Shown here piece by piece: positions 1-64,000 of a stretch of 64,000 nt of DNA; positions within the stretch are counted from its first letter, which is position 1; every line of letters begins with the position of its first letter. The notes under the pieces were generated by a model that ran no database searches, was not told where the DNA came from, and saw only the letters and a list, made by a program, of their open reading frames with translations. A program made the position numbers and the translations under genes. The DNA comes from Alphaproteobacteria bacterium (GTDB lineage Bacteria > Pseudomonadota > Alphaproteobacteria > Bin95): positions 736,001 to 800,000 of the forward strand of contig OZ224045.1 of NCBI GenBank assembly GCA_963665325.3, given 5' to 3'.

Positions 1-542
1 TTTTCGTCGGTAGAGACCGTGCCGATCACGGTCGCGCCCAGATGCTTCGCCCACTGGCAGAGGATCAGCCCCATGCCGCCGGCCGCTGCATGGATCAGCA
101 CCGGGTCGCCCGGCTGCACCCGGTAGGTCCGGCGCAGGAGATACTGGGCGGTGAGGCCCTTGAGCGTCATGCCGGCAGCGTCTTCGTCGGAGATGCTGTC
201 GGGCAGCTTCACCAGCCGTTTGGCCGGCATTACCCGGCGCTGCGCATAGGCGCCGTGCGGCGGGCTGGCATAGGTCACCCGGTCGCCGACCGCGCATTCG
301 GTCACGCCGTCGCCGACGGCCTCCACCGTGCCCGCGCCCTCGATGCCCACAACCATGGGCAGCGGCGGCACCGGCCAGGGGTGCGGCATGCCGCGCCGGT
401 TGTAGGTATCGATATAGTTCACCCCGACGGCGCCGTGCCGGATCAGCGCCTCGCCCGGCCCCGGCTCGCCCACCGGCCAGTCCTCCCAGCGGAAAACGTC
501 CGGCGTGCCCTTTTCGTGGATGACAGCGGCTTTGTTGCTCAT
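1..542 (-). CDS. qor: NADPH:quinone oxidoreductase, zeta-crystallin family (3' end truncated by window edge)
   Basis: Not in the ORF track. Manual translation from ATG 542 gives [22 protein letters not shown]...GVNYIDTY...[31 protein letters not shown], with the AAAGGxG NADPH-binding motif. Confidence 0.88.
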
Positions 543-573
543 GGCTTTCCCCGGTGGTTCGTTCTGCGCTTCG

Positions 574-978
574 TCAAGCCTGCGCCTCGATGGCCTCCAT
601 GTCCTCGTCGGAGAGGCCAAAATGGTGGCCGATCTCGTGGACCAGCACATGACGCACGATATGCATCAGGTCCTCGCCCGTCTCGCACCAGTAGTCGAGG
701 ATCGGGCGGCGGTAGAGGAACACATAGTCCACATCCTCCGCACCCGCCGACACGCTCTTTTGGTCGATCGAGACGCCGCGATAGAGGCCCAGCAGGTCGA
801 ACGGGCTCTCCAGCTCCATCTCGCGCTCGGTTTCCTCGTCCGGGAACTCGTCCACCCGGAAGACGATGTCGGCCGTCAGCCGGAGAAACGATTCCGGCAG
901 TTCCGCATAGGCGGCCTCGGCCCAGGCGGCCAGCTCGTCGAGGCTCGGCGGATGGACAGGCGCGGTTCTCTCAGGCAT
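574..978 (-). CDS. Zincin-like metallopeptidase family protein (Zincin_1/DUF1025-like)
   Basis: [10 protein letters not shown]...[11 protein letters not shown]...[17 protein letters not shown], with HExxH. Start taken at ATG 978. Confidence 0.85.
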
Positions 979-1020
979 CGTCGGGCAGCAGAGGGCACAC
1001 GGGTTCGGGAGGCGCGGATC

Positions 1021-1320
1021 ATGGCCGAAAAGCTCACCGGTAGCGAGCGCCGCGAGGCGCTGGCCGCGCTTGAAGGCTGGAGCGAGGTCGAGGGCCGGGA
1101 CGCCATCCAGCGCAGTTTCCAGTTCGAGGACTTCACCGCCGCTTTCGCCTTCATGGCGCGCTGCGCGCTCGCCGCCGAGCGCATGGACCACCACCCCGAA
1201 TGGTTCAACGTCTACAACCGCGTCGAAGTCACCCTGGCCACCCACAGCGCCGGCGGCGTGACGGAACTGGATGTGCAGCTGGCGACGTTCATGAACGGGG
1301 CTGCCGGGGCCGGCGCCTAG
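1021..1320 (+). CDS. phhB: 4a-hydroxytetrahydrobiopterin dehydratase
   Basis: [33 protein letters not shown] signature; ATG at 1021. Confidence 0.92.
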
Positions 1321-1561
1321 GACGACGGGCGACGGTTGCGGCTACGCCAGCGACGAATCCCGGCGAGCCGGACGACAGGGCCACGGCGGGGAACGGTAAT
1401 GCAATTCGGAACTATCCGGCTCACAGTACCCGCTTGTCATTGGGTTTTTGCCCGAGCGGAATTCGACGATGGACCATTCCATTCGCGATAGATACCGTCC
1501 TCCGGAGGAAGCGTCGGCTGATCGCAGATGCCTCCGGTCCTTTAACTGGGGAGACAACCGT

Positions 1562-2875
1562 ATGAAGAAGACCGAGCAGCACCTGCCTGCCCGAACGCCC
1601 GCCAGCGTGACGCGGCGCGATTTCGTGAAGAAGTCCACCACTGCCATCGGCGCCGTCGTTGCAGCGGGGGCATTTCTCGGCGGCAAGGCGCCGGCTTATG
1701 CCCAGAGCCGCAAGCTGCACTACCTGCAATGGAGCAGCTTCATCCCCGATGCCGACACGGAGATCAGGCGCCAGGCCGAGGAGTTCACCAAGGCCACCGG
1801 CGTCGAAGTCACCGTCGAGATGATCAACCAGAACGACATGACCCCGCGTATCACGGCGGCCATCGAGAGCGGCCAGGGCGCGGATGTGGTGTTGATGATC
1901 AACAACCAGCCGCACCTGTTCGCCAACGGTCTGTCCGACCATGGCAGCCTGATGGGAGAACTGGCTGGCGGCGACCTCTACGATTGGGCGAACGGAGCGG
2001 TGACGGTGGACGGCGTGGCCCGCGCGGTGCCGCTCTTCAACATCGGCAACGCCATCGTCTATCGCAAGGACGTCTTCGATGAACTCGGCCTGACCGCGCC
2101 CAATAGCTGGGCCGATTACCTCGCCGTCGGCAAGGCCCTGAAAGGCGCCAACCTGCCGGTAGGCCAGACCCTGGGCCACACCTTCGGCGACGCCCCGTCC
2201 TTCGCCTATCCGCTGCTGTGGAGCTTCGGTGGCATGGAGGTGGACGAGTCGGGCAAGGTCGTCGTCGACTCCCCTGAGACGCACCAGGCGCTTGAGTTCT
2301 GCAAGGAGTTCTGGGATGCGGCCTGCGATCCGGGCGGGCTTGCCTGGGACGACACCAGCAACAACCGCGCGTTCCTCGGCCAGACCATCGGGGCGACTCT
2401 GAACGGCGCCAGCATCTACTTCGTGGCGCGGCGCAAGTTCCCGGACCTGGCGGACAAGCTGGCCCATGTCAACAATCCGGAAGGCCCGGGCGGGCGCTAC
2501 CATGTCATCGGTCCGCGCAGTCCCGCGATCATGGGCTATTCCGAGGAGAAGGACGCCGCGGCCGACTTTGTCCGCTTCCTGTTCCAGGAGGACAATTTCA
2601 GCCAGTTCATTTCGGTGAACAGCGGCTATGTGCAGGGCCTGACGTCGAAGTGGGAAAGCCATCCGGTGTGGAGTTCCGACCCGGCGCTGGGAATCTTCAG
2701 CACCAACGCCAAATACGGGCGCAGCTACGGCCATGCCGGTCCGTGGAACCGCGCCTCCGGCGAAGCGGCGGAAAAATACATCGTCGTTGACATGTTCGCC
2801 CGCGCCGTGCAGGGCGAAGATCCCAAGGCGATCGCCGCCTGGGCACAGAAAGAACTGGTGAATGTCTACGGCTAA
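1562..2875 (+). CDS. Carbohydrate-type ABC transporter substrate-binding protein with Tat signal
   Basis: GGGGAG RBS before ATG 1562; twin-arginine TRRDFVK and AYA cleavage site; first gene of an ABC operon. Confidence 0.85.
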   Translation: MKKTEQHLPARTPASVTRRDFVKKSTTAIGAVVAAGAFLGGKAPAYAQSRKLHYLQWSSFIPDADTEIRRQAEEFTKATGVEVTVEMINQNDMTPRITAAIESGQGADVVLMINNQPHLFANGLSDHGSLMGELAGGDLYDWANGAVTVDGVARAVPLFNIGNAIVYRKDVFDELGLTAPNSWADYLAVGKALKGANLPVGQTLGHTFGDAPSFAYPLLWSFGGMEVDESGKVVVDSPETHQALEFCKEFWDAACDPGGLAWDDTSNNRAFLGQTIGATLNGASIYFVARRKFPDLADKLAHVNNPEGPGGRYHVIGPRSPAIMGYSEEKDAAADFVRFLFQEDNFSQFISVNSGYVQGLTSKWESHPVWSSDPALGIFSTNAKYGRSYGHAGPWNRASGEAAEKYIVVDMFARAVQGEDPKAIAAWAQKELVNVYG

Positions 2876-2975
2876 ACTGCCGTCGGCGTGATCGACCTGC
2901 GGCGGCCCCGGCCGCCGCAGGTTTTCTATCGCGTCCAAGCCTGTCCGCTTCCCGCAACGATCTGTCCTTACCGCG

Positions 2976-3947
2976 ATGCAAACGCAGCAATCGACATCCG
3001 CGCCTTCCCTCAGGGAGAAAATTGCTACCGCCCTGGAAGATCAGCGCGTGCTCGGCTACGTCCTTATGACGCCGGCCCTGCTGCTGATTCTGATTTTCAT
3101 CGCCTACCCCTTTGTGCTGGGCGTGTGGATGTCGCTCACCGATAAGATCGTCGGCACCCCGGGGGTGTTCATCGGGCTCGGTAATTACGACAAGCTGTTC
3201 GCCAGCGATATCTTCCTTACCGCCGCCTGGAACACCGTGTTCTTCACCACGGTCGCGACAGTCTTCAAGGCCGTTCTGGGCATGTGGCTGGCGGTGTTGC
3301 TGAACCGCAAGTTCCGCTTTGCGAATATTACCCGGGCCACCGTATTGCTGCCCTTTATCGTACCCACCGTGCTCAGCACGCTGGCCTGGCTGTGGATGTT
3401 CGACGCCACATTCAGCGTGTTCAACTGGACCCTGCGTTGGCTATGGCAGGTGGATATCAGTATTTTCGGGCTGGTCCTGAAAGAGAACTGGGGATTCTTC
3501 CGCGGTCCGCTGTGGCTGGGCGACCCGGGCATGGCCATGACCTCGGTGATTCTCGTCAATGTCTGGCGCGGCTTGCCGTTTTTCGCCATCTCCTTCCTTG
3601 CCGCCCTGCAAACCATTCCGCCGGACCTTTACGATGCAGCCGACATCGACGGCGCCACCGGCTGGAAAAAGTTCTGGCATGTGACATTGCCGCTGATCAA
3701 GCCGGTGGCGATTGTGGTGATCGTCTTTTCCATTGTCGTCACCTTCGCCGATTTCCAGCTGGTCTATATCCTGACGCGCGGTGGGCCCAACAACGAAACC
3801 CACCTGCTTGCCACGCTGGCCTACCAGCTGGGCATGGGTTCGGGGAATATCGGGCAGGGCGCGGCGGTGGCCCTGTTCATGCTGCCCTTACTGGCGGTCG
3901 TTATTATCTTCCAGCTTTGGTATTTGCGCCGCGAGGGAGTGCGATAA
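2976..3947 (+). CDS. Carbohydrate ABC transporter permease (MalF-like)
   Basis: Multiple hydrophobic helices; EAA-type motif LYDAADIDGA. Confidence 0.9.
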   Translation: MQTQQSTSAPSLREKIATALEDQRVLGYVLMTPALLLILIFIAYPFVLGVWMSLTDKIVGTPGVFIGLGNYDKLFASDIFLTAAWNTVFFTTVATVFKAVLGMWLAVLLNRKFRFANITRATVLLPFIVPTVLSTLAWLWMFDATFSVFNWTLRWLWQVDISIFGLVLKENWGFFRGPLWLGDPGMAMTSVILVNVWRGLPFFAISFLAALQTIPPDLYDAADIDGATGWKKFWHVTLPLIKPVAIVVIVFSIVVTFADFQLVYILTRGGPNNETHLLATLAYQLGMGSGNIGQGAAVALFMLPLLAVVIIFQLWYLRREGVR

Positions 3948-3949
3948 CC

Positions 3950-4798
3950 ATGAATGCCATGGTAGGCGAGACCTATTTCCGGCGCTTGCTGGTCTTCTAC
4001 ATCCCGCTGTTCCTGTTCGTGTTCGTGATGCTGTTCCCGTTCTTCTGGATGCTCATCACATCCCTCAAGACCGATGCCGAACTTTACAATCCGCGCCTGT
4101 CCCCGTTCATCGTGCGGGAGCCCACGCTGGAGCATTGGGAAAACCTCTTCGGCACCACCCTGTTCGTCGAGTGGGCAATCAACACGCTCTGGGTAGCGAT
4201 CGCTTCCACCGCCGTGTCGCTGTTTGCCGGGGTACTTGCCGGTTACGCCATGTCGCGCCTGGTGTTCAGGGGCTCGACGATGTTCGGCATCATGATCTTC
4301 ATCACTTACCTGGTACCGCCGACCCTGTTGTTCATCCCGCTCACCGGCGTCGTGACATGGATGGGGCTGCAGGACACAACCTTGTCGCTGATCTTCACTT
4401 ATCCCACCTTCCTGGTGCCCTTCTGCACCTGGTTGTTGATGGGGTATTTCCAGACCATTCCCAAGGAACTGGAGGAATGCGCGCGCATCGACGGCGCAAC
4501 GCGCCTGCAGGCGATGTTAAAGATAGTTATCCCGTTGGCGATACCCGGCATCCTGTCGGCCGGCATTTTCGCCTTCACCCTGTCCTGGAACGAATTCCTG
4601 TATGCGCTGGTCTTCATTCACTCGCCGGAAACCAAGACCATCCCGGTCGGCGTGACCAGCGAACTGATCAAGGGCGATGTGTTCTTCTGGGGCTCCCTGA
4701 TGGCCGGCGCCCTGCTCGGCTCGGTACCCGTTGCCATCGTGTATTCGTTTTTTGTCGAGCACTACGTGTCCGGTATGACCGGCGCGGTGAAGGGGTAA
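3950..4798 (+). CDS. Carbohydrate ABC transporter permease (MalG-like)
   Basis: ELEECARIDGA and FTLSWNEFL motifs; ATG at 3950. Confidence 0.9.
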   Translation: MNAMVGETYFRRLLVFYIPLFLFVFVMLFPFFWMLITSLKTDAELYNPRLSPFIVREPTLEHWENLFGTTLFVEWAINTLWVAIASTAVSLFAGVLAGYAMSRLVFRGSTMFGIMIFITYLVPPTLLFIPLTGVVTWMGLQDTTLSLIFTYPTFLVPFCTWLLMGYFQTIPKELEECARIDGATRLQAMLKIVIPLAIPGILSAGIFAFTLSWNEFLYALVFIHSPETKTIPVGVTSELIKGDVFFWGSLMAGALLGSVPVAIVYSFFVEHYVSGMTGAVKG

Positions 4799-4804
4799 AC
4801 GCAA

Positions 4805-5902
4805 ATGGCCCAGATCCTCCTGAAGAACCTGCGCAAGTCCTATGACGAAACCGAGGCCGTACGAGGCATCGACCTGAATATAGAACACAATGAGTTCGTC
4901 GTTCTTGTCGGCCCTTCCGGTTGCGGCAAGACCACCACATTGCGCATGATCGCCGGCTTGGAGGAGATCACGGGCGGAGAGATATTTATCGGGGACCGGC
5001 TCATCAACAATGTGCCGCCCAAGGACCGCGATATTGCGATGGTCTTCCAGAATTACGCGCTCTATCCGCATATGACGGTCGAGCAGAACATGTCCTTCGG
5101 CTTGCGCCTGCGCAAGGTCGCGAATGCGGAGATCGCGCGGCGCGTCAATCATGCCGCGGATATTCTGAGTATTGGCGAGCTGCTTGCCCGGCGCCCGAAA
5201 CAGCTATCCGGCGGCCAGCGCCAGCGCGTGGCCATGGGCCGGGCCATCGTGCGCAATCCGGAGGCCTTCCTGTTCGATGAGCCGCTGTCCAACCTGGATG
5301 CCAAGCTGCGCGTGCAGATGCGCACCGAAATCAAGAAGATCCACCGGAGGGTGCAGACTACGGTGGTCTATGTGACGCACGACCAGGTCGAGGCCATGAC
5401 GCTCGCGGACCGCATCGTGGTGATGAACAACGGCATCATCGAGCAGGTGGGCTCGCCGCAGGAGATGTATGAGTCTCCCCAAACCCGCTTCGTGGCCGGC
5501 TTTATCGGGTCTCCGGCGATGAATTTCATCCCCTGCAGGATCGTGCAGAGCGGATCCGGCCTGGCGGTTCGTCTGTCGGAGGACATCTCCCTGAACCTGC
5601 CGGACGAGCAGGCGAACCGCTACAGGGACTATCTCGACAAGGACATGGTGTTCGGCATCCGGCCCGAACACATGACAGAGCAACGCCAGCACACGAATGA
5701 GCAGCAACTGGATTTCGGCTGTGTCGTCGAGGTGCTCGAACCCATGGGCATCGACACCATGGTGTTCGTCGAGATCAACGGGGTCGATGTGACCGCACGC
5801 GCGGCCCCCAGGTCGGTCAGCAATCTAGGCGAAGAGATGATGTTCACCATCGACATGAACAACATGCACCTGATCGACCCCAAGACCGACAGGGTAGTCT
5901 GA
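4805..5902 (+). CDS. ABC transporter ATP-binding protein (MalK/UgpC-like)
   Basis: [37 protein letters not shown]. Confidence 0.95.
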
Positions 5903-5963
5903 CAGCCGGATTTCAGACCGATACCCTGCCGGCTAGTTCAGGCCAGCCATTTAACCGCCCGAG

Positions 5964-6000
5964 CCGGTCGGCACGCACTCAATGGCAGAATGCCGACCGG
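5964..6000. terminator. Inverted repeat at a convergent gene junction, candidate terminator or RNA-stabilising hairpin
   Basis: Perfect 10-bp arms ccggtcggca (5964-5973) and tgccgaccgg (5991-6000); no clear U-tract. Confidence 0.35.
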
Positions 6001-6893
6001 GGCGAGACCACCAGTTCCGATATCCGGGCGTGGTGGGTGTTCTTCATGAGCACCTGGACGGCGTGGAAGCCGTATTCGCGGACCAGCGTTTCGATTTCGG
6101 GGGTTCGGTCGTAGGTCATCAGGAAGTCCGACTTACGTTCCCCGAGCAGTGCGAACAGGCGAGCATGGTCGATGTCGTTATGCGCGTAGAGCCGCTTGCC
6201 AGCTCTCTTGCCACCGGCGGTATAGGGCGGGTCTACAAACAGCGCGGCATCGTCCGGAATGGACTCCAGCACAGCCATCCCATCGTCGTGGCGGATTTCG
6301 ATACAGCGCGCGCAGTCGGCGATGGCGAAAAGTCGTCGGACGAGTGTCCCCGGATACCAGCGCGAAGCCACGCCCTTCCCGCTCTCGCCATAGCGTGAGA
6401 GGGACGCGCCCGGCGCGAGGATGCCCCCGCGACGGGTGCGGTTAAGGACGAGCGTGCGGAAGCCGTGCTCCAGGACATTCGCCGGGACTTGGCGCGAAAA
6501 CGCATCCACCGAATCCCGCGTCGGCTGGAATTGCCGGACCATCTCGCACAGCTCGGGACCGTGGCGGAGCGCGGCGTGCCAGAAGGCGGCCACGTCGCGA
6601 TCCAGCTCCACCATCAGGCAGCGGTCCACCAGCCCTTCCATCACCGCCGTCAACGAGACGATGCCACCGCCGGCGAAGGGCTCGACGAGCAGCTTCGGAC
6701 GGGGCTCGATGCCCTTCAGCCAGTGGCGGATATGCGGGATGAGCCATGTCTTGCCGCCCGGGTAGCGCAGCGGGCTGCGCTGCGGCACGGAGGCCACATT
6801 GACCGCCGGTATGGACGAAACCGGGATCGGGTCCGGGGTTTCGGCAGAATCCAGCGCCGCCACGGCCTCTGTCAGAATCGCACCCTTGCCCAT
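5979..6893 (-). CDS. DNA adenine methyltransferase, Dam/D12 class (orphan)
   Basis: SPLRYPGGK, EPFAGGG (SAM binding), LNRT, FVDPPY (catalytic DPPY), MTYD. Confidence 0.9.
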   Translation of the reverse strand: MGKGAILTEAVAALDSAETPDPIPVSSIPAVNVASVPQRSPLRYPGGKTWLIPHIRHWLKGIEPRPKLLVEPFAGGGIVSLTAVMEGLVDRCLMVELDRDVAAFWHAALRHGPELCEMVRQFQPTRDSVDAFSRQVPANVLEHGFRTLVLNRTRRGGILAPGASLSRYGESGKGVASRWYPGTLVRRLFAIADCARCIEIRHDDGMAVLESIPDDAALFVDPPYTAGGKRAGKRLYAHNDIDHARLFALLGERKSDFLMTYDRTPEIETLVREYGFHAVQVLMKNTHHARISELVVSPRSAFCH

Positions 6894-6924
6894 GGCTTCC
6901 AGTTAGCACGAACGCCCGCAGCCG

Positions 6925-8007
6925 TCAGGCGGTGCGGCCCTCCTTCATCGCCTCCTCGGTGAAGACGAGGCCGTGGCCGGGTTTCTCCGGAGCGCGGACG
7001 ATGCCGTTCTCGGCGAGCGGCGGGTCGGCGAACAGGTCCTGCATCAGGCCCATATCCTCGAGGATCAGCCCGTTCGGGATCGAGGCCATGAGCTGGATCA
7101 TCAGCTCGGGATAGAGATGCGGGGCGATGGTCATGCCCCAGGTGTCCGCGATCGCCGCCGTCTTGCGCAGGTCGGTCAGCCCGCCGCGCACCACGTCCGG
7201 CTGGAGGATCGGCAGCTTCGGGTTCTCGAAAAAGGGCTTGAGGTCGAAGCGCGTCATGTGGCTCTCACCGCCGACGACCCGGAGATCGAGCGCATCGGCG
7301 ATCCGGAAATAGCCGGCGAAATCGTCCGGCACGACCGGCTCCTCCAGCCAGTAGATGTCGTACTCTTCCAGCTTGCGGCCCTGCAGGATGGCGTGGTCTG
7401 CGGTCCAGGCCATGTTGACGTCGACCATGATATCGACCTCCGGCCCGACGGCCTCGCGCACCCGGCGGACATGCTCCAGGTCCTGGGCGTCGGTCCACGC
7501 ATGGCCGACCTGCATCTTGACCGCCGGGTAGCCCTCGGCCTTGAAGCGCAACGCCTTTTCGACCATCGCGTCGGGCGAAAGCCCCCGCCAGACGCCCGAA
7601 CCGTAGGCCGGGACCTCAGCCCGGTAGTGGCCCCAGAGACGGTGCAGCGGCATCCCGGCGGCCTGGCCGACAATGTCCCAAAGCGCCACGTCGATGGCCG
7701 AGAGCGCCAGCACCGGGGCCCCGCCGCGCCCGTCCGCCAGCGAGGCGGTCCAGAGCTCGTGCCAGATCGCCTCGATCTCGCTCGCGTCGCGGCCGATCAG
7801 GTGGGGCACCATGGTCTCTTCCAGGCAGGTCTTCACCGTGCGGAAGCCTTCGCGCAGATAGAGCTGGTAGCCGAGCCCGACATGACCCGAGCGCGTCTCG
7901 ATCTCGACCGCCAGCACATTGCGGTCCCTGGAATAACCGCGCTGGACCGCCGGCTGTTCCCGCCAGGGCAAGACGAGCAGATGAACGCGGATGTCCTCTA
8001 TACGCAT
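6925..8007 (-). CDS. Mandelate racemase/muconate lactonizing enzyme family protein
   Basis: SAIDVALWDI, MVDVN, WLEEP, GGES, QPD and APH motifs of the enolase superfamily. Confidence 0.9.
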   Translation of the reverse strand: MRIEDIRVHLLVLPWREQPAVQRGYSRDRNVLAVEIETRSGHVGLGYQLYLREGFRTVKTCLEETMVPHLIGRDASEIEAIWHELWTASLADGRGGAPVLALSAIDVALWDIVGQAAGMPLHRLWGHYRAEVPAYGSGVWRGLSPDAMVEKALRFKAEGYPAVKMQVGHAWTDAQDLEHVRRVREAVGPEVDIMVDVNMAWTADHAILQGRKLEEYDIYWLEEPVVPDDFAGYFRIADALDLRVVGGESHMTRFDLKPFFENPKLPILQPDVVRGGLTDLRKTAAIADTWGMTIAPHLYPELMIQLMASIPNGLILEDMGLMQDLFADPPLAENGIVRAPEKPGHGLVFTEEAMKEGRTA

Positions 8008-8684
8008 GGGGTCTCCTCTTCGCCCACGAAGGTCAGGAACTCTTCGAGCGGCGCACGCGGGGTTTCGAAACGGTTAACGAGGGCCTCGTTGTCCACACGG
8101 CCGAGCGCCATACCGCAGACCAGGGCTTCGTCTTCGCCCGCGCCGACATGGGCGCCCACCACAGTGTGGAAATTGGCCCACGCGCCCTGCGGGCAGGTAT
8201 CGAGCCCGCGGGCGCGCGCCGCCATCATGATGGATTGCAGGAACATACCGGTATCGACCCAGCTGCCGATGCTCAACGCCTTGTGGACGAAGACGAACAG
8301 ACCGACCGGCGCACCGAAGAAGAGATAGTTGCGCCGTTGCTGGGCCTCTGCTGCCTCCCGGTCGCCCTTGCCGATGCCGAGCAGCGTATAGAGGCCGATG
8401 CCGTTCTCCCGCCGTCGCTGGCGGAAGATTTCCGGCAGGTCGCGCGGCTGCCCCGGATATTCGCGCTCCGGCCAGGGCCGGCATTCGCGCCGCGCCAGCA
8501 CAGCGGCGCACAGGCGCTCGCGAACCGCGCCGTCTACCGCATAGACGGTCCAGGGCTGCGTGTTCTGGCCGCTCGGCGCATGGGAGGCGACACGCAGGAT
8601 CTCCTCGACCGTGGCGCGCGGCACCGGGTCCGGCAGGAACGCCCGGACCGAACGGCGCGATATCAAGGCCTCGTCAACCGTCAT
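7998..8684 (-). CDS. Nitroreductase family protein
   Basis: SRRSVRAF, APSGQNTQPW, FFGAPV, ARARGLDTCPQ; ATG 8684 overlaps the selB stop. Confidence 0.9.
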   Translation of the reverse strand: MTVDEALISRRSVRAFLPDPVPRATVEEILRVASHAPSGQNTQPWTVYAVDGAVRERLCAAVLARRECRPWPEREYPGQPRDLPEIFRQRRRENGIGLYTLLGIGKGDREAAEAQQRRNYLFFGAPVGLFVFVHKALSIGSWVDTGMFLQSIMMAARARGLDTCPQGAWANFHTVVGAHVGAGEDEALVCGMALGRVDNEALVNRFETPRAPLEEFLTFVGEEETPCV

Positions 8685-10570
8685 TCCCGCCACTCCCTGA
8701 CGATCCGCCGCGCATCGCCCTCGCGCCGGGTGAAGCCTTCCTTGTCGAAAAACTCCAGCAATTCGATGGTGACATTGCGTCCGATGCCGGAGCGGTCCTT
8801 GTAATCCGCGGCTGTGAAGCGCCCGTCGGCGCTCTCCGCCGCCAGAGTTTCGGCGATGCCGGCCAGCCCCTTGAGCGCGGCCGGCGGAAACCAGCGATTG
8901 TCCGCAACGCGCCGTACCAGGCCGAAGCGCCCCGCCTGGCGCAGCACACCCTCGACCCGGACGTGATCGACCTTGAGCATGTCGGCCAGTTCGCGCACGC
9001 GCGGCGGACGCAGACCGCCTTCCGTGACCAGCGGTTCGATCCGCTGCCAGAGCGCTTCCTCCTCCGGGGCAAGCGCCGCGCGGTGGCCCGGCCGATGAAC
9101 GAAGCCGCCGGAGCGCGCGAGCTTGCCGGCGGAAGCGAGCGCCGCCAACGCCGCCTCCGCGATGTCGCGCGGCGGCACCGGGTCCAGCCGCCGGCGCAGC
9201 GCCACGGGACCGAGGCCGGGGCTGTCCGGATGAGCCGCCGTCCATTCATCCACCTCGCGCTCGAAGGCGTCGCAAAGCGCCTGCCAGCGCCCGGCATCGA
9301 CTGCAACCGGACCCGCGAACACGACGCCGTCCCTCCGGCGCAGCACCGCCTGCTCCGCGTCGTTCAGGTTGTACGCCAGCGCAAACCGGGCAAAGTCGAA
9401 CCCGAACGCCGTCGCCTCCACCAGCCCGCCGAACGGGTCGTCCCCAGCGCGCGCCGCGAGCTCGGCCAGCCGCTCCGGCCGCGCCCGGCCGCGCGCCGGC
9501 GGAAACGGATCGGCGACCCGCCCGCCCGCAATGGTGCGCATCGCCGACTGGTCGCGCAGCACGATTCCGTCGCCTGCAAGCGCGCCGATCTCCCGATCCA
9601 GCAGCAATTGCGCCCAGCCGGCCGCGCCCGGCGCAATGGACGGGCCGTCCAGCACCGCCACCCGCCCGGTGACGTCGGCTGCGCCCAGGTGGACGTGCAC
9701 GGGCGTGCGGTCGCGGAGCGGCCGCGCCTCGCTGCCGAGCACCCTGAGCCTGATGTCGATGCGGCGGGTCGGCCCGTGTGCCTCGGGCGCCAGCAGCCAG
9801 TCGCCGCGGGAGACGGCGTGGCGGCGGAGACCGGCTCCGGCGAGGTTGAGCGCCACCCGCTGCCCCGCCTGGGCAGCATGACTCTCGACATTCTCGGCAT
9901 GGATGGCGCGCACCCGCGCCCCGACGCCGCCGGGCGAGACCAGCAGACGGTCGCCGACCTTGACCGCGCCTGAAAACGCCGTTCCGGTGACCACGAGCCC
10001 CGCGCCGCGCAGGGTGAAACTGCGGTCAACCGCCAGCCGGAACCGCCCCGCCGCCCGCCGCCGCCCGACCGCGCCCGCAAGGCGCTGCAGCGCCCGGCGA
10101 AGCTCCGGCACGCCCTCCCCGGTTATCGCGGAGACCGGCAGCACCGGTGCGCCAGCAAGCCCGGTATCGGCTGCGAGCGCCTGCGCCTCTTCGGCAACCG
10201 CCTGTACGCGCTCCGGCTCCGCGCGGTCGGCCTTGGTCACGGCGATTATGCCGCGCTGCACGCCCAGCAGGTCGAGGATCGCCAGATGCTCGCGCGTCTG
10301 CGGCATCGGCCCGTCGTCGGCGGCCACGATCAGCAGCGCCGCATCTATGCCGGTGACGCCCGCCAGCATGTTCTTGATGAACCGTTCGTGCCCCGGCACG
10401 TCGATGAAGCCGATTGTCTGGCCGGGGCCGGCCTGCCAGTAGGCGAAGCCCAGGTCGATGGTGAGCCCCCTCGCCTTCTCCTCCGGCAGCCGGTCGGCGT
10501 CGGTGCCCGTAAGAGCCTTCACCAGCGAGGTCTTGCCGTGGTCGATATGCCCGGCGGTCGCGACGATCAT
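8681..10570 (-). CDS. selB: Selenocysteine-specific translation elongation factor
   Basis: [31 protein letters not shown]; C-terminal winged-helix [15 protein letters not shown]; adjacent to selA. Confidence 0.96.
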
Positions 10571-11913
10571 GGCCCGAGTTGGGACAGGAAAGCGTCTTCG
10601 TCGTCAAGGGTGCGCAGATCGAAGAGCAGCCGCCCCTCGGAGATGCGCCCGATGACCGGGATGGGCAGCTGCCGGAAGGCCGCCGCGCGCGCTTCGAGCG
10701 CCTTGCCGCCGGGAGCGGAGAGCGCAAGAGCCCGGCTCTCGAGCCGTTCCACCGGCAGCGACCCGGAGCCGATCTGGCTCAGCGCGGTCACGACCTCGGC
10801 ACCCTCTATCGCCGGCGCAAGCCGATGTGCCTGGGCCTCGATTTCCTCTACCGGACGGGTGAGGATGCGCAGCGCAGGCAGGCGTTCCGCCAGCCGGTCG
10901 GGGTCCCGATAAAGCCGCAACACCGCCTCCAGCGCGGCGAGCGACAGCTTGCCGAGGCGCATGGCGCGGCGCATCGGGTTGTTCTTGATCGCTGCGACGA
11001 GGTCTGCCCGGCCGACGATAATGCCTGCTTGCGGGCCGCCCAGCAGCTTGTCGCCGCTGAAGGTAACCAGACCGGCCCCGTCTGCGAGCGCGTGGCCCGG
11101 CATGGGCTCCTGCGGAAGGCCGTAACGTGCAAGATCGACAAGCTGCCCGGCACCCAGATCCACCGCATAAGGCACGCCTGCCGCCTCCGCGATGCAGGCA
11201 AGGCGGTCGTCAGGCACCGAGGCCGCGAAGCCGACGACTTCATAGTTGGAGGTGTGCACCTTCATGACGCAGCCCGTTTCCGGGCCGATGGCGGCCTCGA
11301 AGTCGCTTGCATGCGTGCGGTTGGTGGTGCCGACCTCGACCATGCGGGCGCCGGCGCGGGCCATGATTTCCGGCATCCGGAAGGAGCCGCCGATCTCGAC
11401 GAGTTCGCCGCGCGAGACCAGCGTGTCCCGCCCTGCCGACAGGCTGTTCAGCACCAGCAATACGGCGGCGGCATTGTTGTTGACGGCGGTTGCGGCTTCC
11501 GCGCCCGTAAGTTCGGTGAGCAACGCCTCGACATGGGAGTCCCGGTCGCCCCGCCGCCCGGTCTCCAGATCGTATTCGAGATTGCAATTTCCGGCAGCGG
11601 CAGCGACGGCGGCGACGGCCTCTTCCGGCAAGGGCGCCCGGCCCAGATTGGTGTGCAGTACCACGCCTGTCAGGTTGAAGACACGGCGGAGCGAAAGTCG
11701 CGCACGGGCCGCGATATGGGCCGCCGCCACCGGCCCGAGCCCAGTCGGGTCGAGCGCGCGGCCGGCCCCCAACACTCTCCGCGCATCCGCCAAAGCCTTC
11801 CGTGCGCCTGCCAGTGCCTCGGATCGCCCGTATTCCTCAGCCGCAGCCGCAAGGGCAGGCTCTTCGAGCAGCCGGTCCACCGAAGGCAGGATCGAGAAAT
11901 CCGGGCGTGACAT
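10567..11913 (-). CDS. selA: L-seryl-tRNA(Sec) selenium transferase
   Basis: [48 protein letters not shown] (PLP lysine). Confidence 0.97.
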
Positions 11914-12166
11914 CCTTCAAGGACCCCTGTGCCTAGCGAACCAAGCCATCGCCAAACGGCTCCCAATACGTCGCCGCGCATGCGGCAACCGACCGCCCAC
12001 AATATCGCTACGGCGTTCGCTGCGACACCAAAGTTGGCCTTCCGTATCATTTTTTGCTTGGCCTCGGCGTGCGGGTTGGCTACCAAACCTCACATACACG
12101 CCTCAGGCATCGGGACAGTAAACGATCCGACCCAGGCGTTCGCACTCGCCAGGGGAGACCGAAGCC

Positions 12167-14116
12167 ATGGCCGGCGCTCTACCGGATGTCGTGCAACACG
12201 ACACATTCCCGAAGCTGCTGCGCTACAACGCCGAACATCGCGCATCGCTGGCGGCCGTCCGCGAAAAGGACCTCGGCATCTGGCAAACCTGGACCTGGGC
12301 CGACTTCCGAGACGCTGTGCGCAAGCTTACCGCCGGCATGAAGGCGCTTGGCCTGAAGCGCGGAGAGAAGATCGCCATCGTCGGCGATAACCGGCCGCGG
12401 CTCTATTTCGCCATGAGCGCCGCGCAGAGCCTCGGCGCCATTCCCGTGCCGGTTTACCAGGATGCGGTGGCGGACGAGATGCGCTTCGTGCTGGACCATG
12501 CCGAAGTCGCATTCATCGTGGCGGAAGATCAGGAGCAGGTCGATAAAGTCCTGTCTCAAAAGGAACATCTCCCCGCCCTGCGGACAGTCATATATGATGA
12601 CCCGCGCGGGATGCGGGACTATAGCGAACCCTTCCTGCATGCCTATGACGATGTCGTCGGCATGGGCGACGAAAGCGGCTGGGAAGACGAGGTCGATCTC
12701 GGCAAGGGAACCGACACCGCGATCATCCTCTATACTTCCGGCACGACCGGCACGCCGAAGGGCGTGGTGCTCTCCTACGACAATCTCGTGCTCTGCGCGA
12801 AGATCGGCGCGGACTTCGAGAACCTGCGCGAGGACGAGGTCGTGCTGGCCTATTTGCCGATGGCCTGGGTCGGCGACAACGTGCTCTCCTATTGCCAGGC
12901 GCATCTGGTCGGCTTCTCGTTCGCCTGCCCGGAATCCCCGGAAACGGTGCCGCATGACCTGCGCGAACTGGGGCCTACCTATTTCTTCGCGCCGCCGCGC
13001 GTGTTCGAGAACCTGCTGACCCAGGTGACGATCCGCATGGAGGATGCCGCGCCCCTGAAACAGCGCGTTTTCCGCTTCTTCATGAATGTCGCCAACCGCG
13101 CGGGGGCGCACATTCTGGAAGGCCGCAAGGTGGGCATTGCAGACCGGCTGCTTTACCGGCTCGGCGAGGTATTTGTTTACGGCCCGCTCAAGAATGTGCT
13201 GGGCCTCTCGCGGCTTCGGGTCGGCTATACCGCCGGCGAGGCCATCGGGCCTGAAATCTTCCGCTTCTTCCGTTCGCTCGGCATCAACCTGAAGCAGCTC
13301 TACGGCCAGACCGAGGCCAGCGTGTTCGTCACCATCCAGGCCAACGACGACGTGCGCCCCGAGAGCGTCGGTCCGCCGGCGCCCGGTGTCGAGTTGCGCA
13401 TCACAGAGGAAGGCGAGGTGCTCTACCGCAGTCCGGGCGTCTTCCAGGAGTACTACAAGAACAGCGAAGCCACCGCCGAAACCAAGACGGACGACGGCTG
13501 GGTACATACGGGCGACGCGGGCGTGATCGACGGCGACGGCCACCTGCGGATCATCGACCGCGCCAAGGATGTCGGCAGGCTCGTGGACGGCACCCTGTTC
13601 GCGCCGAAATATCTCGAAAACAAGCTGAAGTTCTATCCGAACATCCGCGAGGCGGTGACCTTCGGCCATGAGCGGGACTTCGTGACCGCGATGATAAACA
13701 TCGACATCGAGGCGGTCGGCAACTGGGCCGAGAGGCGCAATATCCCCTATTCCAGCTACCAGGAGCTCGCCGCGCGACCGGAGGTTCTGGACATCGTCGA
13801 GGGCAATGTTTCGGAATTCAATGCAGGTTTGGCGGCCGACCCGCAATTTGCCGGCTCGCAGATCCGCCGCTTCATCGTGCTGCACAAGATGCTCGACGCC
13901 GACGACGGCGAACTCACCCGCACGCAGAAGGTGCGCCGCCGCTTCATCGCCGACCGCTACGCCCCGGCGATCGCGGCGCTCTATGGCGGCGATGACAAGA
14001 TCGTGCTCGAAACGCCTGTGACCTTCGAGGACGGGCGGTCGGACACGATCACCGGCGACCTCGCCATCCGCGACGCCCGCGTCACCGCGGCCGGCGGCGA
14101 AAGGGCCGCTGCATGA
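12167..14116 (+). CDS. Long-chain-fatty-acid--CoA ligase-like AMP-binding protein
   Basis: YTSGTTGTPKG, YGQTE, GWVHTGD, IIDRAKD. Confidence 0.9.
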   Translation: MAGALPDVVQHDTFPKLLRYNAEHRASLAAVREKDLGIWQTWTWADFRDAVRKLTAGMKALGLKRGEKIAIVGDNRPRLYFAMSAAQSLGAIPVPVYQDAVADEMRFVLDHAEVAFIVAEDQEQVDKVLSQKEHLPALRTVIYDDPRGMRDYSEPFLHAYDDVVGMGDESGWEDEVDLGKGTDTAIILYTSGTTGTPKGVVLSYDNLVLCAKIGADFENLREDEVVLAYLPMAWVGDNVLSYCQAHLVGFSFACPESPETVPHDLRELGPTYFFAPPRVFENLLTQVTIRMEDAAPLKQRVFRFFMNVANRAGAHILEGRKVGIADRLLYRLGEVFVYGPLKNVLGLSRLRVGYTAGEAIGPEIFRFFRSLGINLKQLYGQTEASVFVTIQANDDVRPESVGPPAPGVELRITEEGEVLYRSPGVFQEYYKNSEATAETKTDDGWVHTGDAGVIDGDGHLRIIDRAKDVGRLVDGTLFAPKYLENKLKFYPNIREAVTFGHERDFVTAMINIDIEAVGNWAERRNIPYSSYQELAARPEVLDIVEGNVSEFNAGLAADPQFAGSQIRRFIVLHKMLDADDGELTRTQKVRRRFIADRYAPAIAALYGGDDKIVLETPVTFEDGRSDTITGDLAIRDARVTAAGGERAAA

Positions 14117-14895
14117 CCCGGCCGGGAGACATCCTGCTCAGCGTCAAGGACATTTCGCTGCGTTTCGGCGGCGTCCGGGCGCTGACGGATGTCAGCTTCG
14201 ACATTCACGAGGGTGAGATCTTCGCCATCATCGGCCCCAACGGAGCCGGAAAGTCGTCAATGCTGAACTGCATCAACGGCTTCTACCACCCGCAGGAAGG
14301 AACGATCACCTTCAAGGGCGAGGAACGCCGGCAAATGCGCCCGCACGAAGCCGCCGCCCAGGGCATCAGCCGCACCTTCCAGAATATTGCGCTCTTCAAG
14401 GGCATGACGACGCTGGAGAATGTCATGACCGGGCGCATGCTCAAGATGAAGGCTTCTTTCGTGGAACAGGCGTTCTATATGCTCCGGGGCCGGCAGGAGG
14501 AGATCGCCCATCGCGAGAAGGTCGAGGAAGTGATCGACTTCCTTGAGATACAGGCGATCCGCAAGACTCCCGTAGGCCGCCTGCCCTACGGCCTGCAGAA
14601 ACGGGTCGAACTGGCGCGCGCGCTGGCGGCGGAGCCGCAACTGCTGCTGCTCGACGAGCCGATGGCGGGCATGAATGTCGAGGAAAAGGAAGACATGTGC
14701 CGCTTCGTGCTGTCCACCAACCACGAACTCGGCACCACGATCGCGCTCATCGAGCATGACATGGGCGTCGTCATGGACCTTTCCGACCGGGTGGTCGTGC
14801 TCGACTATGGCAAGAAGCTCGCCGAAGGCACGCCGGGTGAGGTCCGCGGCAACCAGGACGTCATCGACGCCTATCTCGGCGTAAGCCACGACTAG
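14113..14895 (+). CDS. Branched-chain (HAAT) ABC transporter ATP-binding protein, LivG-like
   Basis: GPNGAGKS, LPYGLQKRVE, LLLDEP, IEHDM. Confidence 0.93.
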   Translation: MTRPGDILLSVKDISLRFGGVRALTDVSFDIHEGEIFAIIGPNGAGKSSMLNCINGFYHPQEGTITFKGEERRQMRPHEAAAQGISRTFQNIALFKGMTTLENVMTGRMLKMKASFVEQAFYMLRGRQEEIAHREKVEEVIDFLEIQAIRKTPVGRLPYGLQKRVELARALAAEPQLLLLDEPMAGMNVEEKEDMCRFVLSTNHELGTTIALIEHDMGVVMDLSDRVVVLDYGKKLAEGTPGEVRGNQDVIDAYLGVSHD

Positions 14896-14907
14896 GACGA
14901 CGCGGCG

Positions 14908-15858
14908 ATGGAAACCCTCTACCTCATCCTCATCGACCCCTTTGTGCAGATGGTCGATGAGCCGTCCTTCCTGGTGGAAGTGCTGATCGGCGGGCTGACA
15001 TCGGGCGTCATGTATTCGCTGGTGGCGCTCGGTTTCGTGCTGATCTTCAAGGCCTCGGGCATCTTCAATTTCGCCCAGGGCATCTTCGTCCTGTTCGCGG
15101 CGCTGAACTTCGTCGGGCTGATGGACCTGGGCGTCCATCCGATCCTCGCTTTCGTCATCACGATCGGTATCATGACCGCCCTTGCGTTCGCCGTGGACCG
15201 GCTGGTGTTGCGCCCGCTGGTGAACCAGGACCCGATCATCCTGTTCATGGCGACCATCGGCATCGCTTTCTTTCTGGAAGGCTTCGGGGAGACGCTCTGG
15301 GGCGGCGATGTGCGCCCGGTCCAGGTCGGCATCCCGGATGCGGCGCTCTTCTGGGAGCTGGGCTTCGGCGAAATCCTGGTGCAGTCCGCGGATCTGTTCG
15401 CCGGGGTGATCGCGGCCTTCCTGGTGACGGTGCTGGCGCTGTTCTTCCACTTCACGCCGGTCGGACGAGCCTTGCGCGCCGTCGCCGACGACCACCAGGC
15501 GGCGCTCTCGGTCGGCATTCCGCTCAACAATATCTGGGTGATCGTCTGGGCGGTGGCCGGTTTCGTGGCGCTCGCAGCCGGCATCATGTGGGGTGCCAAG
15601 CTCGGCGTGCAATTCGCGCTCTCCACCATCGCGCTCAAGGCGCTGCCGGTCCTGATTCTCGGCGGCTTCACCTCGATCCCGGGCGCCATTGTCGGCGGGC
15701 TGATCGTCGGTGCGGGCGAGAAGCTGTTCGAGAATTTCTGGGGCGTTCCCTTGCTCGGGGGTGCGACCGAGGACTGGTTCGCCTATATCGTCGCCATGAT
15801 CTTCCTGTTCTTCAGGCCTCAAGGCTTGTTCGGCGAGAAGATCATCGAACGGGTATGA
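14908..15858 (+). CDS. Branched-chain ABC transporter permease, LivH-like
   Basis: YSLVALGFVLIFKASGIFNFAQG, GRALRAVADD, RPQGLFG. Confidence 0.92.
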   Translation: METLYLILIDPFVQMVDEPSFLVEVLIGGLTSGVMYSLVALGFVLIFKASGIFNFAQGIFVLFAALNFVGLMDLGVHPILAFVITIGIMTALAFAVDRLVLRPLVNQDPIILFMATIGIAFFLEGFGETLWGGDVRPVQVGIPDAALFWELGFGEILVQSADLFAGVIAAFLVTVLALFFHFTPVGRALRAVADDHQAALSVGIPLNNIWVIVWAVAGFVALAAGIMWGAKLGVQFALSTIALKALPVLILGGFTSIPGAIVGGLIVGAGEKLFENFWGVPLLGGATEDWFAYIVAMIFLFFRPQGLFGEKIIERV

Positions 15859-15862
15859 CCTG

Positions 15863-16939
15863 ATGCTTTACCGCGAAGCCGGACAGTTCAAGACCAGCTA
15901 TTCCGCCGACCAGGCGATGCTCACGATACCGCTCGACCGCTGGTTCGTGTTCGCGTTGACCGCCTTTGCGGTTATCGGAGTGCCGCTCCTCGCGAGCGAA
16001 TATCTGATGGTCTCGATTCTGGTCCCGGTGCTGATCCTTTCGATCGCGGCGCTGGGCCTCAACATCCTGACGGGCTATTGCGGCCAGCTCTCGCTCGGCA
16101 CGGGCGCCTTCATGGCCGCCGGGGCCTATCTCGCCTACAAGATCGCGACCAATATCACCTGGCTGCCGATCTGGGTCGTGATCCCCCTTGCCGGGCTTTG
16201 CGCGGCCGCCATCGGCATCGCCTTCGGCCTGCCGAGCCTGCGCATCAAGGGCTTTTATCTCGCGGTCGCCACGCTGGCGGCGCAGTTCTTCCTGCTCTGG
16301 CTGTTCGTCAAGGTGCCGTGGTTCGTCAACGACTCGATCTCCGGCGTGCCGCCCGCGCCCCCGCGCAGCGTCTTCGGCTTCCAGGTCACGGGCGCCGCGG
16401 CAGGCAATGAGGCGAAATACCTGTTCGTGCTGGCTTTCGTCATCGCGCTCGCCTGGATTGCGCGCAATTTGGCGCGCTCGCGTATCGGCCGATCGTGGAT
16501 GGCGATCCGGGATATGGATATCGCTGCGGAACTGGTGGGCATCCGGCCGCTCCCGACCAAGCTCTCGGCCTTCGCGATCTCCAGCTTCTACTGCGGCGTC
16601 GCCGGCGCGCTCTGGGCCTTGTGTTACATCAACTCCGTGGAGCCGACTGCCTTCGACATCAACCGGTCCTTCCAGGTGCTGTTCATGGTCATCGTCGGCG
16701 GGCTCGGCAGCGTGCTCGGCTCCTTCCTCGGGGCCGCGTTCATCTTCCTGCTGCCGATCTTCCTAAATAGCGCGCCCGGATGGATCGGCTACTCCGTGGC
16801 GAGCGATACAATCACCCATATCGAATTCATGCTGTTCGGCGTTCTCATCATCTTCTTCCTGATCGTCGAACCGCATGGACTGGCGCGACTCTGGCAAATC
16901 GCCAAGGAAAAACTGCGCCTCTGGCCGTTTCCCTATTGA
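15863..16939 (+). CDS. Branched-chain ABC transporter permease, LivM-like
   Basis: GLNILTGYCGQLSLG, GRSWMAIRD, EPHGL. Confidence 0.92.
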   Translation: MLYREAGQFKTSYSADQAMLTIPLDRWFVFALTAFAVIGVPLLASEYLMVSILVPVLILSIAALGLNILTGYCGQLSLGTGAFMAAGAYLAYKIATNITWLPIWVVIPLAGLCAAAIGIAFGLPSLRIKGFYLAVATLAAQFFLLWLFVKVPWFVNDSISGVPPAPPRSVFGFQVTGAAAGNEAKYLFVLAFVIALAWIARNLARSRIGRSWMAIRDMDIAAELVGIRPLPTKLSAFAISSFYCGVAGALWALCYINSVEPTAFDINRSFQVLFMVIVGGLGSVLGSFLGAAFIFLLPIFLNSAPGWIGYSVASDTITHIEFMLFGVLIIFFLIVEPHGLARLWQIAKEKLRLWPFPY

Positions 16940-16998
16940 TCGTGGCGGAAACTGGCCGCAATGCCGACGAGGCAGAAACCCAAGGGAGGTTCCCCATC

Positions 16999-18306
16999 AT
17001 GCTCACGAAGAAACTGGTGACAGCGGGTGTGGCCGCAGCCATTGCGGCCGGCGCCATCGGCGTTGTCCAGGCCGAGGAAGGCCAGTTCATCCCCGCGCTC
17101 ACCTACCGCACCGGCCCCTACGCGCCCGGCGGCATTCCGACCGCCAACGGCTACACTGACTACTTCCACCTCATCAACCAACGCGACGGCGGCGTCAACG
17201 GCGTCAAGTTCATCGTTGAGGAGTGCGAATACGGCTACAAGACCGACCGTGGCGTCGAGTGCTACGACCGGCTGAAGGACAAGCATGGCGGCGCGACCGC
17301 CGTCAGCCCGTATTCCACCGGCACGACCTATGCGCTGATCGACAAGGCCACCGCCGACAAGGTTCCGATCCTGTCGATGGGCTACGGCCGAACGAGCGCC
17401 GCCGATGGGCGAGTGTTCCCCTATGTCTTCAACTTCCCGGCGACGTATTGGAGCCAGGCCACGGCGGTCATGCAATACATCGCCAACGAGATGGGCGGCC
17501 TCGAAGCACTGAAGGGCCAGCGTTTCGCCTTCATCTACCTCGACCATCCCTACGGAAAAGAGCCGATCCCGACCTTCGACATCCTGGCCGAGAAGTTCGG
17601 TTTCACCTACGACAAGTATCCGGTACCGTTCGCGACGGGAACCGAGCAGAAGTCGGTCTGGCTGCAGATCCGCCGCACCAAGCCCGCTTACATCATCATG
17701 TGGGGCTGGGGCGTGATGAACGCCACCGCGGTCAAGGAAGCCGCGAACATCAAGTTCGATATGAGCAAGTTCATCGGCAACTGGTGGTCTGCTTCCGAGC
17801 AGGACGTGCTGCCGGCTGGCGACGGCGCTATCGGCTACAAGGGCGCGACCTTCAACGGTTCCGGAACCGACTACAAGGTCTTCGAGGACATGAAGGGCAT
17901 GAGCGGCCTGAGCGACGACGGCGACAAGGGCACCGTGCTCTACAACCGCGGTATGGTGAATGCGGCCTATATCGTGGAAGCCGTGCGGCTGGCCCAGGAG
18001 AAATATGGCAAGGGCAAGCGCGTCACCGGCGAACAGGTGCGCTGGGCATTTGAGAATCTCGACCTCACCGCAGAGAATATCGAGGCTCTCGGCCTGACGG
18101 GGCTGATGCCGGTTACCAAGGTAACCTGCCTGAACCATGAGGGCACGAACCCCGCGATCCTGATCCAGCAGTGGAACGGCAATGCCTGGGAGATCATCAC
18201 CGACTGGATCCCGGCGATGACCGATGTCGTGCGCCCGCTCATCGAGCAGGACGCGGCACAATACGCCAAGGAGAACAACATCACCCCGCGCGACTGCTCG
18301 GCGTAG
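16999..18306 (+). CDS. Branched-chain ABC transporter substrate-binding protein
   Basis: GGAGG RBS, signal peptide, YRTGPYA and GGVNGV motifs. Confidence 0.9.
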   Translation: MLTKKLVTAGVAAAIAAGAIGVVQAEEGQFIPALTYRTGPYAPGGIPTANGYTDYFHLINQRDGGVNGVKFIVEECEYGYKTDRGVECYDRLKDKHGGATAVSPYSTGTTYALIDKATADKVPILSMGYGRTSAADGRVFPYVFNFPATYWSQATAVMQYIANEMGGLEALKGQRFAFIYLDHPYGKEPIPTFDILAEKFGFTYDKYPVPFATGTEQKSVWLQIRRTKPAYIIMWGWGVMNATAVKEAANIKFDMSKFIGNWWSASEQDVLPAGDGAIGYKGATFNGSGTDYKVFEDMKGMSGLSDDGDKGTVLYNRGMVNAAYIVEAVRLAQEKYGKGKRVTGEQVRWAFENLDLTAENIEALGLTGLMPVTKVTCLNHEGTNPAILIQQWNGNAWEIITDWIPAMTDVVRPLIEQDAAQYAKENNITPRDCSA

Positions 18307-18345
18307 AGCAGTTCTACCCCACCGGCGGGAGAGGCCCGGAAGCCC

Positions 18346-19158
18346 ATGAACGAGACCGTTCGCAACGAGCTTGAAGTGAACAATGTCGAGGTCATTTACG
18401 ACCACGTCATCCTCGTGCTGAAGGGCGTCTCCCTCCACGTGCCGAAGGGGGGCATCGTCGCCCTCCTCGGCGCGAACGGGGCGGGCAAGACCACGACACT
18501 CAAGGCCGTTTCCAACCTGCTGCGCGCCGAGCGCGGCGAGGTCACCAAGGGCTCGATCCTCTATCGGGGCGAGCAGATCGACGCGCTGACGCCGACCGAC
18601 CTCGTACGCAAGGGCGTCATCCAGGTGATGGAAGGCCGCCATTGTTTTGAACATTTGACCGTCGAGGAAAACCTGCTGACCGGCGCCTATACGCGCCATG
18701 CCCGCCGGTCGGAGCTGAATGAGGACCTCGACGCCGTTTACGGATATTTCCCGGCTCTAAAAAGCCGACGGCGGAGCCTTGCCGGCTATATTTCGGGCGG
18801 CGAACAGCAGATGTGCGCGATCGGACGCGCGCTGATGTCCAAGCCGCAGATGATCCTGCTGGACGAGCCTTCCATGGGCCTCGCCCCGCAGCTTGTCGAG
18901 CAGATCTTCGAGATCGTGAAACGCATCAACGAAGAAGAGAACTGTTCGATCCTGCTGGCCGAGCAGAACACCAATATGGCGCTCAAATACGCCCACTACG
19001 GCTACATCCTGGAGAACGGGCGCATCGTCATGGACGGCGACGCAGCGGTCCTGCGCGAAAACGAGGATGTGAAGGAGTTCTATCTCGGGATCGGCACGGC
19101 CGGACGCAGGAGCTACCGGGACATCAAATTCTATCGTCGGCGCAAACGCTGGGTATGA
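18346..19158 (+). CDS. Branched-chain ABC transporter ATP-binding protein, LivF-like
   Basis: GANGAGKTT, ISGGEQQM, LLDEPSMGLAP, AEQN. Confidence 0.93.
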   Translation: MNETVRNELEVNNVEVIYDHVILVLKGVSLHVPKGGIVALLGANGAGKTTTLKAVSNLLRAERGEVTKGSILYRGEQIDALTPTDLVRKGVIQVMEGRHCFEHLTVEENLLTGAYTRHARRSELNEDLDAVYGYFPALKSRRRSLAGYISGGEQQMCAIGRALMSKPQMILLDEPSMGLAPQLVEQIFEIVKRINEEENCSILLAEQNTNMALKYAHYGYILENGRIVMDGDAAVLRENEDVKEFYLGIGTAGRRSYRDIKFYRRRKRWV

Positions 19159-19164
19159 GTGACC

Positions 19165-20403
19165 ATGACCGCTAATGGAGACTTCTACGACAAGCTGGAG
19201 ATCCGGGACCCGGAACAGCGTGAGGCCGAGCAACTCACGGAGTTGCGCAACCTGATCGCCCTTGCCAAGGACAAGGCGCCCTACTGGCAACGGACGCTCG
19301 CAGGCATAGAGGCCGGCGACATCGCCTCCCGCGCCGCCCTTTCGTCCCTGCCCGTCACCCGCAAGTCGGAACTGATGGAAGTGCAAGCGGCGGAACCGCC
19401 CTTCGGCGGCATGACGATCGTCCCTGTCGGAGAATTCAAGCGTGTGTTCCGGTCGCCCGGCCCGATCTGCGAGCCGATGGGCACGAGGCCCGACTGGTTC
19501 CGGGGCGCGCGTTCGCTCTACGCCGCCGGCTTCCGAAGCGGCGATGTCGTCCACAACACCTTCAGCTACCACTTCACGCCCGGCGCCTTCATGATGGAGA
19601 GCGCGGCGGAGGCGCTCGGCTGCACGGTGTTCCCCGGCGGCGTCGGTCAGACCGAACAGCAGGTCGAAGCAATCCAGCATTTCGGTGCAGTCGGATTCAT
19701 GGGCACGCCCGACTTCCTTAAGATCGTTCTGGACAAGGCCGCGGAGATGGGTATCGCCCTGCCCTCGCTTGCCAAGGCGCTGGTCGGCGGGGGGGCGCTC
19801 TTCCCTTCGCTCCGTCAGGAAATCCGAGGCAAGGGCGTCGATGTGATGCAGAACTACGGCACGGCGGATGTCGGTCTGGTCGCCTATGAGACCCCGGCTT
19901 TGGAAGGCATGGTGCTCGACGAGGGTGTGATCGTCGAGATCGTCCGGCCGGGTTCGGGCGACCCGGTACCGGATGGAGAGGTCGGAGAGGTCGTGGTCAC
20001 GACGCTCAATAGCGACTATCCGCTGTTCCGGTTCGCAACCGGCGACATGTCCGCCGTCGATGCCGGGCAAAGCTCCTGCGGACGTACCAATACCCGCATC
20101 AAGGGCTGGATGGGACGGGCCGATCAGACCGCCAAGGTACGCGGCATGTTCATCCGCCCCGAGCAGGTCAATCGCGTGCTTGCCCACCACCCGGAAATTA
20201 CACGACTCAGGCTTGTGGTCGGCTCCGAGAACAATCTCGACACCGCAACCCTGCAGGTGGAGGCGCCGACCCGCGACGACGCCTTCCGGGATGCAGTTGC
20301 GGAGAGTTTCCGGTCGGAATGCAAGATGCGCGGGCGGATCGAATTCGCCGACGCCCTGCCAAATGACGGCAAGGTGATCGACGACCGGCGCAGTTACGAT
20401 TGA
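19165..20403 (+). CDS. Phenylacetate--CoA ligase family protein
   Basis: SPGPI, FSYHFTPG, YGTADVG, FRFATGD, GRADQTAKVRGMF. Confidence 0.85.
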   Translation: MTANGDFYDKLEIRDPEQREAEQLTELRNLIALAKDKAPYWQRTLAGIEAGDIASRAALSSLPVTRKSELMEVQAAEPPFGGMTIVPVGEFKRVFRSPGPICEPMGTRPDWFRGARSLYAAGFRSGDVVHNTFSYHFTPGAFMMESAAEALGCTVFPGGVGQTEQQVEAIQHFGAVGFMGTPDFLKIVLDKAAEMGIALPSLAKALVGGGALFPSLRQEIRGKGVDVMQNYGTADVGLVAYETPALEGMVLDEGVIVEIVRPGSGDPVPDGEVGEVVVTTLNSDYPLFRFATGDMSAVDAGQSSCGRTNTRIKGWMGRADQTAKVRGMFIRPEQVNRVLAHHPEITRLRLVVGSENNLDTATLQVEAPTRDDAFRDAVAESFRSECKMRGRIEFADALPNDGKVIDDRRSYD

Positions 20404-20716
20404 GGCCAATGACAGTGAGTGAGCCATCCGGACAAAGAGCTGCCGGCCCGCTGCGGAAATCCGGCGCCCGATTACCGCAGCAAGAGAACGCGGAAGGTTC
20501 AACCGAAACGGGCAACCCAAGATTTCTTGGGATGTTTTCGGCGCTCTCAGGGGGACCGTCGAAATTCCGCAGGGAACAGACTTGACGGCTCCCGTCGGTG
20601 TGGAGTGGGAAGCCGAACGTTAGTTGGGAGCGACAGCTCCTGTCGTCAGTTGCCCCGGGCGGGGGCGAAGCGGAGACCCGGGTGCGGCTAGGAACAGGCC
20701 GCCGGAGGAATGTTCG

Positions 20717-21673
20717 ATGACATGGCTTACCAATGACCGGTGGATCAAGGAGCCGGCCGGGGAGCGTTTTGCCGCGCTACTGGCCCGTCCCGGCATCCTA
20801 AGGGCGCCGGGCGCCCACAACGCTATGGCCGGCCTGCTTGCCAAGCGGGCCGGCTTCGAATGCCTCTATATCTCGGGCGCCGCAGTCACGGCCTCGATGG
20901 GGTTGCCGGACCTGGGCGTCATCGGCCTGGACGAGCTCTGCCACCATGTCCGCAGTGTTTACCGGGCGACGCAGCTACCCTTGGTCGTCGATGCCGACAC
21001 CGGCTACGGTGAAGTGCTGAACGTCATGCGCACGGTCCGCGAGCTGGAGGCCGCCGGAGCCGCAGCCGTGCAGATCGAAGACCAGTTGCTGCCGAAGAAA
21101 TGCGGCCATCTGAACGACAAGCAGCTGGCGAGCCCGGAAGACATGGCACGCAAAGTGGATGCGGCGCATCGGGCGCGCACGCACCTGCGCATCGTCGCCA
21201 GGACCGACGCCGTGGCTCAGGAGGGCCTGGAGGCCGGCATCGAGCGGGCCAACCTTTACGTCGAGGCCGGCGCGGACATCGTCTTCGCGGATGCACTGAC
21301 CAGCGAAGCAATGTTCCGGCGGTTCTCGGAGGCGGTAAATGCGCCCCTGATGGCCAATATGACGGAATTCGGCCGCACGCCTTATTTCACCGGCGCGCAG
21401 TTCGAGGCGATGGGCTGCAAACTGGTGATCTGGCCGGTCTCGTCGCTGCGCGTCGCCGCCAGGGCCATGGCCGACATGTATGCGCATCTGGCCGATGCCG
21501 ACAGCACGGAAACCCTGCTGGACTCGATGCAGAGCCGGGCGGAGCTCTATGAAACCATCGGCTACGGCGAATTCGAGGCCCTCGACGCCTCGATCTCGGC
21601 CAGCGTCGTGCCTCCCGACCTGCGCGACCTCCGCGGCCACAATATCGCTGGCGCCTCTTCCGGAGAGGAATGA
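20717..21673 (+). CDS. prpB: 2-methylisocitrate lyase
   Basis: DADTGYG, IEDQLLPKKCGHL, ARTDA, ANMTEFG; GGAGG RBS before ATG 20717. Confidence 0.88.
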   Translation: MTWLTNDRWIKEPAGERFAALLARPGILRAPGAHNAMAGLLAKRAGFECLYISGAAVTASMGLPDLGVIGLDELCHHVRSVYRATQLPLVVDADTGYGEVLNVMRTVRELEAAGAAAVQIEDQLLPKKCGHLNDKQLASPEDMARKVDAAHRARTHLRIVARTDAVAQEGLEAGIERANLYVEAGADIVFADALTSEAMFRRFSEAVNAPLMANMTEFGRTPYFTGAQFEAMGCKLVIWPVSSLRVAARAMADMYAHLADADSTETLLDSMQSRAELYETIGYGEFEALDASISASVVPPDLRDLRGHNIAGASSGEE

Positions 21674-21679
21674 CCCAGG

Positions 21680-23452
21680 CTAGTAGGCCGTTCCCCCGCG
21701 GCGGTGCATGTCCACCAGAGCGCGATTGTACGCCAGCATTACATCGCGTTCGTGGATGAAGCCGACCAGGTGCCGGTCCACCCGGTTGTCCACGACGGCA
21801 ATATGCTCCTCGTGCCGCATCTCCATCAGGTTGAAAGCGCTTTCGAGATCGTCTTCCATGGTCAGCATGGGCGGATTGAGCCTTGCAGCGTCGCCAGCGC
21901 AGATCAGGTCCTGGATCCCGGGGTCGAACGCAGCTTCGTCTAGGTCGGCGAGCGTGATCGTGCCGAACAGGCGGTTCGACGGATCGACGACGAAGAGTTC
22001 TCCGTAAGGGGCAGTCGCCAGCGCCACGCGCAACTCCCGCATCTTCATGGTGCGCGGCACAGACGAGAACGACCGGCTCATCACGCCGCGCACGCGCATC
22101 TGCCGCATGGCATCCGTCTCCAGCCTCTCGTCCAGGTCGATGCCGTTCTCCGCCAGGACGGTGCGGAAATAGGAGGCGCGGTTCAGCGCGCGCGTCAGCA
22201 TGGCGGCCGTCACCGTCGCGAGGGTGACGGCCATGGTGAGTTGATAGTCCCCGGTGAGTTCGACCATGATGAGGATGGTTGAAATCGGCGCGCCGAGAAC
22301 CGCGCCCGCCATCGCACCCATGCCGACCATTGCATAGGCGCCGACGCCGGCGAAGAGATGCGGCGCAACCGAACCTGCAACGGAGCCGAACGCGCCGCCG
22401 AGCATGGCGCCGAGAAACAGCGAAGGGCTGAACACTCCGCCGCCCATACCGCCTCCTATGGTGAGCGACGTCGCCACCGTCTTGGCTGCGATCAGTCCGA
22501 TAAGCAGCCAGAGGCCGTATTCGGCCTTGAGCGCGTCGTCCGTTGCGCCATAGCCGACGCCCAGCACCTGCGGGAACACCACCGCGATCAATCCCACGGC
22601 CAGACCTGCAAGCGCAGGTCGCATCCATGCCGGTACCGTTGAAGCCTCGGCCAGCTGGGCCGTGATACGGATCGACCGGATGAAGATCACAGCCGTCACA
22701 GCCGTTAAGCCGCCGAGCAGCACGAACGCGGGAAATTCCAGCCAGGAGCCCAGGCTGAATTCGGGCACGATGAAGGCCGGGTATGCCCCGTATACGGCAT
22801 GCGAGATGAGGGTAGCGACCACGGAGGACACGGCAACCGGAACGAGCGCGCCGAACGCGTAGCGGCCGATGACCACCTCCTGGGCAAAGAAAATCCCGGC
22901 GAACGGCGCGTTGAACGACGCCGCGACAGCGCCGGCGACGCCGCAGGCGAGCAGCGTCCGGGCCGCGCCCCGTCGATCGTGGAACTGCCGCGCCAGGCAT
23001 GAAGCCACTGCCGCGCCCAGATGCACGACCGGGCCTTCCCGTCCCGAAGACCCGCCAGCGCCCAGCGTGAGCGCGTTCGCCACAGCCCCGTGCAAGGCCG
23101 GCACCAGATCCATGCGACCGCCTGCGGCGCTCGCCTCCATGACTTGCGCCACCCCCATGGGCCGACCGCGCAGGAAGACGCGGATATAGATACCGACAGC
23201 CAGCCCGCCGATCGTGGGCGCAAGCACGACCTGCCAGGCCGGCAGTTCGGCGATGAACTCGGTAAGGTCTTCTTCGCCCGTGCCGAGGAAGACCGTCTGG
23301 AAGATCGCAAGCAGTTCCCGAAACAGCACGGCGCAGCATCCGGCAGCCAGCCCGACGACGAGCGCGACTGCCACCAAAGCGATCTGTTCGTCGTCAAAAG
23401 CTTGCCGAAGCCTGGCGGCAGTACGCTGCAATGTCTCCCTGCCCGGGTTCAC
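21680..23452 (-). CDS. ClC chloride channel/transporter with C-terminal CBS domains (start uncertain)
   Basis: GGSSGREGP, FNAPFAG, GGVFSP, ELTGDY; tandem CBS-like C-terminus. Confidence 0.9.
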   Translation of the reverse strand: MNPGRETLQRTAARLRQAFDDEQIALVAVALVVGLAAGCCAVLFRELLAIFQTVFLGTGEEDLTEFIAELPAWQVVLAPTIGGLAVGIYIRVFLRGRPMGVAQVMEASAAGGRMDLVPALHGAVANALTLGAGGSSGREGPVVHLGAAVASCLARQFHDRRGAARTLLACGVAGAVAASFNAPFAGIFFAQEVVIGRYAFGALVPVAVSSVVATLISHAVYGAYPAFIVPEFSLGSWLEFPAFVLLGGLTAVTAVIFIRSIRITAQLAEASTVPAWMRPALAGLAVGLIAVVFPQVLGVGYGATDDALKAEYGLWLLIGLIAAKTVATSLTIGGGMGGGVFSPSLFLGAMLGGAFGSVAGSVAPHLFAGVGAYAMVGMGAMAGAVLGAPISTILIMVELTGDYQLTMAVTLATVTAAMLTRALNRASYFRTVLAENGIDLDERLETDAMRQMRVRGVMSRSFSSVPRTMKMRELRVALATAPYGELFVVDPSNRLFGTITLADLDEAAFDPGIQDLICAGDAARLNPPMLTMEDDLESAFNLMEMRHEEHIAVVDNRVDRHLVGFIHERDVMLAYNRALVDMHRRGGTAY

Positions 23453-23462
23453 CGGGTCCGAC

Positions 23463-23966
23463 CTATCTGCATTGGCCGATAGAACCCTGCGCACAGACAT
23501 GCTTGCCGTCCGTCCATACGGCCCCGGAAAGGTCGGCATCGAAGAAGTCCGCCTGCCTGAGACGCGCGCCAGTGAAGTCCGCGCCCTCCAGCTGGGCTCT
23601 AAAGAAGCGGGCCCGGCGCAAGTCTGCTTCCTTGAAGACCGCCCCCCTCAGGTCCGCCTTGGTGAAGTCCGCTTCGTTCAATCTGGCCCCGTCGAAACGG
23701 GCATCGCGGAGTCCAGCAGAGATGAACTTGGCGCGCGCTCCGATCACGCCGGTGAAATCCGCCCTTTCAAGATTAGCCCGCTTGAACGACGACGAACGGA
23801 TTTTCGCGCCGGCCAGATTGGCTTCCGGCATATTGCGCTCGTCGAAAATGCAGCGGTTCCACTCGACGTCGGGCGCGGCCGCGTCGGTACAGAACGCTGC
23901 CGCAGAACCGGCGAAACCGACGAGGAACAGGATTACGGTTCGCACCAACATGGGCCTGCCCATCAT
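23463..23966 (-). CDS. Secreted pentapeptide repeat protein
   Basis: Signal peptide, A(D/N)L/Fxx repeats, terminal WTDGKHVCAQGSIGQC. Confidence 0.88.
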   Translation of the reverse strand: MMGRPMLVRTVILFLVGFAGSAAAFCTDAAAPDVEWNRCIFDERNMPEANLAGAKIRSSSFKRANLERADFTGVIGARAKFISAGLRDARFDGARLNEADFTKADLRGAVFKEADLRRARFFRAQLEGADFTGARLRQADFFDADLSGAVWTDGKHVCAQGSIGQCR

Positions 23967-23986
23967 CCTCTTCACCGGCGCTCTAA

Positions 23987-24472
23987 TCAAGCGCCGGATT
24001 TACGCCGGATCCCGATGACACGGCCTGCTTTCTCGGGGCGCGGCAAAGCCTCATGCCGTGCCTTGGTGTCCGCCAGCTTCGCAAGAATGTCGGGTGGAAA
24101 CGGCGCGGAGCGGCGCAGGTCCATGTCGACATGCATGGCGATCAACTCGTTGGTCGCCGCCGCAAAACCCTTCTCGGCGTGATACATGACATGAAAATAA
24201 TGAAGCCGCTTCTCATCGAAATCGAGCAATTGCGTCGTAAATCGCAACGGGTCTCCTTCCAGAACCTCCTGGTCGTAGGTAATGTGGCCTTCCAGCGTGA
24301 AGGTCGAAAAATTACCAGCAGCCTTGTAATGTTCTCCGCAGCCCATTGCATCGTAAAAGGCGTCGGTAGCATGGTCGAAAGCAAGGAAATAAAAGGCGAC
24401 ATTCATATGGCCGTTATAGTCGATCCATTCGGGCTGGACAACTTCTCGGTGTTCGTCGAACAGAATAGACAT
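23987..24472 (-). CDS. Thioesterase family protein (4HBT-like hot-dog fold)
   Basis: VQPEWIDYNGHMNVAFY, FTLEGHI, DEKRLH. Confidence 0.87.
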   Translation of the reverse strand: MSILFDEHREVVQPEWIDYNGHMNVAFYFLAFDHATDAFYDAMGCGEHYKAAGNFSTFTLEGHITYDQEVLEGDPLRFTTQLLDFDEKRLHYFHVMYHAEKGFAAATNELIAMHVDMDLRRSAPFPPDILAKLADTKARHEALPRPEKAGRVIGIRRKSGA

Positions 24473-24494
24473 ATCTCGCTTCCGTATCCGTTTC

Positions 24495-25616
24495 TCAAGC
24501 TGTTTTTCTTGGCAGCACGACGGTCGCCGTGCCCAGGGCGGATGTGCGCTCGTGCTGGTTGATGCAGCGGATGGCGCACTCGACCCGGCCTTCGCCGTCC
24601 ACGATCCCGGTCTCGACCACCTCGCCCCTGCACCATGTGGCGTCACCGACGACATTATGGCCGCGGACCTGGACATTGAGGCGCTTCAGGAAGCCGTCGT
24701 CGCCCATCCAGTCGGTCACCAGGTGGCCGAGCCATGCAATCCGCTCCGGGCCGAAATCATAGGCTCCGGGAACGCCGACTTCCTGCGCGAATTCCCGGTC
24801 CCAATGCACGCGCACGGGCGGCTCCGGCACGTTGTTCCGGTTGCGTGCCGCCAATTTCGGGTGCCGGTTGTAGTACTGCCAGGCCTGCCGGTGGTTGCGG
24901 ACCGCGTAGTTGCCCCAAGCCTGCATGAAGGCCACAGCCGCAGTGACCGTATAGGGTCCCTTCAGGACCGGCCCCAATACGTCGCCTTCCCTCACATCTT
25001 CGAAATACCGGGTCTCTGCGCCCCGCGGTGCTTCTGAGAGGTATTGCGCCTGAAATTCGGCAATTTCCTCCTCGCTGTACCGATGCGGTTCCATGAGTTT
25101 CGGTTCGTATTTGGAACCACTGGTCCGCGCCGTATCCCGCTCGGTCCTAAAACACCAGGAGTCCGCTTCGGCGACTTCGCGGTCGTCCTGGTCAAAGAAG
25201 CGAATGCGGTAAATCTGTTGAATGGCGACGCCGGCAAACCGGGTCCGATGCTCGACGATATCATGTAGCCGCGACTCTGCGCGGAACTTCATCCCTACTT
25301 CGATCGGCCGCTTCCAGCGGAAATCGGTGCCGGCGAACATCGCATGGACGCCCGGAAGGCCCTCCACCGCCCCGGAAACCGTGTTCTCGAGGCTGTAGAG
25401 GATGGAGGGCGGGGCCAATTGCCGGCCCCAGCGCGTGCCTGCCGCATAGGCGGCATCGTGGTAAAGCGGGTTGTCGTCCCCGATCGCCCATGCGAAGCGG
25501 CTCGCCGCATCGGCATTGACCTCGGTGTAGAAGGGCGGCGTGACCCTGCGCACAGGCTGACCGATGCGGGCGCGAAGCTGAGCGACATCCACTTCGGTAA
25601 TCCGGCTATGCGCCAT
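24495..25616 (-). CDS. Double hot-dog (MaoC/FAS1-like) acyl-CoA dehydratase
   Basis: FAWAIGDDNPLY...LAPP in the N-terminal domain; RVHWD, GAYDFGPER and TDWMGDDG in the second. Confidence 0.78.
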   Translation of the reverse strand: MAHSRITEVDVAQLRARIGQPVRRVTPPFYTEVNADAASRFAWAIGDDNPLYHDAAYAAGTRWGRQLAPPSILYSLENTVSGAVEGLPGVHAMFAGTDFRWKRPIEVGMKFRAESRLHDIVEHRTRFAGVAIQQIYRIRFFDQDDREVAEADSWCFRTERDTARTSGSKYEPKLMEPHRYSEEEIAEFQAQYLSEAPRGAETRYFEDVREGDVLGPVLKGPYTVTAAVAFMQAWGNYAVRNHRQAWQYYNRHPKLAARNRNNVPEPPVRVHWDREFAQEVGVPGAYDFGPERIAWLGHLVTDWMGDDGFLKRLNVQVRGHNVVGDATWCRGEVVETGIVDGEGRVECAIRCINQHERTSALGTATVVLPRKTA

Positions 25617-25663
25617 GGGCGACTCCTTCAGGCTCTCTTCGGGCCGGCGCTTTATAGAACCCG

Positions 25664-26896
25664 TCAGGCGAGTGCGTCGAGGGCAGCTTCCAGCTGCGGA
25701 CGGTGCTGCGGGTCGGCAATCGCGATCATCGCGCGGGCGCGCTCCTGCAAGGACCGCCCGGCGAGTTCCGCAATGCCGTGCTCGGTGACAACCGCGTCGG
25801 CGTCCGCCCGCGCCGTCGTAACCGGCCCCGACAGGCGGGCCACGATCCGCGAATGCTGCCCGGCCGTCGACGGCAAGGCCACGATGCCCCGGCCTCCCGG
25901 GCTGTGCAGGGACGCGCGCTGAAAATCTCCCTGTCCGCCAATAGCGCCGACGTAGCGCCCGTTCAGCGCCTCGGCATTCACCTGCCCCGTCAGATCGACC
26001 TCGATGGCGGAGTTGATGGCGAAGAAGCGCTCCAGAGTCGCAAGCACCCGCGCGCCGTGGATGTGGTCGGACCCCCGCATCCCGAAAGCAGGATTGCGGT
26101 CCACATAGCGGTAGAGCCGGGGCGTTCCGAACAGGAAACCGGCCGAAACGAGGCCGGGGTCGGTCTCCCTGTACCGGTTCGTTACGGCGCCGCTCTCGAT
26201 GAAATCAACTGCGGCCTCGTCCAGCAGACCAGTGTGAATTGCAAGGTCGCGCTTGCCGGCCAGCGCCTGCTGCACCGCTGCGGGAATCGAGCCGATGCCG
26301 AACTCGAGCGTCGCGCGATCTGGCACCAGCCGCGCCACATGCCCGCCGATGGCGTGCTCGACCGGGCCCGGCCGGCGTGGGGGCAGCAGTTCCAGGGGCG
26401 CTGCGGCGGGAACCAGAATGTCGATGCACTCCTCGCCGATGAGTGCGTCGCCGCCGGTCCAGGGCAGGTTCGGGTTTTCCTGCGCGATCACCTTGGTCCC
26501 GTTTGCCATATAGGCCGGGTTATGGCCCACAACGGTGCCCAGGCTCCGCCGGCCGGACGTGTCCGGGGGCGTCACCTGAATGATCATGAGGTCGGGGCGC
26601 AGATCTGCCATTCGGGAATAGTGAGAGGGTCGAATATCGACCGCCCCGCGCTCGAAGAGGTCGAAATAGCGGAACAGCGTGCAATAGGTGGAGATGTCGA
26701 AGCGGGAAGGGTCGATTTCCCGGAGCGTGTCGGACAAGGTGACGCCGATGAACAGCCTGGCCTTCAAGCGCTCCTGCTGGGCGATCAGCTTCGCCGTCAG
26801 CGCGGTCGGCTCACCCGAACCTTCGGACCAGGTAACGAGCGCGCCGGAGGGAATGACCCGCGCGAAGTCGAGCCGCTCCAGAGGACAGACTTCCAT
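25664..26896 (-). CDS. Acetyl-CoA hydrolase/CoA-transferase family (4-hydroxybutyrate CoA-transferase-like)
   Basis: FGIGSIP, AINSAIEVDLTGQVNAE, GGQGDF, VVTEHG, IAIADP. Confidence 0.88.
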   Translation of the reverse strand: MEVCPLERLDFARVIPSGALVTWSEGSGEPTALTAKLIAQQERLKARLFIGVTLSDTLREIDPSRFDISTYCTLFRYFDLFERGAVDIRPSHYSRMADLRPDLMIIQVTPPDTSGRRSLGTVVGHNPAYMANGTKVIAQENPNLPWTGGDALIGEECIDILVPAAAPLELLPPRRPGPVEHAIGGHVARLVPDRATLEFGIGSIPAAVQQALAGKRDLAIHTGLLDEAAVDFIESGAVTNRYRETDPGLVSAGFLFGTPRLYRYVDRNPAFGMRGSDHIHGARVLATLERFFAINSAIEVDLTGQVNAEALNGRYVGAIGGQGDFQRASLHSPGGRGIVALPSTAGQHSRIVARLSGPVTTARADADAVVTEHGIAELAGRSLQERARAMIAIADPQHRPQLEAALDALA

Positions 26897-26899
26897 CCG

Positions 26900-27157
26900 T
26901 CAGCTGCATCCGAACGGGAAGAAACGGAGCGCGAAGCGTTGCGCGTCGTCATTGTGCTCGAACCAGAAGACCTGGGTAAGGTCGGGTTCCAGCACCGCCG
27001 TCCAGGGATGCACCAGTTCCTTCTCGCACCAGGCGATCATCGGCCGGGGATCGCGGCGGGCCGGCGGCGTGCTTCGGGGACGCCACATGCTGCGTTTCGG
27101 AAGGATGCGCACCGGATACCAGGTCTCCGGCGGCAGCTCTGCTGACCCCTGCTCCAT
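26900..27157 (-). CDS. Small hypothetical protein
   Basis: 85-aa ORF filling the gap before the CoA-transferase; no recognisable family. Confidence 0.55.
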   Translation of the reverse strand: MEQGSAELPPETWYPVRILPKRSMWRPRSTPPARRDPRPMIAWCEKELVHPWTAVLEPDLTQVFWFEHNDDAQRFALRFFPFGCS

Positions 27158-27199
27158 GATCGGCTAGTCTGGCCGGACCTGCGGCGGGGACGCAAGCCC

Positions 27200-28390
27200 A
27201 TGACTTTCGAACTGACGGACCGGCAGCGCGCCTTGCAGTCGGCGGCGAGGGAATTGGCCGAAGGGCCCGTGGTGGCGCGCGCGGCCGAGGTGGACCGGAC
27301 CGAAGCCTATCCCTGGGATCATGTCGAGCGCCTCGTCGAAGCAGGCTTCGTGGGCATGACGATTCCCGAATCCTATGGGGGAGGGGGACGCTCCTGGCTC
27401 GACGCCGTGCTGGTTATCGAGGAGATGTCGAAGGCGTGCTCGGTTACCGGACGCATCGCGGTCGAGACCAATATGGGCGCGATCAGCGCGGTCATGGCCT
27501 ACGGCACAGAAGAGCAGAAGCGCATGGCCGCCGACATGGTGCTGGCGGGCGACAAGCCGGCGATTTGCATTACGGAGCCGGAAGCCGGGTCCTCCGCCGG
27601 CGAAATGACCACGAGGGCGGACCAGCGCGGCAACCGCTATGTCCTGAACGGCGGCAAGCACTGGATCACCGGCGGCGGCGTGTCGCGCCTGCATCTGATC
27701 TTCGCGCGGGTGTTCGACCGGGACGGCGAGGAGCAGGGGATCGGGGGCTTTCTGGCAATTCGCGACGAGACCGAGGGGCTTCGGATCGTCCGGCGCGAGC
27801 CGACCATGGGCCTGCGCGGCATTCCGGAAGCGGAGATCGCATTCGAGGACATGGAGCTCCCGCCCTCCATGATGCTGATGCCGCCGCGTGGCCTCAAGAA
27901 GGGCTTCGCCGACCTGATGACCGCCTATAACAGCCAGCGCGTCGGCGCGGCGACGGTGGCGCTCGGCATCGCCGAGGGCGCCTACCGGATGGCGCTCGAC
28001 TGGTCCGAGGAACGCGAGCAGTTCGGCCGGCCGATCAACGAGTTCCAGGGCCTGCAATGGAAGCTCGCCGATATGTCCATCAAGCTCGCCGCCAGCCGGG
28101 CGCTGGTCTATGGCGCGGCGCGAAGCGGCGAAGACGGTTTCCCCGACATGCTTCTGGCTGCGCAAGCGAAGGTGATGACCTCCGAGAGCGCGATCCAGGT
28201 GGTCAACGACGCGCTCCAGTTCTTCGGCGCGCGGGGCTATTCGCGCAACCGCCCGCTGGAGCGAATGGCGCGCGACGTGCGCATGTTCACCATCGGCGGC
28301 GGCACGGCCGAAGTGCTTCGCAATGTCGTCGCCGGCGCGATCCTCGGCAAGAAGCTGCCCCAGACGCGGGACGGATACCTCAAGGCCTAG
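27200..28390 (+). CDS. acdA: Acyl-CoA dehydrogenase family, 3-sulfinopropionyl-CoA desulfinase-like
   Basis: LAGDKPAICITEP, HWITGGGVSRLHLIFARV, AYNSQRVGA and KLPQTRDGYLK match my recollection of Advenella Acd(DPN7); the R/C/Q residue set is present. Confidence 0.78.
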   Translation: MTFELTDRQRALQSAARELAEGPVVARAAEVDRTEAYPWDHVERLVEAGFVGMTIPESYGGGGRSWLDAVLVIEEMSKACSVTGRIAVETNMGAISAVMAYGTEEQKRMAADMVLAGDKPAICITEPEAGSSAGEMTTRADQRGNRYVLNGGKHWITGGGVSRLHLIFARVFDRDGEEQGIGGFLAIRDETEGLRIVRREPTMGLRGIPEAEIAFEDMELPPSMMLMPPRGLKKGFADLMTAYNSQRVGAATVALGIAEGAYRMALDWSEEREQFGRPINEFQGLQWKLADMSIKLAASRALVYGAARSGEDGFPDMLLAAQAKVMTSESAIQVVNDALQFFGARGYSRNRPLERMARDVRMFTIGGGTAEVLRNVVAGAILGKKLPQTRDGYLKA

Positions 28391-28424
28391 CCGGGGCCTG
28401 AGCGGCGCAACGCGGGAGTCTGAC

Positions 28425-29294
28425 ATGAGCCGACTGTTCACCGAAGCCGGGTCCGCCGATATCGTCGTCGAGCGGCTGGCGGGGTGCGGGGATCCCCGGT
28501 TCCGCGAAGTCATGGAGTCCGCCATCCGGCACCTGCATGCCTTCGTGAAGGATGTGCAGCCCACCGTCGAGGAGTGGGCGAGGGCCATCGAGTTCCTGAC
28601 CGCAACCGGGCAGATGTGCGACGACCGGCGCCAGGAGTGGGTGCTGGCCTCCGACGTCCTGGGAGTTTCCATGCTGGTGGAGACGCTTAACAACCGCGCC
28701 AAGGACGGCAGCACGGAGGCGACGGTGCTCGGACCGTTCCATGTGGACGGTGCGCCGCAGCTGGAGTTCGGCAGCAACATCTGCCGCGATAGCAAAGGGA
28801 TGCCCTGTCACGTGTCGGGCCGCGTCACGGATGTTGACGGCGTGCCCCTTCCCGGGGCGAGCGTGGATATTTGGCAGACGAACGCCGACGGCTATTACGA
28901 CGTCCAGCAGCCCGAAGTGCAACCGGAGATGAACCTTCGCGGGCGTTTTCTGACGGACCCGGACGGGCGCTACGCCTTTCGCACGATCAAGCCGGTGTCG
29001 TACCCGGTGCCCACCGACGGCCCGGTGGGGGATATCCTGACCCGCATGGGCCGCCACGCCTGGCGGCCGGCGCACATCCACTTCATCGTGAGCAAGCCCG
29101 GCTACCGGCGGCTCGTGACGCACATCTTCGCCCACAACGACCCCTACATCGACTCGGACGCCGTTTTCGGGGTCAAGGAGTCCCTGCTGGTCGAGTTCCG
29201 CGAGCACGATGACGACGCGCGGGCGCGCGACCTCGGCGTGGCGTCTCCCTTTTGCACCGCCGAGTTCGACATCCGGCTGACCCGGCAACCATAG
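28425..29294 (+). CDS. Intradiol ring-cleavage dioxygenase (hydroxyquinol/catechol 1,2-dioxygenase family)
   Basis: TEATVLGPF, WQTNADGYY, YPVPTDGP, WRPAHIHF, DSDAVFGVK. Confidence 0.92.
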   Translation: MSRLFTEAGSADIVVERLAGCGDPRFREVMESAIRHLHAFVKDVQPTVEEWARAIEFLTATGQMCDDRRQEWVLASDVLGVSMLVETLNNRAKDGSTEATVLGPFHVDGAPQLEFGSNICRDSKGMPCHVSGRVTDVDGVPLPGASVDIWQTNADGYYDVQQPEVQPEMNLRGRFLTDPDGRYAFRTIKPVSYPVPTDGPVGDILTRMGRHAWRPAHIHFIVSKPGYRRLVTHIFAHNDPYIDSDAVFGVKESLLVEFREHDDDARARDLGVASPFCTAEFDIRLTRQP

Positions 29295-29368
29295 CTCGCG
29301 CGCCGCACGGCCATGGTCTAACATGAAAGACCTCAGCAATCGGTGAAACGGCAATATCGGGAGGAACG

Positions 29369-29854
29369 ATGCAAGCCAGAACATTGAGATGGACAGGCGT
29401 CTGCGCTCTCGCCCTCGTCGTGGCGGTTGCGGCGTTCGGTCCGGAGCAGGCCGCGGTTGCCGACCAGCACGGACAGGTGGCGGAAGAGCGAAGCAAGCTC
29501 ATGAAGGGCATGGGCGGCGCGATGCGCACCCTCAAGGGCTTCGTCGAGGGGCGGAACTCGGCCGAGGAGGCGTCCGCAGCGGCAGACGTCATCGCCGCGG
29601 CGGCGCCGAAGATTCCGGATGTCTTCCCGCCGGGCACCGGCATGGGCGCGGACCCGAAGTCCGAGTCGAAGGACGTCATCTGGGAAAAATGGGATGAGTT
29701 CACGGCGGCATCGACGTTGCTCGGGGACAAGGCGGCGGCCCTCAAGACTGCCTTGGCCTCCGGAGATGCCGGCGCCGCGGGCGCCGCGTTCGGAGACCTC
29801 GGCAAGAACGGCTGCGGCGGCTGCCATCGCCAGTTCCGCGAGAAACGGAACTAG
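29369..29854 (+). CDS. Class II cytochrome c (c'/c556-like)
   Basis: Signal peptide, RSKLMK, IWEKWDEF, C-terminal CGGCH heme motif. Confidence 0.9.
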   Translation: MQARTLRWTGVCALALVVAVAAFGPEQAAVADQHGQVAEERSKLMKGMGGAMRTLKGFVEGRNSAEEASAAADVIAAAAPKIPDVFPPGTGMGADPKSESKDVIWEKWDEFTAASTLLGDKAAALKTALASGDAGAAGAAFGDLGKNGCGGCHRQFREKRN

Positions 29855-29866
29855 CCCGGACGCCGC

Positions 29867-30553
29867 CTAGAAGACGCGCGCGGCAACCTCGATTCCGCCG
29901 AGGACCGCCGCCGCCGCCAGCACGAGCACGAGGAGTGCGCGCCGGTCGGAGACGAGGCGGGGCGGGGTCTGACCGGCCGCGAGCCGCCCGCGCCCGGTCA
30001 GCATCGCTTTCGTGAGATTCTCCCGCTTGTAGAGAAGGTGGAACAGCACGGCCGCGATGTGGAGGCCGACGAGGATAAGAAGACCATCCACCACCATCGC
30101 GTGTAGTTCGGCAGCCTCCCGTGCCGCGTCATAGCTGACGAGGAAGCTGAGCGGACCGTCGTTGAGCCCGTCCACATCGACCGCGAAGAGCCCGAGGCTC
30201 GCCTGCACGACCAGAACCAGCAGCATCGCGACGACCGACAGTCCGCCGAGCGGGTTGTGCCCGGCGCGCCCGTCGGGCTCGCGCCGGACGAGAGTCGGCA
30301 GATAGGCGACGATCTCCCGCACCGGGCGGATGAAGGCGCGAAATCGGGATGAGGCGCTGCCCGCAAAGCCCCACAATATCCGCGCGGCGACCAGTACCAG
30401 CAGCGCCTGCCCGGCCGGGATATGGATATCGAATCGCCCGTTGCGCCCGCTTAGGTAGCAGACGACGACCAGCACGACGAGGACCCAGTGGAAGACCCGG
30501 GTCGGCCGGTCCCAGACGGGTGCCTCCCTCGGACCTTCTCTACCTTCGGTCAT
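29867..30553 (-). CDS. Cytochrome b/b6 domain protein (Ni-hydrogenase cytochrome b-like)
   Basis: VWDRPTRVFHW, RILWGF, GHNPLG, LHIAAV, ENLTKAMLTG. Confidence 0.9.
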   Translation of the reverse strand: MTEGREGPREAPVWDRPTRVFHWVLVVLVVVCYLSGRNGRFDIHIPAGQALLVLVAARILWGFAGSASSRFRAFIRPVREIVAYLPTLVRREPDGRAGHNPLGGLSVVAMLLVLVVQASLGLFAVDVDGLNDGPLSFLVSYDAAREAAELHAMVVDGLLILVGLHIAAVLFHLLYKRENLTKAMLTGRGRLAAGQTPPRLVSDRRALLVLVLAAAAVLGGIEVAARVF

Positions 30554-30719
30554 GCACCTTCCCCCGCGCCTGGTCCGCAACGCCGGCTGTCTGGAAGGTC
30601 GACGAGGCAAGTGCTGCGTCTGCCAACAGACCGACAAGAGTCGTGGATTTCATTGGTCCCTCCTGTCGCTACTGCGGCGACTTGTACCACCCTGGGATGA
30701 ACGAATGCCAGCCTGGCCT

Positions 30720-31376
30720 TCAAGCCCGGCGCGCCGCTGGCCGCTTACCGGCCGGGAACGCGAACTCATAGCGGCGCAGAACCTCGAAGGCTTCTCCCTG
30801 CTTCGGCTCGACCATCACCGTCACCGCGTCGACCGACAGCGAAGGCGCCGGCCCGGCGAGCATCGCTTCCGCCTCCGCGCGCTCCCGGTCCAGCCCCGCC
30901 TCATCCAGACCCCCGGTCAGGGTCATGTGAAAGCGGAATGCATCCATGACATAGGGGTAGCCCCAGCGTAGCAGCAGCGCTTCCTGGCGCGAACTAAGGC
31001 CCGTCAGGCGTCGGCGAGCCAGTTCCGCTTCCGTCGCCGGCGCCCGAAACCGGTCGAAGGCGGTCACGCAGTCAGCAGCGAGCCGGTCAAGCTCGTCGCA
31101 CGGCTCAGACGGCGTAAGGGCGAGGAAGCCCGCCAGAACGGAGAGGCGAAGCGGCGGCCCCGAAAACGCCCGGCGCCCGGTCGCAAAGCTCTTGGCCGCA
31201 GACAGCAGTTCGGGCTCGCTTTCACCCGCCTTGAGCCGGAACGGCGCCTTCAGCGTGCCATGGAAGCCGTATCGGCGCGGGGCGTCGAGGCAGGAGACCT
31301 TGCGGGCGAACCAAACCGCGCCAAAGCGCTCCAGCGCGCTTTCCGGCGGCGGCGTGAAGTAGATCGCGTATCTCAA
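30720..31376 (-). CDS. DUF1045 family protein (2H phosphoesterase-like, phosphonate-associated)
   Basis: RYAIYF, RYGFHGTLKAPF, WGYPYV, FRFHMTLTG (two HxT motifs). Confidence 0.85.
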   Translation of the reverse strand: MRYAIYFTPPPESALERFGAVWFARKVSCLDAPRRYGFHGTLKAPFRLKAGESEPELLSAAKSFATGRRAFSGPPLRLSVLAGFLALTPSEPCDELDRLAADCVTAFDRFRAPATEAELARRRLTGLSSRQEALLLRWGYPYVMDAFRFHMTLTGGLDEAGLDRERAEAEAMLAGPAPSLSVDAVTVMVEPKQGEAFEVLRRYEFAFPAGKRPAARRA

Positions 31377-31385
31377 CGCGTGGGC

Positions 31386-31805
31386 CTACTCCGGCTGAGC
31401 GGGCTGCGTTCCCTGCCCCTCCCCGACGACGATGCCCAGGCCTTCGTAAACCGGCGCCAGCCACGGCCATTCCTTCGCGATGGGATGGCGCGCCTCGTAA
31501 CCGACCACGCAAACCGCCAGCGCCAGCAGGCAAAGGACCCAGGTCCACAGGGAGTTCGAGCGCTGTCGCCTTACCGAGCCTGCCGGCACCGGGAGCTGGG
31601 CTCTGTGCGGCGCGGGCTCGGGCTCCGGCGTATCGGCCGGGTGGGAGACCTCGGGTTCGGCGTGGATGACTTCGACGGTGTATCCCGGGGGCTCCGCGTG
31701 CCAGATATATTCGCATCTGCTGCACTTCACCCGCCGTCCCGTCGCGCCCAGCGCCTCGACCTCTACGCGATATCGTGCGATACAGCTTGGACAAATGAGG
31801 ATCAT
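31386..31805 (-). CDS. MJ0042-type zinc-ribbon membrane protein (short form)
   Basis: CPSC...VKCSRC..W zinc ribbon plus one TM helix. Confidence 0.85.
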   Translation of the reverse strand: MILICPSCIARYRVEVEALGATGRRVKCSRCEYIWHAEPPGYTVEVIHAEPEVSHPADTPEPEPAPHRAQLPVPAGSVRRQRSNSLWTWVLCLLALAVCVVGYEARHPIAKEWPWLAPVYEGLGIVVGEGQGTQPAQPE

Positions 31806-31976
31806 GAAAGCGCCTCTGGAATCCCCTGCAGGCGGGGAAAATTTGTATAGGCTGCCGACCGGCTCGAATCAAGGTAAGCGCCACGTGCCGAAAGGCAAAC
31901 GCCGGACTCCTGTCGAGAAGACCGACTGCCGCCCGTTTTCGGCGGCCGCCGGTTCCGCCTGACTGCCGGAACTGCG

Positions 31977-32582
31977 TTGACGAGCCGCTTCATCGCTCTA
32001 TTGCTGCTGCTCGCCGCTCTGTGGATCGGCGGGCTTCTGCGCTTCGTGGCGACGCTGCCGACGCAGGCCGAGGCTCCGGCGCGGAAGACCGATGCTGTCG
32101 TTGTGCTGACGGGCGGCGCCGACCGCGTCGCCGAAGGCATGCGCCTGCTGGCCGACGGCAAGGCCCCGGTCCTCTTCGTCTCCGGCGTCGGCGCCGGCGT
32201 TACGGTGGGGCGCCTGCTGGAACTCTCGGGACGCGGCGCGGATACTGCGCTTGCCTGCTGCATCGAGCTCGGGCACGCGGCGCAGGACACCGTCGGCAAT
32301 GCCGTTGAAGTCGCGGTCTGGGCAGCGAACCGCGAAGCCCGGAGCCTGCGCATCGTGACCGCCGCCTACCACCTGCCCCGTGCACTGCATCTGCTGCGCC
32401 GCACCGCGCCGGGCGTCGAGATGCTGGCGCATCCGGTCGTCCCGGAGACGCTGAAACTGGATGGCTGGTGGCGATGGCCGGGCACGCGGGGGATATTGCT
32501 GCGCGCCTACCACAAATTCCTGCTCGCCCTGACGCTGGACAGTCTCGCCGAGTGGTACGGTTCGACAAGGAACGGCGGGTGA
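31977..32582 (+). CDS. YdcF/DUF218 family protein
   Basis: DAVVVLTGGADR, DTVGNA, IVTAAYHLPRA. Confidence 0.87.
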   Translation: MTSRFIALLLLLAALWIGGLLRFVATLPTQAEAPARKTDAVVVLTGGADRVAEGMRLLADGKAPVLFVSGVGAGVTVGRLLELSGRGADTALACCIELGHAAQDTVGNAVEVAVWAANREARSLRIVTAAYHLPRALHLLRRTAPGVEMLAHPVVPETLKLDGWWRWPGTRGILLRAYHKFLLALTLDSLAEWYGSTRNGG

Positions 32583-33301
32583 CGACGGTTCGCTCGGTGC
32601 TGTTCGCGGCGAGTTTCGTCGCCGCCACGGCCCTGCTTGTCTTCCTGCTGTCTCCGGCGCTTCTCGCTTCGCGCCGCGCCGCGCGCCGGGCCGGCGCCGT
32701 ATGGGGCCACGTCACGATCTTCCTGCTGCGATGCACGGCCGGCATCCGGCATGAAATTCGCGGGCCGTTGCCGCCGCCTGGCTGCATCGTTGCGGCCAAG
32801 CACCAGTCCGCCTGGGAGACGCTGGCGCTGGCGGCGTTGCTTCCCGACCCGGTCTATGTCGTCAAGCGGGAGCTGCTTTCAATCCCCGGCGTCGGCTGGT
32901 ATTTCCGTCGCGCCGGCCAGATCGCGGTAGACCGGCAGGGCGGCGCCTCCGCCCTGCGCCACATGGTGCAAAGAGCCAGGGCCGCGCTGGAGAACGGCGC
33001 CCAAATTGTCGTGTTCCCGGAAGGCACGCGCGTGGCGCCGGGCGAACGGCGGCCCTACCACCCCGGCATCGCCGCGCTTTACCGGGAAACGGGCGCTGCC
33101 GTCGTGCCGGTCGCCCTCAACTCCGGCCGTCACTGGAGCCGGCGCGGCTTCCGCATGCGTCCCGGCACCATCCGGCTCGAATTCCTCGAACCCATCGAAC
33201 CGGGCCTCGCGCGGCGGGCTTTCATGGCGCGCCTCGAGCAGCGGATCGAAGAGGCATGCCGGGATATCGAGGCGGACACCGGGCGCACACGATTGCGCTA
33301 G
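32579..33301 (+). CDS. plsC: 1-acyl-sn-glycerol-3-phosphate acyltransferase family
   Basis: AKHQSAWET, KREL, VFPEGTR, PVALNSG; GTG start overlaps the ydcF stop. Confidence 0.85.
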   Translation: MTTVRSVLFAASFVAATALLVFLLSPALLASRRAARRAGAVWGHVTIFLLRCTAGIRHEIRGPLPPPGCIVAAKHQSAWETLALAALLPDPVYVVKRELLSIPGVGWYFRRAGQIAVDRQGGASALRHMVQRARAALENGAQIVVFPEGTRVAPGERRPYHPGIAALYRETGAAVVPVALNSGRHWSRRGFRMRPGTIRLEFLEPIEPGLARRAFMARLEQRIEEACRDIEADTGRTRLR

Positions 33302-33311
33302 AATAGCGGCC

Positions 33312-34439
33312 ATGACCGTCCAGACACGCCTCCCTGCCGCCTTTATGCGCGGCGGCACATCGAATGCCCTGGTCTTCCACGCCCGGGACCTCCCGGAAGA
33401 GCGGGAGCGGTGGCCGGAACTCTTCTGCGCCGCGATGGGCAGCCCGGATCCGAACGGGCGCCAGCTCGACGGCATGGGCGGCGGCATCTCCTCGCTCTCC
33501 AAGGTCTGCGTCGTCGGCCCGCCCAGCCGGCCGGATGCGGATATCGACTACACCTTCTTCCAGATCGCCGTGGACCGCGCCGAGGCCGATACCTCCGCCA
33601 ACTGCGGAAATATGTCATCCGCCATGGGCCCCTTCGCCTTGGACGAGGGCCTGGTCGTTGCCGGAGACGGCGAGACCGTGGTGCGCATCCACAACACCAA
33701 TACCTCCAGAATCATCCACGCCCGCTTCCCGGTGCAGAATGGCCGCGCGGCCGTCGAAGGCGATTTTTCCCTGCCTGGAGTGGCAGGCACAGGCGCTCCC
33801 GTGCGCCTCGACTTCCTTGACCCCGGTGGCGCCGGCACCGGCAGGCTCCTGCCAACGGGACGGCCGGTGGATCGGCTGGATGTTCCGGGCATCGGGCCTG
33901 TGGATGTTTCCATCGTCGATGCCGCCAATCTGTGCTGCTTCGTCCGCGCATCGGACCTCGGCCTCACCGGCGTCGAGATGCCCGCCGCACTGGACGGAGA
34001 TGCCGAAACGCTGGCCAGGCTGGAAGCCGTGCGCCGGGCAGCAGGAACAGCGGCAGGCCTCGATCCGATCCCGACCGGTATTCCGAAAGTCGGCATGGTT
34101 GCCCCTCCGACCGCCTTTGAATCGCTGTCGGGCGAATACCTCGGCGCGTCGGACATGGACTTTGCCGCGCGGATGGTTTCGGTCGGACGCCCGCATCGCG
34201 CCGTGCCGCTGACCGCCGCCCTCTGCCTGGGAGTCGCAGCATGTATGGAGGGCACGCTGGTTCGGGAGGCGAGCCGCGCATCCGGCGGAAGCGACATCCG
34301 CATTGGCCACCCCTCCGGCGTTGCGCTGGTCGCTGCCGAGGTGTCCGGCAGCGGAGCCGAAGCCCGTGCCGAGCGCGCCATTGTCTATCGCACGGCGCGC
34401 CGGCTGATGGACGGCTTCGTCTATGCGCCCAAGCGGTAG
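33312..34439 (+). CDS. prpF: PrpF/AcnD-accessory family isomerase
   Basis: MRGGTS, QLDGMGGGISSLSK, NCGNMSS, HPSG, RTARRLMDG. Confidence 0.87.
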   Translation: MTVQTRLPAAFMRGGTSNALVFHARDLPEERERWPELFCAAMGSPDPNGRQLDGMGGGISSLSKVCVVGPPSRPDADIDYTFFQIAVDRAEADTSANCGNMSSAMGPFALDEGLVVAGDGETVVRIHNTNTSRIIHARFPVQNGRAAVEGDFSLPGVAGTGAPVRLDFLDPGGAGTGRLLPTGRPVDRLDVPGIGPVDVSIVDAANLCCFVRASDLGLTGVEMPAALDGDAETLARLEAVRRAAGTAAGLDPIPTGIPKVGMVAPPTAFESLSGEYLGASDMDFAARMVSVGRPHRAVPLTAALCLGVAACMEGTLVREASRASGGSDIRIGHPSGVALVAAEVSGSGAEARAERAIVYRTARRLMDGFVYAPKR

Positions 34440-34454
34440 CCTGCGGCCCTCCGG

Positions 34455-36050
34455 CTAACCCGACCTCGCCTCGGCAAGCGAGCCCGGAGTGTCGATGTCG
34501 CGCAATATGCCGGCGTCCGGCATAGGCACCTCGACGAGCAGGTCTCCGTTTGCCCCGATCAGGTGTTTGGCGCCCACATCGCCGGAGACGGCGCGCATCT
34601 CCGCAAACAGTTCCCGGCCCCAGAGCACGGGATTGCCGCGCTTGCCGTTGAAGGTCGGCACGCAGATCGACCGCCCTTCCACCGGGTTGAAGGCTGCGAT
34701 CAGGCGGTCGATATGGACAGCCGACACGAAAGGCATGTCACCCAGCAGCACCACCGCGCCGTCGATATCCTCGGGCAACGCGGCGATCCCTGCGGCGAGC
34801 GATGTCGAGAGTCCGTCCGCATAGTCCGGATTGTGGACGGTCGGCGCATCGACGGCCGCCTCGATACGCTCCCGCTCATGGCCGGTCACCACCAGCAGGG
34901 AGGCCGCCTGCGAGGCGCGCGCCGCCTCCAATGCCCGCTGCAGCATGGCGGCTCCGTCCACCTCGGCCAGCAGCTTGTTCGCCGGGCCCATGCGCCGGGA
35001 CTGCCCCGCGGCCAGAACGACGGCGGCGATACGCGGCAATCGGACGGGCTCGGCCGCCGCCCGGTCGCGCACCCGGGGCTGCGGCCGCGTCGGAATGTCG
35101 ATCAGGAGCCCGCCGACACCCATCGACATGATCTCGCGCCTGCCAATCTCGAGGCCCGCCGCAAGACGCTGGAGCACCCAGTCGAAACCGTTGGACTTGG
35201 GCGAGCGGGCGCAACCCGGCAGGCCGATGACCGGCACCGGACCCACTCGCCCGACCAGCAACAGGTTGCCGGGGTCGACCGGCATCCCGAAATGGTCGAT
35301 TTCGCCGCCTGCCGCCTCGATGGCCGCAGGCAATACGTCGCGCCGGTCCACGATAGCCGAGGCGCCCGCAATCAGCAGGATGTCCGGGCCTTGGCCCAGG
35401 CTCTCCCCTATCGCCTTCGCAAGCGCCGCCTCGTCATGCGCGGCGCGGCGCTCGTCGATCAGCTCTCCGTCCAGGGCTTCGACGCGCCCGCGGGTGATGT
35501 TGACCGTCTTGTCGAGCACGCTCGGCTTGACGCTCGGCAGCTCCGTCTGGATCAGCGCAACCCGTTTCGCCTCCAGCTTGTGCAGCGCCAGCAACGGGCC
35601 CTCGACACGCCGAACCGCCTCGTCGGGAGCGGCGAACGGGATGATCTTCACCGTCGCCACCATCTGGCGGCGCTCGACCAGGCTGTATGGCGGAAGCGTC
35701 GCCAGGGTAACGCTTTCGTCGAGCAGGTTCAGCCGGTCCACACGATCCGCCTCGACGGTCAGCACGCCGCGTTCCTCGGCGAAAAGGTTGACGCGCCCGG
35801 TGAACGGCGCCGCGACCTCCAGCCCCTCGCCCGCAACCGCTGCCGCGATCGCGGCCGCCGCGCTGTCCTCGTCCATGTCGCCCGGCTCGAACCGGGCTGC
35901 CGTGACCGTCTCGACGCCCGCTTGCGCCAGCACTTCCAGGTCCTCAACCGACAGCAGCCGCCCCTTGCGGAAGACCGCCCGCTCCACCCGAACGGAGTGC
36001 GCCAGCAGCGCTCCCCCGGCATCCTTCAGCGCGAGCAACCCGAATTTCAT
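34455..36050 (-). CDS. Molybdopterin-binding domain fused to MocA-like NTP transferase
   Basis: GMPVDPGNLL and GLPGCARSP, then LAAGQSRRMG..NKLL, LGDMP, GNPV, DIDTP. Confidence 0.88.
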   Translation of the reverse strand: MKFGLLALKDAGGALLAHSVRVERAVFRKGRLLSVEDLEVLAQAGVETVTAARFEPGDMDEDSAAAAIAAAVAGEGLEVAAPFTGRVNLFAEERGVLTVEADRVDRLNLLDESVTLATLPPYSLVERRQMVATVKIIPFAAPDEAVRRVEGPLLALHKLEAKRVALIQTELPSVKPSVLDKTVNITRGRVEALDGELIDERRAAHDEAALAKAIGESLGQGPDILLIAGASAIVDRRDVLPAAIEAAGGEIDHFGMPVDPGNLLLVGRVGPVPVIGLPGCARSPKSNGFDWVLQRLAAGLEIGRREIMSMGVGGLLIDIPTRPQPRVRDRAAAEPVRLPRIAAVVLAAGQSRRMGPANKLLAEVDGAAMLQRALEAARASQAASLLVVTGHERERIEAAVDAPTVHNPDYADGLSTSLAAGIAALPEDIDGAVVLLGDMPFVSAVHIDRLIAAFNPVEGRSICVPTFNGKRGNPVLWGRELFAEMRAVSGDVGAKHLIGANGDLLVEVPMPDAGILRDIDTPGSLAEARSG

Positions 36051-36724
36051 CCGTAGAGCGCCTCCGTCATCTGCGCCGCGATTGCGAGCGCAATCTCGGC
36101 CGGCGCGCGGCCGCCGAGATTGAGGCCGATGGGAGCGTTGATACGCCCAATGGCGGCTTCGTCGAACCCGGCCTCGACCAAGCGCTCGACCCGCTTCGCA
36201 TGCGTCCTCCGGCTGCCGAGCGCACCGATATAGAACGCCTCCGAGCGCAGCGCGACATGCAGTGCCGGGTCGTCCAGCTTGGGATCGTGGGTGAGCGTCA
36301 CCACCGCCGTGCGCCCGTCAACGTCCAGGGCTTCGAGCGCATCGTCGGGCCACTCGTCGCAAATCGCGACATCGGGGAAACGCTGGGCCGTGGCAAAAGC
36401 GCCGCGCGGATCGACCAACGTGACATCGTAGCCGAGGCCGGACGCCATCCCGATCAGCGGCTGCGAGATATGCACGGCGCCCACGACAATCAAACGCAGC
36501 GGCGGGTTGAACACCTGCACGAACCAGCGCCCGCCCTCATGCTCGAAATCGTGGCTTCGGTTCTGTTTCAGCGCGGTGAGGGCGACGGCAAGCACCGGCT
36601 CGGGCACAGGCCCTTCGCCGTCCTCCACGACCGCGTCCACACTACCGTCCAGAGCGGCAACGCGCGCCACCGGCCGCCGTTCAGCGCGCGCAGCACGCAA
36701 CCGGTCGAGCGTCTCCGCCTTCAT
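36047..36724 (-). CDS. XdhC family protein, C-terminal Rossmann part
   Basis: VGAVHISQ, THDPKLDD, YIGALGSRRT, PIGL, PAEIA. Confidence 0.9.
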   Translation of the reverse strand: MKAETLDRLRAARAERRPVARVAALDGSVDAVVEDGEGPVPEPVLAVALTALKQNRSHDFEHEGGRWFVQVFNPPLRLIVVGAVHISQPLIGMASGLGYDVTLVDPRGAFATAQRFPDVAICDEWPDDALEALDVDGRTAVVTLTHDPKLDDPALHVALRSEAFYIGALGSRRTHAKRVERLVEAGFDEAAIGRINAPIGLNLGGRAPAEIALAIAAQMTEALYG

Positions 36725-37056
36725 GCCAGCTTCTCTACGAACACCTCTATCGACCCGCCGCAGGCGAGCCCGACTTCCCAGGCTTCCTCGTCGCTCACGC
36801 CGAAATCGAGAAGGCGCGGCTTGCCGTCAGAGATGGCGCTTTGCGCTTCCATCACCACCGCACCCTCGATGCATCCGCCGGAGACCGAGCCCTCGAAGGC
36901 GCCGCTGTCGTCCACCACGAGCTGGCTGCCGACCGCGCGCGGCGACGACCCCCAGGTCTTGACCACGGTGGCCAGCGCAACGCCCTTACCCGCCGCTGCC
37001 CAGGCCGCCGCCATGTCCAGGATTGCGTCCCCTTCGCCTACAGCCGCGTCAGCCAT
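36721..37056 (-). CDS. XdhC/CoxI family protein, N-terminal part
   Basis: ATVVKTWGSSPR, GSVSGGCIE, VGLACGG. Confidence 0.9.
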   Translation of the reverse strand: MADAAVGEGDAILDMAAAWAAAGKGVALATVVKTWGSSPRAVGSQLVVDDSGAFEGSVSGGCIEGAVVMEAQSAISDGKPRLLDFGVSDEEAWEVGLACGGSIEVFVEKLA

Positions 37057-38243
37057 TCGCTCACTCCCTCCTGCCGGCGGGCCGGCTCGCGCCCGAGCGC
37101 GACGGCCAGATCCTCAAGACTATCGAGATTGTGCGCCGGGCGGAATTCGTCAACATGCGGCATCAGCGCGACCGCACCGCGCGTGCGCGGCTCATACGCA
37201 TCGTAGCGCAGCAACGGGTTGAGCCAGACCAGCCGGCGGCAGGACTTGTGCAGGCGCTCGATTTCCTGCGCGAGCCCTTCGCCCGAATCGCGGTCGAGCC
37301 CGTCGCTGATGAGAAGCACTACCGCGCCCTGCCCCAGCACGCGGCGCGACCAGAGCCGATTGAAAGTCCGGAGCGAGGCGCCGATGCGCGTGCCGCCGGA
37401 CCAGTCCTCGACCGTGCCCGCGACGCCCGCGAGCGCCGTATCTACATCCCTCTGGCGAAGCTGGCGGGTGACATTGGTCAACCGCGTGCCGAACAGGAAG
37501 CAATGCACCCGGTCGCGGTCATTGGTCACGGCGTGCATGAAGTGCAGCAGCATCCGGGAATAGCGCGCCATCGAGCCGGAAATGTCGCAGATCACCACCA
37601 GCGGCGGCGGCCGGCGCAGGCGGCGCCTGCGGCGGAGCGCCACGAAATCGCCGCCGGTGCGCATCGCCCCGCGCAAGGTTGCGCGCAGGTCGGGCCGCCG
37701 CCCCCGCGGATGCAGCCGGAAGCGCCGCGCGGGCACAGGCCGGAGCGGCAGGCGCATCTTCGCCATGGCGCGCTTCGCCGCCTCCTGCTCTGCCAGCGAC
37801 ATGGTCTCGAAATCCATCGCCCGGAGCACCTCGCGGTCCGACCAGGTGAGCTCCGCGTGAATCTCAACCTCCTCGTCCCCCTCACGCTCGCGAAGTCCGG
37901 TTTCCTGCGGCGTCAGCGCCTCCGCGAGACGGCGCGCCAGCGGCTCGGATTCCTCTGCGCCGGTTTCGACGCTGGAGGTCGGGATGACCAGCGACATCAT
38001 CCGATCCAGCAGGCGCGGATTGCGCCAGAAAATGTGGAACGCCTGGTCGAACAATTCCCGCTGACCGCGCCGGTTGACCAGCGCAGCATGCAGCGCCCAG
38101 TAGAACTGCGCCCGATCGGCGACATCGACGGCCGAGGCCGCTTCGATGGCCTTCAGCACCTGGTCTGGGCCGACCGGCAGGCCGGCAGTGCGGAGCACCC
38201 GGCCGAAATGCATGATGTTCTCGGGCAGCCGCCCGCCGTTCAT
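37038..38243 (-). CDS. VWA domain protein, CoxE-like
   Basis: MIDAS motif CDISGSM, FGTRLT, GGTRIG, SDGLD, WLNPL. Confidence 0.9.
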   Translation of the reverse strand: MNGGRLPENIMHFGRVLRTAGLPVGPDQVLKAIEAASAVDVADRAQFYWALHAALVNRRGQRELFDQAFHIFWRNPRLLDRMMSLVIPTSSVETGAEESEPLARRLAEALTPQETGLREREGDEEVEIHAELTWSDREVLRAMDFETMSLAEQEAAKRAMAKMRLPLRPVPARRFRLHPRGRRPDLRATLRGAMRTGGDFVALRRRRRLRRPPPLVVICDISGSMARYSRMLLHFMHAVTNDRDRVHCFLFGTRLTNVTRQLRQRDVDTALAGVAGTVEDWSGGTRIGASLRTFNRLWSRRVLGQGAVVLLISDGLDRDSGEGLAQEIERLHKSCRRLVWLNPLLRYDAYEPRTRGAVALMPHVDEFRPAHNLDSLEDLAVALGREPARRQEGVSEWLTRL

Positions 38244-39169
38244 GCCGCCCCCGCGGCTGCAAGTTCGACACGCACTTCGTTCAGGATGCGCTCGGCCTCG
38301 CTCCCCTGCATGCGCGCGATGTCGTCCTGGTATTTGAGCAGCACGCCGAGCGTGTCGTTCACCGCTGCCGGGTCCAGCGCGACGGCGTCGAGCTGCATCA
38401 ACGCATGAACCCAGTCGATGGTCTCGGCGATCCCCGGCAGCTTGAAGAGGTCGAGCTCCCGAACCTTCTGCACATAGCCGACGACCTGACGCGAGAGATC
38501 GGCGGGCGCGCCTGGCGCCTTACGGCGCAGGATGTCCAGTTCGCGCCGCGCGTCGGGATAGCCTACCCAGTGGTAGAAGCAGCGCCGCTTGAGCGCGTCG
38601 TGGATTTCGCGCGTGCGGTTGGAAGTGATGACGACGGCCGGCGGAACCGCCGCTGCAATCGGGCCGATCTCCGGCACCGTTACCTGGAAATCGGACAGCA
38701 CCTCCAGCAGATAGGCCTCGAACGGCTCGTCCGTGCGGTCCAGTTCGTCGATGAGCAGCACGGGCGGCTCGGCATCACCGCTGCGCAAGGCTTGCAGCAA
38801 AGGACGCTCGATCAGGAAGTCGGGCCCGAAGAGGTCGCGGCCCAGCCGCGTGCGGTCGGTTTCGCCGGACGCCTCGGCCAGCCTGATCTCAATCATCTGG
38901 CGGGCGTAGTTCCACTCATAGACGGCGGACGCCACATCGAGGCCTTCATAGCATTGCAGGCGGATCAGCCGGCGGCCGAGCGTTGCCGCCAGCACCTTGG
39001 CGATCTCCGTCTTGCCGACCCCGGCCTCGCCTTCGAGGAACAGCGGCCTGTCGAGTTTCAGCGACAGGAACACTGCCGTCGCCAGCGCTGTGTCCGAAAC
39101 ATAGTCGCCGGCTTCGAGGAGTTCGCCGGTCTCGACGACGGACTGGGGCAGAGCCCTTCCGGTTTGCAT
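38240..39169 (-). CDS. MoxR-type AAA+ ATPase, CoxD-like
   Basis: [38 protein letters not shown]. Confidence 0.9.
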
Positions 39170-39182
39170 GGGAACGATCCGG

Positions 39183-40751
39183 TCAGTGGCGGAAATGGCG
39201 CATCCCGGTGAATACCATGGCGAGGCCGTGCTCGTCCGCCGCCCGGACCACCTCTTCGTCGCGCACCGAGCCGCCAGGCTGCACGACGGCGGTCGCGCCC
39301 GCCTCCGCAGCCGCCAGCAACCCGTCGGCGAACGGAAAGAAGGCATCCGAGGCCACGACCGAGCCCCGCGTTGCCGGAGTCCCGCCGTTTGCAGCGTCCT
39401 CGGCTTTCCGCGCGGCGATGCGGGCGCTGTCCACGCGACTCATCTGGCCCGCGCCGACACCGACCGTCGCTCCGTCCTTCACATAGACGATGGCATTCGA
39501 CTTCACATGCTTGCAGACGGCGAAGGCCACCTTGAGGTCCGCCATTTCCACCTCGCTCGGCGCGCGCCTCGTGACGGTCCGGAACTCACCCGCACGGCCG
39601 TTGTCGCGGCCCTGCAACAGAAACCCGCCCGAAAGCGAACGGAAGGTCATGCCGGACGACAGCGGGTCCGGCACGGCTCCGGTCAACAACAGCCGGAGAT
39701 TGGTTCTGCCGGCGAGTCGTGCGCGGGCTGCCGTATCGGCGCCAGGCGCAATCACCGCTTCGAGAAAGAGCCCGCTCAACCGCTCCGCCAGCGCCGCGTC
39801 GAGCGGACGGTTGACCGCGACGATGCCGCCGAAGGCGCTCACCGGATCGCAGGCGAGCGCCCTGTCCCAGGCCTCGGAAAGATCGTCCGAGACGGCGACG
39901 CCGCAGGGGTTGGCATGCTTGACGATGACGACGGCGGGAGTCTCGAATTCGCTCACGAGCTCGAACGCTGCGTCCACGTCGTTCAAATTGTTGTAGCTGA
40001 GTTCCTTGCCCTGCACCTGCTCGGCTGTGGCGACCCCCGGGCGGCCGCTGCCATCCGTGTAAAAGGCCGCCGACTGGTGCGGATTCTCACCATAGCGCAG
40101 TGTCTGGCGGCGGGCGCCCGACAGCGAAATGCGCGGCGGGAAGGAGCCGCCCGTCCGCTCCGCAAACCAGTTGGAGACCCCCGCATCGTAGGCCGCGGTG
40201 TGCCCGTAGGCCTCGGCGGCGAGCCGGCGGCGGAGCGCCAGCGAGGTCGCGCCATCGGCTTCCATGTCGGCCCGGATGTCGTCCAGGTGCTCCGGGGTAG
40301 TAGCGACGGCGACGAAACGATGGTTCTTGGCGGCAGCGCGGATCAGCGCCGGCCCGCCTATGTCGATGTTCTCGATGCAGGTCTCTTCGTCCGCGCCGCG
40401 CGCCACTGTCTCCGCGAAGGGATACAGATTGACGACCAGCAGATCGATGGGCTCGATGCCATGCGCCGCCATGGCTTCAACATGCGCGGGCTCGTCGCGC
40501 AGCGCCAGCAGCCCGCCATGCAGCGCCGGATGCAGGGTCTTCACCCGCCCGTCCAGCATTTCCGGGAAGCCGGTGCGCTCGGAGACCTCGACAACGGCAA
40601 CGCCGGCGGCGCCCAGTTGCCGGGCCGTGCCGCCTGTGGAGAGGATTTCGACGCCGCGCTCCGCAAGAAAGCGCCCGAACGCCTCCAGCCCCGTCTTGTC
40701 GGACACGGAAATGAGGGCGCGGCGGATCGGTATGCGGTCGCGGGCGGTCAA
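39183..40751 (-). CDS. purH: Bifunctional AICAR transformylase/IMP cyclohydrolase
   Basis: [44 protein letters not shown]; probable TTG start at 40751 with GGAG RBS. Confidence 0.97.
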
Positions 40752-40954
40752 CGGGCGGCCCTCCGGCTTCGCGTTTCGCCGCCCCCGATAGCACCCGCCC
40801 GCCCTGCCGTCACGCGGCGGCAATGTCGCGCTTGTCTCGGCATTGCCGCGACATTTCCATGCCACCGGAGAGAGCCGGGACGAGTAGTGCCTTGTGTCCA
40901 GGCTGCTGGAACGACAGTCTGTTCAGTAAATCAGATTTAATTCTCATATGTTGC

Positions 40955-40981
40955 TTGACTACAGAAATTCCGTGCTAGAAT
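40955..40981 (+). promoter_or_regulatory. Candidate sigma70-type promoter facing the integrase genes
   Basis: TTGACT-15 nt-TAGAAT with an extended -10 (TGc TAGAAT) in an AT-rich patch; spacer shorter than consensus. Confidence 0.35.
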
Positions 40982-41192
40982 AAGCTTGAAGGAGGCGGCG
41001 TCCGCGGTCCGCTTCCCGCCCGCGCCGGCCCGGCGCGGAACGATCCCGATTCGACGCACAGGCGAAGTGCACCCTCCGGCTCGCGCGCGCAATCAGGCGC
41101 GCGAACCGCGCCGACGCGCGCCCGCCCGCACACGCGATACCGCACCTTCGGTGCTAACTATCTGACATGATTATGGAATTTTCCCGTTTCCG

Positions 41193-41241
41193 GTGCAACC
41201 GGGCGCGAGATCGAACCCGGTTTTGCACACACGTGCAACCG
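41193..41241. repeat. Short direct and inverted repeats upstream of integrase 1 (candidate arm-type sites)
   Basis: GTGCAACCG at 41193-41201 and 41233-41241; inverted variant CGGTTTTGCAC at 41218-41228. Confidence 0.5.
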
Positions 41242-41258
41242 ATCGGGGAGCCGCAGTC

Positions 41259-42386
41259 ATGGCAGCCATTCGCCTCACCCAGCGCCGGGTCGATACCCTC
41301 CGGCCCCGCAAGGCCGTCCGTAATGTCCGGGACGCGGAACTGAAGGGATACGGCGTCCGGATCATGCCCTCGGGCGCAAAGCGGTATTTCATCCACAGCC
41401 AGCACCGGGGCCATCGGGTCTGGAAGATCGTCGGCGACGCGGCGGTCATGACCGAAGCCGAGGCGCGCGCCCGCTCCCGGTCCATGCTGGCCGCGCTGCG
41501 CGACGACAAGGATATCGAAGCGGTCGCTTCCGGCGATGTGCTGTTCGAGACCGTCGCCGAGGAAGTCTTTTCCCGCTATGGCAGGCGCTGGAAGCCGCGC
41601 ACGCTTGAGGTCAACCGCGGTTATCTCCACAACCAGATCCTGCCCTTCTTCGCGGGCCGGCCTGTCGCGGAGATCGACCGGGAGGAGGTGCAGCGCTGGT
41701 TCCGCTCGCTCCATGCGACCCCGGCGGCGGCGAACCGTTCGGCGCCGGTCCTGTCGGTCATCATGCAGCAGGCCGAAGCCTGGGGGTATCGTCCCGATGG
41801 CGGCAACCCCTGCAAGGGCATAAAGCGCTTCCGGCAGAAGCGGTCCGAGCGCTTCCTGTCGCCGGAGGAATACCGCCGCCTCGGCATGGTTCTGGACCGG
41901 CATGAGCGAGAATACCCATTCCATGTCGCGGCCCTGCGCCTGCTTCTGCTGACCGGCTGCCGGAAGTCGGAGATCGTCACGCTGGAATGGCGCTTCTACC
42001 GCGACGGTCACCTGTTCCTTCGCGACAGCAAGACCGGGCCGCGCACGGTCTGGCTCTGCCAGGCGGCCCGGGACGTTCTCGACGGGCTGCCGCGGTCGCA
42101 GCGATGGGTATTCCCCATCGAAGGCCGTCGCGCGCCCTGGAGCTGGCTGGATGCCTTCTGGATGCAGCTGCGCGCCGAGGCGGGCCTTGAAGACGTGCGC
42201 CTTCATGACACGCGGCACAGCTACGCCAGCATGGCGCTGTCGAGCGGCGAGACGATCCGCACGGTGGGGCGGCTGCTGGGCCATGACCATGCGGCGACCA
42301 CGCTGAAATACGCGCATCTTTCCGACGCGACGGTCCGGGAGACGGTCGAGGCCCTGGCGCCGCTGCTCTCGGGGACGCAGTCATGA
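41259..42386 (+). CDS. Tyrosine recombinase/integrase 1 with N-terminal arm-DNA-binding domain
   Basis: RDAELKGYGVRIMPSGAKRY arm domain; catalytic set TGCR, SKTG, HDTR, GH...TLKY intact; GGGGAG RBS. Confidence 0.93.
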   Translation: MAAIRLTQRRVDTLRPRKAVRNVRDAELKGYGVRIMPSGAKRYFIHSQHRGHRVWKIVGDAAVMTEAEARARSRSMLAALRDDKDIEAVASGDVLFETVAEEVFSRYGRRWKPRTLEVNRGYLHNQILPFFAGRPVAEIDREEVQRWFRSLHATPAAANRSAPVLSVIMQQAEAWGYRPDGGNPCKGIKRFRQKRSERFLSPEEYRRLGMVLDRHEREYPFHVAALRLLLLTGCRKSEIVTLEWRFYRDGHLFLRDSKTGPRTVWLCQAARDVLDGLPRSQRWVFPIEGRRAPWSWLDAFWMQLRAEAGLEDVRLHDTRHSYASMALSSGETIRTVGRLLGHDHAATTLKYAHLSDATVRETVEALAPLLSGTQS

Positions 42387-43690
42387 CGGGCAAGGCAAGG
42401 AAGATACGCCTGACGGATGCAGGCGTCGCGAGATTGCGTCCCGGCAGCACCGAATACATCGTCAGGGACAACCGCGTTGCCGGGCTTGGCGTCCGGATTC
42501 GCCCTTCCGGGCATCGCAGTTTCGTGTGGCACGGGACCGTGAACGGCAGGGCGATGCGGACGACCGTCGGTTCGGCCGCGCTGATGACGGTGGAGGAAGC
42601 CCGGATCGAATGCCGGGCCTTGCTGGACGGCTCGCATCCACTTTGCGCCGGAGACCCTGCCGACCGGATTGCCGTTCCCCTCTTCCGGGATTTCGTAATG
42701 GAGGACTGGCTGCCGGCGCGGCGGAGCCATTGCAGCGCCGGCTGGGGCGAGCGCGTGGAACAAATGGTCCAGCGTCGGCTTCTGCCGGCCTTCGGCACGC
42801 TTCGCCTCGACCGTATCGGCAGGCCCCGGGTCGAGCGCTGGTTCGACGCCGTGAGCCGCAAGACGCCGGGCGCGGCCAACATGGCGCTCTCCCTGCTGCG
42901 CCAGATCATGAGCGCCGCGAAAGCCGCCGGCCATGTCGGCACCGACCCGGTCGCGGGCGTCAGGTCGAACCCGCGCCGGAAGATGACCCGGTTCCTGTCC
43001 GCAGAAGAGATCGGCCGGCTTCACCGGACCCTGGACCGCCTTGTGGAGGAACGGCCCTCGCGCCGGCCGCAGGCCGACATCATTCGCCTGCTTCTGCTGA
43101 CCGGCTGCCGGAAGAGCGAAATCCTGACGCTTCGATGGTCGGAGGTCGATGGCGACATGCTCAGATTGGCCACGGCCAAGACGGGGCCGCGCGCGGTATG
43201 GCTGAGCGAGGCGGCGCAGGTCGTCATCGCCCGCCAGCCGCGAACGGGAAGCACTTTCGTGTTTCCCTCGCCACGGGGCCCGGCAAGGCCGTTCTGCCAC
43301 AATCTCCCTTTCTGGCGCCGGGCAAGGCGGGAGGCGGGGATCCAGGATGTGCGCCTGCACGATTTGCGCCATACGGTAGCGAGCCAGGCAGTGGCCCGGG
43401 GCGTCCCGCTGCCGACCGTTGCCCGGATGCTTGGACATGCGCAGCCGACCATGACGCTGCGATACGCCCATGTCGGTGACCGCGAAGTCGAAGCTGCCGC
43501 AGAGCGGGTCGGGGCGATCATCGCTGAGGCTATAGCCTTTGGGTCGGTTGTGATGGGAGTGCTTCCGGACGCCGGGCTGCCGGTTGCCTGGAATGTTTCG
43601 TCTTCGCCTGCCATGGACAGCAGCCCCGGGGGTGCAGCCCACCGACGCCCGGCGCCCACGGCAGTCCCCGCATGCCGTCCTTTCCCATGA
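42383..43690 (+). CDS. Tyrosine recombinase/integrase 2 with N-terminal arm-DNA-binding domain
   Basis: RDNRVAGLGVRIRPSGHRSF; TGCR, AKTG, HDLR, GH...TLRY intact; 4-bp overlap with integrase 1. Confidence 0.93.
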   Translation: MTGKARKIRLTDAGVARLRPGSTEYIVRDNRVAGLGVRIRPSGHRSFVWHGTVNGRAMRTTVGSAALMTVEEARIECRALLDGSHPLCAGDPADRIAVPLFRDFVMEDWLPARRSHCSAGWGERVEQMVQRRLLPAFGTLRLDRIGRPRVERWFDAVSRKTPGAANMALSLLRQIMSAAKAAGHVGTDPVAGVRSNPRRKMTRFLSAEEIGRLHRTLDRLVEERPSRRPQADIIRLLLLTGCRKSEILTLRWSEVDGDMLRLATAKTGPRAVWLSEAAQVVIARQPRTGSTFVFPSPRGPARPFCHNLPFWRRARREAGIQDVRLHDLRHTVASQAVARGVPLPTVARMLGHAQPTMTLRYAHVGDREVEAAAERVGAIIAEAIAFGSVVMGVLPDAGLPVAWNVSSSPAMDSSPGGAAHRRPAPTAVPACRPFP

Positions 43691-43712
43691 CCGGTGCTCC
43701 GACTGCCCGCCG

Positions 43713-44981
43713 GTGCCTCTCGCGCACCCGGCGCCGCCCCCCGAGGCCGCCGGCGAGGACCGCAGCGCCGCGGCCGGGGAACTGCCCGATGTCTGGATAG
43801 AGGCCGCCGCCGGCGCGTTCAGCGCCAATACCGGGCGCGCGCTGAAGGCCGATATGCGCATCTACAGGGCATGGTGCGCCGAAGAAGGGAGAGAGGCGCT
43901 GCCGGCCGCGCCCGACACGATCGTCGCCTTCGTGGACCCGATGGCGGCGACGCGCGCGCCGGCCACGGCGCGCCGCTACGTCGCCAGCATCGCGATGGCA
44001 CACCGGGCGGCCGGCAGCCCGGAGGCGCCGCGGAGCCCGGAGGTCAAGCTCGCGCTGAAGCGCACGCACCGCGACAGGGGACGCCGCCAGGCGCAGGCGC
44101 CCGGCCTCACCTGGCCGCTCAGGCAAAGACTGGCCGAGGCAACCGGAGACCGCCCGATCGACATCCGCAACCGCGCCCTCCTGGCCGTCGCCTACGACAC
44201 CATGCTTCGCCGCTCGGAACTTGCCGCGCTCAGGGTGTGTGACCTCGAGGTCGACGGGACGACCGGCGCGGGCACCGTGCTGGTGCGCAACTCCAAGACC
44301 GACGCCGAGGGCGAAGGCGCCGTGCTCTACGTCGCGCCCGACAGCATGGCGCTGCTGGCCGAGTGGCTGGAGTGGAGCGGCATTGCCGACGGGCGGCTGT
44401 TCCGTTCGCTCTGCCGCGGGCGGTTGGGCGAGGCGCTCGACCCGAGCCAGATCCCGCGCATCTACAAGACCATGGCGAGGCAGGCCGGGATCGAGGCCGG
44501 CCTGGCCGACCGCCTCTCCGGGCACAGCACCCGCGTGGGCGCGGCGCAAGACATGGTCGCACACGATATGAAGCTGCCGGCGATCCAGCAGGCCGGGCGC
44601 TGGAAGAGCCCCGACATGGCGACCCGCTACGGCGAGCGCCTCCTGGCGTCGCGCGGCGCCGCCGCGCATCTCGCCCGCCTGCAGGGGCGGGACGGACCCG
44701 CCGCGCGACGGTCCCCGCCGGCGCCGGCATCGGCCGTGCTCCCGGTTTGCGGTCTCCCGGATCGGGGCGCGCGCCGGGGCCAGGCCCTCCGCCGCCTCCT
44801 GGGCGGCGATGGCGCCGAATCCCGTTTCCACTGCGCCGATCCCCGACCGCTCGGCCGCGATCTTCTCAGCCTCCGCCAGGAACCTCCCGATCCCGCTCCG
44901 TTGCCTCAACATGCCGATGCCGTCGCGTGGCCCGGCCGCCGGTTCGAACACGAACTGTCGATGAGGAGGCGGCCGCCATAA
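43713..44981 (+). CDS. Cre-like tyrosine recombinase (start uncertain, C-terminal tail)
   Basis: RNRALLAVAYDTMLRRSEL, SKTD, SGHSTRVGAAQDM, AGRW..PDMATRY: the Cre-type R-K-H-R-W-Y set. Confidence 0.88.
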   Translation: MPLAHPAPPPEAAGEDRSAAAGELPDVWIEAAAGAFSANTGRALKADMRIYRAWCAEEGREALPAAPDTIVAFVDPMAATRAPATARRYVASIAMAHRAAGSPEAPRSPEVKLALKRTHRDRGRRQAQAPGLTWPLRQRLAEATGDRPIDIRNRALLAVAYDTMLRRSELAALRVCDLEVDGTTGAGTVLVRNSKTDAEGEGAVLYVAPDSMALLAEWLEWSGIADGRLFRSLCRGRLGEALDPSQIPRIYKTMARQAGIEAGLADRLSGHSTRVGAAQDMVAHDMKLPAIQQAGRWKSPDMATRYGERLLASRGAAAHLARLQGRDGPAARRSPPAPASAVLPVCGLPDRGARRGQALRRLLGGDGAESRFHCADPRPLGRDLLSLRQEPPDPAPLPQHADAVAWPGRRFEHELSMRRRPP

Positions 44982-45167
44982 TCCGGCCAGGGCTCCGGGT
45001 CGGCTCGGCGAGACCCTCATTCGCCCCCGTCGCCGAAACTGGAGCCGTCCCGCTGGCAAATCCGTGTTTTATGTGAATCCGTCAGGATTCGCGGCAACTC
45101 TGGCCAGGGCATGAAAAGCCCAGCTTATTCAGCAAGTTATGACAGTGCATTTGCCGCCGGCCCACAC

Positions 45168-45209
45168 CCGGTCTTCGTGCCGTAAGCGGGTGAATTTCAA
45201 CTGCTGACC
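45168..45209 (+). repeat. Degenerate direct repeat, copy A
   Basis: ccggtcttcg-tgccgt-aagcgggtgaatttcaactgctgacc; 34 of 43 aligned columns identical to 56885-56926 (manual alignment). Confidence 0.7.
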
Positions 45210-45383
45210 ACGACTGGCCCTTCATGACCCTTTCGTCGCAATTCGGAGCGCCCCCGGCTCCCTACCTGTCTCATCCTTGAGCGCCAACCAATGAGTTTAC
45301 GACCGACGCACAAGTTTGTCAGACGGGAACTGGTGCCACCGTACATTGCGGCGACGACTCGCCCATCGTTTTCTCGCGTCGCC

Positions 45384-45758
45384 CTATGTGGACCAAGCGT
45401 CGTAGACATTGCGCAATTCCTCGATCCAAAATTGCTCCTCATCCACTATTTGCCGTCCACGTGACCGGGCCAGCTGGAAGAATCCGGTTCCCGGTTTCAA
45501 ATCGCCCGTCTTGTGCACTACCACGACAGTGAGCAATCCCCGGCCGTCTTCGTCCTCTTCCGACGAGATTTGGCCAAGCATGTGAGCTAGATGAGTCCCA
45601 TTTGGCTCCAGAATGCAGCTCGTGATCTTCCGAACCAAGTCTGAGTAGGCGATCACGCTCTTGGACCGCGCAACAGCGATCATGGCCTGCCGTGCCTCTT
45701 CCTTCGCCGCGGACCATTGATCTTCTGAGAACCCGTGTTTGAAGCCCTCGCGTAGCAT
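45384..45758 (-). CDS. Small hypothetical protein, putative winged-helix-like DNA-binding domain
   Basis: IAYSDL...LGQIS...LLTVVVV..TG...PGTGFF pattern resembles small domains seen in defence islands; family not assigned. Confidence 0.7.
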   Translation of the reverse strand: MLREGFKHGFSEDQWSAAKEEARQAMIAVARSKSVIAYSDLVRKITSCILEPNGTHLAHMLGQISSEEDEDGRGLLTVVVVHKTGDLKPGTGFFQLARSRGRQIVDEEQFWIEELRNVYDAWST

Positions 45759-45934
45759 TAGCCGATCCCCGTCTTACCGGGAGGTGCCGTGACCTCCGGA
45801 CACGCCATTTCCCTCTTCCCCGTCAGCGCCGCCCGTCCGCTCATTCCCGACCTCGTAGCAATCCGCATTCCCCAAAGCCCACTTTGTCCTCTCCCCGAGA
45901 TACCGCAAGCCGAGATTCGCCTCCAGCGTCCGGC

Positions 45935-46179
45935 ATTGAAGTGCTGCCATCGCGGGGCGGTCGTCGTGTCTGGTCGGCCGACTCGAAGGCGCGGATCGTA
46001 GCGGAGACGCTTGCGGCGGGGGCGACCTTGCGCGAAGATCTGACGTCCATGAGACGCAAATGACGGGCTGGCGTCGCCTGGCACGGGTTGGACGTCTTGT
46101 TCTGTCGGCGGTGCAGACGGCGGTAGAGTTCGCGCCGCTGGTGGTCGGGAGCCCAATCAAGCCACCACGGCCTGTCTGA
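45935..46179 (+). pseudogene. IS66-family OrfA (TnpA, HTH) relic
   Basis: GRRVWSADSKARIVAETLAAGAT, then a frameshift to QMTGWRRLARVGRLVL...EFAPLVV; no tnpB/tnpC follows. Confidence 0.7.
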
Positions 46180-46361
46180 GCGTTGGCCGGCTCGATACAA
46201 GGCCGGCGCGGTTTGCGGCTGCCACCCCGCCACTTGAGCTATGGGCAACACGCGGACATCATTCGTCTATCACCGAGACCGCCCCTTTGGGCGATAATGC
46301 CGGTCGGCGTCGATCACCTCGCCGACGATGCGGGCCTGAATTCGAGGGGTCAACGACAGTA

Positions 46362-48839
46362 ATGGCCATCAAGAAGTCCGACCTCTACTCCTCTCTCTGG
46401 CAGTCCTGCGACGAACTCCGCGGCGGGATGGACGCGAGCCAGTACAAGGACTACGTCCTGTTCCTGCTGTTCATCAAATACATCAGCGACAAGTACGGGG
46501 ACAGCAACGACCTCGTCCCGCCCGTAACGATCCCCACGGGCGCGAGCTTCTCGGACATGCTCGAGCTGCGCGGCAAGAGCGACATCGGCGACAAAATCAA
46601 TACGCAGGTCATCGCCCCGCTTGTGCAGGCCAACGCGCGCCTGGCGCGCAGCGATTTCCCCGACTTCAACGACCCGAACAAGCTCGGCGAAGGGGACGAG
46701 AAGGTACAGCGGCTGACAAACCTGATCAGCATCTTCGACAGACCGGAACTCGACTTCTCGCAGAACCGCGCCGAGCACGACGACATCCTGGGCGACGCCT
46801 ACGAGTACCTGATGCGCCACTTCGCTACCGAGAGCGGCAAGAGCAAGGGACAATTCTACACGCCCGCCGAGGTCAGCCGTGTCATCGCCCAGGTAATCGG
46901 GATCTCGCCAGCGAACACGAAGGCATCCACCACCGCCTATGACCCGACCTGCGGCTCGGGCTCGCTGCTCCTCAAGGTGGCCGCCCAGGCAGGCAAGCGG
47001 ATTACCCTCGAAGGGCAGGAGAAGGATGTGACCACGGCGGGTCTGGCCCGCATGAACATGATCCTCCACGACTTTCCGACGGCGAATATCGTCGCGGGCA
47101 ACACGCTGGCTGCACCCAGGTTCAAGGACGGCGAGCGCCTCCGCACCTACGACTACGTCGTTGCCAACCCGCCGTTCTCTGACAAGACCTGGACGACCGG
47201 GCTCACGCCGCCCACCGACCCGTTCCAACGCTTTACCTGGGGCGAGCCGCCAGCCAAGCAGGGCGACTACGCGTACCTGTTGCACATCGTCCGTTCGATG
47301 CAGAGCACGGGAAAGGCCGCCTGCGTGCTGCCGCACGGAGTGCTGTTCCGCGGCAATGCCGAAGCCACGATCCGCGAGCAGCTTGTCCGCTCCGGCTACC
47401 TCAAGGGGATTATTGGACTGCCCTCGAACCTCTTTTTCGGCACCGGCATCCCCGCCTGCATCATTGTACTCGACAAGGAGAATGCTGCAGGTCGCAGAGG
47501 CGTCTTCATGATCGACGCCTCCAGGGGTTTCAGGAAGGACGGTCCCAAGAACCGGCTGCGCGAACAGGACATTCACAGGATCGTCGATACGTTCATGCGG
47601 CAGGTTGAAATACCGCGCTTCGCCCGCATGGTGCCATTCGAGGAGATCGCCGACCGGAAGAACGGCTTCAACCTCAACCTGCCGCGCTACATCGACAGCA
47701 CCGAACCCGAGGATCTGCAGGACATCGACGCCCACCTGCACGGCGGCATTCCGGAACGCGACGTGGACGCGCTTGGGGCGTACTGGCAGGTGCTCCCGAA
47801 CGTGCGCAGCTTCCTTTTCGAATGCGACAGTCGCCCCGGTTACGCGCGACTGAAGCCGCCGCTCACCGAGGTGAAGCGTGCGATCTTCGAGCACCCCGAG
47901 TTCACCGGTCTTCAGGAGACGACCGCGAAGGTTTTTCGTGATTGGCGCGAGGCCACCACGCCGCGACTCACAGGCTTCGGCAAGGGTGGTCACCCGAAGG
48001 AATTGATCGAGACCATCGCGGAGGATTTGTTGGCGGCGTTCCGGCAGTCACCGTTGCTTGATGCCTACGATGTCTACCAGCGTCTGATGGACTACTGGGG
48101 TGAATCAATGCAGGACGACGCTTACCTGATCGCCGCCGACGGCTGGCTGAACGGGGCGGAGCCGCGTGAAGTCGTCCAAGTGAAAGGCAAGAATGGTAAG
48201 CTCGCTTGGCCCGAACAGCACGATTACCTGAAGGGCAAGCGGCGCTTCAAATCGGATCTCGTCCCCGCGTCGATTCTGATCGCCCGCTACTTCGTTGCCG
48301 AACGCTCTGCACTTGAAGCGCTGGACGAACGACTTATCGCGCTGGCGCAACAGCTCGACCAATTGCGCGAGGAGAATAGCGGCGAGGACGGGTTGCTGGC
48401 TGAGGTGATCGAAGGCAACGGCGACAAACAGAAGATCACCGCGAGGGCTGTAAAGGCGCGGTTGAAGGAGATCAATTCTGACTATCTTTACGCCGACGAA
48501 CGAGCAGCACTCGAGCAGTACGCAGACCTACTAAAACAGCAATCAGACGTCAACTCGAAACGCAAGGCTGCGCAATGGGATTTGGACCGAAAGATCGACG
48601 CGAAATACCCGAAGCTCACTGAGACCGAGGTCAGAACGTTGGTGGTAGATGACAAATGGATGGTCCACCTGTCAGCCTCCGTGCACAGCGAGGTCGGCCG
48701 CGTCCCTCAGACACTCTACGGCCGCATTTGCCAACTATCCGGGCGCTACGGGACGACGTTACCAGACCTCGTCGACGGTTTGGATACACTCGCCGCTCGC
48801 GTCGAAGAACACCTCAAGATGATGGGCGCCGCACGATGA
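46362..48839 (+). CDS. hsdM: Type I R-M methyltransferase subunit
   Basis: LRGGMDASQYKDY, GQFYTP, DPTCGSG, NPPF, PHGVLFRG. Confidence 0.96.
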   Translation: MAIKKSDLYSSLWQSCDELRGGMDASQYKDYVLFLLFIKYISDKYGDSNDLVPPVTIPTGASFSDMLELRGKSDIGDKINTQVIAPLVQANARLARSDFPDFNDPNKLGEGDEKVQRLTNLISIFDRPELDFSQNRAEHDDILGDAYEYLMRHFATESGKSKGQFYTPAEVSRVIAQVIGISPANTKASTTAYDPTCGSGSLLLKVAAQAGKRITLEGQEKDVTTAGLARMNMILHDFPTANIVAGNTLAAPRFKDGERLRTYDYVVANPPFSDKTWTTGLTPPTDPFQRFTWGEPPAKQGDYAYLLHIVRSMQSTGKAACVLPHGVLFRGNAEATIREQLVRSGYLKGIIGLPSNLFFGTGIPACIIVLDKENAAGRRGVFMIDASRGFRKDGPKNRLREQDIHRIVDTFMRQVEIPRFARMVPFEEIADRKNGFNLNLPRYIDSTEPEDLQDIDAHLHGGIPERDVDALGAYWQVLPNVRSFLFECDSRPGYARLKPPLTEVKRAIFEHPEFTGLQETTAKVFRDWREATTPRLTGFGKGGHPKELIETIAEDLLAAFRQSPLLDAYDVYQRLMDYWGESMQDDAYLIAADGWLNGAEPREVVQVKGKNGKLAWPEQHDYLKGKRRFKSDLVPASILIARYFVAERSALEALDERLIALAQQLDQLREENSGEDGLLAEVIEGNGDKQKITARAVKARLKEINSDYLYADERAALEQYADLLKQQSDVNSKRKAAQWDLDRKIDAKYPKLTETEVRTLVVDDKWMVHLSASVHSEVGRVPQTLYGRICQLSGRYGTTLPDLVDGLDTLAARVEEHLKMMGAAR

Positions 48840-50002
48840 GCGCATGGGCTACGCTGCCCCTAGGCCAAGTGGTGACGTTCCAACGTGGCTACGATCTCCC
48901 ACATCACGCTCGGAAAACCGGAGAGATACCGATCATCAGCTCGGCTGGCGTTACCGACTTCCACGACGTGGCAATGGTCGATCCTCCCGGAGTCGTCACG
49001 GGCCGATACGGCACAATTGGAGAGCTCTTCCTAATCACTGAGCCGTTCTGGCCGCTGAACACGACGCTCTACGTCCGAGACTTCCATAGTAACGACCCGG
49101 GTTTCATTTACTACCTCCTGCAGAGGTTTGACTTCGCTTCTTTCAGCGGAAAAAGCGGAGTGCCAGGAGTAAACCGCAATGATCTTCATGTTGAAACGGT
49201 GTCACTGCCTACCAATCCCTTCGAGCAACATGTCATTGCGGCGGCGTTAAGCGATGTGGACGCGCTCTTAGACCGGTTGAGTCGGGTTATCGCCAAAAAA
49301 CGGGACCTAAAGTTGGCCGCTATGCAGCAGCTCCTGACGGGCCGGACGCGCCTCCCTGGATTCGATGGCGAGTGGGTTATTCAACGGCTGGGTGATCATG
49401 TTGAATTTCTACGAAACGGTGTGAACTCACGCGCTGAGCTTCTCCCAGAAGGTACTGTAAGATATCTCCACTATGGCGATATCCATGCTTGCAATGACAC
49501 TTATCTTTCCGTCGCTTTGCTCCCGTGCTTGCCTGACACAAAAGCGGCATCGCTTGATCGCCTGCAAGACGGCGATTTGATCTTTGCCGATGCATCGGAG
49601 GATGTCGCCGGAGTTGGTAAGTCGGTGGAGGTGAAAGAAGTTTGCAGTACGGAGGTCGTGTCGGGGTTGCACACAATCGCAGCACGTTTCGACAAAGAAG
49701 TGCTCGCCGACGGTTTCAAGGGCTTTCTTCAGTTCTGTCCACTGTTCGTGGCCCAGCTTCGTCGCCTCGCCTCAGGAACCAAAGTCTATGCAACTAACCG
49801 TGCACATATAGCGGGTATCGAGATGCCCCTACCTCCGGTTGGTGAGCAAGCGGCGATCACCACCGTCCTCTGCGACATGAATGCCGAAATTGCCGCCTTG
49901 GAAGCGCGGCGCGACAAGACATACGACCTGAAGCAGGCGATGATGCAAGAGCTGCTCACCGGTAAGACACGGCTCGTCGAGCCACAGACGGCTCATGCCT
50001 GA
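48836..50002 (+). CDS. hsdS: Type I R-M specificity subunit
   Basis: Two TRDs separated by repeated conserved blocks EQ..IA/T...MQ(Q/E)LLTG(R/K)TRL; overlaps hsdM and hsdR. Confidence 0.93.
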
Positions 50003-53000
50003 GCAGCTGCGGCCGGAGCGCGAGACGCAGAACCGCGTCGTCGCCCTGTTCAGCGATCTGGCGCGGTCTGACAACCTCGGCTACCGCTATCTTGGCGACT
50101 GGAGCAAACGAGAAGACAACCGCGCGGTCGAAACGGCGCTCCTGCGCGACAACCTCAAGTCCCGCGGCTATTCCGACGCCTACATTTCCGCAGCCCTCCA
50201 GAAGCTGGAGGCTGCCGCCGATTCAACCGGCATTACGCTCTACCAGGCGAACCTCCGCACCTACCGGCTCTTGCGCTACGGCATACCCGTGCAGATTGCC
50301 GCTGGCCAGGCCCACGAGACCGTGCACATCGTCGACTGGGAGGACCCGGAGAAAAACGATTTCGCGCTGGCCGAAGAGGTAACGTTGACAAGCGGCTACG
50401 AACGGCGACCGGACATCGTGCTTTATCTCAACGGCCTCGCCGTCGGTGTCATCGAACTGAAACGCAGCTCTGTGGAAATCGGCGACGGCGTCCGGCAGCT
50501 CATCACGAATCAGGAAGAAATCTTCAATACGGCGTTCTTCAGCACGGCTCAACTCCTCTTCGCCGGCAACGATTCACAAGGACTCCGCTACGGCACGACG
50601 GGCACACCGGAACAGTTCTTCGTGGAATGGAAGGATGAGGCGCCGGCTGCTGCCGAGCCTACTGTGGGCGCACTGCTCGACCGGCCGCTGGCCCAGATGT
50701 GCAACAAGGCCCGGCTGCTCGATCTGATTCGGAATTTCATGATCTTCGACGCCGGGCAAAAGAAGGTGCCGCGGGCGCATCAGTTCTTCGGCGTGAAAGC
50801 CGCGCAGGCGCGTATCGCAAAGCGCGAAGGCGGCGTCATCTGGCACACCCAGGGTAGCGGGAAGAGCATCGTGATGGTGCTGCTTGCGAAGTGGATTCTT
50901 GAGCAGGACCCCGACGCTCGCGTCCTCGTCGTCACTGACCGCGACGAACTGGACAAGCAGATCGAAGGAGTAATGAGGAACGCGGGGGTGATTGGCCCGG
51001 ACGCAGCCTCTCCGCGTATCACGTCGCGGGCTGAGTTCGTCGAGAAGCTTGGAGCGACGATGCCCCGACTCCTGTGTGCGCTGATCCACAAGTTCGACGC
51101 GGCCGACCTCAGGGGCAGTCCGCCGCCGATCTCAGGGCGCTTCTACGTGTTTGTAGACGAATGCCACCGCACTCAGGGCGGCGACATGAACCGCCAGATG
51201 AAGCGCTGGCTGGAAGGGGCGGTCTTCGTCGGCTTCACCGGCACGCCGCTCCTCCGCAAGGACAGGCGGATGACGCGGGATGTCTTCGGAACCTACATCC
51301 ACACCTACAAGTTCCATGAAGGAGTGGCCGACGGCGTCATCCTCGATCTCAAATACGAGGCGCGCGACGTTCCGCAGCGTCTGACCTCGCAGGCCGCTAT
51401 CGACCGATGGTTCGAGCAGAAGACCAAGGGCCTGAACAACTTCCAGAAGGCGGTGCTGCGCCAGCGCTGGGCGACGATGGAAGAGCTGATGAGCTCTGCC
51501 GAGCGTAAGCAGAGAATCATCGCCGACATCATTGAGGACTTCAGTCTTAAACCTCGACTCAATAATGACCGTGGCACGGCGATCCTGGTTGCCGCCTCGA
51601 TCTACGATGCCTGCCACTACTACCAGCTGTTCCAGAATACGGGCTTCGGTCCGTACTGTGGGATCGTCACGTCGTACGAGCCGAACCATAACGCGATTTC
51701 CCGCGAGCCGGCTGGCAGCAACGAACGCTATAAGTTCGACACCTACACCCTGCAAGTCCTCAAGGACGGCCAGACGGCCAACCAGTACGAGGAGGAGGCC
51801 AAGCGCCGTTTCATCGAAGAGCCGGCGCAGATGAAACTGCTGATCGTCGTGGGCAAGCTGCTCACTGGCTTCGACGCTCCGAGCTGTACGTACATCTATC
51901 TCGATAATGAGCTGCGCGACCATAACTTGTTCCAGGCCATCTGCCGCACGAACCGCCTCGACGGCGACGATAAGGATTACGGCCATATCGTCGATTTCAA
52001 GGAGCTTTTCGGCGAGGTGCAGGAAGCGGTGGCGGTCTACAGCTCGGACGAGCTTGACACCGATGCGGGTAATGGCGGCGACAACAACGTTCACGTCAAG
52101 GACCGGCTGAGCGAGGGCAGAAAGAAGCTCGACGAAGCCCGCGAAAAGCTGGGCTACCTTTGCGAACCGGTCCGAATGCCCCGCGAAGTCGAACAGTACC
52201 TTCGCTATTTCTGCGGCGACGCCGCGAACCCGAATGCGCTGCACGAGACCGAGACCCTGCGGATCTCGTTCTACAAGGCCGTTGCTGTCTATGTACGAGC
52301 CTTCGCGGCCATGGCGCAGGACCTGACAGAGGCGGGATACTCGGACCCGGAGGCAACCGCCATCGGGAAAGAAGTCGAGTTTTACGGCGAGATCCGTTCA
52401 GCCATCAAAAAGCACTCCGGCGAGGAACTGGACATCAAGCCGTACGAGACGGACATGCGCCATCTGCTGAACACGTACGTCCAGGCCGACCCTTCCGAGA
52501 GTCTCGGTGAACTGAGCGAGATGTCGCTGATGGAAGCGATTGTCGAGACCGGCATCCACAACGCTATCGCACGCAAGCTCAACGAGAGGGGCAAACTCTC
52601 CAGGAATGCGATTGCGGAAGGGATCGTCAACAATGTCCGAAAGACCATTGTCCGCAACCGGCTTACCGATCCCCGCTTCTACGAGCAGATGTCGAAGCTG
52701 CTCGACGACCTCATCAAGCAGAGCCGCGAGGATGCGGCGGCCTACGAGGAATTTCTCCGAAAGGCGGAGGCGCTCGTGAAACGGCTTATGGCCAGGCAGC
52801 TTGACGACGGCGTGCCGGCCGCGCTTCACGGCAGGCGGGAGGCGACGGTGGTGTACAACAACTTGCCGGAGATTCTCGCCGCCGGTCGCGCCCAAGCGGA
52901 TGGACTCGCCGAGGCGCCGGCCGAATTTGGGGACGAGCGTCTTAGGTTGTCGCTGGAGATCGACCGCGCGATGCGCGAGCAGGCGCCAGCAGGATGGAAG

Positions 53001-53114
53001 GGAGACCACGCGCGCGAGGCGCAGGTATTGAACGCGCTGTTTCCGCTGCTCGACCGGAATCGTGAGGCCACGCTGGCATTGTTCGAACTCTTAAAGAATC
53101 AGCCGGGTTACTGA
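49995..53114 (+). CDS. hsdR: Type I R-M restriction subunit
   Basis: PDIVLYLNG...IELK nuclease motif, [31 protein letters not shown]. Confidence 0.96.
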
Positions 53115-53830
53115 TGGAAGAGACCATCCAGCTCGGCGAGATTGCCATTGCTCTCACCCGCAAGAACGTCAAGCACGTCTACCTGTCGGTGCATCCGCCG
53201 AGCGGGCGTGTGACGCTCGTCGCCCCGAAGGGGACACGTAGTGCGGTGGCCCGCGCGTACGCGATCTCCAGACTCGGGTGGATTCGGGACGAGCGGATAA
53301 AGATGCTTGGACAGGCGCGCGAGACGGCGCGCCAATTCGTCGAGCGCGAGAGCCACTACCTATGGGGTCGGCGCTACCTCTTGACCGTCAGGGAAGAAGA
53401 GGCGAAGCCCTCCATTCGTCTAAGCCATCGCGCCATCATGCTCACAGTGCGTCCCGGCAGCGGCGAGGTCAAACGCGCAGCGGTCATGCACAAATGGCAC
53501 AAGTCGCTTCTGCATGAGGTCGTTCGGGAACTGATCCCAAGGTGGGAGCCCAAGCTGGGTGTCGAGGTGTCCGGCTACTTCCTGCAACGAATGAAGACGA
53601 AGTGGGGTAGCTGCAATCACCGCGCCCGCACCATACGGCTCAATACGGAGCTCGTGAAAAAGCCCAAGGATCTGCTCGAATACGTGGTGGTCCACGAGAT
53701 GCTGCACCTCTTGGATCCGACGCACAGCGAGCGGTTCCTCGGGCTAATGAACAAGCATTACCCCACCTGGCGAGAAGCCAGGGCTGAACTGAATGAGTTG
53801 CCGCTTACCGCAGCGTCGTGGAACGAATAG
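53114..53830 (+). CDS. M48/SprT-like (YgjP family) zinc metallopeptidase, commonly downstream of hsdR
   Basis: MKTKWGSC, YVVVHEMLH (HExxH), HSERF. Confidence 0.9.
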   Translation: MEETIQLGEIAIALTRKNVKHVYLSVHPPSGRVTLVAPKGTRSAVARAYAISRLGWIRDERIKMLGQARETARQFVERESHYLWGRRYLLTVREEEAKPSIRLSHRAIMLTVRPGSGEVKRAAVMHKWHKSLLHEVVRELIPRWEPKLGVEVSGYFLQRMKTKWGSCNHRARTIRLNTELVKKPKDLLEYVVVHEMLHLLDPTHSERFLGLMNKHYPTWREARAELNELPLTAASWNE

Positions 53831-54049
53831 TTCCTCAGAACCCTCCCCCATAAAGCCCTGTTGCGCTATAATTTGCTGTCGCACCGCGCGCCACCAGCGG
53901 CCAGCAAGCAAATTGCTGTTCTTTCTCCAACACCTTGGTCTCCAGTGTTAATTCAAGAAATTCTACCTTCTGCAGAAATTTCACCCATTCCATTCCTTCA
54001 TAGATACGCAATAAATTTGTACAATATTTTCACAGCGCTGAGCGACTAA

Positions 54050-54247
54050 GACGGCAAGAGCCTCGGGCAGGTCGAACCCAAGGTGGAGCCGCTGCTCACG
54101 GTCGACCCGTTGCATCCCGGAAAACTGCGCACAAAAAGGAGCCCGATCACCCCTGCCAAGCACGACGACGATACTGCGGATAACGCCACCATCAAGGTCG
54201 CGCTGGGCGACTTAAAGCACCTCAAGAAGCAGTACCTGCCCACGTAG
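54050..54247 (+). pseudogene. Possible 3' gene remnant without a start codon
   Basis: Open frame with coding-like codon usage (DGKSLGQVEPK...ATIKVALGDLKHLKKQYLPT*), preceded by an AT-rich stretch. Confidence 0.3.
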
Positions 54248-54310
54248 ACGTTTCCTGTCGAATTCGGCTCTCGATACGCCCGAGGCCGCATATCTCGCCC
54301 GTCCCAGCAA

Positions 54311-56419
54311 TCATGCGTCAACGGCGCCATTTCCCATTTGCTTCTCGAAAGCTTGGCGCACGAGTCCCATGACGTACGGAAGCTCTTCGACTGTACTCAG
54401 TGCAATTTCTGCATCGCCGTTACCCCATCGGCCGAGGTTGGTCACGTCTCTTGCCAGTCCCTTGGGATCGTGTAGTTCATGAAATTTCAGGTTGAGAGAG
54501 AGCCGCAGGCGGCTCAGTTGCGGCACGACGTCCACGAAGTTGGTCTCAGCCTTGTAGGCAACGTATAGTTTCAAGAACTCTTCGCTCACGCAGCTATCAA
54601 GCGACAATACGGACTTGCGGAAGGCCTCGAACACCGGTTGCATGGGGCTGGTCGGGGCTAGATGCGGATGATCGTTGAGGCTGTAACTCGACGGCGCCTC
54701 GGGCTTTGCGCGGAGATCCGCCAATATATCGGCCGGTAGCGCCGGTGGTGCCCAGACCTTCGCGGCTTTGGTCGCCAATCGCTCAGCACGCTCCTGGATA
54801 GTATCTTCGTTCCAGACTTGCAGCCCACCGAGGCCTTCATTTAATCGCAGTGGACTCTCCTTCAACCCACCTGTCATATCGCGCTTCCTTGCAAAAGCAT
54901 GATCACTGTACTCGGGGTTGTATCCAGTCAGCGTCAAATTCCCGAGCGTATGCAACCATCTAGCCTGCACTTGCTGCCATTCGGAGCCCAGTGCCGCTCG
55001 CCACTCGGCTGAGAGGTTCTCATTCTGCGGCATAATGTGTTCGATTGTGTATTCGTCAACCGGCACCCGCTCTTTACGTTCATGATTTTCCAAGCGACGC
55101 AGCCAGTAGCTGCGACGCGGGAAGTTGTAGAGGTCGCGCACTGCCAGCTCACGCTTGAACTCCTCGTCCCCTGGAAAGCGTCTGTAGGACGGCAGGGTGA
55201 GTAGATGGGCCTGGATGCTCTGGACGTACCGGTCCTTCTTGAGTGCACGACCAAACGTGGCAAAGGTCTTATTGAGCGAGTTGGTAGGTATAGAGCACAC
55301 CGCTCGCCGGAACACGTAGGCTTCGATCAAGCGAACAGACTGGATAAGGTCCAGTTTCGGAAGACGACCGCGAACGTAGTCGTCGTAAAGCTCAAGCAGA
55401 AACGGAAACGCCACGTCCACCTTCAGCTCTCGGAGATCCCGGAATACCGGCGCGAGATCGCCGTCTTGTTCCTTGTCGAGAGCCATCGCGCAGTAGTAGT
55501 CGGCGTAGCCATGAATGTCGGCTACCAACGTATCCACGCCGGCAGAGGCCACATCAGGCGATCGTGCGTGGCCCTTAAACGCTTCGTAAACGGCCCGAAC
55601 GTTGGGGATATCACCAGTCTTTAGTGTCAAATAATGGCGCATAAAGCCATCGAAATGCGTGCCGTATGCTTCCTGCCCGAAAGCAATTTCCATAGGGTGC
55701 CAATGTTCCTCATAAAGGCGCATCTGGTGGGCCGGCTCCAATCCCATCAAAATGAAGTTACGGATCAAGTCTGCTTGGCTAAGCTCACGTCCAGTTGAGT
55801 TCATACTTTCGAATATTAGCTGAGGATTGTCTTGCTCGCGACTCAATGCGACATCCACGATTGTGAGTTTCGCAAGCCCTTTACAGAGAGGCGCAAGTCC
55901 CGTCTTGCCGAGCGCTCGTACCCGTCCATCGAAAAAATCGAAGTTCTGCGTAATGCGCAATGAGTGGCCCATCGACTGGGGCTTTTGCTGCATGAGCGCG
56001 AGTAGGCTTTGTTTATCCGTCTGAGTTAGCAGAAGTTTAAATCCACGTTCTCCCTCTTCCAAAGGGTTGAGGAGATAGTAGTTGCGAAGTTTCTTCGCCG
56101 AAAATCCATCCATTGGCTCATCATCACCCACATGCCTTGCCAAAGCCTCGAGAATCAGCATGACAGTTGTGAGGCGCTGCTGTCCGTCAATGACAAGCAA
56201 TGGCGACTGGCTGGATACCTGATAGAGGCCTTTTTCGATATAAACGATTGAGCCAGTGAAGTGAGCAGGAATAGCGTCATTAATGCCCGTTCGCAAGATG
56301 TCTTCCCAAAGCTGTCGGCACTGCCGCTCCGTCCAGCTATAAGTGCGCTGGTAAATTGGTATTACGAACTGGGGCGATTTCTTTAAGAATTTTAGGAAAT
56401 TGGCTTCAGTTGCTTTCAC
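54311..56419 (-). CDS. Fused GmrSD-like protein (DUF262 + DUF1524 HNH) with an extra C-terminal DUF5655-like domain
   Basis: IPIYQRTYSW, IDGQQRLTT, FESMNSTG; TIEHIMPQ...LGNLTL..N; C-terminal KLYVAYK...GRWGNGD; GTG start. Confidence 0.88.
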   Translation of the reverse strand: MKATEANFLKFLKKSPQFVIPIYQRTYSWTERQCRQLWEDILRTGINDAIPAHFTGSIVYIEKGLYQVSSQSPLLVIDGQQRLTTVMLILEALARHVGDDEPMDGFSAKKLRNYYLLNPLEEGERGFKLLLTQTDKQSLLALMQQKPQSMGHSLRITQNFDFFDGRVRALGKTGLAPLCKGLAKLTIVDVALSREQDNPQLIFESMNSTGRELSQADLIRNFILMGLEPAHQMRLYEEHWHPMEIAFGQEAYGTHFDGFMRHYLTLKTGDIPNVRAVYEAFKGHARSPDVASAGVDTLVADIHGYADYYCAMALDKEQDGDLAPVFRDLRELKVDVAFPFLLELYDDYVRGRLPKLDLIQSVRLIEAYVFRRAVCSIPTNSLNKTFATFGRALKKDRYVQSIQAHLLTLPSYRRFPGDEEFKRELAVRDLYNFPRRSYWLRRLENHERKERVPVDEYTIEHIMPQNENLSAEWRAALGSEWQQVQARWLHTLGNLTLTGYNPEYSDHAFARKRDMTGGLKESPLRLNEGLGGLQVWNEDTIQERAERLATKAAKVWAPPALPADILADLRAKPEAPSSYSLNDHPHLAPTSPMQPVFEAFRKSVLSLDSCVSEEFLKLYVAYKAETNFVDVVPQLSRLRLSLNLKFHELHDPKGLARDVTNLGRWGNGDAEIALSTVEELPYVMGLVRQAFEKQMGNGAVDA

Positions 56420-56884
56420 GGCATACCCTTTTCTTCAACAAGATTTCTGCCCTATCCTCGATATGTGTGATCGAAGAGTAATCGATGCAGGCTTCGAACC
56501 TCTCTTGGAAGTTGCTTGCACAACCTAATAGGCGTATATGCGGCGGAATAGCCGGGTCGGTAGCCATCATACCGGCAACTCAGCGTTTGGCTATATTCTT
56601 GGTCACCAGCAGGACGATGCTCAGAAAGTCAGGAATCGTACCGTAACCGCTTCAGGTCGAAGTCGGTTACATCCAGGCGGTCGTTGGTCGCGATCAAGCG
56701 CAGCCAGATCATCGCAGATATCCTTTCAGATCCCGCTTGGTTGATGCCGTAATGCCTGGCATTCTTCCCGACATTCACGTTTCTGCTTGTTCTGTCATAA
56801 CCCGCCGGCCGCGGCCGGGCCGACCGCTGCAACCCCAAGCGAGGCCTCGATTCTCCGGTCCGCTGGAAGGAACCGGCGACGCCG

Positions 56885-56926
56885 CCGGTCTTCGCAGCAA
56901 AAGCGCGTGATTTCAACCTGCTGTCC
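56885..56926 (+). repeat. Degenerate direct repeat, copy B (overlaps right arm of hairpin 56862-56898)
   Basis: ccggtcttcg-cagcaa-aagcgcgtgatttcaacctgctgtcc; same orientation as copy A, 11,717 bp downstream. Confidence 0.7.
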
Positions 56927-56968
56927 CTCACCGGCTTCGCGTGTCCCCGGCCCCCGGCCAAACCCGGT

Positions 56969-57256
56969 TCATCCCCTATGTCGAGAATTCACGGCATCCT
57001 TCAGCGGCTTGCCGGCCTTGAAGACCGGTGCGGTCGAGGCCGCGATCTCGACCTGCTCGCCCGTGCCCGGACTACGCCCTGTGCGCGCCGGTCGGTTTCG
57101 CGTCCCGAACGTGCCGAATCCGAGGATCCGCGCCTCCTCGCCATTCGCCAGGGCCTCGGCAATCACCTCGAACACGCCGTCGACTGCATCCTTCGCGGCG
57201 GCCTTGCTCATTCCCGTCCGGCCTGCCAGACGCTCCGCCAGTTCCGACTTGTTCAT
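56969..57256 (-). CDS. HU family DNA-binding protein
   Basis: MNKSEL...GFGTF..RNRPARTGRSPGTGEQVEIAAS..PVFKAGKPLKDAVN. Confidence 0.94.
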   Translation of the reverse strand: MNKSELAERLAGRTGMSKAAAKDAVDGVFEVIAEALANGEEARILGFGTFGTRNRPARTGRSPGTGEQVEIAASTAPVFKAGKPLKDAVNSRHRG

Positions 57257-57423
57257 CCATGCGCTCCCGTTCTCGCCAACTGCTTCGTCCCGAGCCTGAG
57301 TAGCATGCTGCGCCCGGCTACTCGATATCCGCGTAACTCCCGTTCCCCTTCGCCCTGCGCATGGACAGTCCCGTCCGGAGCCTGTCTCATGGCCGCGAGT
57401 CCCTTTCGGACAGGCCTTGTGCG

Positions 57424-57849
57424 ATGGAAAGCGACGAGCAGCTTCGGGAAAAACTCGCCAAGGTCGAAGCCCTGTTTCGGCAGGCCGGCAGTCCGGGGGA
57501 GCGGGTAGCTGCCGGGGCCGCAATGGAGCGGCTGCGCGGGCGCCTCGGCAATGCCGGCAAGGAAGGCGGACCGGAGACGGAACTCCAGTTCCCGTTACCC
57601 GACATGTGGTCGGTCAGCCTGTTCATCGCCATCTGCCGCAAGCACGGCCTGCGTCCCTTCCGCTACGCGCGGCAGCGCCGCACGACCGTCATGGTCCAAG
57701 CCCCCGAACGGCCCTTCAACCGCGTGGTATGGGCCGCGTTCAGCCGGCTTCATACCGAACTCCAGATGTACTTCCAGGACGTTATCGACCATCTGATTAC
57801 GCGCGCCATGGGCCTGGACGGCGATGACAGTACCATCGGGCGCCGGTAG
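57424..57849 (+). CDS. Hypothetical protein with DUF2786-like N-terminal helices
   Basis: LREKLAKVEALF..AGSPGE..AA; WSVSLFIAICRKHG..PFRY.RQRRTTVMV. Confidence 0.7.
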   Translation: MESDEQLREKLAKVEALFRQAGSPGERVAAGAAMERLRGRLGNAGKEGGPETELQFPLPDMWSVSLFIAICRKHGLRPFRYARQRRTTVMVQAPERPFNRVVWAAFSRLHTELQMYFQDVIDHLITRAMGLDGDDSTIGRR

Positions 57850-57929
57850 TCGCCATGCCACTCCGGCGTGCTTCGGCTCTTCGATGCCGCTCGACCGGCA
57901 AATGCAATCCGCCGGAATCCGTTGGCCGG

Positions 57930-58193
57930 TCAGTCCTCGCGAGGTTCGACAATCACGCGCTTGCGGCCCCGCCGAACGATGTAGCCGCCCCGCCGAATTG
58001 AAAGCCGACCTTCCTGGACCAGGGGCCACAACGCATTCGAGATCACCTCCGCATTTTCATCGGCCTGCGGCGCCTCGACCGCCCGGTCGAGCCATTTCGC
58101 AAATGCCTCATCCGCAATGGCAGGCCCCAGGGACTTGCGAAGGGCATTGAGTTTCCGGAGATTGCCTTTCGAAAGGGCGCCTTCATCGATCAT
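57930..58193 (-). CDS. Small hypothetical protein with basic C-terminus
   Basis: 87-aa ORF with a GGGAGG RBS; ends RRGGYIVRRGRKRVIVE. Confidence 0.7.
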   Translation of the reverse strand: MIDEGALSKGNLRKLNALRKSLGPAIADEAFAKWLDRAVEAPQADENAEVISNALWPLVQEGRLSIRRGGYIVRRGRKRVIVEPRED

Positions 58194-58708
58194 GCTGGCA
58201 GCCTCCCTTCATCGGATTGCACCGAACAGCCCATTAATGAACGCGATTCGTACAATATGTAACTCCCTCGCCGGCTATCCTTCAAATTCAATTACCCCGC
58301 CGACTGTGCTGGTCCGATCGGCCATCCGCCGCCCGGGTGGAAGGCACGGCGTGCGTCTCCTCGAACAATGAACACTTGTCCTGCGCCGCCGGAAGACCGG
58401 GTCCGGCCATGAGGCCGGATCGGGCTTTGCTGCGGGCGAGGAGGACAAGCGAAAGCGGCCGTCCATCCGGAGTCCGCCGGCGTCTTGCCGGGTAGACGGT
58501 TCTTCGTTTTCGGAATTGGCCTTTGGCGACGGCATGTGATCGCTTCCACTTGCTCGCGGAGATCGGGAAGGAGGCGTCGCCGTGCCCTTGAGCAGAGGGC
58601 CTTGCCGTTCAGAACCTGCCGGGAGCGATGCCATGTCGCGTTGCCTTGCGCCAGGTTCGCGCGCGTCCGGTCGTTGCTCCGATGCTGGACGCGTTATGAT
58701 CCCCTCCC

Positions 58709-61700
58709 ATGGTCGCGAAGGTCCGCAATCTGACGTCTTCGTCGTCGACGGCGGAGTATTTCCACGAGGAGGGCGGCTACTACGCGGCGGCCGGCGGCGA
58801 CCGGGAGGCGGCGCGCGCGAAGGCGGCGGAGCACCGCCTGGCGAGCGCCTGGCACGGGCAGGCTCTGGCGGCGCTCGGGCTGAAGGAGGGACAGAAGGTC
58901 TCGGCGGGCACGTTCGAGACGCTTCTTCAGGGCCATGTGCCGGGCACGAACATCCGGCTGGGCCGCAAGCGCGACGGCAAGCACGAGCATCGCCCCGGTT
59001 TCGACATCACCTTCTCCGCCCCGAAATCCGTGTCGCTGGCCGCACTCCTGCCGACGCGGAAACACCCCCGCGGCGACCGGGGCGTGCTGCGCTGCCACGA
59101 TGAGGCGGTGAAGGCGACGCTGGAGTGGATCGAGGAGACGAAGCTCCAGACGCGGGGTTACGACCCGGCGACCGGCAGGCGCCCGCGCGTGAAGGGACAC
59201 GGCATGGCGGCGGCGCTCTTCCGGCATATCGCAAGCCGCAATCTCGACCCGCAGCTGCACACCCATGCGGTGGTGGCCAACATGACCCGCGACGGCGAGG
59301 GCCGCTGGAAGAGCATCGAGCCGACGGAGCTGCACCGGAACGCGATCCTTATCGGGGCCTATTACCGCAATGAGCTGTCGCGGCGGCTGATCGCGAAGGG
59401 CTACTCGGTCCTGCCGGCGATGGCGGGGCGCATCCGGAGCTTCGAGATCGCGGGCTACGACCTGCGGGTCCGGAATGCCTTCTCGACCCGCAGGAGGCAG
59501 ATCCTGACCTGGCTGGACGAGCAGGGCTGGGACCACAGCCAGGCGGCGGCGCAGATCGCGGCGCTTGCGACGCGGAAGCGCAAGGCGGAGCCGCTGCACG
59601 CGATGCTGCGGACGATCTGGGCGGCCCGGGCCGAGGAGATTGGAGAGGTTCCGGTCGTCCGCCGCTCGTGGCGCGGGGTTTCGCTGCCGGCCGCGCCGTC
59701 CGCCCTGGAGATCGTCGGCCGCGCGATGGAGCATCTGGAGGAGCGGCAGTCGGTGTTCGCCGCGCACCAGCTGGAAGCTGTCGCGCTCGGCCACTCGCCG
59801 GGACGGCATACGCTCGAGGCGATCCGGGATGCGATCGCATGGATGGTGCGTGACCGGCATCTGGTCGAGGCAACGCTCCGGCGCGCCGACCAGTCATTCG
59901 TCACCGACCGGGCGCTCAAGGCGGAACGCAAGGTGATCGCCGCGATGAAGGCCGGCATCGGCGAGGGCATGGCGCTTGCCACGGAAGAGCAGGTTGCGGC
60001 CCGTCTCGCGGGCGCGGGGCTCACCGAGGGGCAGGAGGAGGCGGTGCGGACGATATTGCTGACGCCTGACCGGATCGTCGGCGTACAGGGCCGGGCCGGA
60101 ACCGGCAAGACGACCATGCTGAGCCATGTGCGCGAACTCGCGGGCAAGCGGCTTGTGGTGGGGCTCGCGCCCTCCGCGGCGGCGGCGCGGGTTCTGGAGC
60201 GCGAGACGGACATGCCCGCCCGGACGCTGCAATGGTTCCTCGCCCGCTGCCGGGCGGTCGATGGTGCGGGGCCGGTGATCGACCGGCTGAGGGAGCGCTT
60301 CCGGGGCGCGGTGCTGGTGCTCGACGAGGCGTCGATGGTCTCGACCGACCAGATGAAGAGCCTGATGCGGGTTGCGGGGGAACTCGAGGTCGCGCGCCTC
60401 GTGCTGGTGGGCGACCGGAGCCAGCTGCGCGCTGTCGACGCCGGCCAGCCCTTCCGCCTGTTGCAGCAGGCGGGCATGAAGACGGCGGAGATGAACGAGA
60501 TCCTGCGCCAGAGGGAGCCGAAGCTCAGGGCGGCCGTGAACGCGGCGCAGGAAGGAGAGCCCGGCGAGGCGGTGGAGCTGCTCGGCAGCAGCGTGCACGA
60601 GGTTCCCTGGGACGAGCTCGGGCAGAAGGCGGCAGAGACCTGGCTCGCGCTCGACCCCGAGACCCGGTCCCGGACCCTGCTTGTGGCGCCGACGCATGAG
60701 CTCAGGGCGGAGATCAATGCGGTCGTGCGCGAGGCGCTGGCGGCGGAGGGCGTGCTCCGGGGCCGGGCGCTTCGAATCGACCGCCTGGTCGGGCTCGGCA
60801 TGACGCGCGCCGAGAAGGCCGACGTGCGCAACTACAGCGAAGGCGACACGGTGGTGCCGAACCAGGACCTCATGAACTACCGGGTGAAGAGGGACGAGGC
60901 GCTGACGGTCACCGGCATCGAGGAGGACCGCGTGCTGCTGCTGCATCCCGACGGCAGGCCGCGCCATGTCGCGCCGCAGCAGGGCCATGTCCGCTACCGT
61001 CTCGACGTCTACGAGACGCAGCCGATCGAGATCCGGGCGGGCGACCGCATACGCTGGACCCGCAACGACAGGAAGCGGGACCTCGTGAACGGCGAGCATT
61101 CCGAGGTCGTCGCGATCGGGCCGGACCGGGTGCGGTTCCGCCGCGCGGACGGGCGCACGTTCTCGCTCGCGCATGACGACCCCCAGCTCCGCCATCTCGA
61201 CCATGCCTGGAGCTCGACCGTGCATGGCGCGCAGGGCAGCACGGCGGACGGGGTGATCGCGGTGCTCGACTCGGGCCACGGGGCGCTCACCGACCAGTCG
61301 ACCTTCTATGTCGAGATCAGCCGGGCGCGCGACAGCGCGGTGGTGCTGACCGACAATTGCGAGCAGCTGGTCGAGGTCCTGGAGGCGCATACCGGCGAGC
61401 GCGCGACGGCGCTTGAGGCGGTGGGCGAGGAGATCGGCCCGGACATCGGGCCCGTCCGGATCCCCCACAAGCTGCCGGCCTGGTCGGTGCGCGGGGAATG
61501 GACGGAGCTGGAGGAGAAAGCCCGCAATGAAGGCACGATCCTCTTTCGCGTGGAGGGCTATGACGGCCTGATCGGCCGGACACGGCGGCTGGACGAGCGG
61601 TACCCCGGTCTTCCCGCGCCGATCCGGGAGGTCGTGGACGGGCTGCTTGCCTATGACCGCGGCTGCCGCGAGGGCGACCGGGGCGCTGTCGAGTTCCTGG

Positions 61701-64000
61701 GCCTGCTGGATGTCCACGACGAGCGGCGAAGGGTGCTGGAGGAAGAGGCCGAAACCGCTGGCTGCCCCGTCGCCGGACTGGAAGACTACCGGGCCTGGCG
61801 CGAGATGTCGGAACGCCTCACAGCGAACGGCAAAGCCCTGCTCGAAGAGGCGGGCGAGCGCGCCGGCGAGGCCGGACCGAAAATAGCGGAGCGGCTCGAC
61901 CGCCTCGCCGAAACCCTCCTCGTCGATGACGGCGTCTTGCAGTTCCTGGAGGCCTTGCAGGACGTGCGGGAGCGGGCGAAGGCGGCCGGCACGATCCCGT
62001 ACTACGCCGAGGGCCACGACCGTCTGCTGGAGATGGTCCATGCGCTGGCGCCGCACCGGATCGTGCCGTCGCAGGTACGGGCAGCGGTCGACGGGGTCAT
62101 TGCCGAGGCTGCCGCCTGCGAGGAACGCGAAGCGGAGCTCGTTGCGCTCGGGGAGGAAGCGGCGGCGCTAAGGGACGAGCGCGCAAGGCTGGAGTCTCTC
62201 GCCCGCAACGGACCGCCGATGCTGCTGGAGGACTGGCCCGCCTGGTCGGAGCGCTGCGAGGCCGCGGCGGAACGCCGGCGGGAGATGCAGGGCGATCCCG
62301 ACACATGGCGACCCCACCTGAAGGCGATCGGGACCGAGGCGGCGACGATCGCCGTGCTGGACCGGCTCGACGAACTCAGGAAGCACGATCCTGCATGGGC
62401 AGACCTCCACACCGCGCGCGGGACAATCCTGCAACAGGCGAGGGCCGCCGACCGGCCCCGGTTCTACCATGAGCGCTGGGACGGGTTCGTCGGTGAGGTT
62501 CGCGCCTTTGCCCGGCGCGAGGGCCTGTCCGATGCGGCGACCGCGATGGCGAGGCGCGTTCTGGCCCATGACGGCAGGTGCCGCGAGGCGCGCGCCGCCA
62601 TCGCCGATTTCCTCGACGGCGCCCGCGAGCACGGGCGCCGCTGGGACATTCTCGAACGCCAATACGGGCGGCGCAGCCGTCAGCGCCCGAATCTCTCGAT
62701 CACCGACTACCGGGGCTACAGACCGCTCTCGCAATTCGCGAAGGATCTGAGGGAAACGGCGGATCCGTTCCTCGGCGAGGTGAGCCGGCGCCGCCACGGC
62801 GTCGATTTCGACGGGGCATGGGACGGCGGCGCCTGCATCGCCGCCGAACTGGAGCGGCTCAGCCGGCATGACCCGCTGGATGACTTCCTGACCGTCATGG
62901 ACAGGCTGGACAAGGTGCGCCGCGAATCGGAGGCGGGCAATGTCCTGGCCTTCCACCATGACGACTGGTCCGGGATTGTCGATGACGCCGGGAAATTGAA
63001 GGACAAGGAGGCGCTGGAGGCGGCAGAGCGGCGCCGGCTGCAGGCGGTGCTCGACGAGCATGCGGACCGTGCGGCGGAATGGGCGATCATCGAGATGCTC
63101 CTCGACGACCTGGAAGAACTGAAGGAAGAGGAACGATCCCTCAGGGAGAAAGCGGAGCGCGAGGGGCTTCCGGCGACCCTGCTGCCCGAGTGGCGGGACT
63201 GGCATGACGCCAACCTGCATTTCGCGGAGGACGCCACAGCGGCGCTGGCCGATGACGACCTCCGGGAGAGCGGACATTGGCGGAGCCATCCGGACGTGCG
63301 GGACCTTCTTGAGGAAGCCAGGAATGCAGCGCCCGACCGCGGCCTGCTGCCGGAGACGGAAGAGGCGCTTGTCACGGACATGATCCGCGAGGAATGCGCG
63401 CGTCTTCGCGATCCGGAGGCCGAACATGCGTTCCAGCGCCGCTGGCCGGGAACCGAACCGCTTGTCGAAGGCGACCGGTTGCGCGTCGCCTACCATCCCG
63501 ATTTGCCGAACGGCGAACTGGTCGTGGTCGCGGCCGGACTGGCCGGCGGGCTGGCGCCGGAGGACCAGCTGGAACTGGAATGGATTGTTTCGGGGCCGAA
63601 ACCCGACGATCCACACGAAGACGTTCGCGCCGATGAACTCGCAAAAGGAACCGTTTGGCGCGCCGACTGGGTCCATGAGGAGTTGCGCAACGCGGCCCTG
63701 ATGCGGGAACGGCCCGTCTCGTCGGAAGGTTTCTCCCGCCTGTGCAAGGACGATGTCGTGGTCGGCGACCTGCTGCGCTGGAGCGAATACGCTCCGGCCG
63801 AGCCCTCGGCCGACGACCGTCTTGCCCGAACCGGCCGGGAGACCGTCGTGCATGTAGAGGCCGAGCTTCTCGACCGGCGCGCGGCACTGTTGCCGGATGC
63901 GGACATCTGCGTGCTGCGCGAGACGGCGCGCTCGGACGACCGGCCCTGCGGGGAGCGCTACCTGCCGCTTGCCAAACTGACCATGGGGGGCTGCCTGCGC
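58709..64000 (+). CDS. MobF (TrwC-like) relaxase-helicase with very long C-terminal extension (3' truncated)
   Basis: Absent from the ORF track, consistent with no in-frame stop before the window end. MVAKVRNL...EYFHEEGGYY, GFDITFSAPKSVS, FRHIASRNLDPQLHTH (HUH), GRAGTGKTT, LDEASM, LVGDRSQL, STVHGAQG, FYVEISRAR. Confidence 0.93.
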   Translation, partial: MVAKVRNLTSSSSTAEYFHEEGGYYAAAGGDREAARAKAAEHRLASAWHGQALAALGLKEGQKVSAGTFETLLQGHVPGTNIRLGRKRDGKHEHRPGFDITFSAPKSVSLAALLPTRKHPRGDRGVLRCHDEAVKATLEWIEETKLQTRGYDPATGRRPRVKGHGMAAALFRHIASRNLDPQLHTHAVVANMTRDGEGRWKSIEPTELHRNAILIGAYYRNELSRRLIAKGYSVLPAMAGRIRSFEIAGYDLRVRNAFSTRRRQILTWLDEQGWDHSQAAAQIAALATRKRKAEPLHAMLRTIWAARAEEIGEVPVVRRSWRGVSLPAAPSALEIVGRAMEHLEERQSVFAAHQLEAVALGHSPGRHTLEAIRDAIAWMVRDRHLVEATLRRADQSFVTDRALKAERKVIAAMKAGIGEGMALATEEQVAARLAGAGLTEGQEEAVRTILLTPDRIVGVQGRAGTGKTTMLSHVRELAGKRLVVGLAPSAAAARVLERETDMPARTLQWFLARCRAVDGAGPVIDRLRERFRGAVLVLDEASMVSTDQMKSLMRVAGELEVARLVLVGDRSQLRAVDAGQPFRLLQQAGMKTAEMNEILRQREPKLRAAVNAAQEGEPGEAVELLGSSVHEVPWDELGQKAAETWLALDPETRSRTLLVAPTHELRAEINAVVREALAAEGVLRGRALRIDRLVGLGMTRAEKADVRNYSEGDTVVPNQDLMNYRVKRDEALTVTGIEEDRVLLLHPDGRPRHVAPQQGHVRYRLDVYETQPIEIRAGDRIRWTRNDRKRDLVNGEHSEVVAIGPDRVRFRRADGRTFSLAHDDPQLRHLDHAWSSTVHGAQGSTADGVIAVLDSGHGALTDQSTFYVEISRARDSAVVLTDNCEQLVEVLEAHTGERATALEAVGEEIGPDIGPVRIPHKLPAWSVRGEWTELEEKARNEGTILFRVEGYDGLIGRTRRLDERYPGLPAPIREVVDGLLAYDRGCREGDRGAVEFLGLLDVHDERRRVLEEEAETAGCPVAGLEDYRAWREMSERLTANGKALLEEAGERAGEAGPKIAERLDRLAETLLVDDGVLQFLEALQDVRERAKAAGTIPYYAEGHDRLLEMVHALAPHRIVPSQVRAAVDGVIAEAAACEEREAELVALGEEAAALRDERARLESLARNGPPMLLEDWPAWSERCEAAAERRREMQGDPDTWRPHLKAIGTEAATIAVLDRLDELRKHDPAWADLHTARGTILQQARAADRPRFYHERWDGFVGEVRAFARREGLSDAATAMARRVLAHDGRCREARAAIADFLDGAREHGRRWDILERQYGRRSRQRPNLSITDYRGYRPLSQFAKDLRETADPFLGEVSRRRHGVDFDGAWDGGACIAAELERLSRHDPLDDFLTVMDRLDKVRRESEAGNVLAFHHDDWSGIVDDAGKLKDKEALEAAERRRLQAVLDEHADRAAEWAIIEMLLDDLEELKEEERSLREKAEREGLPATLLPEWRDWHDANLHFAEDATAALADDDLRESGHWRSHPDVRDLLEEARNAAPDRGLLPETEEALVTDMIREECARLRDPEAEHAFQRRWPGTEPLVEGDRLRVAYHPDLPNGELVVVAAGLAGGLAPEDQLELEWIVSGPKPDDPHEDVRADELAKGTVWRADWVHEELRNAALMRERPVSSEGFSRLCKDDVVVGDLLRWSEYAPAEPSADDRLARTGRETVVHVEAELLDRRAALLPDADICVLRETARSDDRPCGERYLPLAKLTMGGCLR

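Follow-up and report, generated by a model that had tools for sequence, protein, structure and literature searches.

Does the low-GC defence module that follows a Cre-like recombinase gene in this genome form an exchangeable cassette, and which sequences delimit it? In the window, i.e. the whole analysed stretch of 64,000 nucleotides, a sequence-only reading had proposed that two degenerate direct repeats, copies A and B, are the recombination sites of a swappable cassette. Our analysis upholds this reading in part: homologous, site-like repeats delimit low-GC cargo, and cargo and flanks vary between loci, whereas neither a hybrid or empty site nor a link to the Cre-like gene emerged.

Copies A and B are homologous direct repeats

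Copies A (45168–45209) and B (56885–56926) lie where they had been placed, in the same orientation, and both are intergenic (A inside 44981–45384, B inside 56419–56969). Their likeness extends past the 34 of 43 columns reported earlier: blastn aligned 45168–45218 with 56885–56935 over 52 columns, 39 of them matching, with 2 gaps. Across the 5.58-Mb genome as a whole, the best match of A, leaving aside its own duplicate on contig C4, was B (34.0 bits, E 0.007; runner-up 32.6 bits, E 0.019), and the best match of B was A (runner-up 29.7 bits). An nhmmer profile of 11 cores, all from other genomes and with no sequence of this genome, gave only A (E 1.3e-19), its C4 duplicate and B (E 6.7e-13) at E < 0.01; the remainder in this genome consisted of one weak partial match at C1:2168809 (E 0.018) and matches at E ≥ 0.12. 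These matches of an outside-genome profile indicate that the motif is neither a chance similarity nor the genome-wide dispersed repeat that had been considered as its refutation. Copies A and B are thus homologous direct repeats. A longer profile of whole X units (see below) did not recover B at E ≤ 10, because B has only the core in common with X.

An X core is more similar to those of X units in other genomes than to its own genome's Y core, and there is therefore no sign of recent A–B exchange. The identical stretches of A and B (10, 8 and 6 bp) are not preserved in genomes G016 or G013. GC content is lower between the copies (0.48–0.65) than outside them (0.62–0.75), in line with the earlier description. 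The inverted 10-mers near the two copies were also located as described; the 9-mer GTTAYGRCA occurs in the window only at these two places, with 0.52 occurrences expected and at least two in 13 of 100 shuffles.

The copies are cores of self-contained units

The claim of 42-bp sites had to be revised, since the copies are cores of self-contained units of ~190 bp with sharp edges, X at 45066–45258 and Y from 56777.

45066–45258, + strand: unit X (left arm of class I, core, tail of class a), bounding the defence module on the left
45168–45209, + strand: copy A, covering the initial two thirds of the unit X core (~62 nt, 45168–45229)
56777–56946, + strand: unit Y (left arm of class II, core, tail of class b), bounding the defence module on the right
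56885–56926, + strand: copy B, a portion of the unit Y core

Each unit consists of a left arm of ~100–120 nt (class I or II), a core of ~62 nt and a short tail (class a or b). In all, 84 units were found across same-genus genomes and metagenome contigs, with 65–82% identity between units. Copies of X, which matched a whole-unit profile at E 9.8e-53, are present in 5 of the 16 other genomes of the genus (70–82% identical), and the edges of X are sharp in 11 contexts. Copies of Y are present in G016 (85%) and G013 (77% and 78%). The left edge of Y falls at 56777–56780 in contigs L169, L153, L172 and L160, and Y adjoins the 3' end of an HU gene.

The arms are mosaic: the 64 metagenome units include 22 I-a, 16 II-b and 7 II-a, and the same three combinations are represented in the genome units (n = 21). 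All units share one strand in each of the 14 metagenome loci with at least two units, and likewise in the genome loci L014 (five units within 16.6 kb), L020 (three), L018 and L019 (two each). The order of unit types is regular, X standing first and class II closing the series; in contig L160 the succession is X, 4.4 kb, a II–X pair, 5.5 kb, Y. The family is confined to few places in the genome and has a common orientation at each locus, and cargo differs between the same unit types. Among the close pairs, 12 of 14 are II-then-I doublets spaced 260–268 nt apart, which a simple attP × attB scheme does not predict.

Across the units there is no consistent reading frame. A structured RNA was ruled out by Rfam, which gave no match at E ≤ 1 in a search covering 40800–59000 of the window, and by RNAalifold, whose consensus fold of 20 units contained just 2 pairs (−0.12 kcal/mol). 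No lox/dif-type inverted-repeat core (11-6/8-11) stood above chance in the units; the best, 8 of 11, was equalled by 63 of 200 shuffles. No target gene was found of which the units could be the 3' end.

Cargo and flanks change around the same units

The segment from X to Y is a predicted 11.5-kb defence cassette comprising type I restriction-modification (R-M), a YgjP-like peptidase and GmrSD.

45384–45758, − strand: ORF of 124 aa without a family match
46287–48839, + strand: hsdM, true start probably later (Pfam N6_Mtase 2.6e-93; PADLOC MTase_I E 0)
48656–50002, + strand: hsdS (Pfam Methylase_S 2.7e-11; PADLOC Specificity_I 6e-80)
49995–53114, + strand: hsdR (Pfam HSDR_N/SWI2_SNF2; PADLOC REase_I E 0)
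53114–53830, + strand: YgjP-like metallopeptidase gene (Pfam YgjP-like 9.8e-55)
54311–56419, − strand: GmrSD-like type IV restriction gene with DUF5655 tail (Pfam GmrSD_N 4.8e-33, GmrSD_C 9.7e-24; PADLOC Orf5 1.1e-192, mREase_IV 2.8e-24)

Two annotations of the sequence-only reading were not borne out: the supposed winged-helix-like ORF at 45384–45758 had no match in Pfam, NCBIfam or PADLOC, and the sole support for an IS66 relic was a sub-threshold HTH_Tnp_1 match (E 0.019). The stretch 45259–45998 (740 bp), which holds the 124-aa ORF, is missing from contigs L143 and L166, which have the same R-M genes.

Pairs of X and Y occur in constant order and orientation at three spacings: 11.7 kb here, 10.6 kb in G016 and 2.4 kb in G013. 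As the swappable-cassette reading predicts, the cargo between these unit types is unrelated. In G016 it comprises a retron RT-Toprim (E 5e-211), a type III methylase (E 0), an IS transposase and a ResIII helicase, and in G013 two ORFs without a family. Arms and flanks also reassort around the units. The metagenome contigs L143 and L166 have X and the type I R-M genes in common with the window (83–90% nucleotide identity) and differ upstream, while L170 has the Cre-like gene and X in common with it and differs downstream. The upstream class u1 is paired with three downstream classes (window, L170 and L142), and the downstream class d1 with both u1 (L170) and u2 (G016a and L158).

Neither predicted product of exchange was found. 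The empty site, a class I arm with a b tail, was not seen among the 64 metagenome and 21 genome units, and none of the 84 units was an A/B hybrid junction; no A-to-B joint was among the 15 of 91 joints listed from four public runs, taken as assembled contigs. In G010, a 294-bp direct repeat (94% identical) around 3.7 kb contains one unit plus the left arm of the next, and its breakpoint lies 13 nt ahead of the core, outside it.

Relation of the recombinases to the units

Three tyrosine recombinase genes precede unit X.

41193–42386, + strand: tyrosine recombinase 1, P4-like (Pfam Phage_integrase 5.8e-16, Arm-DNA-bind_3 1.6e-06)
42383–43690, + strand: tyrosine recombinase 2, P4-like (Pfam Phage_integrase 1.1e-21, Arm-DNA-bind_3 2.3e-06)
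43584–44981, + strand: tyrosine recombinase 3, Cre-like, start uncertain (Pfam Phage_integrase 1.5e-17, no arm domain)

The assignment of the third enzyme was correct, its best PDB matches being Cre (E 2.7e-27, over residues 67–363), and copy A starts 187 bp past its stop, consistent with the proposed ~190 bp. Its final ~100 residues are not conserved, and in contig L170 window position 44510 is joined straight to 45005. Its proposed role as partner of the sites was not supported, as gene and units are not co-distributed: among 17 genomes of the genus, the gene is present in 8, units in 6, and both in 3.

Recombinases 1 and 2 are paired in 78 of 80 related loci, and the homology of recombinase 2 to its closest relatives stops at ~43530. 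In those 80 relatives the stretch between the end of the second recombinase and the start of the relaxase is variable, and in 79 of them no unit lies within 10 kb. Five genome cases (the window, L016, L019, and L014 twice) show a recombinase gene or fragment that ends 70–200 bp upstream of a unit, and contigs L170 and L142 likewise have a recombinase just upstream. In about half of the genome regions with units (L013, L017 and L015), no recombinase lies within 10 kb.

The module is nested in a larger island

The HU and relaxase genes to the right of Y, formerly taken as backbone, belong to the same ~40-kb island as the module, whose true ends are at ~41140 and outside the window.

40953–41139, + strand: left part of a dispersed, promoter-like, GC-rich element; the island's integration target
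41129–41139, + strand: left copy of the 11-bp direct repeat ACACGCGATAC; island left junction
56969–57523, − strand: HU/IHF-family DNA-binding protein gene (Pfam Bac_DNA_binding 2.9e-30; domain in residues 90–179 of the listed ORF)
57361–58150, + strand: pair of short conserved ORFs (162 and 108 aa) located between the HU and relaxase genes
58709–64000, + strand: TrwC-type (MOBF) relaxase-helicase gene (Pfam TrwC 1.9e-71, AAA_30 1.3e-48), extending past the window end

The island, of which this genome has two copies, runs from window position ~41140 to C1:~817134 and contains two P4-like recombinases, one Cre-like recombinase and the TrwC relaxase. The target element gave 67 blastn matches in the genome, itself included. 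In an alignment with 9 other copies of this element, the window copy and the C4 copy break after ...GCGATAC. The right copy of the 11-bp repeat lies outside the window at C1:~817124–817134. The right junctions on C1 and C3 are identical, ...TACACGCGATAC being followed across the junction by GCGCGAAACAGGG, and the left junction on C4 reads CACAAGCGATAC, with one mismatch. The X–Y module is nested in a larger island that integrates by different ends, namely an 11-bp repeat in a dispersed element.

On the metagenome contigs, an HU match adjoins 13 of 16 Y-type units on the downstream side. The two small ORFs had no family in Pfam or NCBIfam and are kept beside HU in contigs L162, L167, L169 and L175; in L169 the whole block Y–HU–orf162–orf108–trwC is conserved.

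Possible functions of the units

We tentatively favor, with slightly less than even confidence, the reading that the units are candidate recombination sites delimiting exchangeable modules. Copies A and B are the conserved cores of X and Y, members of one family of non-coding units of ~190–200 bp found at module boundaries in integrative, relaxase-bearing islands of the genus and of related uncultured Alphaproteobacteria. The units would act as site-specific recombination sites of the att/lox kind, at which multi-gene modules may be inserted, stacked and exchanged. A dedicated recombinase working in the core would carry out the exchange, and we infer that it may be an arm-binding tyrosine recombinase, one of those whose genes often lie directly upstream of a unit; the Arm-DNA-bind_3 domains of recombinases 1 and 2 would fit the long unit arms. 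Further points in favor are the reciprocal best matches of A and B and their recovery by the outside-genome profile, the constant X–Y order around unrelated cargo, the single strand per locus, the mosaic arms, the reassorting flanks, the recombinase genes that end shortly before units, and the lack of both RNA structure and a reading frame.

Several observations count against this reading: the missing recombination product, recent A–B exchange and lox/dif-type core, the loss of the A/B identical stretches in G016 and G013, the separate distribution of the Cre-like gene, the 79 of 80 unit-free relatives of the recombinase pair, the half or so of the regions without a near recombinase, and the frequent II-then-I doublets.

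The units could instead be origin-of-transfer-like sites (nic regions) handled by the TrwC-type relaxase, which would start at one direct site and end at the other, so that the segment between them is recombined out or transferred. We consider this unlikely. Y lies 1.8 kb upstream of the relaxase gene, 13 of the 16 Y-type metagenome units retain the Y–HU part, and HU/IHF-type proteins fit a relaxosome. Self-contained sites that remain whole as their flanks change are in keeping with recombination of one site with an equal one, and the units are not linked to the Cre-like gene. TrwC of R388 is described as recombining two copies of its nic site in a site-specific manner, and as recognising a short hairpin that has a GAAA loop and, after it, a single-stranded stretch (PMC4176350). 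In the units, a 2-bp hairpin around G(G/A)AAGC is retained, one pair being changed from CG to GC in 5 of 55 cores, and in Y a 5-bp stem with a GAAA loop can be traced by eye. However, the hairpin is tiny, and in helix 1 two of six pairs are unpaired, in 21 and 36 of 55 cores. Moreover, no unit at E ≤ 0.01 is present in the four loci with the closest relaxases (54–69% identity; L061, L064, L067 and L098), many units (X in G016, G011 and G005) lie more than 10 kb from any relaxase, and tight doublets of origins would be unusual.

It is likewise improbable that the units are functional non-coding segments, such as protein-binding platforms (for HU-like or other proteins) or module-edge terminators or insulators, which serve as homology patches of ~200 bp and are shuffled by ordinary homologous recombination with no dedicated enzyme. 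Conservation spans whole units, with sharp edges in every context, and not the core alone; the G010 repeat looks homology-driven; and a palindromic core, an empty site and, in about half of the regions, a nearby recombinase are absent. However, 65–82% identity makes the units a poor substrate for homologous exchange, left arms and tails of the different classes are found in varying combinations around the core, a single strand is used per locus (14 of 14 metagenome loci), and recombinase genes repeatedly end just upstream of units. A small non-autonomous, MITE-like mobile repeat, with A and B as independent insertions flanking the defence genes by chance, would explain the sharp edges, the self-containment, the many different flanks and the 84 copies within a limited group of genomes and contigs. 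We regard it as very unlikely: inspection of the alignments revealed no terminal inverted repeats or target duplications, the 5.58-Mb genome has units in just two places, both within one island, orientation is always equal within a locus, Y-type units are fixed beside HU (13 of 16), and unit types follow a regular order. Chance similarity in GC-rich DNA, which a pairwise score barely above the genomic background (E 0.007 vs the next at E 0.019) might suggest, is already refuted by the outside-genome profile (E 1e-19 and 7e-13); A and B are also reciprocal best matches 11.7 kb apart, each within a unit conserved in other genomes.

Comparison with known systems

The arrangement resembles Cre/loxP in that the third recombinase matches Cre and direct repeats would give excision. 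In contrast to loxP, neither unit has a 13-8-13-like inverted-repeat core, and units and Cre-like gene differ in their distribution. As in integrons, a recombinase gene stands beside the first site, and same-orientation sites separate exchangeable cargo; however, the NCBIfam integron-integrase score is 32.8 against a cut-off of 265, the units have no attC-like folded structure, and the modules are multi-gene, up to 11 kb long, with genes on both strands. The R388 TrwC system shares with this locus a relaxase of the TrwC family 1.8 kb from Y and direct repeats that stay intact while their flanks change, and differs in that the closest relaxase homologues here are without units. Pipolins and GMT systems are reportedly mobile elements as well, in which a recombinase module is combined with a variable region where defence systems abound; the present island has no PolB, and its GmtZ score is 14.6 against a cut-off of 600.

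The likeness to GInts concerns the 40-kb island and not A/B. Like the island, GInts carry three tandem tyrosine recombinase genes at the 5' end, a large mixed cargo that includes R-M, a short AT-rich 3' end and imperfect flanking direct repeats of 10–17 nt; they insert site-specifically, more than one copy per genome is possible, and a part of their integrases in cargo capture is considered feasible but unproven (PMC5385486). Here, the third gene encodes a full Cre-like enzyme, whereas GinC is without catalytic residues; no ginD-like gene was found in the island, the conserved core is a gene pair (78 of 80 loci) and not a trio, and a relaxase is present, whereas GInts are described as non-mobilizable (PMC10214605). 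The comparison with GInts is one of described features. In the 'Tyr duo' IMEs of Prevotella (MTnPi1-3), two distantly related tandem tyrosine recombinases form the integration module and the element also has mobilization functions; these are compared by review description only, and the passages on them mention no internal unit family (PMC5704250).

Cis-mobilizable elements (CIMEs) differ from the present module in that the units are not the ends of the surrounding island, which uses the 11-bp repeat, and in that the sites here are ~190 bp long, self-contained and 65–82% alike, excision being only putative. The likeness is that the module has no integrase or transfer genes of its own, is flanked by direct att-like sites and adjoins an integrase-bearing element, and that same-orientation sites separate arrayed modules, as the review outlines for CIMEs (PMC5704250). 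Tandem accretion of integrative elements and CIMEs is known, in the same account, for ICESt1/ICESt3-type elements and IMEs (PMC5704250).

Results

Copies A and B belong to a family of units

Copies A (45168-45209) and B (56885-56926) are short direct repeats that lie on the same strand, at the coordinates assigned by the sequence-only reading, whose account of their intergenic positions, the inverted 10-mers, the GC contrast and the short distance (187 bp as measured) between copy A and the Cre-like gene was also borne out. Blastn lengthened the match between them to 52 columns, of which 39 agree, with 2 gaps; the score of the pair alone is modest. Over the whole 5.58-Mb genome, A finds B as its best match once the duplicate of A is set aside (E 0.007; the following match has E 0.019), and A is the best match of B. 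An nhmmer profile of 11 cores, all from other genomes and none from the source genome, recovered A (E 1.3e-19), its duplicate on contig C4 and B (E 6.7e-13); the only other match below E 0.12 in the source genome was a weak, incomplete one at C1:2168809 (E 0.018). Because a profile drawn from other genomes finds A and B and nearly nothing else, the repeat is real and is not dispersed through the genome, a possibility raised in the same reading.

A and B are the cores of units of about 190 bp, X and Y, which are direct and homologous. Non-coding DNA 70–82% identical to X is present in five of 16 further genomes from this genus, and several of these copies often share a genome. Y has matches in the same-genus genomes G016 (85%) and G013 (twice, 77–78%), and these always terminate at the 3' end of an HU gene. 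A search with a degenerate core pattern gave 47 metagenome stretches, where a rough estimate of chance expects about two; by profile, 46 of them contain units, 64 in all. The joint alignment divides a unit into a left arm of 100–120 nt, a core of about 62 nt and a tail; the two arm classes, I and II, are distantly alike, and the tails form classes a and b. The unit types are as follows.

X, window 45066-45258, core copy A: arm I, tail a (I-a)
Y, window 56777-56946, core copy B, same strand as X: arm II, tail b (II-b)
Z: arm II, tail a (II-a)

The metagenome units comprise 22 I-a, 16 II-b, 7 II-a, 13 of class II with an ambiguous tail and 6 others, and the same three combinations of arm and tail occur among the 21 units from genomes. 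A match to HU follows 13 of the 16 metagenome II-b units. The cores of X units are nearer to X cores of other genomes than to the Y core of their own genome. Support from structure is weak for both an imperfect inverted repeat around the core (GGTCWT...ATGACC) and a 2-bp core hairpin (84.5% of cells paired, one covarying pair); the structure was derived from the same sequences. The 9-mer GTTAYGRCA occurs only twice in the window, at 45136-45144 and 56793-56801 in opposite orientation; among units from genomes its position is kept in five of seven X units (-32) and two of four Y units (-92). The 9-mer is a candidate arm-type protein-binding site.

Cargo and flanks vary around the units

Between X and Y, the source genome carries a type I restriction-modification (R-M) system, a YgjP-like peptidase and GmrSD; the remaining ORFs of the A-B interval are unknowns, and none is a recombinase or transfer gene. 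The corresponding cargo is a retron RT-Toprim, a type III R-M system and an IS element in G016 (C1:2432313-2443291; L013, L057), and two unknown ORFs in G013. Different cargo between the same sites, which the cassette proposal had called for, is thus seen in three genomes. The G016 retron consists of a type I-C reverse transcriptase fused to Toprim (PADLOC E 5e-211), and the type III methylase and helicase of that genome are split by an IS5-type transposase.

Units at multi-unit loci all point in one direction (14 of 14 metagenome loci and all four genome loci). Locus L014 has five units within 16.6 kb, the final one adjoining HU; contig L160 is laid out as X, 4.4 kb, a II-I doublet, 5.5 kb and Y; and in 12 of 14 close pairs a class II unit precedes a class I unit. 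The flanks reassort as well. Loci L143 and L166 have X with the same R-M genes (83–90% nucleotide identity), a different upstream flank and no equivalent of window 45259-45998. Contig L170 keeps the Cre-like gene and X and differs downstream, and L169 keeps Y-HU-orf162-orf108-trwC and differs upstream. Among 11 aligned X units, one upstream class (u1) occurs with three downstream classes, and one downstream class (d1) with two upstream classes. One-strand arrays, varied cargo and reassorting flanks are marks of a recombination site or hot spot.

Locus L020 (G010:C34) contains a direct repeat of 294 bp (94% identical; reverse-strand coordinates 5761-6054 and 9726-10019), in which a Z unit is joined to the left arm of the X unit that follows it. 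The two copies flank 3.7 kb including an HU gene, and the right breakpoint is 13 nt before the X core.

Search for recombination products and for other identities of the units

An empty site would be a I-b unit, and none was found among the 64 metagenome and 21 genome units. Four public runs, all of assembled contigs, were compared over window 41000-60999, and the 15 joints listed, of 91, include no A-to-B joint. The hybrid or empty A/B junction that had been proposed as a check was absent from these units and listed joints. Run X2 has one contig that ends at 45208 and a next that starts at 45190, both inside A, and a single contig that spans B; the ends inside A may mark a branch in the assembly graph.

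A structured RNA was rejected: Rfam gave nothing at E <= 1 in 40800-59000, and RNAalifold covariation was about zero on six X units in either strand, with two pairs on 20 units. For a lox-type site, the best of eight units reached 8/11 at unconserved places, equalled by 63 of 200 shuffles. With no lox-like core and no folded structure, the sites are unlike loxP and integron attC, as the sequence-only reading held. Promoter and terminator scans found nothing inside X or Y.

The core has a reading frame (e.g. window 45168-45227) of the form PV(I/F)VP(K/E)A..F.L..T.GPS, in which X and Z units stop (TGA/TAG) at the same position and variation is third-position-like at several codons. A small protein or gene 3' end was rejected, given internal stops in five of 21 units and frameshifts in several. 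Five peptides of this frame, searched by tblastn against the genome and all loci, matched only the units themselves, and no parental gene came to light; the frame could be a relic of the 3' end of a target gene.

The units were also rejected as the ends of the island itself, since an 11-bp repeat is all that the right end (C1:816700-817200) significantly shares with the left end, and it shares nothing significant with X or Y. The left island end resembles the core by eye, with no profile match behind the resemblance, and of 80 related recombinase-pair loci, 79 gave no match to the core profile at their left ends. The right end of the related G016 element (L016) was not found within 12 kb.

Recombinases at the left end of the island

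The island opens, at its 5' end, with three tandem Phage_integrase ORFs (41193-44981).

Recombinase 1, 41193-42386: P4-like
Recombinase 2, 42383-43690: P4-like
Recombinase 3, 43584-44981: Cre-like

The third matches Cre end to end (E 2.7e-27), with R...HxxR...W...Y residues discernible by eye in the translation, and no conserved small ORF was found between 44981 and X. The P4-like recombinases represent a very large family in uncultured Alphaproteobacteria (loci L059-L138; 120 stretches confirmed by tblastn), with up to seven or more pairs per single genome among the 80 loci kept. Recombinases 1 and 2 stand side by side in 78 of these 80, and a Cre-like match accompanies them in only two; the family is in reality a pair. 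A TrwC relaxase gene follows several pairs at 1.6–4 kb (L061, L064, L067). The closest relatives of the pair are free of units at 79 of 80 loci, and their variable region has the end of recombinase 2 (~43530) as its left boundary and the trwC start (58695-58708) as its right, the latter boundary being seen in four of 14 loci compared. Across the genus, the Cre-like gene is present in eight of 17 genomes, units in six and both in three, an overlap that equals chance expectation. In five genome cases and two contigs, a unit is closely preceded by the end of a recombinase gene or gene fragment.

The island and its second copy

The right side of the defence module had been taken for high-GC backbone; this was not so, the setting being a 40-kb island and not the chromosome backbone. 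Window 41134-55436 recurs as the start of contig C4, identical except for one indel, and the remaining 39 differences of the alignment all fall within 41016-41133, a stretch that belongs to the left part of a dispersed element. Contig C3 closes with a second occurrence of the last 13.5 kb of the island. Two island copies of about 40 kb are therefore present in the genome.

First copy: C1:777140-817134
Second copy: C3:1325264-1338693 and C4:1-14439
Gene order: two P4-like arm-binding recombinases, Cre-like recombinase, X, defence genes, Y, HU, two small ORFs, TrwC relaxase, sugar and LPS cluster, AT-rich end
Right half, surface-polysaccharide cargo: C1:802029-814378 (L042:2029-14378)
Dispersed element, left part: window 40953-41139; element of about 200 bp; 67 blastn hits on contigs C1-C5

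One part of the second copy closes C3 and the other opens C4, which implies that these contigs join; the middle of this copy, including the expected copy B, is absent from the assembly. The last 10.6 kb of C4 (1093422-1104050) are 99.99% identical to C2:99777-110405, a stretch with further internal repeats, and form another unresolved repeat at a contig end.

Both island ends carry the 11-bp direct repeat ACACGCGATAC (10/11 at the left end of the second copy). The first recombinase starts 55 bp from the left junction, and on the right, beyond the window, the right part of the dispersed element, displaced by the island, resumes at C1:817135 after about 350 AT-rich bases and ACACGCGATAC. This element, which has a promoter-like head (CTTGAC...TAGAATG) followed by conserved GC-rich palindromes (CGCGCGCAATCAGGCGCGCG...) and no match in Rfam, is the integration target of the island. 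It is broken after ...GCGATAC, and the window and C4 copies interrupt two different copies of it at the identical point.

The two outer flanks of the island, the purH side and the region corresponding here to C3:1324710, are 7 bp apart in the related genome G012 and hence represent the ancestral empty site; purH adjoins the equivalent region in both G012 and G016. Either the two island copies have since swapped flanks or the assembly is chimeric there. The purH-side flank connects to different regions in five relatives, which is informative only once the second copy is known.

The right half encodes a lipid A acyltransferase, several glycosyltransferases, an FkbM methyltransferase, a TupA-like ATP-grasp protein and a YrbL-like protein, so that surface-polysaccharide cargo and defence genes share one element, whose cargo amounts to about 35 kb. 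A scan of 20 ORFs in C1:800001-819000 gave sugar and LPS genes and no type IV secretion family.

Discussion

How multi-recombinase genomic islands acquire large blocks of cargo is an open question; the paper describing GInts calls a role of the integrases in cargo capture feasible, without evidence (PMC5385486). The window offers a concrete, testable handle on this question: a family of ~190-bp units with left-end and right-end types, arrays of up to five, three different loads between the same unit types and flanks that reassort around them. Our leading interpretation, tentative and somewhat short of probable, is that the units are site-specific recombination sites at which modules insert, stack and exchange. 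The A-B interval would then be a module of this sort, comparable to the accreted and cis-mobilizable elements described in PMC5704250. The enzymes likeliest to act on the units would be arm-binding tyrosine recombinases, because recombinase genes or fragments end just upstream of units in the genome cases and contigs noted. The earlier cassette idea is supported in part: the same unit types bracket different cargo in three genomes, and no recombination product was seen. Should the units prove to be active sites, whole defence systems of uncultured Alphaproteobacteria would have a means of modular exchange, and the units would add new recombination sites.

A more ambitious version, which we regard as rather doubtful, makes the units the sites of a system whose cassettes are defence modules of several genes and kilobase size. 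Class I units would mark the left ends of the modules and class II units the right ends, and a recombinase of the host island, or its relaxase, would be responsible for excising, stacking and swapping them. The system would function as an integron whose cargo is entire defence systems, with long bipartite sites instead of attC hairpins, and, if true, it would explain how multi-recombinase islands are loaded with cargo. The placement of Y beside the TrwC gene is consistent with another view, that the units are oriT-like sites handled by the relaxase (compare MOBF oriT, and PMC4176350); however, all four loci with the closest relaxases are without units and the hairpin is weak, a 2-bp helix with one covarying pair, and we consider this view unlikely. 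Similarly improbable, in our judgment, is that the units are conserved functional segments acting only as patches of homology, an explanation that the 294-bp repeat of G010 fits. Were they such patches, or relics, a 40-kb island present in two copies would still have been mapped cleanly, together with its integration target. We give very little credence to a MITE-like repeat.

Modules flanked by att sites in composite islands are known, and our finding is a variant thereof, in which site-specific insertion and exchange of modules at the units remains our preferred reading. With its recombinases and TrwC relaxase, the island may be an integrative and mobilizable element (IME), a class that combines an integration module and a relaxase of its own and lacks a full set of conjugation genes. 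Like a CIME or accreted module, the A-B interval has direct homologous sites at its ends and no recombinase or transfer genes inside; it differs in that the units are unrelated to the junctions of the surrounding island, and no excision product was seen. The NCBIfam integron-integrase models score 16–33 bits against cut-offs of 265–435, and the units, unlike integron sites, have no consensus structure; unlike lox, they lack two inverted arms of ~11–13 bp around a 6–8-bp spacer. RIT elements comprise three recombinase genes and terminal inverted repeats without cargo (PMC10214605); the island bears its large cargo. In the parts consulted of the literature on GInts, SEs, RITs, Tn554, Tyr-duo IMEs, pipolins and GMT elements, the unit family is not described.

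The layout of the island resembles that of GInts as described in PMC5385486: three tandem tyrosine-recombinase genes at the 5' end, site-specific insertion, imperfect direct repeats of 10–17 nt and an AT-rich 3' end are all matched. The resemblance fails on the third gene and on ginD. GinC lacks part of the catalytic motif, whereas the third protein of the island is a full-length Cre match, and in the place of ginD no conserved small ORF was found between the third recombinase and X. The last ~100 residues of the Cre-like ORF (window 44511-45004) are of low complexity and unconserved, and contig L170 fuses window 44510 straight to 45005. Either the true end of the gene may be earlier, or an insertion of 494 bp may account for 44511-45004.
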